The notes under the pieces were generated by a model. The model had not been told where the DNA came from. It saw only the letters and a list, made by a program, of their open reading frames with translations, and ran no database searches. Both the position numbers and the translations under genes were made by a program. Below, piece by piece: positions 1 to 54,798 of a stretch of DNA of 54,798 nt (its first letter is position 1; every line of letters starts with the position of its first letter). Source of the stretch: Candidatus Eiseniibacteriota bacterium (GTDB lineage Bacteria > Eisenbacteria > RBG-16-71-46 > JABDJR01 > JAWXBZ01); assembly GCA_034440375.1 (NCBI GenBank), contig JAWXBZ010000034.1, positions 1 to 54,798 on the forward strand, read 5' to 3'.

Positions 1-371
1 GACAGCGTCACTGGTTTCTCGAACTGGATGCCGTGGGGGCCGAGTTCGAGGGTCATGGAGTTGGGGTGGGATTGGTGGATGGAGATTTCGGTGTCTTCGG
101 TAAGGGCGCCTGGGGGGAAATCGAGCTGGTAGCGGCCGAGGCGGACGGAGCCGCCTTCTTCGGCGCTGACGAGGACGCTGATGGCGGGTCCACGGCCGGC
201 CTTGAAGGCGACGGGCGGTGTTTGCTCGGAGGCGGGCAGGGTCAGGGCACGGGGTCCGTTGCTGGATGAGCTAGGGGCGGTCGTGACGTCCGTGCCGCAG
301 CCTGAGGTCAGGATGGACAGGGTAATGATCGCGGCGGCGCCGACTGCGTTCTTAAAGATCCGAGCGTGCAT
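1..371 (-). CDS. Lipoprotein with ZU5-like domain (runs off the left edge of the window)
   Basis: Not in the ORF track; translated by hand. ATG at 371 follows a GGAGG RBS. MHARIFKNAVGAAAIITLSILTSGC contains a lipobox; GGSVRLGRYQLDFPPGALTEDTEISI...LELGPHGIQFEKPVTL resembles the ZU5 pattern. Confidence 0.75.
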   Translation of the reverse strand, partial: MHARIFKNAVGAAAIITLSILTSGCGTDVTTAPSSSSNGPRALTLPASEQTPPVAFKAGRGPAISVLVSAEEGGSVRLGRYQLDFPPGALTEDTEISIHQSHPNSMTLELGPHGIQFEKPVTL

Positions 372-420
372 TTGAACCTCCCTCGAGTTCGTGATTGCTG
401 CCATTCCGGTTGGGAGGTAA

Positions 421-436
421 AGCAAGCTCGTGTCCA
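421..436 (-). promoter_or_regulatory. sigma54 (-24/-12) promoter for the lipoprotein gene
   Basis: Minus strand TGGACACGAGCTTGCT = GG-N10-GC with TTGCT, ~50 nt upstream of the ATG and next to a sigma54 activator gene. Confidence 0.7.
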
Positions 437-486
437 TTTGACATGGGGCCGGGAGTGGCAGGCGAAAGAGTCGATGTCTAGATCTT

Positions 487-511
487 TAAGTTGTTTATTT
501 TCATTTGCTTA
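487..511. promoter_or_regulatory. 25-bp AT-rich IHF-like site (copy 1)
   Basis: TAAGTTGTTTATTTTCATTTGCTTA; the reverse strand contains AATAAACAACTTA, one mismatch from WATCAANNNNTTR. Lies upstream of the sigma54 promoter. Confidence 0.5.
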
Positions 512-637
512 CATGGATGGCTTTGATCAATGACGCCATCTCGCCGACCGTTCGGGGCTCTGATTCGTGGTCCGAAATGGGTGAGATGTCCCCGCGAGAG
601 GGCCTTTCATGAACCACGAGACAGGTCGAGAGAGCTA

Positions 638-662
638 TAAGTAGTTTAATTTCAATTGGTTA
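638..662. promoter_or_regulatory. 25-bp AT-rich IHF-like site (copy 2)
   Basis: TAAGTAGTTTAATTTCAATTGGTTA aligns without gaps to 487-511 and 50828-50852. Confidence 0.45.
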
Positions 663-709
663 TGACTATTATTGGCTGGAACCAGCCGATGGTGGGTGGG
701 AATGCCCGC

Positions 710-2083
710 TCAGCCGGCCTGTCGCAGGCGAACGCTCTGAAGGCGGGCCAGCTTGTAGCGGAAGGCGCCTCGTCCCAGGCCGAGAAGCCGTGCGGCTTCG
801 GTGGCGTTGTTGTTGGCCGTCTCCATCGCCTGGGTGATGAACACACGCTCGACGTCCTCCAGCGGGATGGGGCCACCCTGAAAGTCGATCTGAATCGACT
901 GGGCCGAGATCCGGGCTCGCTCACGGACAGGGCCAGCCACGAGGAGCATGGGAAAGTCTTCAACGCTGAGCGGCCGGCCGTCGGCCAAAAGGACGGCTCG
1001 CTCGAGGCTGTTGGCCAGCTCTCGAACATTTCCGGGCCAGTCGTAGCGCCGCAGGCGTAAAAGGAGCAGTTCATCGGGTTGGTGAACTGTTCGACCAAAC
1101 TTGCGGCCGAAGGCCGCCACGAAATGCCGCGCCAGGAGATCAATGTCATCGCGCCGCTCTCGCAATGGTGGAAGGTGAACCCGGACGACATTGAGACGGT
1201 GGAAGAGATCACCCCGGAACCGACGATCCTCCACCTCGGTTTCCAGATCACGGTTGGTCGCTGCCAGAATACGCAGGTCCAGCTTTTTGAGCTCGTGACC
1301 GGCCAGTCGGCGGACCGAGCGTGTATCCAGAACGCGCAGCAGTTTGGCCTGCAGGTCGTGACCCATCTCACCGATTTCGTCCAGGAAGAGCGAACCCCGG
1401 TCGGCCAGCTCGAAAAGCCCGGCCCGCGACCGTGTGGCGTCCGTGAAGGCGCCCGCCTCATGACCGAAGAGTTCGCTTTCCAGAAGGCTCTCGGGGATGG
1501 CCGCGCAGTTGATTTCCAGGAATGGCTGCTGGGCGCGTTGACTTTCCGCGTGGACAGCTCGTGCAACCAGTTCCTTGCCGGTTCCACTTTCACCCGTGAT
1601 GAGGACGGAGGTGTCGGGCGAGGCGGCTACCTGGCCGATCAGGCGGCGAATGGATGTCATCGAGTCGGACTCGCCAAGTAGTGTGTCGGCGCCTCCGACG
1701 ACCGGCCGACCCGTCCGCTTGTCACGGCTGCTCGTCACCCGTTCGACAACCGCCTCTAGGCGGCCGGGGGCAAACGGGCGCAGGAGTACCTCGCGGGCCC
1801 CGGCCTCCAGGGCCTGAGCGTCCCGTTCGTCCGATGGCCGATCGGTCATCAGGGCGATTTGGCAGGCCGAATTCTGTTTCTTGAGAAGGGCTTGAAGCTC
1901 GCGGCAGAGTTCCGGATCACGAAAGGAGAGGAAGGCGGCATCGACCGCCGTATTGCCGATGCTGTCCAGTGCCGATCGGGCCGCACCAAAAGCAAAGACC
2001 CGGTGCCCGGCGGCCCGGAGGCCGTCCAGCCAGGACTCGCGAGCGGAGGAATTTTCCTCCACGATCAGGATTGTCAGACTCAG
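710..2083 (-). CDS. sigma54-dependent enhancer-binding protein (NtrC/AtoC family) with atypical receiver domain
   Basis: Walker A GESGTGKE, INCAAIP, GAFTDA, Walker B FLDE, WPGNVREL and a Fis-type HTH (NATEAARLLGL). The start is placed at CTG 2083, 5 nt after GGAGG; the ORF-track TTG at 2191 overlaps suhB. Confidence 0.9.
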   Translation of the reverse strand: MSLTILIVEENSSARESWLDGLRAAGHRVFAFGAARSALDSIGNTAVDAAFLSFRDPELCRELQALLKKQNSACQIALMTDRPSDERDAQALEAGAREVLLRPFAPGRLEAVVERVTSSRDKRTGRPVVGGADTLLGESDSMTSIRRLIGQVAASPDTSVLITGESGTGKELVARAVHAESQRAQQPFLEINCAAIPESLLESELFGHEAGAFTDATRSRAGLFELADRGSLFLDEIGEMGHDLQAKLLRVLDTRSVRRLAGHELKKLDLRILAATNRDLETEVEDRRFRGDLFHRLNVVRVHLPPLRERRDDIDLLARHFVAAFGRKFGRTVHQPDELLLLRLRRYDWPGNVRELANSLERAVLLADGRPLSVEDFPMLLVAGPVRERARISAQSIQIDFQGGPIPLEDVERVFITQAMETANNNATEAARLLGLGRGAFRYKLARLQSVRLRQAG

Positions 2084-2141
2084 AGGAACCTCCGCGGCGG
2101 GGAGCAGGTCCCAGGGCGACGGCCCCTCCCCAACCGGGGGG

Positions 2142-2960
2142 TTATCGGCTGGAATGCTTCGGATCTGAAGGGGAATCCGCAAGGGTGGCAATCATGGCCC
2201 CATGAATCAGCCCGTTGCTCGCTACAAGGCGGCCCGTCCGGATCACGGCCGGCTCCCCGGCGTACCCCGTGAGGCGCCCCCCCGCCTCGGTAACGAGGAG
2301 GCTCCCGGCGGCGACGTCCCATGGAGCCAGTTCTTCCTCCCAGTATCCGTCGAACCGGCCGGCGGCCACATAGGACAGGTCCAGCGCGGCCGCACCGGCA
2401 CGCCGAATGCCCCTCGCCCGCAGGGCGAATCGGCTGAACTCCGCCAGGTTGTTCCGGGGAGAGGTGCGAATGTCATAGGGAAAACCGGTGGCCAGGAGTG
2501 AAGCGCCGAGGTCCGCCCGCGTGCTGACATGAACTGCCCGGCCGTTGAGCGTTACGCCCCTGCCCCTGGCCGCCGAGAAACACTCCTGCCGGGTCGGATC
2601 GAAGACGACGCCGAGTTCGATGACTCCAGCCCGCTCGAATGCGATGCTGACGGCGAAAGTCGGAAATCCGTGGGCATAGTTCGTCGTGCCGTCGAGCGGA
2701 TCGACGATCCAGAGGCCGGAGCCGGTATCGTCGGATCGCCAGCCTTCCTCGGCCAGGATGCCCGTACCGGGAAACTCAACGGTCAGGCGTCCGACAACAA
2801 GTTCCTCGGAGCGGCGATCCATCTCCGTCACCAGGTCGACTTCCCCCTTCAGCTCGACGGCAATGTCGCTACCGAAGCGGGTCATCAGAAGTTCACCCGC
2901 ATCACGGGCAATCCGCTCCACCGCAGGAACCCAGGATTGGAAGTCGGGTGGCGGACACAT
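2142..2960 (-). CDS. suhB: Inositol monophosphatase family protein
   Basis: DLVTEMD, ILAEE, WIVDPLDGTTNYAHG, ATGFPYD and WDVAAGSLLVTEAGG motifs; ATG at 2960. Confidence 0.93.
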   Translation of the reverse strand: MCPPPDFQSWVPAVERIARDAGELLMTRFGSDIAVELKGEVDLVTEMDRRSEELVVGRLTVEFPGTGILAEEGWRSDDTGSGLWIVDPLDGTTNYAHGFPTFAVSIAFERAGVIELGVVFDPTRQECFSAARGRGVTLNGRAVHVSTRADLGASLLATGFPYDIRTSPRNNLAEFSRFALRARGIRRAGAAALDLSYVAAGRFDGYWEEELAPWDVAAGSLLVTEAGGRLTGYAGEPAVIRTGRLVASNGLIHGAMIATLADSPSDPKHSSR

Positions 2961-2966
2961 TGGCCC

Positions 2967-2975
2967 AGTGTAACA
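2967..2975 (-). promoter_or_regulatory. Extended -10 element, probable leaderless suhB promoter
   Basis: TG-T-TACACT ends 6 nt before the ATG; no Shine-Dalgarno. Confidence 0.5.
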
Positions 2976-3052
2976 GGCGGCTGAACGCACGCGGCAGAAC
3001 CAGGACGGGCACCCGGCACCTCTGCCAAGAATCCTGATACAGTCGCCACCTG

Positions 3053-5176
3053 ATGACGAAACCATCGCTGGACGGAATCTTCAAGCCTCAATCGGTGGCC
3101 GTGGTCGGCGCCTCGAACCGGCCCGGAAACATTGGCCGTGAGATTGTGCACAACCTCATTGAATTTGAATTTCAGGGGCCGGTATTCCCCGTCAATCCGA
3201 AGCTCCGGACATTGCACAGTCTCAAGGCCTATCCGTCTGTCGACGCCATTCCCGATCCAGTCGATCTTGCGGTGATCGTGGTGCCCAAGGAACAGGTATC
3301 CACGGTGGTGGAGGCGTGCGGACGAAAGGGAGTGAAGGGGCTCGTGGTCATTACCGCCGGCTTCCGCGAGGTCGGCGGTCTTGGAATCGCCCGTGAGGAG
3401 GAGCTGGCGTCGTTGCTCAATCGCCATGGCATGCGGATGGTCGGACCAAACTGCATGGGCGTCATCAACACCGACCCGACCGTCCGGCTCGATGCCAGCT
3501 TCGCGCGGACGCTGCCGATCACCGGCGACATCGGCTTCATGACCCAAAGCGGCGCGCTGGGCGAGGCCATTTTATCCATCGCCAGCAGGAAGGGAATCGG
3601 CTTCTCGATGTTTGTTTCGGTAGGCAACAAGACCGATGTCTCGGGCAACGATCTCCTCCTGTACTGGGAGAACGATCCAGCCACCCGGGTCATCCTGTTG
3701 TACCTCGAAAATTTTGGTGATCCCAGGCGATTCACGACCATCGCGCGGCGCATCACCCGAACGAAACCGATCGTGGCCGTCAAGGCCGGGCGCACCACCG
3801 CCGGGGCGCGGGCCGTATCAAGCCACACTGGTTCGCTTGCCGGGCGCGACATGGCCACTGATCTGCTCCTGACGCAGTGCGGCGTACTTCGAGCGGCCTC
3901 GGTGGAGGAACTGTTCGATCTGGCCCCGGCTTTCTCCATGCAGCCACCTCCGGCTGGACCACGCGTCGGCATCGTGACGAATGCCGGTGGGCCGGGCATC
4001 CTGGCCACCGATGCCTGTGTCGGCCTCGGACTCGTGGTGGAGAGCCCCTCCCCGGCCACCCGGGAGCGCCTGGCGCCCATTCTGCATCCCGAAGCCAGTC
4101 TCGAGAACCCGATCGATCTCCTGGCTAGCGGCACACCCGAAATGTACGGAGCGGCCACCCGCGCGGCTCTCGATGATCCGGCCTTCGATGCGCTGATCGT
4201 CATCTTTGTGCCACCTGTCATGACCCGCTCGGAGGAGGTGGCCCGGTCCATCGCAAATGAGGCGGCCGGAAGTCCGAAGCCGGTCATGGTCTGTTTCATG
4301 GGGGCCGAGGAGGGAGTGCCGGGGGTGGCGGAGCTGCGGAGCCGTGGTCTGCCGGTCTATACCTTTCCCGAGTCGGCGGCAAATGCGCTCGCGGCCCTTC
4401 ACACCTATCGCCAGTGGCGCGACCGCCCGGATGGCCGGGTGATCGACATGCCCGTGGATCATGAGCGGGCCGCCCGCGCGCTCGAGTCGGCACGTGAGGC
4501 CGGCCGTGACTGGCTGACCGGACCGGAAGCCCGCGAGGTGGCGAGCGCGGCCAGACTCCCGGTGGCGGTGGCCAGGACGGTGCGATCCCCTGCCGAAGCC
4601 ATGGCCGCATCCGTCGAAATCGGCTTCCCGCTGGTCCTGAAGCGGGACGGGCCGGGCAGTGAGCACAAGTCTGATTCCGGCGGGGTACGCGTCGGAATCC
4701 GGAATGCACCGGATCTGGAAGCTGCCTTTCACGACCTGGGTGGAGGAATCGAGCCCCTCGTTCTCATGGAGATGATCGAGGGCGGCCGGGAGTTGATTCT
4801 CGGCATGATCATCGATCCCATGGCCGGGCCGCTGCTCATGGTCGGAACGGGTGGCACTTACGTTGAACTGTTGCGGGATGCGGTGTGGAGGATCCATCCG
4901 CTGACCGACCTCGACGCCTCCGAGATGCTGCGAACGATGACGGGCTACCCGATCCTGACCGGTTATCGAGGCGAGGTGGCGGTCGACACCCGTTCGGTGG
5001 AATCCGACCTGCTGCGGCTATCGGCGCTTGTCAGCGCGTTTCCGGAGATCGTGGAGTTGGACATCAATCCCTACATCGCCCGGCCGGGTGATGGGATGAA
5101 TCGCATCGTCGATATCCGGATCCGGCGGGAAACAAGGCCGGGGCCGGATCAGCCCTCGTCGAGGGACCCCTCCTGA
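3053..5176 (+). CDS. Acetate/acyl-CoA ligase (ADP-forming), fused alpha-beta subunits
   Basis: CoA-binding VAVVGAS, GPNCMG, QSGALG, phospho-His SHTGSLAG, TNAGGPG, NPIDL, and an ATP-grasp with HKSDSGGV and ELDINP. Confidence 0.92.
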   Translation: MTKPSLDGIFKPQSVAVVGASNRPGNIGREIVHNLIEFEFQGPVFPVNPKLRTLHSLKAYPSVDAIPDPVDLAVIVVPKEQVSTVVEACGRKGVKGLVVITAGFREVGGLGIAREEELASLLNRHGMRMVGPNCMGVINTDPTVRLDASFARTLPITGDIGFMTQSGALGEAILSIASRKGIGFSMFVSVGNKTDVSGNDLLLYWENDPATRVILLYLENFGDPRRFTTIARRITRTKPIVAVKAGRTTAGARAVSSHTGSLAGRDMATDLLLTQCGVLRAASVEELFDLAPAFSMQPPPAGPRVGIVTNAGGPGILATDACVGLGLVVESPSPATRERLAPILHPEASLENPIDLLASGTPEMYGAATRAALDDPAFDALIVIFVPPVMTRSEEVARSIANEAAGSPKPVMVCFMGAEEGVPGVAELRSRGLPVYTFPESAANALAALHTYRQWRDRPDGRVIDMPVDHERAARALESAREAGRDWLTGPEAREVASAARLPVAVARTVRSPAEAMAASVEIGFPLVLKRDGPGSEHKSDSGGVRVGIRNAPDLEAAFHDLGGGIEPLVLMEMIEGGRELILGMIIDPMAGPLLMVGTGGTYVELLRDAVWRIHPLTDLDASEMLRTMTGYPILTGYRGEVAVDTRSVESDLLRLSALVSAFPEIVELDINPYIARPGDGMNRIVDIRIRRETRPGPDQPSSRDPS

Positions 5177-5412
5177 TCGGAAGTCCGGAGCCGTTCTTCC
5201 AGGAAGGAATGCAGCCGAATGGAAACTTCCTCGGGGATATCCTCGCAGCGAAATTCCCCGGTCAATTCCACGGTACGCCGGAACGACTTCAGAAACTGGT
5301 CACAGGCCGGGCACGCCCCGAAATGGGACTCGAGCAGCGCCTTCGTATCGGGCTCGAGTTCGCTGTCGACGTATTCGGTCAGCAACTGTATGACGTCATC
5401 GCAATTGAACAT
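5149..5412 (-). CDS. Small zinc-binding anti-sigma factor (zf-HC2/ZAS)
   Basis: C..LL.EYVD.EL...HFGACPAC (HxxxCxxC), directly downstream of the ECF sigma gene; no TM segment. Confidence 0.85.
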   Translation of the reverse strand: MFNCDDVIQLLTEYVDSELEPDTKALLESHFGACPACDQFLKSFRRTVELTGEFRCEDIPEEVSIRLHSFLEERLRTSDQEGSLDEG

Positions 5413-5429
5413 GATGGCAAGGCTCGACT

Positions 5430-6074
5430 TCAGCCTGGTCCTCCGAGGAATTCGCCCAGCTGGCGCCGGAGCACCAGCCTGGCCCGGTGAAGCCGTGACT
5501 TGACGGCCGGAATCGACAGATTCAAGGCTTCCGCGACCTCCTGGTTGGAGAGGTTCTGGATATCACGCAGCACGATGACCGTCTTGAAATCGTCGGGCAA
5601 TGACTGGATGGCACTCTCGAGCGCTTCCCGCGTCTCCTTGTTGAAGAGGGCCAGGTCCGGCTTCTGCGACCACTCGCTCCCGACCTCGTGCATGGACGAC
5701 TCTTCAATGATCGGAAGGACATCATCCAGGGAGACTGCGGCATGCCGCTTCCGCTGGTTCAATCGGGCGAAGGCGGCGTTGGCGGTGATGCGGTACAACC
5801 AGCTGCTGAACGCGGCATGGCCCCGAAAAGTGTGGATCTTGCGGAAAACTGATAGGAATACATCCTGGATGACATCGTTGGCATCCATGTCGTTGCCGGT
5901 TAGACGCAGGGCCAGCTGGTACACCTTTCCCTCGTAACGTCGGACCAGCTCGGTAAAAGCCGCATGGTCCCCCTCCTTCACCCGTTCGACCAGAGGCAGG
6001 TCATTGTCTGCCTTGAGAGGGCCGAGCGGGCGCGGGTTGACCTTGTCGGATTCGATTGGTGGTGTTTCAGCCAT
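5430..6074 (-). CDS. ECF RNA polymerase sigma factor (RpoE/SigW-like)
   Basis: Region 2 AFTELVRRY...DVIQDVFL...FSSWLYRITAN and region 4 LSNQEVAEALNLSIPAVKSRLHRAR. Start uncertain (6074 or 6083). Confidence 0.92.
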   Translation of the reverse strand: MAETPPIESDKVNPRPLGPLKADNDLPLVERVKEGDHAAFTELVRRYEGKVYQLALRLTGNDMDANDVIQDVFLSVFRKIHTFRGHAAFSSWLYRITANAAFARLNQRKRHAAVSLDDVLPIIEESSMHEVGSEWSQKPDLALFNKETREALESAIQSLPDDFKTVIVLRDIQNLSNQEVAEALNLSIPAVKSRLHRARLVLRRQLGEFLGGPG

Positions 6075-7882
6075 GATCTGCATTGTACTCGGGCTGTTGG
6101 ATACCCGACACCCCCCGCTCGATTCGACGAAGGACGACAAAAGTCAGATCGTCGGTGAAATCGGAAGAACGGGTGAAGGCACGGATGACCTCCACGAGCT
6201 GCGTGCGAATCTGGAGGGCCGGGAGGTGCCGGCATGAGGCCAGGGCTACGGTCAGGCCGTCCCGGCCAAACTCCTCACCTTCGGGGCTCTGCGCCTCGAT
6301 GGCCCCGTCCGTGTACAGCAACATGACATCACCGACTCGAAGCTCCACCCGCCCCTCCGGGTAGCTCGCCTCGGCAAAGACGCCGAAAGGCAGCCCACCC
6401 TCTTCCAGGTAGACAACCTCTCCCGTCTTTCGAATGACGATTGGCGGCAGATGACCCGCGCTCGAATAGGTGAAGACACTGCGGGCCAGATCGATGACCC
6501 CGTAGATGGCCGTCACGAACTCCAGCTCACCCAGACTCTGGTACAGAAACGTGTTCATGCGTTGGCAAACGACCGACAGTGAGTAAGTATTGCGGGCTTC
6601 GGTCCAGAGCGCGGCCCGCAGACTGGCCATGATCAGGGCAGCGGGCATCCCTTTTCCCGGAGACGTCGGCGATGACGACTCCCCAGTTACCCTCCGAGAT
6701 CGGGATGTAGTCGAAAAAGTCGCCGCTGACCTCCTCGGAGCTGATGTTGTAGCCCGACACGTCGAAACCGGTCCAGTCAGGATCGCGCTCCGGCAGGAAG
6801 GTCAACTGGATCCGGCGCGCCAGGGTCAGTTCCCGATCGAGCCGTTCCTTGTCCAGTTGCTGTCGCAGATGTCTCGTCCGCTCGATGGCCACGGCGGCCT
6901 GGCTGGCGAATGTCTCGAGCAGGCGGAGTTCACGGGGCGTGTAGGCGTTGACCTGATCGCTTTCCAGGTTCAGGACGCCGACGACCTCCCCCCCGACACG
7001 GAGCGGTGCCACCATCTCGGCCCGGGTCTCGGGCCGCGCGGCGATGTACCTGGGTTCGGTGCGGACATCCGGGACAATGCTCGACTGGCCGGTCTTGGCG
7101 GCCCATCCGACGATCCCCTCGCCGACCTTGAGATGAAGGAGGTCGTTCATTTCCGGCCGGTATCCGCGAACCGATTCGGAGGCCACCTCAAGCGTTCGGG
7201 CATCCAGCAGAAAGATGGCCGCCGCATCGTAGGGAATCACCGTGGCAACCGAGTCGATGATCGAGTTCAGCAATTCCGAGGAGTCGATGGACAGGCTGAG
7301 CTTTTGTGCCACGGTGTAGAGCAATTCATTTTCGACCCGTTCACGGCGGAGCCGGTCGAGGAGAAGCGTACTGTCGAGCAGCACGGAGACTTCATCGGCA
7401 AGTATCTCAAAGAGCTCCAGCCCTTCGGCCGTTCCCCATTCATCATTGCGCGCACTCGGCACTTCGATGAATCCAAATCGCAGCCCGCGACGGATGATGG
7501 GCGCGGACAGAGTCGTCCGGATGCGCAGCCCGAGCCGCGCGTAGCAATCGAGCAGGGGTCCATAGCCCGTCTCGCCCACCGACAGAAACAGGGGCCCGGG
7601 ATCGGGCGGTCCGAGTGGCGGGGCGGGACTGGTCAATACATGGGTGTACTCGGCCGGGGGGCCAGGAGGTGCGACAGCCACATGGCCGTGCTCGGTGCCC
7701 CGATCGTCACGGCGCACGACGAGGGCGCAGGCGTCGCCGCCGGTTTCCCCCCGCACGATCTCGGCCACGGCCGCCACGACTGATTCCAGTCCCTGTCGGG
7801 GATCGATCTCGTGCAACCGCTGAAGAAAGCGCCGGAGCCGAAACGACACCGAACCGGTCGGGCGGATCTCACCGGAATTCAT
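6067..7882 (-). pseudogene. GAF-GAF-PP2C/SpoIIE (RsbU-like) Ser phosphatase split by one frameshift at ~6652-6655
   Basis: The first frame has GAF domains, ARRIQLTFLP, VSGDFFD and IADVSGK. The expected continuation GMPAALIM...SAGH...LYTDG...DDLT is in another frame. The junction GGGAAAAGGGATG has one extra base, which may be a sequencing error. Confidence 0.8.
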
Positions 7883-9060
7883 GCCCTGTCCCCCGGCGCC
7901 CAGGAATCCGCGTAGGTGAGGCCGGTGCCGGTATTGAAGAGCACGACCCGCTCGTCCGGGCGCACGCGGCCAGCCCCGAGCAGTTCCTTGAGTCCTGCCC
8001 AGACGGCTGCCCCCTCCGGCGCGACGAACAGCCCTTCGGCTCTACCGATCTCGCGCCAGGCGAGATGAATGGCGTCATCATCAACGGCCAGTGCGATTCC
8101 ACCGCTCTTCCGAACGGCGTCAAGTATCAGAAAATCGCCGATCGCCCGGGGAACCCGGAGGCCGCTGGCAAAGGTTTTGGGATCGGGAAACGGTTCAGCG
8201 CTTGAGGCGCCCGATTCAAAGGCCCGGACGATTGGAGCGCAGCCGGCGGCCTGGATGGAATAAAGTCGCGGACGCGCTTCACCGATCCAGCCCAGCGTCT
8301 CCAGTTCATCGAAGGCTTTCCACATGCCGACGATTCCGGTTCCGCCACCAGTCGGATAAAGGATGGCGTCGGGAAGTTTCCATTCAAATTGCTCCGCCAG
8401 TTCAAAACCCATCGTCTTCTTTCCCTCAACGCGATACGGCTCCTTCAGCGTCGACAGATCAAACCAGTCAAGACCCGCCCCGGCAAGGGCCATGGCGCGG
8501 CCGGCATCGGTGATGACGCCGTCGACAAGCGTCACGCTGGCTCCGAAGGCGCGACACTGAATCGCAAAGAGCGGGGGCGTATCGGTAGGGATGAATACAT
8601 GAACCGGGAGTCCGGCCCTGGCTCCGTAGGCCGCTGCGGCACTTCCGGCGTTGCCGGCCGACGGCAGGCTGAGCGCCTTTGCCGCGCGGGCCCGGGCCAT
8701 CGTCACGGCCACCGACATCCCGCGGGCCTTGAACGAACCGGTCGGATTGGCCGACTCGTCCTTTATCCAGAGATCGGTCATTCCGAACTCCACCCCGAGA
8801 CGCAACGCGGGGATGAGCGGCGTCATTCCTTCGCCCAGGGTCACCGGCTCCTCGTCCGGCCCGGCCGGGAGCAATTCGCGGTAACGCCAGAGCGTTGGCG
8901 GCCGGGCACGCAGCATTTCCCTGGTCAGCGAATGTCGGACTTCGTCCAGCCGATAGCGGGCCAGCAGCGGGGATCCGCAATGACAGAGATTGGTGAGAGA
9001 TTCCGGGGAGATCGTGTGGCCGGCGCGACCGCACTCCAGGTGGGAGAGAAACCCGGACAC
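7879..9060 (-). CDS. thrC: Threonine synthase (PLP fold II)
   Basis: [24 protein letters not shown] (PLP Lys), SAGNAG, EGKKTMG, YPTGGG; probable GTG start at 9060. Confidence 0.9.
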
Positions 9061-9068
9061 GCCGAAGG

Positions 9069-9422
9069 TTACCGGCTCAGCATATAGAGAATGCGCCCGC
9101 AATTCTCGCAGACCTTGACCGGCTGATGTGCGCTGATCTCGGAGTAAAACGAGCCAGGCAGGCCCTGGAAACAACCCAGACAGGTCTTGTCCTCTACCGG
9201 TACAACGGCACGGCCATGCTTCTTGGCCAGACGTTCGTAGATCACCAGCCAGCGGGTCTCGATCGACTGGGCCAGGTTGATCCGCGCGGTCTTCAAACGC
9301 TCAAGGCCCGTCATCTCGAAGCCGAGCGTCTTGAGTTCCTTCGCCCGTTCCGGATCGGAGATTTCCCGAATCATGAGATCCAGATCTTGCAGTTGGACCA
9401 GGAGGCGGACATTGTCACTCAT
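9069..9422 (-). CDS. Short C4-type zinc-ribbon protein (CT398/DUF164-like)
   Basis: LVQLQDLD at the N-terminus, YERL...AVVPV..CLGC...CENCGRILY at the C-terminus; overlaps the ptsN stop. Confidence 0.85.
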   Translation of the reverse strand: MSDNVRLLVQLQDLDLMIREISDPERAKELKTLGFEMTGLERLKTARINLAQSIETRWLVIYERLAKKHGRAVVPVEDKTCLGCFQGLPGSFYSEISAHQPVKVCENCGRILYMLSR

Positions 9423-9885
9423 CGTCATCCACCTCGATCATGATGGCCGCGAAGGCGGCGAAATCGCGCGCCGACAGGAGTTTCTTGCGCACCCGGGCGC
9501 TCTTGACCAGTTCCACGATCTTGCCGAGCAGCGGCAGGTAGAGATTGGCCCTCTCCTGCGGAGGGGCGGCGGTCAGGAAGATCAGATGCACCGGCTTGCT
9601 GTCCATCGCCTCGAAATCGATTCCGGGCGTCGAGCGGGCCACCACGACCATCAACTGGGAGATGGCCAGTGAGCGACCATGAGGTACGGCTACGCCCCGA
9701 CCGATGCCGGTCGATCCCAGCTGTTCCCGCTGGCGGAGCATCTCGAGGAGAATCTCGCGGTCCCGAACCTGCTGACCGATTTCCAACGTCTCCACCATTT
9801 CCCGGAGTGCTGCGTCCCGGTTGGTGGCTTTCAGTTCGGGAATGAATCGTTCGATCTCGAAGAAGTCTGGGAGGCGTATTTGCAC
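9415..9885 (-). CDS. ptsN: PTS IIA (Ntr/Fru family) protein
   Basis: REQLGSTGIGRGVAVPHGR with the phospho-His; GIDFEAMDSKPVHLIFL. Confidence 0.85.
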   Translation of the reverse strand: MQIRLPDFFEIERFIPELKATNRDAALREMVETLEIGQQVRDREILLEMLRQREQLGSTGIGRGVAVPHGRSLAISQLMVVVARSTPGIDFEAMDSKPVHLIFLTAAPPQERANLYLPLLGKIVELVKSARVRKKLLSARDFAAFAAIMIEVDDDE

Positions 9886-9894
9886 AAGGCTTGG

Positions 9895-9923
9895 AGTATA
9901 TGAGTCAACGAGCCTCGCGTCAA
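9895..9923 (-). promoter_or_regulatory. sigma70-type promoter for the ptsN operon
   Basis: TTGACG-N17-TATACT; the -35 contains the TGA stop of the upstream GT4; the GTG start is 9 nt downstream. Confidence 0.75.
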
Positions 9924-11101
9924 ATGAACCGTTGTACCAGTGATTGAACCTGCGCGTCGGCGCGCGTCTGCGAATACTGAGCTTCGATCAGTGTCCGACC
10001 GGATTCACCAAGTCGCCGGACGAGTTCGGGCTCGGAAAGCAACCGGACGGCGGCACGAGCCAGCTCGGCGGCATTCCGGCCCAGGAGCCAGTGCTCACCG
10101 TCATGACCGGCAAGACCGCCGATGCCGGTCGGAGTGGCCACCACGGCCCGTCGGGCGGCCAGGGCCTCGAGTAGCCGAATCCGAAGGCCACCACCAAATC
10201 GGAGGGGGATGATCACGACGGTCGCGCGTCGGAACAGTTCGGACAGATCGTCAACCGGGCCGATCACGATGCCGCCGGCCGACCGGACTTGCCGCGCCAG
10301 ATCCGGGGCGAGTCCGCCACCGGCCACTTCAAGACGGGCGCCCGGGCGAGCCCGACGAATCAACGGCCATATCTCATCGAGGAGGTAGTGCAGCGCGTCG
10401 ACATTGAAATCGGCCTGGTAGGCGCCGAAAAAAAGGATCGTCTCCGAATCGGCGCCGGCCGGCAGGTCGAGCGCGTCGCTATCCACGCCGAACGGCACTA
10501 CCTGGATTCGCTCGATATCGATCCCGGAGAGCTGCGACAGGGCGGCTCGATCGGCGGAGGTCAATGTCCAGACCTCGTCCACCGAGCGGCAGGCTTCGGC
10601 CTCGCGACGGCGTTCGTTGTCGTCGAACATCCCCGTCGATCGACGGCTTGCTGCGATTTCAAAATCGGCGTCGTGAGCCAGCAGAACCCGACGCCGGGCG
10701 GGAATCCGATCGAACGCCCGGTAGGTGTACCAGTACTCAAAGATGGCCAGATCGAACGGCCCGGCGCCGGCCTCGCGCCCTGCCCGGTCAATCAGCGCGC
10801 GGGGCGTTGCGTAAAGCGCCCGCGGCGAGTGTCCGGCCAGGAGGCTCTCGAGGTGAAAGGCGGCGCGGTAGAAGGCCCGGTGCGCGATCGATCGCCGATT
10901 CGGCGCCAGCGTCGTGATCACGCGGATGCCAAACTTCCGTTCCAGTTCCTTCGCCGACCCCAGGTCGTCACGGTCGAGCGCTGGTGCGACCAGCGTCACG
11001 TCGTGGGAAGTTGAGAGTGCCCGGAGCAGGCCCACCGTAACCCGGCGCGTCCCCTGCGTTGCCGGCCAGGGCATGATCGGCTTCACGATCACGATCCTCA
11101 T
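9920..11101 (-). CDS. Glycosyltransferase family 4
   Basis: VVPFGVD, ILFFGAY, PLRFGGGLRIRLLEALAARRAVVAT C-terminal GT-B motif. Confidence 0.88.
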   Translation of the reverse strand: MRIVIVKPIMPWPATQGTRRVTVGLLRALSTSHDVTLVAPALDRDDLGSAKELERKFGIRVITTLAPNRRSIAHRAFYRAAFHLESLLAGHSPRALYATPRALIDRAGREAGAGPFDLAIFEYWYTYRAFDRIPARRRVLLAHDADFEIAASRRSTGMFDDNERRREAEACRSVDEVWTLTSADRAALSQLSGIDIERIQVVPFGVDSDALDLPAGADSETILFFGAYQADFNVDALHYLLDEIWPLIRRARPGARLEVAGGGLAPDLARQVRSAGGIVIGPVDDLSELFRRATVVIIPLRFGGGLRIRLLEALAARRAVVATPTGIGGLAGHDGEHWLLGRNAAELARAAVRLLSEPELVRRLGESGRTLIEAQYSQTRADAQVQSLVQRFI

Positions 11102-12174
11102 GACAGCGTCTCGTCGTACACCGCGATGGTGCCGGCGATCATCCGCTCCCGCGTGAGTCGTTCCAGGAAGCGGGCGCGCGCGGCCGCGGCCAACCGGTCC
11201 CGCGTCTTCGCGTCGACGGCTAATTCGATCAACGCGCCGGTCCAGGCGGCCTCATCCTCTGGTGGGACAAGTCGCCCAACCGAGTCGTCCACGATCTCGT
11301 CCAGGCCGGGAAGATTCGAGACCACCGGCACCGCCCCGGCTGCCATCGCCTCGGCCACGACAAAGGGAAGCCCCTCGATCAGGGAGGGAACGGCCACGAC
11401 ATGCGCAGCAGCGATCTCCAGTGCCGCCGAATCGAGAGCGCCGGTCATCCGGACGCGGCCGGCCAGCACTCCTTCCTTGGCCTTCTGGGCCAGCAATTCC
11501 CGGTCAGGTCCCTCACCAACAATGACAATCTCCATGTCCACGCCGCTGGCGATGGCGGCAGCGGCGGCGCGAAGCAACACGACCTGCCCCTTTCGCGGTT
11601 CCAAACTCCCCACCACGACCACCCGAAACGGTAGGGGTGGCCTCAAGGTCGGCGTTCCAGGGTCTTCCACACCGTTGTAGACCACGCGGATACGATCACC
11701 CCTGACCCCGTGGCGTGAGGCAAGCAACCCGGCATGAGCCTTCGAGATGGTGATGGTCCGATCGATGAGACCGCCCCACAATCGTTTCTGAGCCACCCGA
11801 CGTCGCGAGGGGGCGATGTCGGCAATGTGCTCGGTGGCCACAACGGCACGTCCCGGTCGCGCCATGAGGCGCGCCCACCCCCCGCATCCCATTTCATACG
11901 GGCTTGGCATGTTCATGTGGACAAGGCGAGGATTGATCCGGTCAATCGCCCGGGCCAGTTCAAAGGCGCCGAGAACTCCGCGCCGGCGACGCCATCGAAC
12001 GGTTTCAACGCCGGCAGTGGCCAGATGACCGGCGAGGTCGTCAAGCAGCGCCCGATCCGGAAGGAGGACGACCGGTCGCCATCGTCGTCGGTCGAGCCCC
12101 GCACCGAGCCGCAGAAGGTAGCGCTCCGCTCCCCCTTCGTAGCGGGCGTCGGAGACGAGGGCAATCGGGATCAC
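11098..12174 (-). CDS. Glycosyltransferase family 4
   Basis: GGAERY, VVYNGV, GSLEPRKG and EGLPFVVAEAMAAG (EX7E). Confidence 0.9.
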   Translation of the reverse strand: MIPIALVSDARYEGGAERYLLRLGAGLDRRRWRPVVLLPDRALLDDLAGHLATAGVETVRWRRRRGVLGAFELARAIDRINPRLVHMNMPSPYEMGCGGWARLMARPGRAVVATEHIADIAPSRRRVAQKRLWGGLIDRTITISKAHAGLLASRHGVRGDRIRVVYNGVEDPGTPTLRPPLPFRVVVVGSLEPRKGQVVLLRAAAAAIASGVDMEIVIVGEGPDRELLAQKAKEGVLAGRVRMTGALDSAALEIAAAHVVAVPSLIEGLPFVVAEAMAAGAVPVVSNLPGLDEIVDDSVGRLVPPEDEAAWTGALIELAVDAKTRDRLAAAARARFLERLTRERMIAGTIAVYDETLS

Positions 12175-12220
12175 GGGACTGTGCCGTCCCGCCGGGCGGC
12201 GGGATTCGGTGAGTCCGAAC

Positions 12221-12955
12221 TCAGTAGGCGCCGTCGCGCGATAGCACGGCGGGGAGAGTCCGAAGCAGAATCTTCATGTCGAGCTTGAACGAGCGGTGCT
12301 GGATGTACTGGAGGTCGAGGCGCATCCACTCGTTGAATCCGAGCTTGCTTCGTCCGCTGATCTGCCAGAGACAGGTGATGCCCGGGGTGACATCGAGTCG
12401 GCGTCGTTGCCAGGGCTCGTACTTCTCCACCTCGTCCGGAATCGGCGGGCGGGGCCCGACCAGGCTCATTTCGCCGCGCAATACATTGATCAGCTGCGGA
12501 AGCTCGTCGATGCTGGTTCGTCGGATGAAGCCGCCGACACGCGTCACCCGCGGATCGTTGGCCAGCTTGAAGACCGGCCCATCGACCTCGTTCAGGTGGA
12601 GCAGCGAGTGACGGTTCTCGTGGGCGTCGACGACCATCGATCGGAACTTGAGGAAGGAAAACGGGCGGCCCCCCTTCCCCAGCCGCGTCGAGCGGTAGAG
12701 AACCGGGCCGCGGGAGGAAAGGATGATGGCAAGCGCGATGATCGGGAATACCGGCAGCAGCAAGCCGAGCATGGCCGACGAGCCGACAATGTCGAGAAGC
12801 CGTTTTCCGTACCTCTTGTAGAGGCCGCGATCATCGACCGTGAAGTCGGCGGTGACCATGGCCGGCCGCGCGATGCTGACCGCACGATTAACCTGTCCCC
12901 TCGCCGGCGTGGCGGCAGATGCCAAGCCTGAGGATGCCAATGAAGAACTCTTCAT
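12221..12955 (-). CDS. Priming polyprenyl-phosphate sugar phosphotransferase (Bac_transf domain, short form)
   Basis: KRLLDI, single hydrophobic helix, [42 protein letters not shown]. Start uncertain (12955 or 13003). Confidence 0.92.
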
Positions 12956-13040
12956 CAGGGGTTCGATCCCTTCTCGCGGTTCTCTTTTTGCCGTCTTGAA
13001 CATGAGGCAGCTCGTGTTGTAGTCAGCGGCACTTGTCGAC

Positions 13041-13085
13041 AAAAAAAGGAGCGTTCCAACCGACTCAGCGTTGGACGGCAGCTCC
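13041..13085 (-). terminator. Intrinsic terminator-like hairpin within the 5' leader of the priming transferase
   Basis: GGAGC..TCCAAC-loop-GTTGGA..GCTCC followed by T7 on the minus strand. Confidence 0.65.
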
Positions 13086-13360
13086 CCTGCTTGTCGCCAG
13101 CATTCGAACCGTTCCCATGGTGATCGGCCGGAGGGTATCACTCTCCAGTTGTCCGTCACCCGACTTACTCAAAATCCCGACCGGGCGGACTGAACTCATG
13201 GCCGCGCGGATCCGGGGTCGCATTGGCACCGTTGCAATCGGGATCGATGACTTCAGATACCTTCTGGGATTCGAAGGTGGTCATTCGGTATTCATCATCT
13301 TATAAAGTGGTCGCTAGATGCTCCTCCGTAAGTTGATGAGGCTCTTGTGATTGGGAAGTG

Positions 13361-13390
13361 AGAGTATCACGCGTCATGAAATGACGTCAA
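13361..13390 (-). promoter_or_regulatory. sigma70-type promoter with a palindromic operator in its spacer
   Basis: TTGACG-N18-TACTCT with extended TG; perfect inverted repeat CGTCAT-N3-ATGACG at 13372-13386; the -35 contains the upstream TGA stop. Confidence 0.6.
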
Positions 13391-14370
13391 TTGGAATCGC
13401 CCTCATGATGGTCCGGGACAACCCCCGCCCGCGACCGCGAGGCCGCCAGCCCGATAAGGGCGTTCAGGAGGAGCATGGCCATGACCAGGGCCGAGTAAGC
13501 CAGGGCTTCCTCCCGGGTCCGCCCCATGCGTTGGAAGAGAATGACCAGCGCCACGTCCCGGGTTCCGATGCCCGAGATGGAAATGGGCAGAAAGGAGGCC
13601 ACAGCAGCAGCCGTCACTGCCACTATCAGAGAGGTGAGGGGAAGCTCCAGGTTGATGGTTCGGGCGAGCAGCCAAGCCTGAAGGTAGTATACAGCCCACC
13701 CGGCCAGCGTAAGTATTCCCACCCGCGCCAGAAGCTCACCCCGGAATGATCGTGATGCCAGGAGCAGCGCGCTGAGGGTCTCGGCCAACTTCCGGCGCAG
13801 GCCCCCCGGACCGGTCTGCTGGTTCGGTGACCGTGAAAGGATGTCTCGCCACCGCCTCGTGGGGCCCCACAGGATGAATCCGGCGGCCGAGAGGCCGAGG
13901 CCGAGGGCCACGAGACTGCCCAGGTAAAGGCTCCGAAATGACCCGGCCAGTGGAATCAGCGCCACGCTGCCGATGAACAAAAGACCGAGGACGTCGAATA
14001 TTCGATCCCAGATCACGGTGGCCATGGCCGGGCCAAGGGGAGCGCCACGCCCCGTCAGGGAGCGGACACGGACAAACTCTCCAACCCGGCCCGGCGTGAC
14101 CAGCCCGGCGAAGAGGCCTTCGAGATAAGCCCGGTAGGAATCTCCGAACGAGATGCCGTCAATGCGAACGGCCCGCTGGAGGTCTCTCCAGCGGGCCGTC
14201 TTGAAAGCGATCATGGGGAAGATCATGAGCCCCGCGGCAATTAGCGGCAACGGTTTGGCCCGTTTCAGAACCCCGGCGATGGCGGCCGGATCACTGCGTA
14301 CGACGAGGAAGACGAAAAGTCCGAGGCCGATGGCCCGGAGAAGCCAGGCCAGCCGCGGATCAGATTTCAC
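13387..14370 (-). CDS. Lysylphosphatidylglycerol-synthase-TM (UPF0104) flippase-like membrane protein
   Basis: KTARW, GLVTPGRVGEFVRV, TVIWDRIFD, LPISISGIGTRD; multiple TM helices. Confidence 0.85.
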   Translation of the reverse strand: MKSDPRLAWLLRAIGLGLFVFLVVRSDPAAIAGVLKRAKPLPLIAAGLMIFPMIAFKTARWRDLQRAVRIDGISFGDSYRAYLEGLFAGLVTPGRVGEFVRVRSLTGRGAPLGPAMATVIWDRIFDVLGLLFIGSVALIPLAGSFRSLYLGSLVALGLGLSAAGFILWGPTRRWRDILSRSPNQQTGPGGLRRKLAETLSALLLASRSFRGELLARVGILTLAGWAVYYLQAWLLARTINLELPLTSLIVAVTAAAVASFLPISISGIGTRDVALVILFQRMGRTREEALAYSALVMAMLLLNALIGLAASRSRAGVVPDHHEGDSN

Positions 14371-15808
14371 GCAGTGAGGTGGCCCCCCGCGCGTCCATCC
14401 CGAAAATCTTGAGACCGGCCGATGCCTTGCGCATGAACTCGCCGACGGACCGCACGCGGCTGCCGACCTTCAAGACGTAGGAAGGGCGCTGGTAGAACGC
14501 CTTGTAAGAGTGAACCAGGAGTTCGAACAGCTCTTCCTTCTTGAAGTTCTCGAGCCAGTACTCCGGCTCGAAGTCGGCGGTCGGGTTCTTGGCAAACTCG
14601 CGCCAGAAGTCCTTCTTCAGAATCCCCTGCTTCAGCCCTTCGAAGTAAACCTCGGTGGCCGGGAAAGGGGTCAGGATGGTGAGGTGGATGTAATCGGGGT
14701 CAATTCGCTTGGCCAGGGCGATCGAGTCCATGATGTCCTCGCGCGTCTCGCTGGGGTTGCCGATCATGAAGTAGGCCAGCGTTTCAATGCCGGCCGCCTT
14801 GGTCATCTTGAAGCCGCGCTCGACCTGGCTGATCGTCAGCCCCTTTTTCAGCACCTTCATCATCCGGTCATTGCCGACTTCGACGCCGTAGTGGATTCGT
14901 TCGCAGCCGGCCGCCTTCATCTTGGCCAGCAGTACTTCGTCCACCGTATTCACGCGAGCGCGGATGTCCCAGCCAAGTTTGATGCCCCGGGCCAGGATTT
15001 CGTCACAGATCTCGTGAACGCGGCGCTTGTTGATCGTGAAGGTATCGTCGTAGATCAGCGTCTCGCGAATGCCGAGGTTGACGATTTCCTCCATCTCGTC
15101 GACGACGCTCATCGGCGAGCGCGCGCGGAAGTTCTTGCCAAGATGGGGGCGATCGCAAAATGTGCATTTGTAGGGGCAGCCGCGGCTCGTGAACATGGTC
15201 GTGATCGGCTGGTGCTTGGCCATCAGGTGCGTGTACTTGGTGTACGGCGTCAGGTCACGGGCCGGGAAGGGCAGAATATCAAGGTCATCGAGGAGGGGGC
15301 GACTTCCCGTATTGACGATCGAGCCGTCCTTGTCCTTGAAAACGATTCCGGGCACCTTGCGCATGCCGGCCAGATCACGCAGGTTGTTCATGAGGTCGGC
15401 GAAGGTCGTCTCGCCCTCGCCGATGACGATGACATCCACGAACGGCAGGCGGATGGTTTCGGTCTGAAAAATATGGACATGAGGTCCACCCAGAGCCACC
15501 ACGATGTCCGGGTTGACTGCCTTGGCAATCCGGCAGATTTCCATGACGTCGAGGATCGTGAACGTCATGGCGGTCACGCCGAGAAGGTCAGGCTGATAAT
15601 CGACGATTCGCTGGCGGATGGCCGCGAAATCGAGGTGCTCGACCTGCGCGTCGCAGATGGCGACATCGTGCTCGGTAAAGGCCCGGAGATAGCCGGCCAC
15701 GTGAAGAATTCCGAGCGGCGGATGGTGCCCCCGCTCCTCGTCAATAACCGTGGGGTTGTTGGCCACAACGGTGTGGAGATCGGGCGGATTCACAAGGAGT
15801 GCTCTCAT
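14360..15808 (-). CDS. Cobalamin-binding radical SAM enzyme (class B methyltransferase-like)
   Basis: PPLGILHVAGYL, LGGPH and GEGE B12-binding domain; SRGCPYKCTFC (CxxxCxxC); YFMIGNPSET. Confidence 0.92.
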   Translation of the reverse strand: MRALLVNPPDLHTVVANNPTVIDEERGHHPPLGILHVAGYLRAFTEHDVAICDAQVEHLDFAAIRQRIVDYQPDLLGVTAMTFTILDVMEICRIAKAVNPDIVVALGGPHVHIFQTETIRLPFVDVIVIGEGETTFADLMNNLRDLAGMRKVPGIVFKDKDGSIVNTGSRPLLDDLDILPFPARDLTPYTKYTHLMAKHQPITTMFTSRGCPYKCTFCDRPHLGKNFRARSPMSVVDEMEEIVNLGIRETLIYDDTFTINKRRVHEICDEILARGIKLGWDIRARVNTVDEVLLAKMKAAGCERIHYGVEVGNDRMMKVLKKGLTISQVERGFKMTKAAGIETLAYFMIGNPSETREDIMDSIALAKRIDPDYIHLTILTPFPATEVYFEGLKQGILKKDFWREFAKNPTADFEPEYWLENFKKEELFELLVHSYKAFYQRPSYVLKVGSRVRSVGEFMRKASAGLKIFGMDARGATSLREI

Positions 15809-16707
15809 CGGTGTCCCCTCTTGTCGATCAGGTCCGCCAGCATGCCAATCACGGCGATCTGGAGTGCGGCCGATAGAAGAACGATGACCGAAATGTCCAT
15901 CACTCGACCCAGTACGAACTTGCTGTAAACCAGCAGCACGATGGCTGCCAGGAGAACAATCCCGCTCAACGGCATGAAGATCTTGAGCGGGTTGAAATAG
16001 AGCGTCGTCCGGACAATCAGATTGGTAAATCCAATCGTGTCCCGGATCGGGTGGATTTTCGACTTCCCTTCCCGTTGGTGGTAGTCGATCGGCACGTACT
16101 TGACGCGATAACCGTTGGACAGCATTGCCAGCGTGATCGTCGTCGTAAACGAGAAGCCGGAGGGAAGGATATTGAAAAACTCCCGTGCCACCGATTTCCG
16201 GAAAACTCGAAGTCCGGAATTGAGATCAGGTATGTCCACACCCGCCAAGTAATTGGCCAAGAGATTCAGAAACTTCTTCGCGGGTTTGCGAATCAGTGGA
16301 ATCTTGACCGTCTTACCAGTACGGGCACCGACAACCATATCATAATATTCCATGTGGCCCAACAGTTTTGCGATGTCCTCATTAGGGTAGGTACCATCAG
16401 CATCAGTAATTACGATGATATCGTGCTTGGCGGCAAGAATTCCCGTCTTAAGTGATTGTCCGTACCCCCGATTGACGTCATGTCGCAGGACCGTAACCCC
16501 GGGTACTTGAGCTGCCTCGTAGGTTCGATCGGTCGATCCGTCGTCAACGACCAGGATCTCACCCGGCAGCCCCAGTTTCTTGACCTGGAGCAGCACGGGC
16601 CCGATTCCCCGCTCCTCGTTGTAGGCCGGTATCAAAAGGGTTACCGGAGGCAAACTCCGGGTACCGGCGGTTTGAGCACTGGACAACTCGACATCAGTCA
16701 GCGACAT
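15805..16707 (-). CDS. GT2 polyprenol-phosphate glycosyltransferase (DPM-synthase/GtrB-like)
   Basis: IPAYNEE, VDDGSTDRT, NRGYG, DADG, DLNSG, two C-terminal TM helices; ATG at 16707 after GGAG. Confidence 0.9.
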   Translation of the reverse strand: MSLTDVELSSAQTAGTRSLPPVTLLIPAYNEERGIGPVLLQVKKLGLPGEILVVDDGSTDRTYEAAQVPGVTVLRHDVNRGYGQSLKTGILAAKHDIIVITDADGTYPNEDIAKLLGHMEYYDMVVGARTGKTVKIPLIRKPAKKFLNLLANYLAGVDIPDLNSGLRVFRKSVAREFFNILPSGFSFTTTITLAMLSNGYRVKYVPIDYHQREGKSKIHPIRDTIGFTNLIVRTTLYFNPLKIFMPLSGIVLLAAIVLLVYSKFVLGRVMDISVIVLLSAALQIAVIGMLADLIDKRGHR

Positions 16708-16739
16708 GCCTGATTCTCCCCTGGTGACACACCCTGCCG

Positions 16740-18326
16740 TTATCGCCCGACCCCGCCTGAGGCGGGTCCGGGAGATATCCCCCTGTTGTCGGCCGGCGGC
16801 GGGACCGGAACCAGCGGAATCCATCCTGATCGCCGGAGGCCGCCCCCCACCACCGGTTCGGCCACGACAGCCGCCCTCCTGGCCCGGACGACATTCAGCG
16901 TGGCCACGACCATTCCGAACACGATCCAGGGCCAGAACTGGTAGTGAGGGCTGCGAAGATACTCGATCTTGAGCTGGTCGATCGCGAAGATGACGATCAC
17001 GATGTGCCAGGCGAAAAGAAGCGACTCCGGATAGTCCCGCCCATTCAGCTGGTGTGTGCCCCAACGGAAGCTGCTCGTCGCAAGCCGCCCAAGAATCCAC
17101 AAGAAGGCGGCGGCACCGAAGATGCCCACGGTATGGAGATAGTAGAGATAGCCGTTATGGGGCCAGAAAAAACGCGTCAGCTTCTCTCGCCCGTGCTCCG
17201 CGAATTCGTAATGTGGCCCGTGTCCCACCCACGGCTTCTCCATGGCCCTGGCCAGAATGTCCGGCCAGAAGGTGCGGGAATCCGGCATCCCGTCAACGAT
17301 TTTGGTATCAAGCAGCCGTTCAAGAACAGAACCGGAAACCGTGAAGGTGGTGAGATAGAACTCGACGCCGCTCCAGACAATGACGGAGAGGCCTACCGTC
17401 ATGAGGAATGTCTTGAACTTCGTGCGCTTTCGGAGCAGGAAAAGCATGTAGATCATGCCCGCCAGGAACGCAATCGTAGCACCGCGCGTGACGGTGGCCA
17501 TCAGCACGAAGAAGTTGAGCAACGTCAGTGCGCCCATGAGGACCCGTTCACGTCGGGCGGTAGCCTGCGCCACCTGGAACATCATGATCGGCAGCATCAA
17601 CGCGTTGAACTCCGCGAACAACTCGAAGTCCTGGAACGGGCCGCCGACGCGGAGCCCATGTTCGATGGCCGACGAATTGTAGTACGCGCCCGAAAGAATC
17701 CACCCGGGTATGATCGGAATCCCGGGCAACGCCAGTTCCCAGATGGCCGTGAGCCAGCAGGTGACGGCCATGATCGTGATGATTCTCATCATCCGTTTCA
17801 ACGTGGCCTCGTCCCGAACCGTGCTGACGATCAGATAGAACACGAAGATCCCGGCCAGGATCGTGCTGAAGTTGATGAGACCGAATTTCAACTGCTCGGC
17901 GTAGGTGACTGCATTGAACGACAGCAGGTAGACGGCCACCAGCAAGAGAACTGGCAGATCAAGAATAGTGCGAACCACCGGCCGGGCGGTCCGAAGGCCA
18001 ATCTGCGCCAGCCACATGGCCGTGATAAGAAAGACGAAAATCGTGTTGCTCGAGGCATAGACGGTTGGAAATGGGTACGGGAAGAGCAGGACGAAGGCGG
18101 CCAGCGAGATCGGGATCGGGAACCGCCAGGCGGCATAGAGAACGAAGATCCCCACCAGGGCCTTGATGACACGCCCCTGCGGCTGACTGATCTGCTGTCC
18201 CAGGAAGTAACCGATGAGAACGGCCGCCAGTAAACCGAGCACGCGCTGCAGCCAGATGTTGTCGAGGCTGAGCCAGGTGGCTCGGGTCATGCCGCGACCC
18301 GGTGGCTTGTCGGTCCTGATGCTCAT
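16740..18326 (-). CDS. O-antigen ligase/Wzy polymerase family membrane protein
   Basis: ~12 TM helices; RVGGPF, TVTRGA, PWVGHG and PHNGYL motifs; start overlaps the upstream stop. Confidence 0.85.
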   Translation of the reverse strand: MSIRTDKPPGRGMTRATWLSLDNIWLQRVLGLLAAVLIGYFLGQQISQPQGRVIKALVGIFVLYAAWRFPIPISLAAFVLLFPYPFPTVYASSNTIFVFLITAMWLAQIGLRTARPVVRTILDLPVLLLVAVYLLSFNAVTYAEQLKFGLINFSTILAGIFVFYLIVSTVRDEATLKRMMRIITIMAVTCWLTAIWELALPGIPIIPGWILSGAYYNSSAIEHGLRVGGPFQDFELFAEFNALMLPIMMFQVAQATARRERVLMGALTLLNFFVLMATVTRGATIAFLAGMIYMLFLLRKRTKFKTFLMTVGLSVIVWSGVEFYLTTFTVSGSVLERLLDTKIVDGMPDSRTFWPDILARAMEKPWVGHGPHYEFAEHGREKLTRFFWPHNGYLYYLHTVGIFGAAAFLWILGRLATSSFRWGTHQLNGRDYPESLLFAWHIVIVIFAIDQLKIEYLRSPHYQFWPWIVFGMVVATLNVVRARRAAVVAEPVVGGGLRRSGWIPLVPVPPPADNRGISPGPASGGVGR

Positions 18327-20863
18327 TCGACGGTCATCCAACCGACCTCGGGCCCTTCATGTCGATCCTCATCGGAGAATAGATCGGCCAGGGTGAGGAC
18401 CGGGTAAAGGCCCACCTCGTCCAATGACAGCTCCAATCGATATCTCCCTGTGATAATCTGCTGTGGGACAATGACTTGAAGGCTATCCAGCAACCATATG
18501 CCCGCAGGGCAATCCTCCGGCGAGCAAAGACCACAAAATGGCATTTCGACACCACGGGCCCGGAGGCTTCCTCCCAGGCGTGGCTCGTCCAACAACCTTC
18601 GATGGAGCTTCGAGAATGGCCCGGGCGCGCCCAGCCGATCAACATCCTCGTGTTCGAATCGGAGATGGGCCTCGAATTCCCGGTAGTCGACGGGCCACAC
18701 CCGTCTTCCTCCCAAGTCTCCGAACCGCCACGAGGCTGGCAATATCATCGGCTCTCCCCGCTTGACCCGGAGGTTGGACGGAAGGGATTCTACGGCAAGC
18801 TCCGCCCCTGGAGTGCTGACGTGGACGGCGTCCTTGTCTGGGGCAACACCCGGCGTCAAACCGCGCGAACCAAAGGCCGGCCCCGTGCGCCGCCCGGCCC
18901 CGAGGCGATAAATTCGAAAGTCCCCGACCACGGCGACCGAGTCCATCCAGCCTGGGAGTGGCTGGAAACGGGCAGCCAGGGCGTGATTATTCCGCGGATC
19001 GCGATGGGCTCCGAATTCATCGATCCGCCGCGGGCTGATTGGATTGATGACCAGCCAGCCGGCTCCCTCCTTGATGCAGCCAGCAAGTGCCTCCTCGATC
19101 GGTACGCAGGTCGAGAGCAGCGCGGCTGCCACCCGGAGCCGTTCAAGGGCCCGGGAATCACCCGGGGGAGCATGCTGATGCAGCGTCACCATGACCCGAC
19201 GCCCTGTCATCGCCGGGATCGCATAGCTGGTGATGGGATCGGAAGCGATCACGGCGTCGAGAGGCAGCAACCGATCGATGGCAAGTGCAACACCGGGCGG
19301 TAATGACTCGGGCCCCACCTCACCCGTCCTGGTGAGTCGGTCCAGACCTGATCGGAACGATGATGCCCCCACCAGCAGCATGATGGCGATTACGCCACCC
19401 GCCGCGAGCCGGGCCCACCTTCGACTTCCGGATTGAATTACTGCCGTTGCCAGCAGGACGAATGCCAGTGCCGGTGACCAGACCAGCGCGAGCTTGTTTG
19501 CCACGGAACCGAGCTCGCGTCCAACCGGGGCCAGGAGCCAGGGGTTGAACAGCAGCGATGCCGGCACAAGAACCGTCGCAGCCAGGTATCGATGCGACCG
19601 ACGGTGATCAATCAGTACGAAGAGAAGTGCCAGCGGGAGCGCCAGCAGCCCCGCCAGACCGAACCAGCCGATCAGCTGGATCGGTGAGGCGATCGGTCCC
19701 GGGCCCAGTTGCAGCCAGGCCATCGACTGACCATGGAGCGGATTGTCGCTGGCGGCACTCAGAAAGAGACGCGCCGCCTCGACTGGTAACGCCCCGAGAC
19801 AGAAAGCGCCGAGACCGACCGTGGATGGGATCGCCGGGCCGACCGTACCCTGGGGCCCATTCCTGTCGCCCGGGAAAACCATGAACAGCCGGTAGCCAAG
19901 CAGTGGCGCAATGACCTGGACGGGCGCGTACGCATGAACCGCCGCTGCCGCCGCGCCGGCCAGGAGGGCCCACCGCGCACCCCACCCGGCAAGGAAACCG
20001 GCGATGATGGCCCAGGCGAGTGCCAGGCCGGCATGGCCTCCATAGGCGGACTTGAAAATCCAGGTCGGATCGCCGGCCAGGAACAGGAGCGCGGGCAGCG
20101 CCATCCAGACGCCCGGCCCGAAACCATTGGTCAGGGCCATGACCAGGGACAGGAACGCCGCCATCGAGAGGGGCGCCAACAGTGTTGACGATGCCTCCCA
20201 GACAATGGATGGATCAACACGGGCCACGACCGCGGCGCTCGCCAGCGCGAGGTGGGTCACACCCTTCCGTATATCAAGTCCTTCCGATTCCCCTGGCCCG
20301 TAAAACGCCCCGGGGAACTCGACCCGATCCGATTCGACGAGGTGACGAATGGTGGCCAGGTGATCGAGCGCATCGTCGAATGGGCCGAGCGGCGTGCCGA
20401 TGCGGAGCGCCATCAGAAGCGTCAGGATCAAGGCCGCTACAATCGCTGCCCGGCGATTGCCCTGCCCCGAAGCCCCCCCCCCGGATGCCAACGGTTTTGC
20501 GGCGGCACCGGACACTCGTGACGAAACGGCCGACACGGCCGCCGTCACGACGACGAGCAGGACACTGAGGATTGATAGCGGCACGCCCGCGAACCCGAGA
20601 CTCATCAGCAGGAGATGCGGCAGTGGGATCAGCACGGCGCCAACCGCCACGGCAAGGATCAGGCCGGCCGCCGGATTTCGTGTGGCGGATGCCGGCCATG
20701 CGAAACGGCGGAGAAGCGGCCATGCGGCCAACGGCAGGCCAAGAAAACTCGCGATCAGCCCGAGACAAGCCGCCGCTCGATCCGGAATCGGTGCCTGCGC
20801 GAGGAGCACGGCCACCGGACCGAGCCACGGAAGAAGCCGACCAGGGGTCATCAAAGATCTCAA
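18323..20863 (-). CDS. Large polytopic membrane protein, GT-C-like (multi-TM N-part plus periplasmic C-domain)
   Basis: More than 10 hydrophobic segments, acidic loop DDALDHLATIR, and a soluble C-terminal part with VIASDPITSYAIPAMTGR. Family assignment is inferred. Confidence 0.6.
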   Translation of the reverse strand: MRSLMTPGRLLPWLGPVAVLLAQAPIPDRAAACLGLIASFLGLPLAAWPLLRRFAWPASATRNPAAGLILAVAVGAVLIPLPHLLLMSLGFAGVPLSILSVLLVVVTAAVSAVSSRVSGAAAKPLASGGGASGQGNRRAAIVAALILTLLMALRIGTPLGPFDDALDHLATIRHLVESDRVEFPGAFYGPGESEGLDIRKGVTHLALASAAVVARVDPSIVWEASSTLLAPLSMAAFLSLVMALTNGFGPGVWMALPALLFLAGDPTWIFKSAYGGHAGLALAWAIIAGFLAGWGARWALLAGAAAAAVHAYAPVQVIAPLLGYRLFMVFPGDRNGPQGTVGPAIPSTVGLGAFCLGALPVEAARLFLSAASDNPLHGQSMAWLQLGPGPIASPIQLIGWFGLAGLLALPLALLFVLIDHRRSHRYLAATVLVPASLLFNPWLLAPVGRELGSVANKLALVWSPALAFVLLATAVIQSGSRRWARLAAGGVIAIMLLVGASSFRSGLDRLTRTGEVGPESLPPGVALAIDRLLPLDAVIASDPITSYAIPAMTGRRVMVTLHQHAPPGDSRALERLRVAAALLSTCVPIEEALAGCIKEGAGWLVINPISPRRIDEFGAHRDPRNNHALAARFQPLPGWMDSVAVVGDFRIYRLGAGRRTGPAFGSRGLTPGVAPDKDAVHVSTPGAELAVESLPSNLRVKRGEPMILPASWRFGDLGGRRVWPVDYREFEAHLRFEHEDVDRLGAPGPFSKLHRRLLDEPRLGGSLRARGVEMPFCGLCSPEDCPAGIWLLDSLQVIVPQQIITGRYRLELSLDEVGLYPVLTLADLFSDEDRHEGPEVGWMTVE

Positions 20864-20876
20864 CGAACGAGTCCCG

Positions 20877-21863
20877 TCAGGCCGAACCGCCGTCCGCCGA
20901 AGCGTCCGTCAGCGAGAGGTTTGATTTCCAGAGGTAGTAGAGGCCAAGCGCCGTGATCGGAATGAATTGCGTGGCGTGATACACGATGGCGAAGGAGGCC
21001 GCCTGTTCCTTGGTGACGCCATCGAATAGCAAGAGTGCCCAGATGGTGGCCGCCTCGAACGTGCCGGCGAAGCCGGGGCCGGAAGGGATCATGAGTCCGA
21101 GCGAGACGACGACGAGCAGGACGATGCTGGCGTAGAACGGCACGGGTAGATTGAAGGCCCGCATGGTCAAGTCGAAGCTGAGCATCACCGAGCCCCACAT
21201 CACAAGGGAAAGGCCGAGGATGGCCAGGATGTGGCCCCCCTTCGCCAGAACCTCAAGACCGTCGATGAAGGAGTGAAGCAGCCGGCCGCCCTTGTTGCGA
21301 GACGCTTCGGGAAGTGAGCGGGTGAGTCGTTCGACAATCCGGACGACCAGGTCGCGTCGTTGCCGGAAGAATACGAGGACGCCGAACATCACGAACGTGA
21401 CCGCGATCGCCAGGGTCCCCATGAACTTGATCTGGGGGCTCAGTTTCACGAGCAGGATCACGATGCCGAGGCAGAAGACCAGCGTCAGCATGTCGAACGC
21501 GCGCTCGATGACGATGGTGGCGAAGGCAGCGCTCTTCGAGACGCCGTGAGCCTTTCCCACTGCGTAGGCCCGGACGAATTCTCCCAGCCGGGCCGGCAGG
21601 ACATTATTGGCCATGAATCCGATCATCGTGGACTGGTACAGGCCGCCCACCGGGACCCGACGTATCGGATCGAGCATGAACTTCCAACGATACGCGCGGA
21701 GCCAGACGCTGCCCAGCGTCACCAGGACCGTCAGCAGGATGTAGAAGTAGTTGGCCCGGCAGATGGCGTCCCACGTCTCCACCCAGTTGATATTTCGAAA
21801 AGCAAAGTAGAGACACACGATGCTGATCAGCAGGCTGACGGCGATTTGGATCCGTTTTATCAT
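20877..21863 (-). CDS. Lysylphosphatidylglycerol-synthase-TM (UPF0104) flippase-like membrane protein
   Basis: LRAYRW, GFMANNVLPARLGEFVRAY, TIVIERAFD, IPSGPGFAGTFE. Confidence 0.9.
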   Translation of the reverse strand: MIKRIQIAVSLLISIVCLYFAFRNINWVETWDAICRANYFYILLTVLVTLGSVWLRAYRWKFMLDPIRRVPVGGLYQSTMIGFMANNVLPARLGEFVRAYAVGKAHGVSKSAAFATIVIERAFDMLTLVFCLGIVILLVKLSPQIKFMGTLAIAVTFVMFGVLVFFRQRRDLVVRIVERLTRSLPEASRNKGGRLLHSFIDGLEVLAKGGHILAILGLSLVMWGSVMLSFDLTMRAFNLPVPFYASIVLLVVVSLGLMIPSGPGFAGTFEAATIWALLLFDGVTKEQAASFAIVYHATQFIPITALGLYYLWKSNLSLTDASADGGSA

Positions 21864-23446
21864 GGATTTGGTCTCTCCGGCCGAATGAGCAATCGGGTCA
21901 GCCAGGGGGTGAACGGCAATCGGGATCGACGCAGGAGTTCCGCTTCCTCTTCTTTCAGCACACCGAAGAGTCGGAGTCCGGCCAGATAGAGCAAACCCGC
22001 CGCCAGAACCGCCAGAGCAACGGGCACCTTACCATGCACAAACAGTCGGGCGGGATAGATCAGGGCACAGGGAACCGCGGCCAGGAAGACCCTTCCAAGG
22101 AAACCCCATGGTATCTGGGGACGCACGCCCAGCCGGCGCAGGAGCAGGGTATTCACGAACGGCGAGGCAGCGATCACCAGCATCATGGGAATGAGGGCGC
22201 CGGTGAGACCGAATCTTGGAATGAGTAGAAAGTCGAGTCCGACCAGCACGATCGAATTGCCGAGATACTGCCAGAAGCTGTACCAGGGCTTTTCCAGTAC
22301 ATAGAAAGCCATGGTCATCGGCGTCGAAAAGAACGACAGTGAGAAGACGAGGAACAGGAGCTGGCAGTAGATGCCGGCCGGGAGCATCTCCTCTCCGTAA
22401 AAGGCCACGATGGCCCGATCGCCGACGGAAGCCCCGATGATGGCGATGGGTATGACGAGGAGAAAAAGCAGCTTGTAGTAGACGGTGATGGCTCTCGCCA
22501 GCGTCGCTCGGTCACGCGTGTAGATCTCCGAGAATCCGGCCATCAGGAGCGGCCAGATGGCGCCGGGAATGAACTCAAGAATCATCTGCGGCATCCGGTA
22601 GGCCAGATCCCAGAATCCGGCTTCGCGGAGAGTGCGGAAGTGAGCCAGCAGGATGGATTCCGACTGACGCCAGGTGATCAGGTTCATCACCGAAATGGCG
22701 GCAAAGGGAAGCGCGTATCGGAACATGGTCGGGCCGGTCAGTGTGTCGACGCCTCCCGGTGGACCCGAGGCCGAAGGCCCGGCTGCTTCCTCCCCGATCC
22801 GGGCAAGGAGACGACTGACCCGCCGGGCCAGGATGGCTGCCATGAGTGCCTGTGCCAGCCCGGTTGCCACCAGGACCCCGGCCACGCCGAAACCCTGCCT
22901 CAGGGCCAGGGCAGCCAGTGCCAGGTACGACAGTGCGCCGCCAAGAATGACGACCGACAGGCTCCGCGAATCGTAGAAGGCCGTGCTCAGCGTGTTTGTG
23001 GCCAGGAAAGCCAATTCGGCCCCGACCAGGACCGCGCCGAGCAGAAAGAGGTCGGCCATCGTTGGAAATGAAATTCTGGCCACCAGGTCATGCGACATGG
23101 CAATAACCAGGATGGCAACGATCCACGCGATGAACTGTGGCAGCACAACGAGCCGGAGCAATTGCCCCGCCATTTGCGTGTCACCCCGGGCCCGGGCCGT
23201 CGGCAGGTAGCGCAGTACCGCCTGGCCCAGTCCGAGGCCGCAGAGAGCGGTGACAAAGGCCAGCGCCGTCCGCACGACCGTCAACTGGCCGTACCGGTCC
23301 GGGCCGAGCGCCCGCACCACGATGATGGATCCGATCAACGACAGACCGAACTGAAGGAGGCGGGTGATCACACTCCAGCCGAGTGCGCCGCCAACGGCGC
23401 CGACGGTGGCCGAGTGCTGCGGTTGACGTATCGGGGTCCGTGTCAC
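21860..23446 (-). CDS. wzx: Wzx-type oligosaccharide flippase (MOP superfamily)
   Basis: VRALGPDRYG, LGLGQAVLRY, FRYALP, LLIPRFGLTGA; ~14 TM helices. Confidence 0.85.
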   Translation of the reverse strand: MTRTPIRQPQHSATVGAVGGALGWSVITRLLQFGLSLIGSIIVVRALGPDRYGQLTVVRTALAFVTALCGLGLGQAVLRYLPTARARGDTQMAGQLLRLVVLPQFIAWIVAILVIAMSHDLVARISFPTMADLFLLGAVLVGAELAFLATNTLSTAFYDSRSLSVVILGGALSYLALAALALRQGFGVAGVLVATGLAQALMAAILARRVSRLLARIGEEAAGPSASGPPGGVDTLTGPTMFRYALPFAAISVMNLITWRQSESILLAHFRTLREAGFWDLAYRMPQMILEFIPGAIWPLLMAGFSEIYTRDRATLARAITVYYKLLFLLVIPIAIIGASVGDRAIVAFYGEEMLPAGIYCQLLFLVFSLSFFSTPMTMAFYVLEKPWYSFWQYLGNSIVLVGLDFLLIPRFGLTGALIPMMLVIAASPFVNTLLLRRLGVRPQIPWGFLGRVFLAAVPCALIYPARLFVHGKVPVALAVLAAGLLYLAGLRLFGVLKEEEAELLRRSRLPFTPWLTRLLIRPERPNP

Positions 23447-24630
23447 GAATCTTCGCTCGCGCCTGAGGGGTCCCGGGTGGCGATGGACAGCGGCATCATC
23501 GAGCGAAAGTATCCGCGCAGGTCGAGAATCGACGTGAGCGGCACGGCGGGCGGGTCCTCTGCCAGCAGCATGGCATCCGAGGCGGCATCATCGGGGGTGT
23601 ACCCATGCATGCCGGCCAGCGGCGTTCGGCCCATGTAGGAGGGGCATATCAGGACGCCAGGGTCGGCCAGCGCGATGACCGCACCGTAGCGATCATCTTC
23701 GAAGTCGATCCCCTCCCGCCGTTGCCCGGCGGGGGTGACGATGGAAAGGCCGGGCGTATTGCCGATTGTCTCCACGAGCCGATCGACAACAGCCGGCCGC
23801 TCGCACCAGAAGCGAAGAAACGTCGAGTCCAGGAAAACGCGATAGTCCGGTCCGTCGCGGAGCGCGGCACGTGCCAGGACTGGTCCGGGGTCGAGGACGG
23901 TGTGGATGTCGGTCATTCCATGATCTGACACGACCGCCAACCGGGTAGGACCACGCTTCCCGGCCCCCGCAAGGAGGGCATCGAGTCGGGGGCGGTATTC
24001 CGTCAGCCGATCCATCACCGGGCGGCCACGACTTCCGTGCGCGTGCTGTCGCGCATCGATTTCGGTCAGGTACAGGAGGTAGACCTGGGCGGGATCCACG
24101 CGCTCCCGTTCGAGTGCCGCCTCGAGTTTTTCGTCATCGGGAACTCGCCAGTCGGAGACGAAGGATCGGATGCCGGAGCTCTCGAGGTCGTCCACGAACG
24201 AGCCGCCGGGAAAGGTGCCCGCCGCCCACGAATCCTTTCGCTCGATGTAATCGAGATTGGCCAGCTCACGATACGGGACGTCATACAGTCCGAAATAGCC
24301 GCGAATGTTCGCCCGTCGGCTCCACCAGCCGGCCAGTCGTCGGCGGACGCTCCACCGATTGAAGAGCGGTGCCGGCAACCGCGCCAGCGTCCCGGCACCG
24401 GTGAACGGCGAGTCCGAAGGCCGACGGGCCCGGAAGTAGAGGCACCAGTGTCCATGATCGCGGGGCCACTGGCCGGTTAAAAGACTCGGGATGGCCGCGG
24501 AGCTGTAGCCGAGAATCGTCCGCAGCCGCTTACGAAAAGGCAGCCGATCGGCAAGGAACTGGCTCGACCCGGCCAGCTCGGCGCCAAGGGCGTCAACGAC
24601 CAGGATGATGAGCGTCTCGGGGCGGCTCAT
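23443..24630 (-). CDS. Alkaline-phosphatase superfamily protein (nucleotide pyrophosphatase/phosphodiesterase type), no signal peptide
   Basis: VVDALG, GYSSAAIPSLLTG, EIDARQHAHG, VSDHGM and GMHGY metal-ligand motifs. Confidence 0.85.
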   Translation of the reverse strand: MSRPETLIILVVDALGAELAGSSQFLADRLPFRKRLRTILGYSSAAIPSLLTGQWPRDHGHWCLYFRARRPSDSPFTGAGTLARLPAPLFNRWSVRRRLAGWWSRRANIRGYFGLYDVPYRELANLDYIERKDSWAAGTFPGGSFVDDLESSGIRSFVSDWRVPDDEKLEAALERERVDPAQVYLLYLTEIDARQHAHGSRGRPVMDRLTEYRPRLDALLAGAGKRGPTRLAVVSDHGMTDIHTVLDPGPVLARAALRDGPDYRVFLDSTFLRFWCERPAVVDRLVETIGNTPGLSIVTPAGQRREGIDFEDDRYGAVIALADPGVLICPSYMGRTPLAGMHGYTPDDAASDAMLLAEDPPAVPLTSILDLRGYFRSMMPLSIATRDPSGASEDS

Positions 24631-25727
24631 GGATGCCAGGCTTCGAGCTGGCGACGAGCGGAGGAGCGCCAGTCATCACCGAGTCGTTCCCCGCCATGGC
24701 CGTACAGGAGTGCCGGCAATCGGCGACGGAAATCGTGGTCGCGGTCAAGCCAGAAGGGGCCGCCACCCACGCCTTTCGAACGCTCGGACAGAAAGCGCCG
24801 CGGGCGACGAAGGGCTGACCAGAATCCCTGCCGCATGACCGCCCGGCTCCAGCAGTTCCAATCACCGAACCGGTGGCCAAGGCGATGTGCCTCGACATGG
24901 CGGAGCATGGCTTCATGCCACTCGCCGACCCTTGTCCATCGGTCGACCAGGCGGTCGGCACCGTCGTCGGGAATCAGCGGGGACAGTTTGAACCGTGTCG
25001 ACTCAAGGAAGGCGGCACGGAACTCATCGGCCTGATCACCAAGAGTGCTGGAAAGTTCAAGTTCTGCCAGCCGGCGCGCCCGCTCCCGATAGGAAACATC
25101 GTATCGCCTGGCGAGGAGGAGGGCTGCTTCCCCCACGGCGAGCACGCCCTTGTGCATGGCGTTCACCGTGAATCGACGGCGATGACGATCGAACGTGGCA
25201 CTGTCGGTGACCGCCTCCTCCAGGTGGAGTCGTGCCCAGACCAGGCCCCATCCGCGATTCACGAGAAGTCGTGTCGCCTCGACCAACGGCAGGGTGGCCG
25301 GATTGATGGCCGGCATGCGGTGAAGAGCATCCGGCGGCCCGTCCAGGACCCGGTGGCCCGCCTTCAACTCGTAGGCGAATATGGTGTCAAGTGGAGGTCC
25401 TTCGAGAACGCGCCGCTGGATGACGCCGATGTCGACGAAATCGATGTCGAGACGGCGCGCCAATTCAACGGAGAGCGGAGGAATCACGGTCTCGTCGACG
25501 TATCCGTCGACGAGTATGGTGAGGTCATAATCATTGAAGGCGCGCCAGCCATCACCTGGAACGGACAGAACTCCGCCCTCACCCCGTCCAAAGCCGCCGA
25601 TAAGAAGGATGGCGCGCCTCTGGGGCAAGGGAACAGCTCGCTGGATCGTCTGGACGATGTCGTCAAGATCGGCAGCCACGCGCGCTTCCGCCGCGGGCGT
25701 GGCCAGGGTGGTGAAGGACTCCGGCAG
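24627..25727 (-). CDS. Pol-beta-superfamily nucleotidyltransferase-like protein
   Basis: LLIGGFGRGEGG...FNDYDL (hG[G/S]...DxD), third Asp in FVDIG, helical C-domain. Start proposed at CTG 25727 after AAGGGG; the alternative is GTG at 25679. Confidence 0.7.
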   Translation of the reverse strand: MPESFTTLATPAAEARVAADLDDIVQTIQRAVPLPQRRAILLIGGFGRGEGGVLSVPGDGWRAFNDYDLTILVDGYVDETVIPPLSVELARRLDIDFVDIGVIQRRVLEGPPLDTIFAYELKAGHRVLDGPPDALHRMPAINPATLPLVEATRLLVNRGWGLVWARLHLEEAVTDSATFDRHRRRFTVNAMHKGVLAVGEAALLLARRYDVSYRERARRLAELELSSTLGDQADEFRAAFLESTRFKLSPLIPDDGADRLVDRWTRVGEWHEAMLRHVEAHRLGHRFGDWNCWSRAVMRQGFWSALRRPRRFLSERSKGVGGGPFWLDRDHDFRRRLPALLYGHGGERLGDDWRSSARRQLEAWHP

Positions 25728-25747
25728 GGCTCGCCCCTTGTTGGCGC

Positions 25748-26587
25748 CTAGAGCCGCCGGTAGATGAAATCGGGAATGACATACTGCTGGCGGTTGAGGA
25801 TGGCGCCGAGGACTCGCCCCTGGAACTTGTCGATCGCCTCGATCGCACGCTGAACGATTTCCCGCTTGGTCCTGGCCGCGCGCACGACGAGAACAATGCC
25901 GTCCACCTGGGTGGCCAGCGATACCATCTCGGGTGAGTCGAGGACCGGCGGTCCATCGATCACGACATAGTGGTAGTGATGGCGGAGCCAGTCCAGCGGG
26001 GCATGAAGGTTGTTGGTGGTGCACAGGCGAAGGGGGCTGTCGGCAGTGGTCCCCCCCGGCACGATGGCCAGGTTGGGCAGCGAGGTGCCGACAAGCGCAT
26101 GCTCGATGGTCTGTCGTCCGTCAAGCACGCCGGCAAAGCCGTAATGATCGTCGACCGATGGCAGGCGGCGCTCGACGCTGCGCAGGTCGGCGTCGACGAG
26201 AACCACCTGCAGCCGTTCGTCCTCGGCAAGGAGCCGGGCAAATGCCGCCGCCACCGTTGAACTCCCTTCGCCGGAAATCGCCCCGGCAAACAGGATCGTC
26301 CTGACGGCCCGACCGGGCAGAAGCTGGTCGATGGTTCCCCGGAGCGTTCCGAGCTCCCGCACGAACTCGAGCGGCAGATCAAGACCGGAGGGGTTCAGCG
26401 TGATTTCGGCCGATCGCGGCTTCACCGGCTCGAGGCGGGCCGGCGACGCATCGGCGGCGCGAGGGCCATCGGTTCGCGCGAGAACCCAGGTTGACGTCTC
26501 TTCCGGCGGGCCCGACGGCGGCGGCGCGGCGCTGCCGGCCATAGCTCGGCCTTCACTCTTCTTGAGCGCGTCGAAAATCTTGCTCAT
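25748..26587 (-). CDS. CpsD/CapB-family BY-kinase homolog lacking the Walker A lysine
   Basis: MSKIFDALKK, GEGSST (canonical GEGKS/T), LVDADLR, VIDGPP, C-terminal ILNRQQYVIPDFIYRRL. Confidence 0.85.
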   Translation of the reverse strand: MSKIFDALKKSEGRAMAGSAAPPPSGPPEETSTWVLARTDGPRAADASPARLEPVKPRSAEITLNPSGLDLPLEFVRELGTLRGTIDQLLPGRAVRTILFAGAISGEGSSTVAAAFARLLAEDERLQVVLVDADLRSVERRLPSVDDHYGFAGVLDGRQTIEHALVGTSLPNLAIVPGGTTADSPLRLCTTNNLHAPLDWLRHHYHYVVIDGPPVLDSPEMVSLATQVDGIVLVVRAARTKREIVQRAIEAIDKFQGRVLGAILNRQQYVIPDFIYRRL

Positions 26588-26590
26588 CGA

Positions 26591-27952
26591 TCAGCTCCGC
26601 GTTTCCGGCAACGAGGCCAGGACCGGAATACCCAGGTACTCCTCGACATCCCCCGCCGTCTTCAGCGAGTGATCGAGGCTGTCGAGGAAGAAGGCCAGCA
26701 TCAGCCCCACGACCAGCGACAGGAGAGGCGCCAGGGCCAGGCGAACATAGTCGGTCGTGCGTAGCGCCTTCGGCCGGCCAGCCGGGGCATAGAGCGTCAC
26801 CGTCCAGTCGGGGCTGGTGGCCTGCTGGATCCGGGCGGTCATTTCCTTCGCGGAAAGTTCCTTGTGACGTTCGCGCAGCGTCTGCATCTCGTGGTCGAGC
26901 TGATCCAGCGCGCTCTCCTGAGAAGGCACTCTCATGAGTTGTTCCCGGTAGCTGGCCACCTGTCCCGAAATGGAGCGATCCTGCTCCCGCAACAGCTGAT
27001 GACGGGACTCGAGGAGATCGAGAGAGGCCCGTGCCTCGCTGCGGATCTGTGACCGGACCTCGTCCAGGGACGTGAGCACGCTCTTGAGCTCCGGATGGTC
27101 CTCCGTCTGACGGGAGGCCAGCGATTCCCGTTTCTGCTCCAGTTCCGAGAGGTCATCCTTCAGTTTGCTCAGGACCTGCTGGTTGCCGAGGTTCAACTGG
27201 AAGAAAAAGCCGGGATCGGGAAGGATCTGGTTATCCAGGTGTTGTCGACCCTGCGAGAGGCTCTGCCCGGTCAACCGGATATCTTCACGAACCTGGGCCT
27301 GCTCCGCCTCCATGTTCTGGAGGTGATTGTAGAGCGAATGCTGCACCTCGGAGGGATCGACGGAACCGGTCTCGGAAACATAGCTCTGTCGCCGACTGAC
27401 CACCGCGGCCATTGCCGAATCGACGGAACCGATCTCCCGTTGAAAGAACTCGTTCACGAAGGGCACCGTGGCCGAAGCGTGCCGGTAATCCATATAGGCC
27501 TGGGTGACCGCGTTCGTCACCGGCTGGCAGCTTTCGGCGTCGCGGCTGTTGTAGGAAATGATGATGACGTTCGATTCGCCCACGAGGCCGGCTCCGACCC
27601 CGGACGGCGACAGCCGAAACTTTCGGTTCAGCTTCCCCTCGTCGTGCCACTTGTACAGGATGTTTTGGGCGCGCTCGACGACCGGCCAGCTCTTCACCGT
27701 TTCCAGTTCCGTGCTGATTTCCTCCTCCCAGGGGAACACCTGGAGGTTCGACTGCAGCATGCTTTGCTTTTGTCCGCGCGCAACGCGCACCAGGCTGTTC
27801 GACTCATAGTTTGTCGGACTGCGCAGACTGACGACGACGACCGACAGGCTGGCGATGAGGAACACCGCCACGATGACCCAGAGCTGGCGAAAGACAACCG
27901 CCAGAAAGTCACGGGTGGTGGCCTGACGGATTGGAAGCGGCGTGTCGGTCAT
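26591..27952 (-). CDS. Polysaccharide co-polymerase (Wzc N-terminal/GumC-like)
   Basis: RDFLAVVFRQ + TM1, periplasmic coiled coil with TEDHPEL, TM2, and LDHSLKTAGDVEEYLGIPVLASLP. Confidence 0.9.
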   Translation of the reverse strand: MTDTPLPIRQATTRDFLAVVFRQLWVIVAVFLIASLSVVVVSLRSPTNYESNSLVRVARGQKQSMLQSNLQVFPWEEEISTELETVKSWPVVERAQNILYKWHDEGKLNRKFRLSPSGVGAGLVGESNVIIISYNSRDAESCQPVTNAVTQAYMDYRHASATVPFVNEFFQREIGSVDSAMAAVVSRRQSYVSETGSVDPSEVQHSLYNHLQNMEAEQAQVREDIRLTGQSLSQGRQHLDNQILPDPGFFFQLNLGNQQVLSKLKDDLSELEQKRESLASRQTEDHPELKSVLTSLDEVRSQIRSEARASLDLLESRHQLLREQDRSISGQVASYREQLMRVPSQESALDQLDHEMQTLRERHKELSAKEMTARIQQATSPDWTVTLYAPAGRPKALRTTDYVRLALAPLLSLVVGLMLAFFLDSLDHSLKTAGDVEEYLGIPVLASLPETRS

Positions 27953-27953
27953 G

Positions 27954-28811
27954 TCAGTTGGCCCCTCGTGGTCCGGCATTCGAGCCGGCACTGGGAATCT
28001 CGCTGGGTCGAATCTCGCGGTTATAGACGAGGTCCGTGTTGAAGGCCTCCCAGCCGCGCAAATAGAAGATCGGAAGCGCCACCATCTTGCCAAAGATATC
28101 GTTCACGACGGTGACCAGCTTTCCAATGAACGTCCTCGGCACAAAAATGATGTCATAGTCCTGCAGGTACAGGTCGCTCGACATTGGCCGTCCCTCGGTG
28201 AAGCGAAGCAGATCGAATCGCCTGGCCATGGCCTGATTCCGGGCCATCCGCCGAACGAGAACCGCATGGCGCAAGTCGGCGAATTCGGTGGGCCCCCCCG
28301 CTTCGGCCAGTGCTCCCGCCACCGTCATTCCGGGACGGATGTCGACCGCCTTGGGATACTTGACATCTCCCAGGATGTACACCTTGGGCTTGGCAAACTC
28401 CTTCAGGTTGATCGAAAGTTGAGGGTTGGTGTAATAGCGGCTGTAGGCCGTTCGCACGGTATCGGCGAGCTGACCGGGAGTCGTGCCGGCCACCATGATG
28501 TCACCCAGTATTGGCAGATTGATGGCACCATCGGGACGTACGATGATCTCGTCATCCAGATCGTGATCGAAAAGGAAAACCATCCGAATGGTGTCGCCCG
28601 GGCCCAGGCGGTAACTGGGATCGACATAAACCGAATCGGAGGGGCCAAATGTGACGCTCTCGTCCGACGGGTCCATCAACGTCACATCGCCGGCGAGGTT
28701 GCCGCTACCCGCGCAGCCAGCCAGGCTGGCCAGCAGCAGAAACTGCAGCAAAATCGGCCCGATCCACAGGAATTCGGCGGGCCCCTTCAATCTCGAGCGT
28801 CCTCTCATCAT
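27954..28811 (-). CDS. wza: OPX/Wza polysaccharide export lipoprotein
   Basis: Lipobox LAGC, YRLGPGD, VRPDGAINLPILG, SLBB domain (VYILGDV..P, AEAGG), C-terminal amphipathic helix. Confidence 0.9.
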   Translation of the reverse strand: MMRGRSRLKGPAEFLWIGPILLQFLLLASLAGCAGSGNLAGDVTLMDPSDESVTFGPSDSVYVDPSYRLGPGDTIRMVFLFDHDLDDEIIVRPDGAINLPILGDIMVAGTTPGQLADTVRTAYSRYYTNPQLSINLKEFAKPKVYILGDVKYPKAVDIRPGMTVAGALAEAGGPTEFADLRHAVLVRRMARNQAMARRFDLLRFTEGRPMSSDLYLQDYDIIFVPRTFIGKLVTVVNDIFGKMVALPIFYLRGWEAFNTDLVYNREIRPSEIPSAGSNAGPRGAN

Positions 28812-28857
28812 CCTCCCGTTATCGGACGGACCGGCCACTGGTTGAGCCGGAACCCCC

Positions 28858-28891
28858 AAACAAAAAGCCGACCCCGCACAGCGAGGTCGGC
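28858..28891 (-). terminator. Intrinsic terminator ~50 nt upstream of the wza start
   Basis: 11-bp stem GCCGACCTCGC-TGT-GCGGGGTCGGC followed by TTTTTGTTT. Confidence 0.8.
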
Positions 28892-29066
28892 CGATCATTG
28901 ATGATCCACCGGAGACTGCTGCCAAGGGCTGTACTGAAAGACACGGGCAACATAAATGTTAACCCGTTGTCATCATTTGAGTTGAACGATCGATTGTATC
29001 AGCTCAGACCCGTTAGCCAGTCTCGATCCGGTACTCCTGAAGGTGCTGTTGACCACACTTCTTGAA
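28858..29066 (-). ncRNA. Candidate ~210-nt structured RNA (6S-like rod or attenuator leader)
   Basis: Bounded by a consensus promoter and a terminator; nested long-range pairing from 29032 to 28908 with an internal bubble. Confidence 0.55.
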
Positions 29067-29072
29067 CGACTA

Positions 29073-29102
29073 ATTATAGCAACGGCCCCTTCGGGGCGTC
29101 AA
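29073..29102 (-). promoter_or_regulatory. Near-consensus sigma70 promoter
   Basis: TTGACG-N18-TATAAT with extended TG; the -35 contains the upstream TGA stop. Confidence 0.8.
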
Positions 29103-30061
29103 ACAGGGACTTTGGGGTCGCGCTCCAATGCCCGGAGGACGCCCGCCACGAAGAGCGGTATGAGTATCTCATGGTGCCCGGTGAGGGAGTAGCCATGCCC
29201 CCGCCCGCCCGCCGTCGGACGGCGAACGACATTCTGGGTCGGCCGATAGTGGCGGAGAAAGTCAAAGTCGGCCGTCACCAGGTCGATCACCGTTTCACCC
29301 AGGTTCAGGTGGATCGAAAGAACCTTGAGGAACACCTCCGGCAGGACAACCGCCGATCCCAGGTTAAGCACCACGCCACCCGCGAGTGGCCGGATCGCCT
29401 CGGCCAGAATGCGGAAGTCGCGCAGGCTCGTCGCGCCGATGGCCGCGCCGTCGGCGGAGGGATGCTGGTGCAGAATGTCGGTGCCGATGGCCACGTGAAC
29501 GGTGAGCGGCACCCCGCGCCGCCAGGCACCCGCGAGGAGACTTCGATCGGCGTGCGGGGCACCGGATTCAACAAGGTGTCGGCCAAGTGCCTCTCCAAGT
29601 CCTTCGCCGCGGTCGGCGGCTTCACGCGTCACTCCGTTCATCCGGGCAACGGTCTCGTCGGCCATGCCGAAGGTGCCGCCGGCCAGTTCCGCCTCCACAT
29701 CCTCGGACGTGGCGCCATACACGGCCATTTCGAAATCGTGGATGGCGGCCGCCCCGTTGACGGCCACGGCGCGAAGGTGACCCCGCTCGAGAAGCTGAAG
29801 GAGCGGTACCACGCAACCGGTCTTGATGACGTGTCCGCCGGCCATGACCAGGATCGGTCGCCGGGCCCGCGCCGCCCGGGCCGTGGCGGCAATCACCGAC
29901 CTCAAGTCGGCCGCCCCCAGGATGTCCGGCAATTTATCGAGGATTGCTCCGTCGGCGGCTTCCAGCGGGGCGCCTGATCGCGCGAGATCGACTCGTGTTT
30001 CGCGCTCGCGGGCGGGACGAGTCGAAAGCTGGGTCAGGTCAATTTCCGGATAGCGGGACAT
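29099..30061 (-). CDS. Conserved hypothetical protein with deoxyhypusine-synthase-like motifs
   Basis: GGHVIKTG, NGAAAIHDFE, TVHVAIGTDILH, NLGSAVVLPEVFLK, GHHEILIPL; ATG overlaps the upstream TGA. Confidence 0.75.
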   Translation of the reverse strand: MSRYPEIDLTQLSTRPARERETRVDLARSGAPLEAADGAILDKLPDILGAADLRSVIAATARAARARRPILVMAGGHVIKTGCVVPLLQLLERGHLRAVAVNGAAAIHDFEMAVYGATSEDVEAELAGGTFGMADETVARMNGVTREAADRGEGLGEALGRHLVESGAPHADRSLLAGAWRRGVPLTVHVAIGTDILHQHPSADGAAIGATSLRDFRILAEAIRPLAGGVVLNLGSAVVLPEVFLKVLSIHLNLGETVIDLVTADFDFLRHYRPTQNVVRRPTAGGRGHGYSLTGHHEILIPLFVAGVLRALERDPKVPV

Positions 30062-30948
30062 CAGCCAGAAACGGTCCTGGTGGATTCGCTCCCGACCGTA
30101 CTCGGCAATGGTGGAGAGGCTGCCGGGAGAGGGCTTCCCCTTCGATGAGATTCGAGCACGGCCGTTATGGATCCCACCTTGACCTTTGTCTTGATGATCA
30201 CCGGAATTCGATCGGCATCGTCGGACACCCAGATCGTCACACGTCCGTCGTGCTTGAACAGTCCGGTCTCGACGAGGATCGGCTCGACCACGCCACACGC
30301 GTACGTCCCCGCCGGCACCTTGACAGTTTCCCGCTTCAGGATGCGCAGATCCATTGTGGCATTCTTGCGGTCGACATGGGTCGGGATGAGGACGCTCTGC
30401 CCGACATCCAGGGGGAGGCCCCGGGCGAAGTAGATCGCCGACAGCACATCCTGTGTACGCGGTTCGACCGCAATCGAATCTCCCCGCGGAAAATAATAGG
30501 CCATGTTTCGGTCGGCGTTAATCTGGACGGCGTCGTGACGGTGGTAACTGCCCTCGTTGACGATGCGAACGTATCGCCGGCTGAAAAAACTGTTCATGTC
30601 AAACCATGATTCGGTGATGTCGTCGACCTTGAAGATACTGGAGAAAAAACCGCTCGATTTGATCGTACTCTTGAGACGATAGCATTGGCCGCCATTGGCC
30701 CACTCGACACCAACAACACTCATGGTGGCGGTTCCGGCGCGAATCGGGCCAAACTTGATGGCATAAACGAGTTCCTCGCCGGGGGCAAAGGCAATCGTCA
30801 TCTCAGAGGCGAAAGGCAGTTCCCTTCGGATGGTTTCGGATACGGGCGGCGGCAGCGGGTCCGAATCCGTTTCGAGCGGTGCCGCACCCACGAGCAGTGC
30901 GGGAAGCAGGATCAGGCCGGCCAGGCGCCACATGCGAGTTTGATTCAC
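30061..30948 (-). CDS. DUF3108-like exported protein
   Basis: Signal peptide; FAPGEELVY, QDVLSAIYFAR, ETVKVPAGTY, IWVSDDADRIPV; AAGGAG-N7-GTG start. Confidence 0.8.
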   Translation of the reverse strand: MNQTRMWRLAGLILLPALLVGAAPLETDSDPLPPPVSETIRRELPFASEMTIAFAPGEELVYAIKFGPIRAGTATMSVVGVEWANGGQCYRLKSTIKSSGFFSSIFKVDDITESWFDMNSFFSRRYVRIVNEGSYHRHDAVQINADRNMAYYFPRGDSIAVEPRTQDVLSAIYFARGLPLDVGQSVLIPTHVDRKNATMDLRILKRETVKVPAGTYACGVVEPILVETGLFKHDGRVTIWVSDDADRIPVIIKTKVKVGSITAVLESHRRGSPLPAASPPLPSTVGSESTRTVSG

Positions 30949-31015
30949 GTCCCAACTCCTTCCGCCGGAGGAATCCCGGCGCTTGTAACCCGCGGTCACA
31001 AAGGCGACCCACCGA

Positions 31016-31483
31016 TCAGGAGCGGCCGGTATGTCCGAATCCGCCCTTACCTCGTTCGGTCGACGCGAGGTCGGACCGTTCAAGGAATTCGACCGGGGTA
31101 ACCGGTGCGATGATCAACTGCGCGATCCGCTCGCCATGTTCGATCCGGCAGGGCACCTGCCCCAGATTGATGAGGAGGATGCCAAGGGGACCTCGATAGT
31201 CGCTGTCGATGGTGCCGGGAGCATTGAGAACGGTAAGCCCGTGGGTAAGGGCCAGCCCGCTGCGCGGGCGAATTTGTCCTTCAAATCCCGCGGGTATGGC
31301 CAGCGACAGGCCCGTGGGAACCAGTGCGCGACCGCCGGCGATCAATTCGAGTGGTTGAGCAAGACAGGCCCTCAGATCGAAACCTGCGGCTCCCGACGTC
31401 ATTCGTTCAGGTGCCGCTGCCCGTGGATCCAGCCGGACAAACTCCACCGGAGCCTGATTTTCTCCCGATTTCAGAGAACTCAC
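31016..31483 (-). CDS. dut: dUTP pyrophosphatase
   Basis: AAGFDL, RPRSGLA, GTIDSDYRG, ERIAQL, RGKGGFGHTG. Confidence 0.96.
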   Translation of the reverse strand: MSSLKSGENQAPVEFVRLDPRAAAPERMTSGAAGFDLRACLAQPLELIAGGRALVPTGLSLAIPAGFEGQIRPRSGLALTHGLTVLNAPGTIDSDYRGPLGILLINLGQVPCRIEHGERIAQLIIAPVTPVEFLERSDLASTERGKGGFGHTGRS

Positions 31484-32760
31484 GGTTCCTCTACCTCGGT
31501 CCAGCCGCCTACGTTCAATTCAGACGTCGCGGCGGGCCCATAGGCCACCAGGGTCCACTGAGCCGGATCAAGGAACTCGGCTGTCTGGTCCATGACACTG
31601 GAAACCGTCAGACGATCAAAAATGGCCAGGAGTTCCTCCACCGTCTGGTAACGACCGTGATAGTAGTAGCTGCGTGCGAGGCGATTCATGCGGGTGGACA
31701 GCGACTCAAGGCCCATGAGGACACCGCCGCGCACCTGGGCCCGGGCGGAATCGAGTTCCTCCTGGCTGAAACCCTCGTGCGACAGGCGGACCATTTCGGA
31801 TTGAGTCATCTCGAGCGCCGCACCGGCCTTGTCGGGACTGACGCCGAGAAAGGCGCCGAACATGCCGGTGTCCTGACAGAAATCGGAATAGCTGTAAACC
31901 GTGTAGGCCAGCCCGGCCTCCTCGCGGATCTTTTGAAAGAGTCGGGACGACATGCCGCCGCCGAGCACCGTCGACAGTATCTGGAGCGCATACCGGCGTT
32001 CGTCGCCGAATCCGGGCGTCGGGGTGGTCAGGCATAGATACTCCTGGGAGACTTCGCGACGCCAGTTGATCAGTGCCGGTGGTGCGACTTCCGGTGGCCG
32101 GCGGTCCTGGACGGCGGGCCCGCCCGCCAGCGTCAGGAGATCGGTCAGGCGACCCCTGGCCTCGTCCAGATCAAAGCCACCGGCAAGCGACACGATCAGG
32201 GAAGGCTGACGATAAAGACGCCCCCAGAAATCCCGCACGCCAGCGGCGGTGAAACTGTTTACCGAGTCCTCGGTACCAAGGATTGAGCCGGCCAGCGGGT
32301 GTCCGCGCCACATGCGTGCCGCCACCAGGTCATGGATGAGATCCTCCGGCGCATCGTCGAGGCCTCGAATTTCTTCGACGACCACCGACTTCTCCCGGTC
32401 GACATGCTCCTCGAGAAATGTAGGACCGCCGACGAGGTCGGTCAGCACATCGATGGCCAGCGGCAGTGACTCGGACAGGACACGCGTGCAGTAGCAGGTC
32501 AACTCGCGACCGGTGAACGCGTCAAGACTCCCCCCCACGGCTTCCAGACTCCGGGCAATCGCAAGGGCGTCCCGCTTCGCCGTCCCCTTGAAGGCCAGGT
32601 GTTCCACGAAGTGGGCCATGCCATCCTCAGGACCCGTTTCGTCCCGTGATCCGGCGCGGAACCAGAGCCCAAGCGATAGCGATCGGGCCCACGGCACCCG
32701 CTCCGACATGAGGACAGCACCGCCGGGAAGGGGCGTTTGTTCGAATTGAATCTCGCTCAT
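31480..32760 (-). CDS. M16 (pitrilysin) family zinc peptidase
   Basis: GSRDE, AHFVEHLAFKGT (HxxEH), GGGMSSRLFQKIREEAGLAY; usual position after pnp. Confidence 0.92.
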   Translation of the reverse strand: MSEIQFEQTPLPGGAVLMSERVPWARSLSLGLWFRAGSRDETGPEDGMAHFVEHLAFKGTAKRDALAIARSLEAVGGSLDAFTGRELTCYCTRVLSESLPLAIDVLTDLVGGPTFLEEHVDREKSVVVEEIRGLDDAPEDLIHDLVAARMWRGHPLAGSILGTEDSVNSFTAAGVRDFWGRLYRQPSLIVSLAGGFDLDEARGRLTDLLTLAGGPAVQDRRPPEVAPPALINWRREVSQEYLCLTTPTPGFGDERRYALQILSTVLGGGMSSRLFQKIREEAGLAYTVYSYSDFCQDTGMFGAFLGVSPDKAGAALEMTQSEMVRLSHEGFSQEELDSARAQVRGGVLMGLESLSTRMNRLARSYYYHGRYQTVEELLAIFDRLTVSSVMDQTAEFLDPAQWTLVAYGPAATSELNVGGWTEVEEP

Positions 32761-32771
32761 GGGCTCCGGAG

Positions 32772-32827
32772 GAAACGAAACCGGCGCCGTGCACCCGGGG
32801 CAAGAACCCCGGGTGACGTCGGCGCCG
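32772..32827 (-). terminator. Strong hairpin/terminator after pnp
   Basis: CGGCGCCG..CACCCGGGG-loop-CCCCGGGTG..CGGCGCCG followed by TTTCGTTT. Confidence 0.6.
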
Positions 32828-32860
32828 ACCTCGAAATCGGTATGATTGAAATGCGGAGCG

Positions 32861-34948
32861 TCAGACGCCCGCTTCCTCGAGCACCGCTTTCCGGGAGAGC
32901 TTGACCTTCCCCTCGGGGTCGATGCCGATGACTTTGACCTTGATGATATCCCCTTCGGCCAGCACGTCCTCGACCTTCGCCACCCGCTTGGTGTCTAGCT
33001 CGGAGATATGCACCAGCCCATCGCGGTTGGGAAGGATTTCGACGAATGCGCCGAAGTTGACGATGCGGCGCACCGTCCCTTCGTACACCTTGCCGATTTC
33101 CGGATCCTCGGTCAGACCACGGATGATCTGCACGGCGCGTTCTCCGGCGGCCGAATCGCGGGCTGCCACCTTCACGATTCCGTCATCTTCAATGTCGATG
33201 ATGGCACCGGTCTCGTCCTGGATGCGCCGGATCATCTTGCCGCCCGGTCCGATGACATCCCGAATACGATCCGGATTGATCTTCATGACGGTGATACGCG
33301 GCGCGTGGACCGATAATGTGGTGCGCGGTTTGTCGATGGACGACTCCATCTCACCGAGGATGTGGAGACGACCCGCCTTGGCCTGTTCGAGTGCCCGACG
33401 GAGCGTGACGAAATCCAGCCCCCGGATCTTCATGTCCATCTGAAGAGCGGTGATCCCCTTCGCGGTGCCGCAGACTTTGAAATCGAGATCGCCGAGGTGA
33501 TCCTCGACGCCCAGGATGTCGGTCAGGATCGCGACGCGGTCGCCATCCTTGATCAGCCCCATGGCCACACCGGCGACGTGAGCCTGGATCGGCACGCCGG
33601 CGTCCATCATTGCGAGCGATCCGCCGCACACACTAGCCATCGACGAGGAGCCGTTCGATTCCAGGATGTCCGAGACGATCCGGATGGTGTAGGGAAAGTG
33701 CTCCTCGGCCGGGATGACTGGCTCCAGCGCCCGCTCGGCCAGCTTGCCGTGGCCGATCTCGCGGCGCCCCGGACCTGAAATGCGTCGGACTTCACCCACC
33801 GAGTAGGAGGGGAAGTTGTAGTGAAGCAGGTAGCTCTTCCAGGTTTCACCTTCGAGGTTGTCCATCTTCTGCTCGTCGGCGCCGGTGCCCAGCGTGGCTA
33901 CCACGAGGGCCTGCGTCTGGCCGCGCGTGAAGATGGCCGAACCATGGGTGCGCGGGAGCACGCCGATCTCGCACGTGATCGGGCGGACATCGGTCAGGCC
34001 ACGGCCATCGGCCCGGCGCCCCTCGGTCAAGATGGTCTCGCGAAGATCCTTTTTTTCGATGGAGCCGAGGACCTTCTTGATGTCCGACTCCGAGGCGGGG
34101 AAGGCTTCGGCAAGTTCGGCCAGCGCCATCTTCCTGACGGCGTCGACGGCCTCTTCGCGCCCTTCCTTGGTCTGGATCCGGTTGCCGGTCTTGATGGCAT
34201 CGGCGTAGCGCCGGATCACCTCGGACTCGAGCTCCGGGTTGATGACCTTCTTGACGAGCGGCCTCTTCGGCTTGCCGACGGCCTGGATCACCTCTTCCTG
34301 GAGGGCGCAGATCTCCTGGATGGCGCGGTGGGCGAACTCCAGCGCCTCGAGCATCTCGTCCTCGCTCACCTGCCGGGCACCGGCCTCCACCATCAGGATG
34401 CCGTCCTTCGTGCCGGCCACGGTGAGCGTGGCGGTTGATTCGTCCAGTTCGGAAATCTTGGGATTCAGCCGGAGCTCGCCGCCGATCTTGCCGACCCGAA
34501 CGGCCGAAATCGGCCCGGGAAACGGCATGTCCGAAATATTGACGGCCACTGACGCGGCGTTGAGCGCCAGCCAGTCGGAGTCGTTCTCGGCGTCATGCGA
34601 CAGGACGCTCAGATGGACCTGCGTCTCGTTGCTGAAGTCCTTGTCGAACAGCGGTCGCAGCGCGCGATCGGAAAGGCGCGACGAGAGAATTTCCTTTTCC
34701 GTGGGACGCCCTTCACGCTTGAAGAAGCCGCCGGGAATCCGGCCGGCCGCGTACATTTTCTCGCGATAATCGACGGTCAGCGGGAAGAAATCCCGATCCA
34801 TCCTCGCTTCCTTCTCGGCGACTGCGGCAGCCAGGACGACCGTGTCGGCGTATCGCACCCAGGCCGAGCCGCCGGCCTGTCTTGCGACCCCTCCGACCTC
34901 AATCGACAGCGTCCGGCCGGCGATCTCCTTTGAGAATGTCTTGCGCAT
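32861..34948 (-). CDS. pnp: Polyribonucleotide nucleotidyltransferase
   Basis: FFPLTVDYRE, GRIPGGFFKREGRP, RTHGSAIFTRGQTQ, ESNGSSSMAS, KH and S1 domains. Confidence 0.99.
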   Translation of the reverse strand: MRKTFSKEIAGRTLSIEVGGVARQAGGSAWVRYADTVVLAAAVAEKEARMDRDFFPLTVDYREKMYAAGRIPGGFFKREGRPTEKEILSSRLSDRALRPLFDKDFSNETQVHLSVLSHDAENDSDWLALNAASVAVNISDMPFPGPISAVRVGKIGGELRLNPKISELDESTATLTVAGTKDGILMVEAGARQVSEDEMLEALEFAHRAIQEICALQEEVIQAVGKPKRPLVKKVINPELESEVIRRYADAIKTGNRIQTKEGREEAVDAVRKMALAELAEAFPASESDIKKVLGSIEKKDLRETILTEGRRADGRGLTDVRPITCEIGVLPRTHGSAIFTRGQTQALVVATLGTGADEQKMDNLEGETWKSYLLHYNFPSYSVGEVRRISGPGRREIGHGKLAERALEPVIPAEEHFPYTIRIVSDILESNGSSSMASVCGGSLAMMDAGVPIQAHVAGVAMGLIKDGDRVAILTDILGVEDHLGDLDFKVCGTAKGITALQMDMKIRGLDFVTLRRALEQAKAGRLHILGEMESSIDKPRTTLSVHAPRITVMKINPDRIRDVIGPGGKMIRRIQDETGAIIDIEDDGIVKVAARDSAAGERAVQIIRGLTEDPEIGKVYEGTVRRIVNFGAFVEILPNRDGLVHISELDTKRVAKVEDVLAEGDIIKVKVIGIDPEGKVKLSRKAVLEEAGV

Positions 34949-35070
34949 TCTAGTGTTTCCTCCTGTTTCTCATCTATTTGGACTCTTCTGCTGTTGGCGT
35001 AGCGGAGCGGGAAACGGGCAGGCTGGACCATTCCGGTTCCCGGGCGCAAATCGAGATGGACTTTCCGGCG

Positions 35071-35340
35071 CTACTTGCGCAGGCCGAGTTCCTTCAGGAT
35101 GGCGCGATAACGATCGATCTTGGTTGACTTGAGATAGTCGAGCAGCCGGCGCCGGTGTCCGACCATGCGAAGCAGGCCGAGGCGCGAGTGATGATCCGAC
35201 TTGTGAACCTTGAAGTGTTCCGTGAGGTACTTGATCTTTTCGGACAGAAGGGCGATCTGCACCTCTGGTGATCCCGAATCGGAATCGTGGAGACGGTGCT
35301 GGCCGATGATCTGCTGCTTTTGATCCTTGTTGAGCGTCAT
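35071..35340 (-). CDS. rpsO: 30S ribosomal protein S15
   Basis: [30 protein letters not shown]. Confidence 0.99.
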
Positions 35341-35360
35341 GATCGTGATAATCCTCCCCG

Positions 35361-35438
35361 GCCTGTTGATTCTCTCCGCCCCGGGTCCGGGGTCCAGTGA
35401 CGGAGTCGGAAATCCAGTCTGCGCCGAGTCAACAGCCT
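35361..35438 (-). ncRNA. Candidate S15 autoregulatory leader (three-way junction)
   Basis: Outer stem CUGUUGA/UCAACAG encloses UCGG/CCGA and CUCCG/CGGAG hairpins and ends beside the GGAGG RBS. Confidence 0.55.
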
Positions 35439-35467
35439 GAAATATTCCACCTTAAATTAGACGCGAG

Positions 35468-35496
35468 AGAATAGCACTCGGCAGACGGACGGCCAA
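35468..35496 (-). promoter_or_regulatory. sigma70-type promoter of rpsO-pnp
   Basis: TTGGCC-N17-TATTCT with extended TG. Confidence 0.6.
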
Positions 35497-35522
35497 GCAT
35501 CAATAATCGTCCGGTTAATCCG

Positions 35523-36455
35523 TTACATGGAAAGGATTTGCCGTGACCGCACAATATCGGCCCGGATTTGCTCGACCAGCTCGGCCGGACTCTCGAATCG
35601 CCGTTCCTCCCGAAGACGATCGATCAAGTCCAATTCCCACCATTCATTCAGTGCGTCGCCCTCCCAGTCGAGCCGGTGAACTTCGAAGCGGAGGCCGGTC
35701 CCGTCAAATGTCGGCCGATTGCCCACGTTCATGACCCCGGCGTGACCTGGACCCGATGGGGTCGATTCGGACCGGATGCGAACGGCATAAACACCGGCCG
35801 CGGGGCGACAGCGCCCCGGATCGACGTCGAGGTTGGCCGTGGGAATGCCGATCGTGCCTCCCCGGCCATCTCCCCGGACCACGGTGCCGGCAACGAGGGG
35901 GGGGCGGCCGAGCAATCGGGCGGCCGGAAGGATGTCGCCCCGCTGAATCAGGCGACGGATGCGTGAACTGGAGATGACCTCATCATCTTCGAGCCGCGCC
36001 GGAACGACTTCCACCAGAAAGCCGCGTGAGGCGCCGATGGCGGCAAGGCGACGGGCATCCCCCACCCGGCCGTGCCCGAGGGCGAAGTCGGGTCCGATGA
36101 CCAGTTCGGCCGGACCGGCCAGCGGCACCAGATGCTGGTCCACAAATTCCTCGGGCGCGAGCGCGGCGAGTTTGGCGCTGAATGGAAGCACCACCACCCG
36201 ATCGACACCGGCCTCCCGGAGTCGCACGACTTTCTCGGAGGTGGAGGTGAGGTACGGGGGTACGTGATCCGGGGCCAGGATGGCGGCCGGGTGGGGATCG
36301 AAGGTGAACGCCACGGACTCCCCACCGAGTCGTGCCGCTCCTTCTTGAACCCGCGCAACCAGCGCCAGGTGTCCAAGATGAACACCGTCAAATACACCGA
36401 TCGTGACCGATGCCATCGGCCCCTTCCCGGGCAATTGATTCGAAGTGTCGCTCAT
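35523..36455 (-). CDS. ribF: Bifunctional riboflavin kinase/FAD synthetase
   Basis: TIGVFDGVHLGH, TFDPHP, ISSSRIR, GIPTANL. Confidence 0.96.
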   Translation of the reverse strand: MSDTSNQLPGKGPMASVTIGVFDGVHLGHLALVARVQEGAARLGGESVAFTFDPHPAAILAPDHVPPYLTSTSEKVVRLREAGVDRVVVLPFSAKLAALAPEEFVDQHLVPLAGPAELVIGPDFALGHGRVGDARRLAAIGASRGFLVEVVPARLEDDEVISSSRIRRLIQRGDILPAARLLGRPPLVAGTVVRGDGRGGTIGIPTANLDVDPGRCRPAAGVYAVRIRSESTPSGPGHAGVMNVGNRPTFDGTGLRFEVHRLDWEGDALNEWWELDLIDRLREERRFESPAELVEQIRADIVRSRQILSM

Positions 36456-37384
36456 GCCGGTTCCGCGGGGCTGAACACGCGCAGGAAACGATGACGGCCG
36501 TCAAGCCTTTCGATGAGCGCCAGCAGTGAACCCGATTCGGCAAGGAGCTGGAATCGGTCAGGTCCGGCATCATTGGACGGGTCATCCCAAGGACCGGGTA
36601 TGCGCCCATGGCCGATGTCGATGGTTTCCTCCGGCGTGGCCAGGCGGGCCGGCCAATCGGCCAGGATGGCCGGAAGAGGAAGCAGGCGGCTTGCCAGGCG
36701 GTCCCTCTCGATGGAGTCCAGCTCGTTCCCGTCGAGCGCGGTGCCAATGCCATGCGGACCGATTGCCGTGCGTCGGAGCGAGTTCAGATGAGCCGGGACG
36801 CCCAGCGCCTCGCCCAACGATTCGGCGAGCACCCGGACGTAGGTGCCGGAGGAACAGGTGACCTCCAGTTCAACGTCCGGCAGCCGCACATCGACAAGAC
36901 GCATGGCGTGAACAATCCGTTCCCGTGCGACGCGCTCGACTGTCTTCCCTTCCCGGGCAAGCTCATGGAGACGCCGGCCGCCAAACCGGGCAGCCGACAC
37001 CATGGGAGGCGCCTGCTGGATGGCACCGGTCAGCGAGGCAATTGCGGGCGGGAGGAATCTTACCAGGTCATCGGGAACCTGGGCTGTCATCAGAACTCGG
37101 CCCGTGCCATCCAGGGTGTCGGTACTCGACCCGAAACGGACGACGGCGCGATAGCTCTTCGGCCACTCCTGTATCCATGGAACCAGCCGGGTGGCCCGGC
37201 CGATCAGCACGAGCAGGAGGCCGGTGGCAAAGGGATCGAGAGTTCCCGCGTGACCGATATCCCGGCGGCCGAGACGCCGGACGACCCGGTCGACCAGTGC
37301 GCGCGAAGTTGGACCCTCCGGCTTGTCGAGTGCCAGAAGCCACTCGCCGGCAAATCGGTCGGTCGGACGAGCCGGACCGGCCAC
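36452..37384 (-). CDS. truB: tRNA pseudouridine(55) synthase
   Basis: LDKPEGPTS, GHAGTLDPFATG, CSSGTYVR, LRRTAIG. Confidence 0.96.
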   Translation of the reverse strand: MAGPARPTDRFAGEWLLALDKPEGPTSRALVDRVVRRLGRRDIGHAGTLDPFATGLLLVLIGRATRLVPWIQEWPKSYRAVVRFGSSTDTLDGTGRVLMTAQVPDDLVRFLPPAIASLTGAIQQAPPMVSAARFGGRRLHELAREGKTVERVARERIVHAMRLVDVRLPDVELEVTCSSGTYVRVLAESLGEALGVPAHLNSLRRTAIGPHGIGTALDGNELDSIERDRLASRLLPLPAILADWPARLATPEETIDIGHGRIPGPWDDPSNDAGPDRFQLLAESGSLLALIERLDGRHRFLRVFSPAEPA

Positions 37385-37386
37385 GG

Positions 37387-37764
37387 TCAGGTCTCCTCAT
37401 CGTCGTCCGCCGGAAGTTTTCCTTCGCGCAGATCATGGAGCAACTGATCCATGTGGACTCCCCGGGCCGCCGAATCGTCCGCCTTGAAGTAAATCTCGGG
37501 GATGAAGCGGACGCGAATTCGACGGGCCAGCTCGCTCCGAACGAACCCCCGGGCATGGTCAAGAAGAGCGACGGCCGCCTTCAGTTCTTCCGGACCACCG
37601 AGTGCCGAGACGTGGATCTTTGCGGTACGGAGGTCGTCGGTCACGTCCACGCCGGTGATTGTCAGGAAGCCGCGACGCGGATCGCGCAGTTTGTTCTCGA
37701 TGATGTCCGAAACTTCGAACTGAATCTGATCGGCCAGGCGGAAGGCCCGGGGGTTGGGGCTCAT
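37387..37764 (-). CDS. rbfA: Ribosome-binding factor A
   Basis: LRDPR, ITGVDVTDDLRTAK, RFIPEIYFKADDS; synteny with infB and truB. Confidence 0.95.
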   Translation of the reverse strand: MSPNPRAFRLADQIQFEVSDIIENKLRDPRRGFLTITGVDVTDDLRTAKIHVSALGGPEELKAAVALLDHARGFVRSELARRIRVRFIPEIYFKADDSAARGVHMDQLLHDLREGKLPADDDEET

Positions 37765-37834
37765 GATTTTTCCCGAGGGCCGAATCGGCCCATGAAAACT
37801 TCCGGGCGACCCGGAGGCGGATAGTTCCGGCGGG

Positions 37835-38131
37835 TCACCATGGAGCCGGTGTCACATCCCAGTCGAATCCGGATACCAGGGCCCGGTGATCCCGTTCGAC
37901 GATACTCCGAACGTCCTGGATGCCCTTGTCGAGCCAGGCTGTTTCGCCGGACACCAGCGATACCGCGATGGTGGCCCGTTGCCAGAGATCCTGACCGTCC
38001 ACCTCGGCGACCGCCGCGTTCAGTGCCTTGAGTCGGTCCTTGACTCCGTGCACCACCGACCTCTTGTCCTTCAACGAGCGGCTCTGCGGAATGAAGAGCT
38101 CGATTCGAACCACACCGACAAAGAATCCCAT
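37835..38131 (-). CDS. DUF503 (YlxP) protein
   Basis: SRSLKDKRSVV, VAEVDGQDLWQR; lies between infB and rbfA. Confidence 0.9.
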   Translation of the reverse strand: MGFFVGVVRIELFIPQSRSLKDKRSVVHGVKDRLKALNAAVAEVDGQDLWQRATIAVSLVSGETAWLDKGIQDVRSIVERDHRALVSGFDWDVTPAPW

Positions 38132-38144
38132 GAGCCGGTCCGGA

Positions 38145-40418
38145 TCACTCGATCACTTTGTTGACGATCTTGACCGTGAAGGCCTCTATCAGGTCCCCCG
38201 CGACAACGTCCTTGTGGCCATCGAGTGCAATCCCGCAATCAAAGCCGCTGACAACCTCCTTCACGTCCTCCTTGAAACGCTTGAGCGAGGAGAGTCGGCC
38301 GGTGAAGAGGACCTCCCCCTCCCGACGCAGGCGGACGCGGCTGGTGCGGCCGATCGTTCCGCTTACGACCATGCAGCCGGCAATATTTCCGGTCTTGGAA
38401 ATGCTGAATACCTGGCGGACTTCGGCCACTCCCTGGGTCTCCTCGATCTCGTCCGGTTTCAGCATCCCCGAGAGGGCGCTCTTCACCTGCTCGATCACCT
38501 CGTAAATGATCTCGTACAGGTGCATGTCGACTTTTTCCCGCCGGGCCAGCTCGGCGGCCCGCGGCTCGGGGCGAACATGAAAGCCGATGACGATACCATT
38601 GGACGCGACCGCCAGACTGACATCGCTCTCGGTGATGAGCCCGACACCGGCATGAATCACCTTGCAACGAACCTCGTCATTGCCCAGCTTGCCGAGCTGC
38701 TCGGAAAGAACTTCAACCGACCCGGCCACGTCCGCCTTGAGCACGATCGGAAGCTCCGAGCGCTGGCCGAGCTGGATCTGTTCGTGGAAGTTGACGAGGC
38801 TGATCCTCTGGCGGCGGCGCATGGCCTCACGCTGGCGCATCGACCGTTCCTGGGCAATCTCGCGGGCCCGCTGGTCGGTGGCCGTGGCCTGAAAAACATC
38901 GCCCGCTTCCGGCGTGCCGGACCAGCCCAGGATCTCGGCCGGCGTCGAGGGGCCGGCATCCTTCAGCCGCAGGCCACGCTCATTGGCGAGGGCGCGGACT
39001 CGACCGTACTGCGTGCCGCAAACAAATGGATCGCCGACATGCAGCGTCCCTTCCTGGACGAGGACAGTGGCCACGATGCCCCGCCCCTTGTCGATCTTTG
39101 ATTCGATGACGACGCCCGAGGCAGCCTTGTTCGGATTGGCCGTGAGTTCAAGTACCTCCGCCTGGAGCAGGATCATGTCCAGAAGCTTGTCGACGTTGAT
39201 CCCCTTCTTGGCCGAGATTTCGGCAATCAGGGTCTTGCCGCCATATTCCTCGACGAGGACATTCTGCCCGGCCAGCTCCTGCTTGATGAGGAGCGGATTG
39301 GCTTCCGGAAGATCGATCTTGTTGATGGCCACGATAATCGGCACGTCGGCCGCCCGGGCATGGTTGATGGCCTCGATGGTTTGCGGCATGACGCGGCTGT
39401 CGGCCGCAATGACCAGCACGACGATATCCGTGGCCTGCGCCCCGCGGGCACGCATGGTCGTGAAGGCTTCATGGCCCGGGGTGTCGAGAAAAGTGACCTT
39501 CTGTCCACTGTCGAGCGCCACTTCATAGGCGCCGATGTGCTGCGTGATGCCGCCAACTTCTCCGGCCACCACGTTGGTCCGCCGGATGTAGTCGAGGAGC
39601 GAGGTCTTGCCATGGTCAACGTGTCCCATGATCGTCACGACCGGCGGCCGCGACTCAAGTGACTCCGCATCGTCATCGACAGATGTCTCGATGACCTCTT
39701 CTTCGTCCTCCTCGGCAAATTCGACTCCGTAACCGAATTCGTCGGCCACGGCCTCGATGGTCGTCCGATCGAGCCGCTGGTTGATTGTGGCCAGGACGCC
39801 AAGGCGCATGCACGCGGCAATCACCTCGGTCGACTTCACATCGAGATGATCCGCCAGGTCGCTGATCGTGATGAACTCGTTGACGCGGACGAATTTCTCG
39901 TCCTCGACGATGACGGTGCCGTCCTCGCGGACGCGGCGCCGTTTCTGCCGACGGGCACCGGCCCCCATGGTGGCCAGCGTCTTCTTGACGCTGTCCTTGA
40001 TGGCACGATCATCGACGGACGACCGTTTCTTTTTCCGATCCTTCCGGCGGAAGCCGGGGGGCCCGCCCGAGGGGGCCCCAGCCGGTGTCGGGCGTGCCGC
40101 CGCCTGTGCCGGCGGCGCACCGGACGGTCGGCGATCGGCCACGATTGGACTGGCCGGGAGCGCGGCAGTTTGCATCTTGCGCTGCTCCTCACGCACCAGT
40201 CGTTCTGCTTCGACCCGGGCTTCCCGCTTCCGGACGTCCTCAGCCTTGACCGCCTCCTGTTCCCGTTGGAATTTCTGGCGGATCTGGTCGATCGTCGCAT
40301 CTTCGACGGTGCTCATGTGGCTTTTCACCTCCACATTGAGACCGCGAAGAATTTCCAGCAGGGCTTCGCTGGAAATCTGGAAGTCCTTGGCAACCTGGTA
40401 AACCCGGAGTTTCGTCAA
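38145..40418 (-). CDS. infB: Translation initiation factor IF-2
   Basis: KLRVYQVAK, RPPVVTIMGHVDHGKTSLLD, DTPGHEAF, NKID. TTG start at 40418 (or ATG at 40424). Confidence 0.99.
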   Translation of the reverse strand: MTKLRVYQVAKDFQISSEALLEILRGLNVEVKSHMSTVEDATIDQIRQKFQREQEAVKAEDVRKREARVEAERLVREEQRKMQTAALPASPIVADRRPSGAPPAQAAARPTPAGAPSGGPPGFRRKDRKKKRSSVDDRAIKDSVKKTLATMGAGARRQKRRRVREDGTVIVEDEKFVRVNEFITISDLADHLDVKSTEVIAACMRLGVLATINQRLDRTTIEAVADEFGYGVEFAEEDEEEVIETSVDDDAESLESRPPVVTIMGHVDHGKTSLLDYIRRTNVVAGEVGGITQHIGAYEVALDSGQKVTFLDTPGHEAFTTMRARGAQATDIVVLVIAADSRVMPQTIEAINHARAADVPIIVAINKIDLPEANPLLIKQELAGQNVLVEEYGGKTLIAEISAKKGINVDKLLDMILLQAEVLELTANPNKAASGVVIESKIDKGRGIVATVLVQEGTLHVGDPFVCGTQYGRVRALANERGLRLKDAGPSTPAEILGWSGTPEAGDVFQATATDQRAREIAQERSMRQREAMRRRQRISLVNFHEQIQLGQRSELPIVLKADVAGSVEVLSEQLGKLGNDEVRCKVIHAGVGLITESDVSLAVASNGIVIGFHVRPEPRAAELARREKVDMHLYEIIYEVIEQVKSALSGMLKPDEIEETQGVAEVRQVFSISKTGNIAGCMVVSGTIGRTSRVRLRREGEVLFTGRLSSLKRFKEDVKEVVSGFDCGIALDGHKDVVAGDLIEAFTVKIVNKVIE

Positions 40419-40567
40419 AAGCATCCTCTCTTTCAGACGCAGACCGGAAGCCGCCACCGCGGCGTTCCGGCCCGACGTCGATGACCTGTCGATGATCCGC
40501 GTCGGCCGAATGCGGAGGCAATGGCCGAAATCACGGCCGGAGGCGCCAGGCGCCCCCGGATCATCGA

Positions 40568-42250
40568 TTACTCGTCGTCATTATCTCCGTCGAGGTCGAT
40601 ATCGAGGTCGGTAAGATCATCTTCCTCGAAGTCCTCTTCCTCGTCGTCAACCTTGTCATCAGCCTCTTCGTCGGCGTCATCCTCTTCGTCATCGTCGTCC
40701 TCGTTCTCGTCGGGATCATCCCAAAGCTTGTGTTCATCTTCCCCGCGACCACGCAGGAGCGTCTCACGATCTGGTTTCATGTCCATGGATTCCATCATCG
40801 ACTCCGAAGGCTCGGCCTCCACTACAGGGTTGTGCGCCTCGTCGCCGGTCGCCCGCGGGGCATCCGGCTCCGCTTCCGATATGTCGACTTCATCCGGATC
40901 CGTCGAATCCCTGGGCGGACTTGCCTCGGATTCCATGACGGATTCGGCCTCGGCCGCGCCGATTGGCCCGGGTTCAGTTGCGGCGGCAGCGGCCGAAGCC
41001 GCCTGGCCGGCAACCACCAGGGCCGCCACAGCGGTGGCCAACAACTTTTCGGCGGTTTTCTCGCCGACGCCCTCGACGGCAGTCAGGCCGGCCAGGCCTG
41101 CTTTTTCAACTTCACGCGCCGTTTCGATTCCCGATTGGACGAGCTTCTGGGCCATCTTGGGCGTCAGGCCCTCGAGTTCCTCGACCGGGACATCCACAAC
41201 GCCCGCCTTCTTCCGGGCTTCGTTCTCGGATTGGCTGATCAGGTCAATGTGCCAGCCGGTCAGTCGGGCCGCCAGCCGGGCATTTTGTCCCCCCTTGCCA
41301 ATGGCAAGGGAAAGCTGATCGTCCACCACAACCACGGTGACCCTCTTGTCCGCTTCCTGGGCCGCAGCCTGCAATACCTTGGCCGGATTCAGGGCCCGGC
41401 TGACGAAAAGGGCCGGGTCGGAACTCCACGGTACAATGTCAATCCGTTCGCCGCCAAGTTCCCGCACGATCGACTGCACGCGCGATCCCTTGATGCCGAC
41501 GCAGGCACCAACCGCATCGATGCGATCATCCCGTGAATAAACCGCAATTTTCGAACGGTGCCCCGCCTCACGCGCCACGCTCTTGATCTCGACGATTCCC
41601 TCGGCGATCTCGGGAACTTCAGCCTCGAACAATTTGACCAGAAAGTCTGGATGCGTGCGTGACAGGATGACCTGGGGCCCCTTGCTCTGTTTGTCGACCG
41701 ACAGGACGTAGGCCCGTACGTGATCACGCTGCCGGAATCGGTCCCGGCTGATGAGTTCGCGCGCGGGGATGACCGCTTCGGTCAGGTTGATCTTGACGAA
41801 GACGCTTCCCCGATCCACCTGCTGGACAACCCCGCGAACGAGTGAACCGACCTTGTCCACGTACTCGTCATAGACCATTTCGCGTTCGGCTTCGCGCACG
41901 CGCTGAACCAGCACCTGCTTGGCCGCCATGATGGCGTTCCGGCCGAATTCGGCGATGTCCAGCGGGATCATGACTTCCTGGCCCACGATGGAGTTCGGAT
42001 CGACGACCAGCGCGTCGCGCAGGGTCATCTCAAGGGAGGGATCCGTGATGGTCTCGACGACCGACTTGGTGAGCCACATCTCGATGCCGCCACGCACTTC
42101 GTCAAACCGGACGCCGACCTGAGCGTTCAGGCCAAACTTCTTCCGGGCCGCCGACAGGAGCCCCTGTTCGAGCGTCTCGATCAGAAGCTTCCGGTCGACG
42201 CTTTTTTCCCGGGCGATCTGCCCGAGGGCCTCGATGATGTTGTAGTTCAC
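40568..42250 (-). CDS. nusA: Transcription elongation factor NusA with long acidic C-terminal tail
   Basis: FGRNAIMAAKQ, LSRTHP, AREAGHRSKIAV, SLAIGKGGQNARLAARLTGW, HhH, D/E-rich tail. Confidence 0.98.
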   Translation of the reverse strand: MNYNIIEALGQIAREKSVDRKLLIETLEQGLLSAARKKFGLNAQVGVRFDEVRGGIEMWLTKSVVETITDPSLEMTLRDALVVDPNSIVGQEVMIPLDIAEFGRNAIMAAKQVLVQRVREAEREMVYDEYVDKVGSLVRGVVQQVDRGSVFVKINLTEAVIPARELISRDRFRQRDHVRAYVLSVDKQSKGPQVILSRTHPDFLVKLFEAEVPEIAEGIVEIKSVAREAGHRSKIAVYSRDDRIDAVGACVGIKGSRVQSIVRELGGERIDIVPWSSDPALFVSRALNPAKVLQAAAQEADKRVTVVVVDDQLSLAIGKGGQNARLAARLTGWHIDLISQSENEARKKAGVVDVPVEELEGLTPKMAQKLVQSGIETAREVEKAGLAGLTAVEGVGEKTAEKLLATAVAALVVAGQAASAAAAATEPGPIGAAEAESVMESEASPPRDSTDPDEVDISEAEPDAPRATGDEAHNPVVEAEPSESMMESMDMKPDRETLLRGRGEDEHKLWDDPDENEDDDDEEDDADEEADDKVDDEEEDFEEDDLTDLDIDLDGDNDDE

Positions 42251-42348
42251 TCTGGTCTTTCCCCGTTCGTGACGGCCAATGGCGATAGTCCGGCCGCCGG
42301 AATCCTGCCCATCGGGCAGGTTCGACTTCGTGGCGCCGGACCCAACAC

Positions 42349-42837
42349 CTAGCGACGGCCCTTGGCTATCTCCCAGGGGTCGCGTTTCAACTGTGCCTTC
42401 TTGATGTCCTCGATGGGGATCCGGGTCAACCCGACATCGGGCTGATCGAGGACAAGTATCTCGTCCTCGACGCCCCGGATGACCCCGTGATGCTGGGATC
42501 GTCCCTCGATCGGAGCGGTGGTCGTCACCGCGGCCGACTCGCCGCGGAAGCGTAGAAAGTCCAACGCGCCCTTGAGTGGCCGGTCGATCCCCGGCGAGGA
42601 AACTTCGAGTACATACGACTGAAGCCCCATGTCCCCTGCCGCATCCAGGTGATCCCCGAGCAGGCGGGTCACCCGGGCACAGTCGGCCAGCCCGACCCCT
42701 TTCGGGTGATCGATGAACACGCGAATAGTCGACCGCCGGGCCGCTTGCGCCACCTCGACATCGACCAACTCGTATTCAGTGCCGGTGAGTACGTCGGAAA
42801 TCAGCCGGGTTACCCGGTCGGCCCGGTCCCGAGACAT
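42349..42837 (-). CDS. rimP: Ribosome maturation factor RimP
   Basis: IRVFID, YVLEVSSPGIDRPL; ATG at 42837. Confidence 0.95.
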   Translation of the reverse strand: MSRDRADRVTRLISDVLTGTEYELVDVEVAQAARRSTIRVFIDHPKGVGLADCARVTRLLGDHLDAAGDMGLQSYVLEVSSPGIDRPLKGALDFLRFRGESAAVTTTAPIEGRSQHHGVIRGVEDEILVLDQPDVGLTRIPIEDIKKAQLKRDPWEIAKGRR

Positions 42838-42859
42838 CGGTTGAATCGAATCCCCTAAA

Positions 42860-42889
42860 ACGAAATAGAGTGGACGGTTTGGCCCACTC
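42860..42889 (-). promoter_or_regulatory. rimP leader hairpin
   Basis: GAGTGGGC-CAAACC-GTCCACTC followed by a T-rich run, matching the widespread GAGUGGG/CCCACUC leader of rimP-nusA operons. Confidence 0.7.
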
Positions 42890-42897
42890 ACACTGGG

Positions 42898-42927
42898 AAG
42901 CTACTACATGGGTTACGAAGCCTGCAA
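42898..42927 (-). promoter_or_regulatory. Probable rimP operon promoter
   Basis: TTGCAG-N18-TAGCTT just upstream of the leader hairpin. Confidence 0.45.
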
Positions 42928-42963
42928 GCCGTTTTTTCCTGCGGAGCCCCCCCGGAGAACCAT

Positions 42964-43869
42964 TCAGGGCCGGTAGAGAAGACGGACCAGAACATCCCCG
43001 ACCACTTGCAGACTCGCCGGGGAGACCTTGTCCGGCGTGTCGGCCAGGGTGTGCCAGTGCTTGTAGTGAAAATCAATCAGGACCATGCAGGGGATCCCGG
43101 CGGCAATCAACGGGAGGTGATCATCCTCAACGTAGTAGCCGATCTGGTCGGCAAAGAAATCCGGGGCAACCTCCCTGGCGCCCTCCCAGAACCAGCGGAC
43201 CTGGTCCGGCACCGCCTGGAAGGAGTTGCCCTCCACGTAGAACAGCAGATCGGAGTCTCCCACCATGTCGAGCAGAACGGCGTGCTCGGGAGGTTTCTGG
43301 CCGAGGGCCCGACGACCGTACTCCCGGGAACCTCGGAAATAACCGTCCGGGTTGGCGGACGTCCCCAGGTCCTCTCCGTCAAAGAAAACCAGGTCGACGC
43401 CAACCGGAGGCGGATTCGTCTTGAAGTGACGTGCCAGCTGCAAAAGGACAGCTACACCCGAGGCTCCGTCATTGGCTCCGAGAATCGGTTCGCTTCGCCG
43501 CGTCGAGTCGGGATCCAGATCGGCCCAGGGGCGCGTGTCCCAATGAGCCGCCAGAAGGATCCGCCGGGGATTTTCCGGCCTGAAACTGGCCAGAAGATTG
43601 CACATCGAGAGCGGCGTTTTCGCGCCGGGAAGCGTGTAGGAAAACGGCTGGCGGCGGACGACCGCACCACTCGCGCGCAAGTCGGCCTCCATCCATCCGA
43701 GGCACTTCCGGTGTCCCGCCGAGCCGGGATTCCTGGGACCGAAGCCGCACTGGGTGCGGACGAGCTCCCAGGCCACCTGACCATCAAATACGGGCGGATC
43801 CGTTCCCCCGGCAAAGCTCGCCCCGGCCAGGACAAGGCCAAGAGCCGCCGCAAGCACCCCTTTCATCAT
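42964..43869 (-). CDS. M28-family exported protein, glutaminyl-cyclase-like
   Basis: Signal peptide; FGPRNPGS, AHWDTRPWAD, GANDGASG, FFDGED, LDMVG, DDH, WHT; start overlaps the sprA stop (TGATG). Confidence 0.85.
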   Translation of the reverse strand: MMKGVLAAALGLVLAGASFAGGTDPPVFDGQVAWELVRTQCGFGPRNPGSAGHRKCLGWMEADLRASGAVVRRQPFSYTLPGAKTPLSMCNLLASFRPENPRRILLAAHWDTRPWADLDPDSTRRSEPILGANDGASGVAVLLQLARHFKTNPPPVGVDLVFFDGEDLGTSANPDGYFRGSREYGRRALGQKPPEHAVLLDMVGDSDLLFYVEGNSFQAVPDQVRWFWEGAREVAPDFFADQIGYYVEDDHLPLIAAGIPCMVLIDFHYKHWHTLADTPDKVSPASLQVVGDVLVRLLYRP

Positions 43870-46800
43870 CAAAAGGTGATCGCCGCCGTCGCCTGCAGTC
43901 CGAGGGTGCGATCAGCCGTGCGGGCCTGAAGGTCGCGGCGCTGGGTGTAGTTCAGCTGCATGGAACCGGACACGTTGGTCGTGAAGCGGTAACTGGTCGA
44001 AAAGCGTCCCTGCAGGTTGTCGGTGCGATTCCGGACGTCGGTGCTGCTGACGTAATCATTCAAGGTCGAGTCCTTGTTGTATGTGAAATCGAAGTTCAGA
44101 TCGATCGTGTTCCGCACGCCACCCCGGCCCCCACTGCGCATGTTGAGAGACTTGGCGAGCGTCAGGCGGTACGCGTCGGAGGTGCGCGTCGTCACGAGAC
44201 CCGCGGTCGTCTGCCCGCCGGTGTTGGACTCGCTGATCGTGGATGAGTGGTCGGCCGAAAACTGGGTGCGCACACCATTTCGCCAGTTGGCGTCGAACTG
44301 GAGGAGCGGCCGCCAGCTGCTCGTGCTGGTAACTCGCTCGCGAGGATTCGACGCGGTCCCCTGCTCCTCGGATCGTTTTTCGTAGCCGCTGGACGCAGTG
44401 AATGAAGTGAAAAATCGCGTCAAGTGCAGTTTCTTCTCCAGCGAGTTCAGGTTCATTCGAAGACCCGGCCAGATCGTGCTCGAACTGCGGCTGACAGCCC
44501 GATTATTCTCCTGTTCCGACTCCGTGTACTGAAAATTGGCGTCGACAGCGATATCCCGGAGAAAGGTCACCGCGCTGTTGCCCGATGCCGACTTCGTAAC
44601 GGTGCTGCTCACTGTTGAATTGTCGGCTTGCTCGACCCCGTCAAGTTGATCCGACAGGCCCAGCCGGAATGGAATCGAGGGGCTGCCATGAACGCGGTTG
44701 GCACTGTTCCGGTCGGACAGGTTGAAATTGGTTCGGATATCACCGATCTGGATAAGGTCGCGGAACAGTACCGAGCCGAGGGTGGGCGGAGGAGCGGCGG
44801 CCTTTCTGGCTCGTTCGGCCTCGGCCTCCCGACGGCGGCGCTCCTCTTCCGCCTTTCGTTCGGCGTCCTCGGTGCGACGACGCGCCTCTTCCTCAGTCCG
44901 GGCACGGCTCAGTGCTCCCGGAGGGGTAGGTTTCACGCCGGCCTCTGTTGGAGAAACTCCCGGTGGGAGCGCCGTCGTGTCGGGGGCGGCTCCGGCGGCA
45001 ACCGTATCGTCCGATCGATCCACGGTCCCGGGGGTCGTCGTTGAGTCAGCCGCCGGTGGATCATTCTTTCGCTTCTGTCCCCCGATCCCCCCGCGGGAGT
45101 CCTCCTTTTTCTTCATCTCCTTGAGGCGCTCCGCTTCCTTTTTTCGGTCTCTTTCGGCGTCCTCGCGCGCCCGCTTCTCGTCTTCCGCCTGTCGTTTCGC
45201 CTCGGCCACGGCGTCCTTCCGGCGCTGGTCGTCTTCTTTCCGAAGGCGCTCCGCCTCCTCTTTTGCAGCTTCCTCCGCCGCCTTCTTCTGCTTTTCGATC
45301 ATCCTGGGATCGGTCGGCACCGGGGTCGCCGGGGGTTCGCCGGTCGCCCCACCGGCGGAGATTTCATTGGATGGAATGCCCCCCACACCCAGCGTGTCCA
45401 GACCCGAACCGTTTCCCAGGCCCGGCTGAGTCGAGTCGCCGGCGGCAGGTCGGTTGTCGGGGATTGGCGTAACGACCTGAGGCGGCAACGTCAACGGAGG
45501 CTTCATCGCATCCGGCGTCGCGTCAGCCCCACCGGCGGGGGGCGGTGTCTTGACAGCGGCCTTGCCTGGTGTGGCGAGCTTGCGAAAAAGCGCCGCCATC
45601 GGGATCGTCCAGCTCACCTGCGTGCTGCTCCGGTTTTCGACATTTTTGAGATCCGGTGGAACCACACGTCCCGTATCGGGATTATCGGCATTGGCGATAT
45701 CGGTGCTGGTGGTGATCTCCGCCCCGTGGTTCTCGTTGTACTCACCGGTCCAGGACAGGCGTGGCCGGAAAAACGAGGTCAGGTTGAGCGATTGGCTGAA
45801 GGTCAGCCGCTCGGACCGGCTGACTTCGCGCCCAAGATCGATGCCTCCGATCTTGAGCGCCGGGCGATAATTCGTCCCATCGTCAATCACGAATCGGCTG
45901 AAATTCAGGTCGGAAAGATCTCGCTGGCTGGTCAGAGTAAAGGTGACCGGCGGTAACGGCCGCCAGCTGCTCTGGAATCCGAGTCCTTCGTTCTTGAGCT
46001 TTGTCTCCCGCAGCTTGCGCGGGTTGTCCGGGTCGGCCGCATCGCGGACGTAGTTGACCGACTTCTGCTCCTGCACGGTGTACGAGGTAGACACGTTTTC
46101 AGGAAAGACCGTCAGCTTCCACCGCCCCGGCAGCGGCAGACCGATCGGATTCGCGATGTGCATGCCCCAGGTTGCCCCGGCGCTGACCCCCTGGCTCGAA
46201 TCGATGGAAGTCGTGGCACGGTTATAGGTCCGGTTGGCACCGAATCGGAGCGACAGCGCGTCAATGGTGTTTCGGACGATCCAGGGGGTGTACTGGTTCG
46301 AGAGCCGGCGAACCGACAGGTTTACGGCCCGGCTGGAGGTTTGGGTGATGTCCAGGCCGGAACCATCACCGTCGAAAACAATGTCGTTGTTGGCCCGAAA
46401 TTTGGGGACGTTGCGGGAATTTCGATAGTCGAAGCTTAACGGCAACTGCAGATTGGCGCCCGGCGTCAGTTTGTCCAAATTCGCCGTTGAACTGAACGTC
46501 AGGCTTTGTGTGCTGATGCCGTTGCCCCGACTCTGGCCAAGGGTCAGAAAGTCGGCGTTCCGCCGATCGATGGCTGTCGAGACGGTGGCCAGATCACCCA
46601 TGTTGAAACTGACGGCACCGCGCCCGGCCAAACCGTTGTCGCGCCGGACCTCACCGAGTCGCAGCTCGTTAAACCAGACCTCGCGTTTCGCGATGCGTTG
46701 GCTGCCGATGTTGCGCAGGCCGACCTGCAACCGCCGGAGCTGACTGAACGACGGCTGCCCGTAGATGCGCGCCCGCCAGCCATTTGAGATCATCGTGTCC

Positions 46801-49800
46801 ACAACCACGGAATCCGCGACCGCCAGAGCCCCGGCCGGTATTCCGACTTTCAGGCTGGAGAGTTCCGTGATCGGGAGATCAAAACTTTGCCACTCATTCG
46901 CCCGGTCGAGTGTTCGGTACACCTCGTAGGAGTTGACCGTGTCGGCATTGGCAGTCGAACTGAAGCGCAGAAAGTACTCCAGAGAGTCCGAACCGAAACT
47001 GGATGCGTCCTCCCGCAATTGCAGATAAAATTGGATCACCTGGTAGAGGGTGTAATCCTCGTCCCGCACCAGTGGTCGAAATGCCGAGACTTCCTCACCC
47101 GGATCCAGGTTCTCGATCTGCAGATTGAGTGATCGCTCCAACTCGGTGACCCGGTCGATCTTGCGCGGCTCGAACGGTGGCGTGTAGTCGTCGACATTCT
47201 GCTTGTTGTCGACCGTGGCGACGTTGAACACCTTTCGATCCATGAACTGGGTCGAGTCGGGAATGACTGCCCCGCTGGCCGATCGAATCGGTTGCCGCTC
47301 CCACCGGTTGCCGACGATATCGATCGAGACGATCTGAAACTCGGTGGTGTCGGAGAATCCGTCAAACCAGAGACGCATATGCTTGACGGTGTTCAGGTCG
47401 GGCAATCCGACCCGACGAACACTTGGATGGTTCAGCGGAATGCGCAGGAGACGCCAGCCGTTGTCCGAAGCCAGCGAACTGCCCGGATAGTCGCGTTGAA
47501 CATCGATCTCCGTGAATTCGTCCGAGCCGAGTTCGAACGTCAGCTCCAGGTAGTCGTTGAGCTGGTCGAGCGCGCTGCCATTGTCCAGGTTCTCGGTGTC
47601 GAGTCGCTGATTGCTTTCGGTGCCGTTCAGGTGGCGAAAACGAGCAATTCGGTCGGCAATCGTCCCGGCATGGTCGTCGGGATCGGCCGTGAAACTGTAG
47701 TCGTCCCCCGCCGGGTCGGTTGGGGTCGATGGAGAATACTGAGTGCTGTCCGGCCTGATGCGCTGCGCCAACTCCCCGACACTCGACAGCCCGTCCAGCC
47801 CGATGTCCTCCTCGAACGATCGCTGCCCATCCGTGTCCAGATCCTCATTATCGAGGCGACCGTTGGCCGGGTCGGGAGGTGTTCGGGGATCCCAGACCGC
47901 ATCCTCACTCACCGAGCCGATATCAATGCGGAGGAACCGTTTATCCCCCTCGTGGGCATTGATGCCATGGAACCGGTTGAAGTCATTCACCCAGATCTCC
48001 AGATACTGGGCTTCCGAGAGATCCAGTCCCGAGGGAGAAATGACATGGGTCAGACCGACCCAGCTTCGTCCCCCCTCCGGGATATTGGGATTCGGCGTCA
48101 GGATAATGCCGAGTGCGCTCAGGAAGTCATCGGACTCGAGGCCCGTCAAATCGGGTGAGAGATCCTCCCGCTGAACCTGCCGCTGCACGGAGAACCAGAG
48201 GGCCCCGAGCCGGTCGATATCGCGCAGATTGCCTTCCACCGGCCGGCTCGAGAATTGCCAGGCTTCCCGGCTGACCCCGGCCGAGTTGGTCTGGATCGAC
48301 CCTTCCATGTCATCGACGTACACATTGTTCTTGGTGTTGGGATTGGGCAGTGACACGCCAACGGCTCCGGTGAACGAAAGGTTGGACGGCGCATTGGTCG
48401 ACACGATTGGCAGGGCGTCGGCCATTCGAGTGAGCACCCACGGGCGCGTACGCCACGAACCGGAGATGTCGGCCAGAATGGTTTTCGAGGGTTCCTGCTG
48501 CAGTCGGGGACGGGTCTCGTTGGATCCCTTGGTTTCGTACAGAAAAGTGGTCGACAGGTCAAAGTCGGGCGATCCACCGTAGGTTGTCGAGAAACCCATG
48601 AGACTGCGGTTCCCCTGGGTGAAGAGCGGCGTGTACGAATAGGTGATCTGGAGGTTGCCGTTGGGATTGGTGGCCCGATCCGAAATCAGGCGAACCTGGC
48701 CGGTCTCGTAGGTGATGTTGTAGTCGACCCCGCGGACCAGGACATCACTGTCCATTCGAACCGTCTCGGAATTCTCGAGAATGCCGGGGCGGTTCAAATT
48801 GATCTCGGTGGCGAACGCCCGAAACGTACCGTCCATGAAATACTGCCGGTACTGATCCTTGACGTCGCGCTTGTCGTACAGATTGGGATTGACCTCGGCA
48901 CTCGCCTCCTCCGGCGGCAATCGCTCGTAGGTCGTCTGGGGTCCCTGACCAACGGTGCGGTAGCCAAGGGCCTTTCGGCGGAATTCGCGCCGGCTTGGGG
49001 CCCGGAACGGGCCGCCATTCAAGTCGACCGTGCCCGGATCGAACGGACGCAGATCGGGGAAAAAGAGGATGCCCGCCCGGTCGTCGATGTACTGCCGGTC
49101 GATCAGGCCATCCGGCCCCTTCTGATTGGCGGCCACCCCTTCCCTGTCGAGGCCGAATCCGGTCACGTTATTGATCAGGTCCAGGCCGCAGATTTCAAGA
49201 TAGTCGTACTCGCCCAGAGTCGAGGGGCGGGAGTTGCTCTTGCCGTTTCGAATTCTCAGGTTGAGCGTGGCCAGATCGACATCGCGCGCGCCAAGGCTGT
49301 AGACGTTCTTGGCCTCCAGCCGGCGGGTCGGCGCCCAGGGGCTGGCCAGGAGGTCATCCCCCTTGATGTCGTCCCACGCCGGCTTGATCATTTTCAGTAC
49401 CAACGGGTCACCCGGCGAACGGGTCGTGAAGAAATTGCCGACGGGCGGCGGCGGCTCGGCGTTCGCGACGCTGTAGCGAAATGAAACTCCGAGCCGATAC
49501 TCGTTGGCCAGGGTGTTCCGAAGGACGATCACGGGAAAAATGGTCCTGTCGGAGGTGACGAAGTAGTAGTCGTCATTCGGTGTCAGGCGAACGACCGTGT
49601 CCCGGACGATCAGCGTGTCGGTCGAGTCCGCATTGACCGAGAGGATTGCGTTGAAGGTTTCCCGGCCGTTCCGTCTGTCTCCCTCCGGATTTCGCGTGCT
49701 GACGAACACCTCGAGATCGGGGGCATCCACGACGTACCCCGGGAGCGAGTCGGGATCGGAGAGAAAGTAGTAGCGGCGCCGTTCGAAGTCGATGTCGTTG

Positions 49801-50756
49801 ATCTGCCCGTCGATGCCTCCGATACGGGTTTCCTGACTGCCCCCCGCAAAGGTGGCCACGTCGGCCTGCCCTTCCTGCTTGCTGGCGATGACCGCGAAAT
49901 CCCAGCTGGCCAGCCGTCCGGTCATCTTGACGCCGAAGAGCCCCTCCTGCCGCGTCGATGCCGACACGTAGGTCGAGCGCGGCAGCGTCAGATTGGTATT
50001 GCCCAGGTCGACCCGTTGGATGACGTCATCGTCGTAGCCCTGGTAGTAAATCTTGATCTGATTTTCGAGCGAGGTGGAGGCTTCACTGTTCTGGTTGATA
50101 TCGATGTGAAGCTTGTCACCGATCGTGCCGTTCAGCCGAACGTTCAGCTCCTGACGCATCTCGAGGGTCGGGAAGAGCGAGCGGCGCCGCCCTTCGGTCA
50201 GGACCAGGGGCGAACGCCAGTTCGAGGTGCCGCCGATCGTGATTCGCTCGCTGCCCGAAATCCGGAGATTGGGCGCTCCTTCCCCGAACACGCTGGCGGC
50301 GAATCCGGGAAGCTCGAAGGGGAGATCGAGATTCAACAGTCCCCCCTGCGCCCGGCGTTGACCCGCCAGGGACGGATCGCCCTTCAGGGTGCGGAGCGTT
50401 TCCGCGCGCCAGGCCCGGGCGAACTGCATCTCCAGGCCGTCATGCGCATACTCCGCCGTGGTGTAGTAGCGCGGTGGCAGGATGGAAATGTCCTGCAACT
50501 GTCGGGTTGCCACCAGCAGGCCGAGCTTCGGATCGACGCCCACCTGGTCCACGTATCCACCGCGGAGGGACCGCAGGGACAGGCGCTCCGAGTAGTAGAT
50601 CCCCTCAGACCAGCGCGTGCTCCAGAGGTCGTCCCAGGGCGTTTGTCGACGCCAGTTCAGCGGCTCGAAACTGCCGGACAACGGCTCGTCAGCCCTGGCG
50701 GGAAGGGCGAGGAGCGTGACGAGGAGCAGAAGCGCCGTTCGGTAGCGATGGAGCAA
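43869..50756 (-). CDS. sprA: SprA/Sov-family outer-membrane translocon (T9SS), 2295 aa
   Basis: Signal peptide; GTIGDKL, NQIKIYYQGYDDDVIQRVDLGN, GLFGVK, YLEIWV, VKHMRLW, VWFNELRL; many amphipathic beta strands; C-terminal Phe. Confidence 0.9.
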   Translation of the reverse strand: MLHRYRTALLLLVTLLALPARADEPLSGSFEPLNWRRQTPWDDLWSTRWSEGIYYSERLSLRSLRGGYVDQVGVDPKLGLLVATRQLQDISILPPRYYTTAEYAHDGLEMQFARAWRAETLRTLKGDPSLAGQRRAQGGLLNLDLPFELPGFAASVFGEGAPNLRISGSERITIGGTSNWRSPLVLTEGRRRSLFPTLEMRQELNVRLNGTIGDKLHIDINQNSEASTSLENQIKIYYQGYDDDVIQRVDLGNTNLTLPRSTYVSASTRQEGLFGVKMTGRLASWDFAVIASKQEGQADVATFAGGSQETRIGGIDGQINDIDFERRRYYFLSDPDSLPGYVVDAPDLEVFVSTRNPEGDRRNGRETFNAILSVNADSTDTLIVRDTVVRLTPNDDYYFVTSDRTIFPVIVLRNTLANEYRLGVSFRYSVANAEPPPPVGNFFTTRSPGDPLVLKMIKPAWDDIKGDDLLASPWAPTRRLEAKNVYSLGARDVDLATLNLRIRNGKSNSRPSTLGEYDYLEICGLDLINNVTGFGLDREGVAANQKGPDGLIDRQYIDDRAGILFFPDLRPFDPGTVDLNGGPFRAPSRREFRRKALGYRTVGQGPQTTYERLPPEEASAEVNPNLYDKRDVKDQYRQYFMDGTFRAFATEINLNRPGILENSETVRMDSDVLVRGVDYNITYETGQVRLISDRATNPNGNLQITYSYTPLFTQGNRSLMGFSTTYGGSPDFDLSTTFLYETKGSNETRPRLQQEPSKTILADISGSWRTRPWVLTRMADALPIVSTNAPSNLSFTGAVGVSLPNPNTKNNVYVDDMEGSIQTNSAGVSREAWQFSSRPVEGNLRDIDRLGALWFSVQRQVQREDLSPDLTGLESDDFLSALGIILTPNPNIPEGGRSWVGLTHVISPSGLDLSEAQYLEIWVNDFNRFHGINAHEGDKRFLRIDIGSVSEDAVWDPRTPPDPANGRLDNEDLDTDGQRSFEEDIGLDGLSSVGELAQRIRPDSTQYSPSTPTDPAGDDYSFTADPDDHAGTIADRIARFRHLNGTESNQRLDTENLDNGSALDQLNDYLELTFELGSDEFTEIDVQRDYPGSSLASDNGWRLLRIPLNHPSVRRVGLPDLNTVKHMRLWFDGFSDTTEFQIVSIDIVGNRWERQPIRSASGAVIPDSTQFMDRKVFNVATVDNKQNVDDYTPPFEPRKIDRVTELERSLNLQIENLDPGEEVSAFRPLVRDEDYTLYQVIQFYLQLREDASSFGSDSLEYFLRFSSTANADTVNSYEVYRTLDRANEWQSFDLPITELSSLKVGIPAGALAVADSVVVDTMISNGWRARIYGQPSFSQLRRLQVGLRNIGSQRIAKREVWFNELRLGEVRRDNGLAGRGAVSFNMGDLATVSTAIDRRNADFLTLGQSRGNGISTQSLTFSSTANLDKLTPGANLQLPLSFDYRNSRNVPKFRANNDIVFDGDGSGLDITQTSSRAVNLSVRRLSNQYTPWIVRNTIDALSLRFGANRTYNRATTSIDSSQGVSAGATWGMHIANPIGLPLPGRWKLTVFPENVSTSYTVQEQKSVNYVRDAADPDNPRKLRETKLKNEGLGFQSSWRPLPPVTFTLTSQRDLSDLNFSRFVIDDGTNYRPALKIGGIDLGREVSRSERLTFSQSLNLTSFFRPRLSWTGEYNENHGAEITTSTDIANADNPDTGRVVPPDLKNVENRSSTQVSWTIPMAALFRKLATPGKAAVKTPPPAGGADATPDAMKPPLTLPPQVVTPIPDNRPAAGDSTQPGLGNGSGLDTLGVGGIPSNEISAGGATGEPPATPVPTDPRMIEKQKKAAEEAAKEEAERLRKEDDQRRKDAVAEAKRQAEDEKRAREDAERDRKKEAERLKEMKKKEDSRGGIGGQKRKNDPPAADSTTTPGTVDRSDDTVAAGAAPDTTALPPGVSPTEAGVKPTPPGALSRARTEEEARRRTEDAERKAEEERRRREAEAERARKAAAPPPTLGSVLFRDLIQIGDIRTNFNLSDRNSANRVHGSPSIPFRLGLSDQLDGVEQADNSTVSSTVTKSASGNSAVTFLRDIAVDANFQYTESEQENNRAVSRSSSTIWPGLRMNLNSLEKKLHLTRFFTSFTASSGYEKRSEEQGTASNPRERVTSTSSWRPLLQFDANWRNGVRTQFSADHSSTISESNTGGQTTAGLVTTRTSDAYRLTLAKSLNMRSGGRGGVRNTIDLNFDFTYNKDSTLNDYVSSTDVRNRTDNLQGRFSTSYRFTTNVSGSMQLNYTQRRDLQARTADRTLGLQATAAITF

Positions 50757-50827
50757 TCCGTACCTCGTCTTCCCGCGAATCCCGGCTGCACGGCCCCGTC
50801 CGTGGCAGGCTGCTGCCGCATCCTCTG

Positions 50828-50852
50828 TAAGTATCTATTTTTCAGAAAGTTA
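50828..50852. promoter_or_regulatory. 25-bp AT-rich IHF-like site (copy 3) overlapping the sprA -10/TSS
   Basis: TAAGTATCTATTTTTCAGAAAGTTA. Confidence 0.45.
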
Positions 50853-50875
50853 GCAGAGCACTTTGGCAGTGTCAA
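50847..50875 (-). promoter_or_regulatory. sigma70 promoter of sprA
   Basis: TTGACA-N17-TAACTT with extended TG. Confidence 0.75.
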
Positions 50876-50888
50876 ACGGTGGTGCGCG

Positions 50889-50917
50889 TTGTGCCCACGA
50901 GGGAGCCACCTTATACT
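50889..50917 (+). promoter_or_regulatory. sigma70 promoter of lptFG-thiE
   Basis: TTGTGC-N17-TATACT. Confidence 0.65.
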
Positions 50918-51031
50918 GCCGCATCGCCGGGACACCGCTCCCGACGCCCATGCGGTCCGGGTCGCCGGTACGGCCATGACCCGGAAAATCAGCGGTGGAA
51001 CCGGGGTAAGCGCTTTCAGTTTCAACTTTTT

Positions 51032-52384
51032 ATGCGAATTCTCGAACGATACGTCCTGAAGGAACACATCCTGCCGTTTCTGCTCGGATACAGCGTGGTG
51101 ACGCTGGTCATTGTCCTTGATTTTCTCTTTGATTATCTGAATTTGATCGTCAGCAAGGGGGTTCCCCCCTTTGCCGTTCTCAAGCTTTTTCTCCTGGCCC
51201 TGGGATGGATCACCGTCCTGTCCTTTCCCTGCGGCGTCCTGGTTGCCTGCCTCATGACCTTCGGAAGAATGTCCCAGGACAACGAGATAACCGCCCTCCG
51301 GGCGTCGGGGGTGCCGGTCAGCCGGTTGCTCATCCCGGTCCTGGTCGCCGCCTCGATTCTCGGGGTGGGACTCGGCCTGTTCAACAATTATGTCCTCCCG
51401 GAAACCAACCACGCCTTCGCCACCCTGAACCTTGCCATCAGTCGAAAATCCCCTACCGCGTACATTCGCGAAGGGGTCTTCATCGACGATTATCCGGACA
51501 TGAGTCTGCTGGTCGGGTCGGTTGACAACAAGAAGGGGCTGCTCCGAGACGTCACGATCTATGACTTCAGCCAGGGCGACATTCCCGTGACCATCCTGGC
51601 CAGGACGGGCCAGACCCGTCACAGCGCCGACGGCTCCACGCTTCAGATCGACCTGTACGAGGGTGAAATTCACGAGGTGCCCTCGGACGGCGATGCGCGA
51701 AAGTATCGTCGACTCGCTTTTGATCATCACGTCATCGTGCTTCACAACCCGGGGGCGGCGCTTGAGATTCCCGACCGGGACTCACGATCGGAGCGCGAAA
51801 TGAACCTGAAGGCGCTCGGCGCCGAAATCAACCGGCTGGACGGGACGGCGCGCGAGCGTGAGCATCAACTCAATGCCGATCTCGACAGTCTCGGATTCGA
51901 CGACTTCGCCAGCTTTGAACGGCGGGTACTCCCCCCCAGGGCGACCACCGGACTCTCCGCGGTCATCGCGGCCCTGGGCGGTCCGGGGCCGGGCCTTCGC
52001 CCGGGCGAAAATCATGTCGATCTTCCCGAGCCGGACCGTGACCGGTTGCTGACCCGGCAGCGCGACCTCACGCTGCTCACCAAGAAGATCAACAGCCACG
52101 TCGTCGAAGTGCACAAGAAATACTCAATCCCCTTCGCGTGCCTCGTCTTCGTTCTGCTGGGCGCCCCCCTGGGCATGCGGGCCCGCCGGGGCGGACTCGC
52201 CACCAGCGCCATCAGCATCGTCGTCTTCATCGTCTACTATCTGCTGCTCATCGGGGGCGAGCAGCTGGCCGACCGGTCGGTGGTGCCTCCGGCGCTGGCC
52301 ATGTGGCTTCCCAATATCGTCTTCGGAATTCCGGGAGTCTGGCTCACCTGGCAGGCCATTCGGGGAACGGACGAACGACGGTGA
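51032..52384 (+). CDS. lptF: LPS export ABC permease LptF
   Basis: MRILERYVLKE, FGRMSQDNEITALRASG, beta-jellyroll region, VEVHKKYSIPFAC, AMWLPN. Confidence 0.9.
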   Translation: MRILERYVLKEHILPFLLGYSVVTLVIVLDFLFDYLNLIVSKGVPPFAVLKLFLLALGWITVLSFPCGVLVACLMTFGRMSQDNEITALRASGVPVSRLLIPVLVAASILGVGLGLFNNYVLPETNHAFATLNLAISRKSPTAYIREGVFIDDYPDMSLLVGSVDNKKGLLRDVTIYDFSQGDIPVTILARTGQTRHSADGSTLQIDLYEGEIHEVPSDGDARKYRRLAFDHHVIVLHNPGAALEIPDRDSRSEREMNLKALGAEINRLDGTAREREHQLNADLDSLGFDDFASFERRVLPPRATTGLSAVIAALGGPGPGLRPGENHVDLPEPDRDRLLTRQRDLTLLTKKINSHVVEVHKKYSIPFACLVFVLLGAPLGMRARRGGLATSAISIVVFIVYYLLLIGGEQLADRSVVPPALAMWLPNIVFGIPGVWLTWQAIRGTDERR

Positions 52385-53463
52385 TCGGACGCCAGCTCGA
52401 CCGCTACATCCTGAGACAGGTCGTTCCGGCCTACCTGATGGGCGTGCTCGGGTTCGCCCTGTTCTTCGTCATCGCCAACGCGTTCGAGAAAATCGACGTC
52501 TTCGTCGACAATCACACGGCCATCGGCCTGATCATTCGCTATTACGCGGTGGACAGCATTTACAATATCGTGCTGGTGTCGCCGATCGCATTCCTCCTGG
52601 CCATCTTTCTCGTCTTTGGCCAGATGACTCGCTACAACGAAGTCACCGCCATGAAAACGGCCGGCCTCTCCCTCTACCGGATATTCATTCCGGTCTTTCT
52701 GGTCGGGCTCCTTATCAGCGCGGCCTGCTGGTGGGTTGGCGACGCCGTCATGCCCGGGGCCAACAAGGAGAAGAAGGCCATCTACAACGAGAAGATACGC
52801 GGGCGGGCTCCGCGGACCGGTGGCATCCGCATGAACCTGAATTACCTCGGGCCCGACGGGCGAATCTGGGCCATTCGCCGATTTGACGGGCGGCGTCGGG
52901 AAATGCAGGAGCTCGTGTTGCAGGTATTTGAACAGGGCCAGATCGTCCGGAGGATCGATGCGCGAAGCGCCTCCTGGCAGGAAGACCATTGGATCTTCCG
53001 TGATGGAGTCGTGCGAACCTTCGCGGAAACCGGCGAGACGGCGGCGCCGTTCGACTCCACCCGTCTCGTCGAACTGACTGAAACCCCCGAAGACCTGTCG
53101 CGGGACGAGGCCGACCCTGCCCAGATGTCTTCGGCGGAACTTGGCACGTTCATCAAGCGCCTCGGTCAGAGCGGGCGACCCACGGCCAAGTACGAAACCG
53201 ATCGCCACCTGAAGCTTGCCTACCCGCTGGTCAATTTCATGGTGGCTCTCCTGGCGCTTCCCCTGGCCACGCGGCTCCGCCGGGGCGGCATCGCCATCGG
53301 CTTCGCCTTCTCCTTCATCCTCTTCCTCGTCAATATCGCGATGGTCCGCTTCGGGCAGATCCTTGGGCACAATGGCCAGATCCCGCCACTGGTTGCGGCC
53401 TGGATGGGCAACGTCATTTTTGCGATCGCCGGAACGATCCTCCTGATCCGGGTTCCGAAATAG
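52381..53463 (+). CDS. lptG: LPS export ABC permease LptG
   Basis: LDRYILRQ, NEVTAMKTAGLSLYR, KLAYPL, AAWMGN; GTG start overlaps the lptF stop. Confidence 0.9.
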   Translation: MIGRQLDRYILRQVVPAYLMGVLGFALFFVIANAFEKIDVFVDNHTAIGLIIRYYAVDSIYNIVLVSPIAFLLAIFLVFGQMTRYNEVTAMKTAGLSLYRIFIPVFLVGLLISAACWWVGDAVMPGANKEKKAIYNEKIRGRAPRTGGIRMNLNYLGPDGRIWAIRRFDGRRREMQELVLQVFEQGQIVRRIDARSASWQEDHWIFRDGVVRTFAETGETAAPFDSTRLVELTETPEDLSRDEADPAQMSSAELGTFIKRLGQSGRPTAKYETDRHLKLAYPLVNFMVALLALPLATRLRRGGIAIGFAFSFILFLVNIAMVRFGQILGHNGQIPPLVAAWMGNVIFAIAGTILLIRVPK

Positions 53464-53465
53464 TC

Positions 53466-54098
53466 ATGCACGACGGGTTTGATCCGACCCTCTACGCCAT
53501 CCTGGACTTAACGCCCGACGGGCCCATGATCGGCATCGACCGCGCGTGTCACGCGGTGACCGGGGGCGTGACGCTGTTTCAGTTGCGCGGGAAGGGAGTC
53601 CCCGCACGCCGCCTCTGGACTTTGGCCAGGGAAATGGTGCGTCAGCTCAGCCCGCTCGGCGTTCCGCTCATCGTGAATGATCGGGCCGACGTGGCGCGCG
53701 CCGCCGGAGCGCAGGGTGTCCATCTCGGTCAGTCGGATCTTCCGGCGGTGCTCGTGCGGCGGGCGTGGCCGGAAGCCATCATTGGCGTCAGCATTCACAA
53801 CATGAGCGATCTGGAGGCAGCCCGAATCGCCGGCGCCTCGTACGTGGCTTCGGGATCCCTGTTCGCTACCGGTACCAAGCCCGACGCGACACCGCTGACC
53901 GGTGAGATGCTCAGGTCACTGGCGGCGGCCGCCGACAGACCCCTGGTTGCCATCGGCGGTATCACGCTGGAGAACGCGGCGATCGCCGCGGAACTCGGAG
54001 CTGATGGAATCGCAGTGATCTCGGGGCTCTGGAGCGCTCCCGACGTGGCGTTACGGGCCGGCGCGCTTCGCGCCGCCTTCGAATCGGGTCGGGGCTAG
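53466..54098 (+). CDS. thiE: Thiamine-phosphate synthase
   Basis: QLRGK, LIVNDRAD, GVHLGQSD, GVSIH, TGTKPD, VAIGGI, AVIS. Confidence 0.93.
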   Translation: MHDGFDPTLYAILDLTPDGPMIGIDRACHAVTGGVTLFQLRGKGVPARRLWTLAREMVRQLSPLGVPLIVNDRADVARAAGAQGVHLGQSDLPAVLVRRAWPEAIIGVSIHNMSDLEAARIAGASYVASGSLFATGTKPDATPLTGEMLRSLAAAADRPLVAIGGITLENAAIAAELGADGIAVISGLWSAPDVALRAGALRAAFESGRG

Positions 54099-54607
54099 CG
54101 CAGGCGAAGGGTCCGGTAAAGCCAGGCCCCGAAATTGACCGCCACGAGCGCGGCTGGAATGTCGGTCCCGATCCTGGACTCGTCCACGGCGTCGCCGCTC
54201 AAGACAAGCAGGCCTGAAAAACCCAGATCCAGTGCGGGACGAATCTCCGAGTCATAGTCATCGCCGACTACGAGGATCGCGGCGCCGGTCGCCAGACCCA
54301 GGTCCGCCGCCGCCGTTCGAAGCAGGGCCTCCCTCGAAGGCGGGGCCGAATCCGGTCGCGCCTCCGCACGGGGATCCGGAGCGATCGAGGCCGACACCCG
54401 GATTTCGTCCGGGTCGATGGAAAATCCAAACCCGCCGAGCTCACCCGCCAGGACTTCTCGCGAGGCCGGCGTCGCGTCGGCCAGAACCCGGAAGGGGCAT
54501 CCCATCGCGCGCAGCCGGACAATTGCCTCGATCGATCCGTCAATCGGCGCTCCTTCCGACACCAGCACGCCCTCAAGGGCCAGAAGAAACCCCGCCGGAA
54601 GCGCCAT
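54095..54607 (-). CDS. Degenerate, capless HAD-IIA (NagD/LHPP-like) protein
   Basis: The core aligns with HAD-IIA (FLLALEGVL, EAIVRLR, GFSIDPDEI, VVGDDYDSEI, LLVLSG), but the catalytic residues are replaced. Confidence 0.65.
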   Translation of the reverse strand: MALPAGFLLALEGVLVSEGAPIDGSIEAIVRLRAMGCPFRVLADATPASREVLAGELGGFGFSIDPDEIRVSASIAPDPRAEARPDSAPPSREALLRTAAADLGLATGAAILVVGDDYDSEIRPALDLGFSGLLVLSGDAVDESRIGTDIPAALVAVNFGAWLYRTLRLR

Positions 54608-54798
54608 CAACTCGGCCCGGAAGATCCGGCGGCCGACGCACCGACGACGATCCGACCATCGATCATCTCGGGGACAAAATCGAGCGCATCGACATCGCCG
54701 GCCGGCCCCAGGTCGGCGGCGAATCCGATCGCGGCCAGGTACCGGCCATGCGCGGACCGGCCAAGCAGTCCGGGAATGTCGAACTCGTGACGTTCGAA
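54607..54798 (-). CDS. comB: 3' end of a 2-phosphosulfolactate phosphatase (ComB)-like gene
   Basis: Hand translation: ...LLGRSAHGRYLAAIGFAADL...DVDALDFVPEMIDGRI..., stop at 54607-54609 overlapping the next ATG. Confidence 0.65.
   Translation of the reverse strand, partial: FERHEFDIPGLLGRSAHGRYLAAIGFAADLGPAGDVDALDFVPEMIDGRIVVGASAAGSSGPS

Follow-up and report, generated by a model that had tools for sequence, protein, structure and literature searches.

In the 54.8-kb stretch of DNA analysed here (the window), a stably folded RNA of about 205 nt, with a promoter and a terminator of its own, lies on the minus strand directly ahead of a polysaccharide export operon. The first gene behind it encodes a wza-like product (Pfam Poly_export, 1.1e-19; SLBB, 2.6e-13) and opens a same-strand polysaccharide cluster of about 19 kb, reaching to position ~9920, in which genes for Wzz-like, ParA-like kinase, flippase, Wzy, GT2, radical SAM, Bac_transf (priming sugar transferase) and two GT4 proteins follow; the initial annotation likewise places the RNA at the head of a glycan operon. 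Upstream, the same strand carries rimP, nusA, infB, truB, ribF, pnp, an M16 peptidase gene, dut, the gene for a DUF3108 protein and a gene of 320 aa. The product of the last gave a weak Pfam match to ArgZ-like_C, below the cut-off (8.4e-05), and has thousands of relatives, some of them 79–98% identical, in metagenome-derived sets. Coordinates of the individual features are collected in the table.

Features of the leader locus and its two flanking genes. Coordinates are positions in the window; RNA structures are predicted folds.
Feature	Coordinates	Strand	Description
Upstream 320-aa gene	29099..30061	minus	start at M80 of a 399-aa frame (31-sequence alignment); synteny anchor
Sigma-70-type promoter	29073..29102	minus	−35 TTGACG 29102-29097, 18-nt spacer, −10 TATAAT 29078-29073
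TG upstream of −10	29081-29080	minus	belongs to the same promoter; two bases before −10
Putative transcription start	near 29066	minus	
5′ hairpin, 33 nt	29034..29066	minus	UUC-AA-GAAG-U-GUG / CAC-CUUC-AG-GAG; in minimum-free-energy and centroid folds
Rod, 127 nt	28907..29033	minus	interrupted closing stem of ~27 bp around a three-way junction
Closing-stem helices of the rod		minus	ACCGG, GAGACUG, GCUAA, GGG, CUG, GCUGA and their partners
Unpaired 5′ junction strand, 8 nt	28991..28998	minus	UACAAUCG region
Opposite (3′) junction strand, 2 nt	28939-28938	minus	predicted fold
Arm P3, weak, A/U-rich	28972..28990	minus	AUCGUU / AAUGAU, 6 bp, 7-nt loop; predicted
Apical arm P4	28940..28971	minus	GACA-ACGGG-U-UAAC / GUUG-CCCGU-GUC, AUUUAU-region loop; 13 pairs
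Short hairpin, 14 nt	28893..28906	minus	GAUCA-UCAA-UGAUC; directly abuts the terminator
Intrinsic terminator	28857..28892	minus	12-bp stem (9 G-C) with loop UGU, 28892-28866, then UUUUUGUUU, 28865-28857
Shine-Dalgarno sequence	28817-28812	minus	GGGAGG; precedes the wza-like gene
wza-like gene	to stop 27954	minus	in-frame starts ATG 28811, ATG 28808, TTG 28790

Promoter, structured RNA, terminator, Shine-Dalgarno sequence and wza follow one another on one strand within 290 nt, with 262 nt between the −10 element and the start codon and about 47–50 nt from the end of the U-run to the earliest ATGs in the wza frame (28811 and 28808). The promoter, whose −35 element abuts the stop codon (29099) of the 320-aa gene, matches 11/12 consensus positions and is the best sigma-70-like site in the 20 kb scanned (9300–29200; runner-up 10/12), a region that holds six such sites against 3.3 ± 1.9 in shuffled sequence. 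From 30500 to 27500, the interval between terminator and wza included, that strand showed no further sigma-70-like site, and a sigma-54 pattern search near the RNA, again covering that interval, returned no site. Any transcript reaching wza must therefore cross the terminator. On all of these points the initial annotation reads correctly: TTGACG-N18-TATAAT is present on the minus strand where it was placed (the TG can be added to it), the terminator does stand about 50 nt ahead of wza, and wza has no other obvious promoter on its strand between 30500 and 27500. The terminator it described is there too, with 12 pairs rather than the 11 bp claimed.

Folds of the window RNA were computed from thermodynamics alone. 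For the full 218 nt the folding energy is −87 kcal/mol (z −5.79; 0/200 dinucleotide shuffles as stable), and for the rod by itself (29033–28907) it is −50.1 kcal/mol (z −4.98; 0/200 shuffles as stable), while a separate shuffle set for the window leader gave z −5.14. The centroid fold of the rod is nearly the same as its minimum-free-energy fold, and the leader segment has a G+C content of 51%, compared with 59–70% in the flanking genes. All of the nested pairings that had been read from the sequence by eye, together with the apical hairpin, recur in the minimum-free-energy fold. The A/U-rich asymmetric bubble described along with them is indeed one-sided, its 3′ side being only 2 nt long, but it is not a plain bubble, as its 5′ side holds a predicted 6-bp hairpin; the two features together give the shape of a three-way junction closed by a long, interrupted stem. 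Within the 5′ junction strand, the UAC of CUGAUAC has a computed unpaired probability of 0.92–1.00, and a GGAG is contained in the 3′ foot of the 5′ hairpin (29034..29066). Two short sequence signals were considered and set aside: the UCAA repeat occurs five times in the RNA, a count that some 4-mer reaches in 24% of shuffles, and the CsrA-type GGA motifs, three in 209 nt, are by eye at about the number expected by chance.

The initial annotation had likened the rod to 6S RNA, citing its shape and a putative short resemblance in sequence. In the part of the 6S literature drawn on here, 6S RNAs are described as rods of ~200 nt, with a closing stem formed from both RNA ends and a −10-like recognition element in the 3′ strand of the central bubble (PMC8876501). 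The window RNA has a comparable length (~205 nt), a strong promoter and a rod in which an unpaired stretch is flanked by two imperfect helical arms. Its predicted 3′ ‘bubble’ strand, however, is 2 nt long, and the 5′ side, of 8 nt plus a 19-nt stretch, folds into a hairpin over the latter. In the predicted fold of the full-length RNA, moreover, its two ends do not pair into a closing stem: outside the rod stand the 33-nt 5′ hairpin, the 14-nt hairpin and the terminator, which processing could remove. Searching the whole 54.8-kb window with Rfam 15 at the gathering score gave 0 matches, and thus no 6S RNA and no known riboswitch class; at E ≤ 10, positions 28700–29250 (551 nt) gave three unrelated weak matches (mir-4766 and two snoRNA families) and no 6S, and the Rfam 6S models found nothing at E ≤ 10 in five related loci. 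The zapA and cyclo-ligase genes typical of a 6S context were not seen near the RNA among the window frames scanned. With respect to Rfam 15 the RNA is therefore unannotated, as had been claimed, and the usual 6S gene context is absent, as had also been claimed; a 6S identity is not supported, given a model search without a match, a predicted fold that lacks the 3′ bubble strand and three hairpins outside the rod.

A strong promoter, a tightly folded RNA and a strong terminator, in this geometry, are the layout of a promoter-proximal attenuator. A two-state switch would require a helix that competes with the terminator, and such a helix was looked for. The terminator hairpin persisted in constrained folding when the 5′ strand of the rod was forced to be unpaired. 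No antiterminator of comparable strength was found by constrained folding and a duplex scan, although many genuine examples escape predictions of this kind; the strongest duplex formed with the 5′ arm of the terminator reached −14.3 kcal/mol, against −22.6 kcal/mol for the terminator hairpin alone. An extension of the short hairpin through GGUGGAUCAU/AUGAUCGGCC was rejected as an antiterminator, as by eye it would capture just 4/12 terminator pairs. The lack of a competing antiterminator helix of comparable strength favours read-through by way of a factor, or of the RNA itself, and a simple two-state metabolite switch is less likely. A Pfam scan of 46 window frames detected no NusG paralog, KOW, ANTAR or similar antitermination protein. 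The operon, moreover, does not carry the signature of processive antitermination, which was discarded on the count of terminator-like sites (17, against 14.3 ± 3.9 expected, and so no enrichment); nothing in that count demands processive antitermination.

To place the element in a wider context, genome contigs were scanned with the 320-aa protein and at least 80 loci were kept, the closest of them from Candidatus Eisenbacteria, with 57% identity the best among the matches listed. The stretch downstream of the 320-aa gene was inspected in 17 of these at least 80 loci, and in 12/17 the interval from the 320-aa gene to the gene after it contains, in the same orientation, a TTGAC(A/G/T)-N17-18-TAnnnT promoter and, behind it, a structured leader (L001, L003, L004, L005, L006, L007, L009, L010, L011, L022, L041 and L065). 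The 12 loci are labelled Candidatus Eisenbacteria, or come from unclassified or probably mis-binned genome assemblies. The gene after the leader was of the Poly_export plus SLBB type in 11/11 loci tested (L011 left out), and the distance from the −10 element to the start codon was ~230–270 nt in 10 loci and 334–337 nt in two. In another relative, L008, wza lies a few bases behind the promoter, with no long leader.

The leaders of these relatives share a core. It begins with a 5′ hairpin, GGCGGAGG and the 5′ strand of a stem (P2), CCGAGACGC (CCAGGCGC in three loci), continues through an unpaired CUUGCUACUGC and two hairpin arms to the 3′ strand of the stem, GCGUCCGG or GCGCCUGG, and ends in further hairpins, after which comes the Shine-Dalgarno sequence of the next gene. 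Within this core, GGCGGAGG is similar to ops over the latter’s first five bases. In P2, 91.7% of 84 cells were paired, compared with 18–43% in slid controls, one pair switched from A-U to G-C in three sequences, and the covariation score was 0.154 against 0.097 ± 0.021, a value reached by 3/500 shuffles; this support is modest, because 3/7 pairs are invariant and the structure was derived from the same sequences. Fold z was −2 or lower in 7/12 leaders and between −0.4 and −1.6 in the other five. The motif is absent from Rfam (9/12 loci searched at the gathering score, five at E ≤ 10), and the literature under Eisenbacteria and noncoding RNA held nothing pertinent, one match, on a soil coassembly, being judged by its title. 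The relatives’ leader is a candidate for a new RNA motif with conserved unpaired stretches. A leader peptide starting from the TTG in the relatives’ CUUGCUAC was also considered, and rejected, as the frame, by eye, runs for 35 codons in L001 and just 8 in L003.

The 3′ ends of these leaders are of two kinds. A hairpin with a U-run precedes wza in 5/12 (L005, L009, L010, L022 and L065), and the remaining 7/12, which have no U-run terminator, continue straight into the wza Shine-Dalgarno sequence, so that in those lineages the leader RNA is part of the wza transcript. In L022 and L065, constrained folding indicated that the 3′ strand of P2 can pair into the terminator region once P2 has been opened, which makes a riboswitch-like mechanism possible for the relatives’ motif.

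Position, strand, length class and topology place the window RNA with the relatives’ motif; its sequence does not. Both fill the same slot, in the order 320-aa gene, promoter, leader and wza, and agree in strand and length class; in both, a 5′ hairpin comes first and a stem encloses at least two hairpin arms (12/12 relatives, and the window), GGAG lies 35–50 nt from the −10 element, and CCG..GAGAC on the 5′ strand faces GUC(U)CCGG on the 3′ strand. The likenesses picked out by eye (GGAG, a 5′-strand CCGG..GAGAC and a 3′-strand GUCUCCGG) carry no statistical weight. The differences are considerable: the window RNA is without GGCGGAGG and CUUGCUACUGC, having just GGAG, CCGG..GAGAC and UGGCUAAC or CUGAUAC, its closing stem is much longer, its G+C is lower and no sigma-54-like site lies upstream of it.

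Covariance models were built from seven (R1) and 12 (R2) of the relatives’ sequences, and from the window rod alone (R3). As controls, R1 scored the held-out L041 at 37.9 bits and L011 at 24.6 bits, and L022 at 10.1 bits with filters off; on the window RNA (28000–30000, filters off), nothing rose above −2.2 bits (R1) or −1.4 bits (R2). Run against the 80 loci and the window, R3 recovered itself plus an 11.2-bit match at E 9.8, and no copy was found. Searches of the 80 loci (1.39 Mb) with the window RNA, by blastn (word size 7) and nhmmer, gave a best E of 0.26, and pairwise local alignments of the window leader with L001, L003, L009, L022 and L008 were no better than shuffles (z 0.1–1.5). With R1 and R2 silent and alignments at shuffle level, membership of the window RNA in the relatives’ leader family by sequence was rejected. 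As the homology searches and all three models were negative, it is by position and topology alone that the RNA can be connected with the relatives, and the window RNA appears to be an orphan among the sequences searched, with a structure predicted on thermodynamic grounds. A second copy ahead of the Bac_transf gene (13390–13041) was likewise rejected, there being no model match, a fold z of −0.9 and no similarity to the wza leader.

Taken together, these data incline us, with slightly more confidence than doubt, to regard the element as a cis-acting 5′ leader or attenuator of the wza polysaccharide operon, that is, a promoter-proximal transcription checkpoint. The near-consensus sigma-70 promoter, to judge from its sequence, would fire, and the nascent RNA is predicted to fold into the 5′ hairpin, a stable three-way-junction stem, the short hairpin and the strong terminator. 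By default, polymerase would stop near 28860, releasing an RNA of ~205 nt and leaving the ~19-kb operon silent. Expression of the operon would then need read-through of the terminator, aided, in what is the weakest step of the scheme, by something that recognises the folded rod or junction and affects the polymerase or the terminator. A protein may play this part, or else the RNA may do so by working on the polymerase that transcribed it. After read-through, ribosomes would load at GGGAGG, 47 nt downstream. The one-strand geometry, a fold beyond chance in a segment of lower G+C than its flanks, the conservation of the slot in 12 loci, the hairpin and U-run that end five of those leaders, the stem-and-arms topology common to all 12 and the window, and the precedents of LoaP and EAR, in which terminator-bearing leaders control long and costly polyketide or polysaccharide operons, speak for such a leader. 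Against it stand the failure to find an antiterminator, a nearby antitermination factor, a UNCG loop, an ops-like element or any enrichment of terminators, together with the short promoter-to-wza distance in L008, the 7/12 share of relatives’ leaders with z of −2 or lower and the orphan sequence of the window RNA.

Rather more tentatively, and on balance doubtfully, the rod and junction may constitute a new class of cis-acting antitermination RNA that gates the ~19-kb exopolysaccharide operon, of which the relatives’ motif would be a sister class, the leaders turning over rapidly on a fixed slot. The rod could serve as a docking site for a factor or, like the EAR and put RNAs, could itself exert its effect on the polymerase transcribing it. 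If this were so, the locus would present a fixed regulatory slot with fast turnover of the leader RNAs that occupy it.

Of the three readings offered in the initial annotation, the leader fits best, 6S fails the tests applied here and a new sRNA is possible. The last would make the element a stand-alone, trans-acting sRNA gene (not 6S) between two operons, with wza expressed from leak-through or from an unrecognised promoter type, and with the terminator also ending the upstream transcript that runs from pnp to the 320-aa gene. With its near-consensus promoter and a strong terminator that folds independently of the rest, such a gene would indeed yield a discrete RNA of ~205 nt, the G+C is low relative to the flanks, and the failure to find an antiterminator is in keeping with such a gene. 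Terminated leaders can, for their part, act in trans too. The sRNA gene is nevertheless unlikely: with neither a promoter-like nor a sigma-54 site between terminator and wza it leaves wza without a promoter, and in the 7/12 related loci that have no U-run terminator the RNA in this slot runs on into the wza Shine-Dalgarno sequence.

A metabolite riboswitch, in which the three-way junction binds a small ligand and so sets the efficiency of termination, would account for the order of promoter, junction fold, terminator and Shine-Dalgarno sequence. A conserved core with a variable 3′ end is usual for riboswitch families, and the relatives have both, their core being conserved down to the unpaired GGCGGAGG and CUUGCUACUGC and their 3′ end varying (terminator in 5/12, none in 7/12), with the alternative pairing of the P2 3′ strand in L022 and L065 besides. 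It is the window RNA that makes the riboswitch distinctly improbable, because it is without these conserved loops, shows no mutually exclusive folds in constrained folding and duplex search, and holds a rod that, at −50 kcal/mol, could hardly be ligand-dependent; in addition, no known class matches in Rfam.

A very slight probability attaches to the element having no regulatory role, as a stable 5′ structure that protects the mRNA or as a chance palindrome beside a terminator. The five of 12 relatives’ leaders that are thermodynamically ordinary (z −0.4 to −1.6) would suit such a view, but the rod alone has a z of about −5, a 12-bp terminator between a promoter and its sole downstream gene is hard to explain without control, and a structured leader fills the same slot in 12 related loci. 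A divergent 6S RNA, mimicking an open promoter, sequestering sigma-70 holoenzyme and templating product RNAs, is extremely improbable, in view of the lack of an Rfam match, the lacking 3′ strand, the hairpins outside the rod and the gene context.

Were the leader or attenuator reading to prove true, capsule or exopolysaccharide production in an uncultured, little-known lineage near Candidatus Eisenbacteria would have its master checkpoint in this element, an RNA outside every curated family. Its fold, very stable and easily synthesised, would then be a convenient system in which to study the overriding of a terminator by a nascent RNA or a partner of that RNA. Should it turn out to be a plain sRNA or a passive structure, the finding would be an ordinary one.

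To our knowledge, just a few systems are known in which leader RNAs gate long polysaccharide operons (ops/RfaH, EAR and LoaP), and the literature on processive antitermination and exopolysaccharide RNA elements gave nothing on the Eisenbacteria lineage among the matches listed. With RfaH and ops (JUMPStart), long untranslated leaders stand ahead of capsule, LPS or EPS operons, and the window too has a long untranslated leader before a polysaccharide operon; the ops 12-mer did not occur with two or fewer mismatches on the minus strand of 28812–29102, and 52 such matches window-wide compare with 54.7 expected.

The LoaP leader of dfn/mln in Bacillus velezensis is described, in those portions of the source used here, as having a constitutive promoter, a long 5′ leader with a hairpin determinant as well as a NusA-dependent intrinsic terminator, and a very long, costly biosynthetic operon downstream; the hairpin carries a UNCG tetraloop, and LoaP is a NusG paralog (PMC12691694). 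In the window, too, a long biosynthetic operon has an intrinsic terminator within its 5′ leader. The window differs in its loops (the AUUUAU-region apical loop, UCAA and UGU), none of which is UNCG, in that the frames scanned across the 54.8 kb contain no NusG paralog, and in belonging to another phylum, with no sequence relation between the two.

EAR, in the eps operon of Bacillus subtilis, is presented in the sections of its description relied on here as a structured, cis-acting RNA that itself confers read-through of terminators (PMC7858274). The window RNA is likewise a structured RNA associated with an exopolysaccharide operon, although it sits at the operon head with a terminator of its own 15 nt behind, has no Rfam match and precedes an operon in which terminators are not enriched. 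The sequence and fold of the window RNA match no described family; the device as such, a terminator-containing regulatory leader of a polysaccharide operon, is of a known type.

The wza leader of the Eisenbacteria is a conserved RNA motif in its own right, one absent from Rfam 15. It was recovered from locus L001 and, as equivalent stretches, from 11 other loci related through the 320-aa protein encoded directly upstream. Two variable arms are enclosed by one stem, and the unpaired stretches GGCGGAGG and CUUGCUACUGC are conserved. The 3′ end takes two forms: a terminator in 5/12 leaders, and a direct run into the Shine-Dalgarno sequence in the remaining 7/12.

L008 is a complete Eiseniibacteriota chromosome in which the long leader is missing and wza follows a promoter. 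A weak match to the motif (GCGGAGG ... UUGCUACUGC; 18.7 bits, E 0.4 with R2, the covariance model built from 12 relatives' leaders) lies 8 kb beyond wza, preceded by TTGACG-N17-TACCTT and followed by the Bac_transf gene. In L075, a locus labelled Gemmatimonadota, AUCUUGCUACGAG occurs downstream of the 320-aa gene homolog; this stretch gave no match with R2 or with R1, the seven-sequence model.

In 10/12 related loci a sigma-54-like GGCAY-N5-TTGC site is found just past the 320-aa gene, 50–240 nt upstream of the leader's sigma-70-like promoter, and these ten loci therefore have tandem promoters. Nine related loci carry an additional such site ~1.85 kb upstream. A pattern search found no sigma-54-like site near the window RNA, although a sigma-54 activator is encoded in the window. 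UCAA is present in five copies in the window RNA, and predicted loops contain three of these; in 24% of shuffles some 4-mer was as frequent, and we therefore make no claim for the repeat.

Positions of features in the window and in related loci (L numbers)
Feature	Locus	Positions	Strand	Consensus matches
wza leader	L001	11036-11288
GGCAY-N5-TTGC	L001	10954-10967
GGCAY-N5-TTGC	L003	1889-1902
GGCAY-N5-TTGC	L004	9458-9471
GGCAY-N5-TTGC	L005	3540-3553
GGCAY-N5-TTGC	L006	11235-11248
GGCAY-N5-TTGC	L007	11114-11127
GGCAY-N5-TTGC	L009	9330-9343
GGCAY-N5-TTGC	L010	11083-11096
GGCAY-N5-TTGC	L022	10956-10969
GGCAY-N5-TTGC	L065	7087-7100
Weak leader-motif match	L008	19272-19430
Bac_transf gene	L008	19563-20282
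AUCUUGCUACGAG	L075	11180-11215
Sigma-54 activator gene	window	710-2191
PTS EIIA-2 gene	window	9885-9415	minus
Promoter-like TTGACG-17-TATACT	window	9895-9923	minus	10/12
Second unit	window	13041-13390	minus
Hairpin GGGGAGC...GCUCC + U7	window	13087-13041	minus
Promoter-like TTGACG-16-GATACT	window	13390-13363	minus	9/12
RNA upstream of wza	window	28858-29066	minus
320-aa gene	window	29099-30061	minus

Within the glycan cluster of the window, a second unit shares the layout of the wza leader: a promoter-like site, ~320 nt without a convincing ORF, and a hairpin with U7, 3′ of which the priming sugar transferase gene comes next. The true start of that gene is probably ATG 13003 or 12955, rather than 13159. 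The fold of the unit is ordinary (z −0.9), and comparison with the wza leader found no similarity. At the end of the cluster, a further promoter-like site lies directly upstream of the PTS EIIA-2 gene.

Judged from its sequence, the 320-aa protein is conserved and enzyme-like. Its family is very large, with 8000 scored matches, all at E ≤ 0.001, and in the alignment numerous positions are invariantly H, D, E or G; Pfam returned ArgZ-like_C alone, below threshold. In this lineage its gene adjoins polysaccharide export genes.
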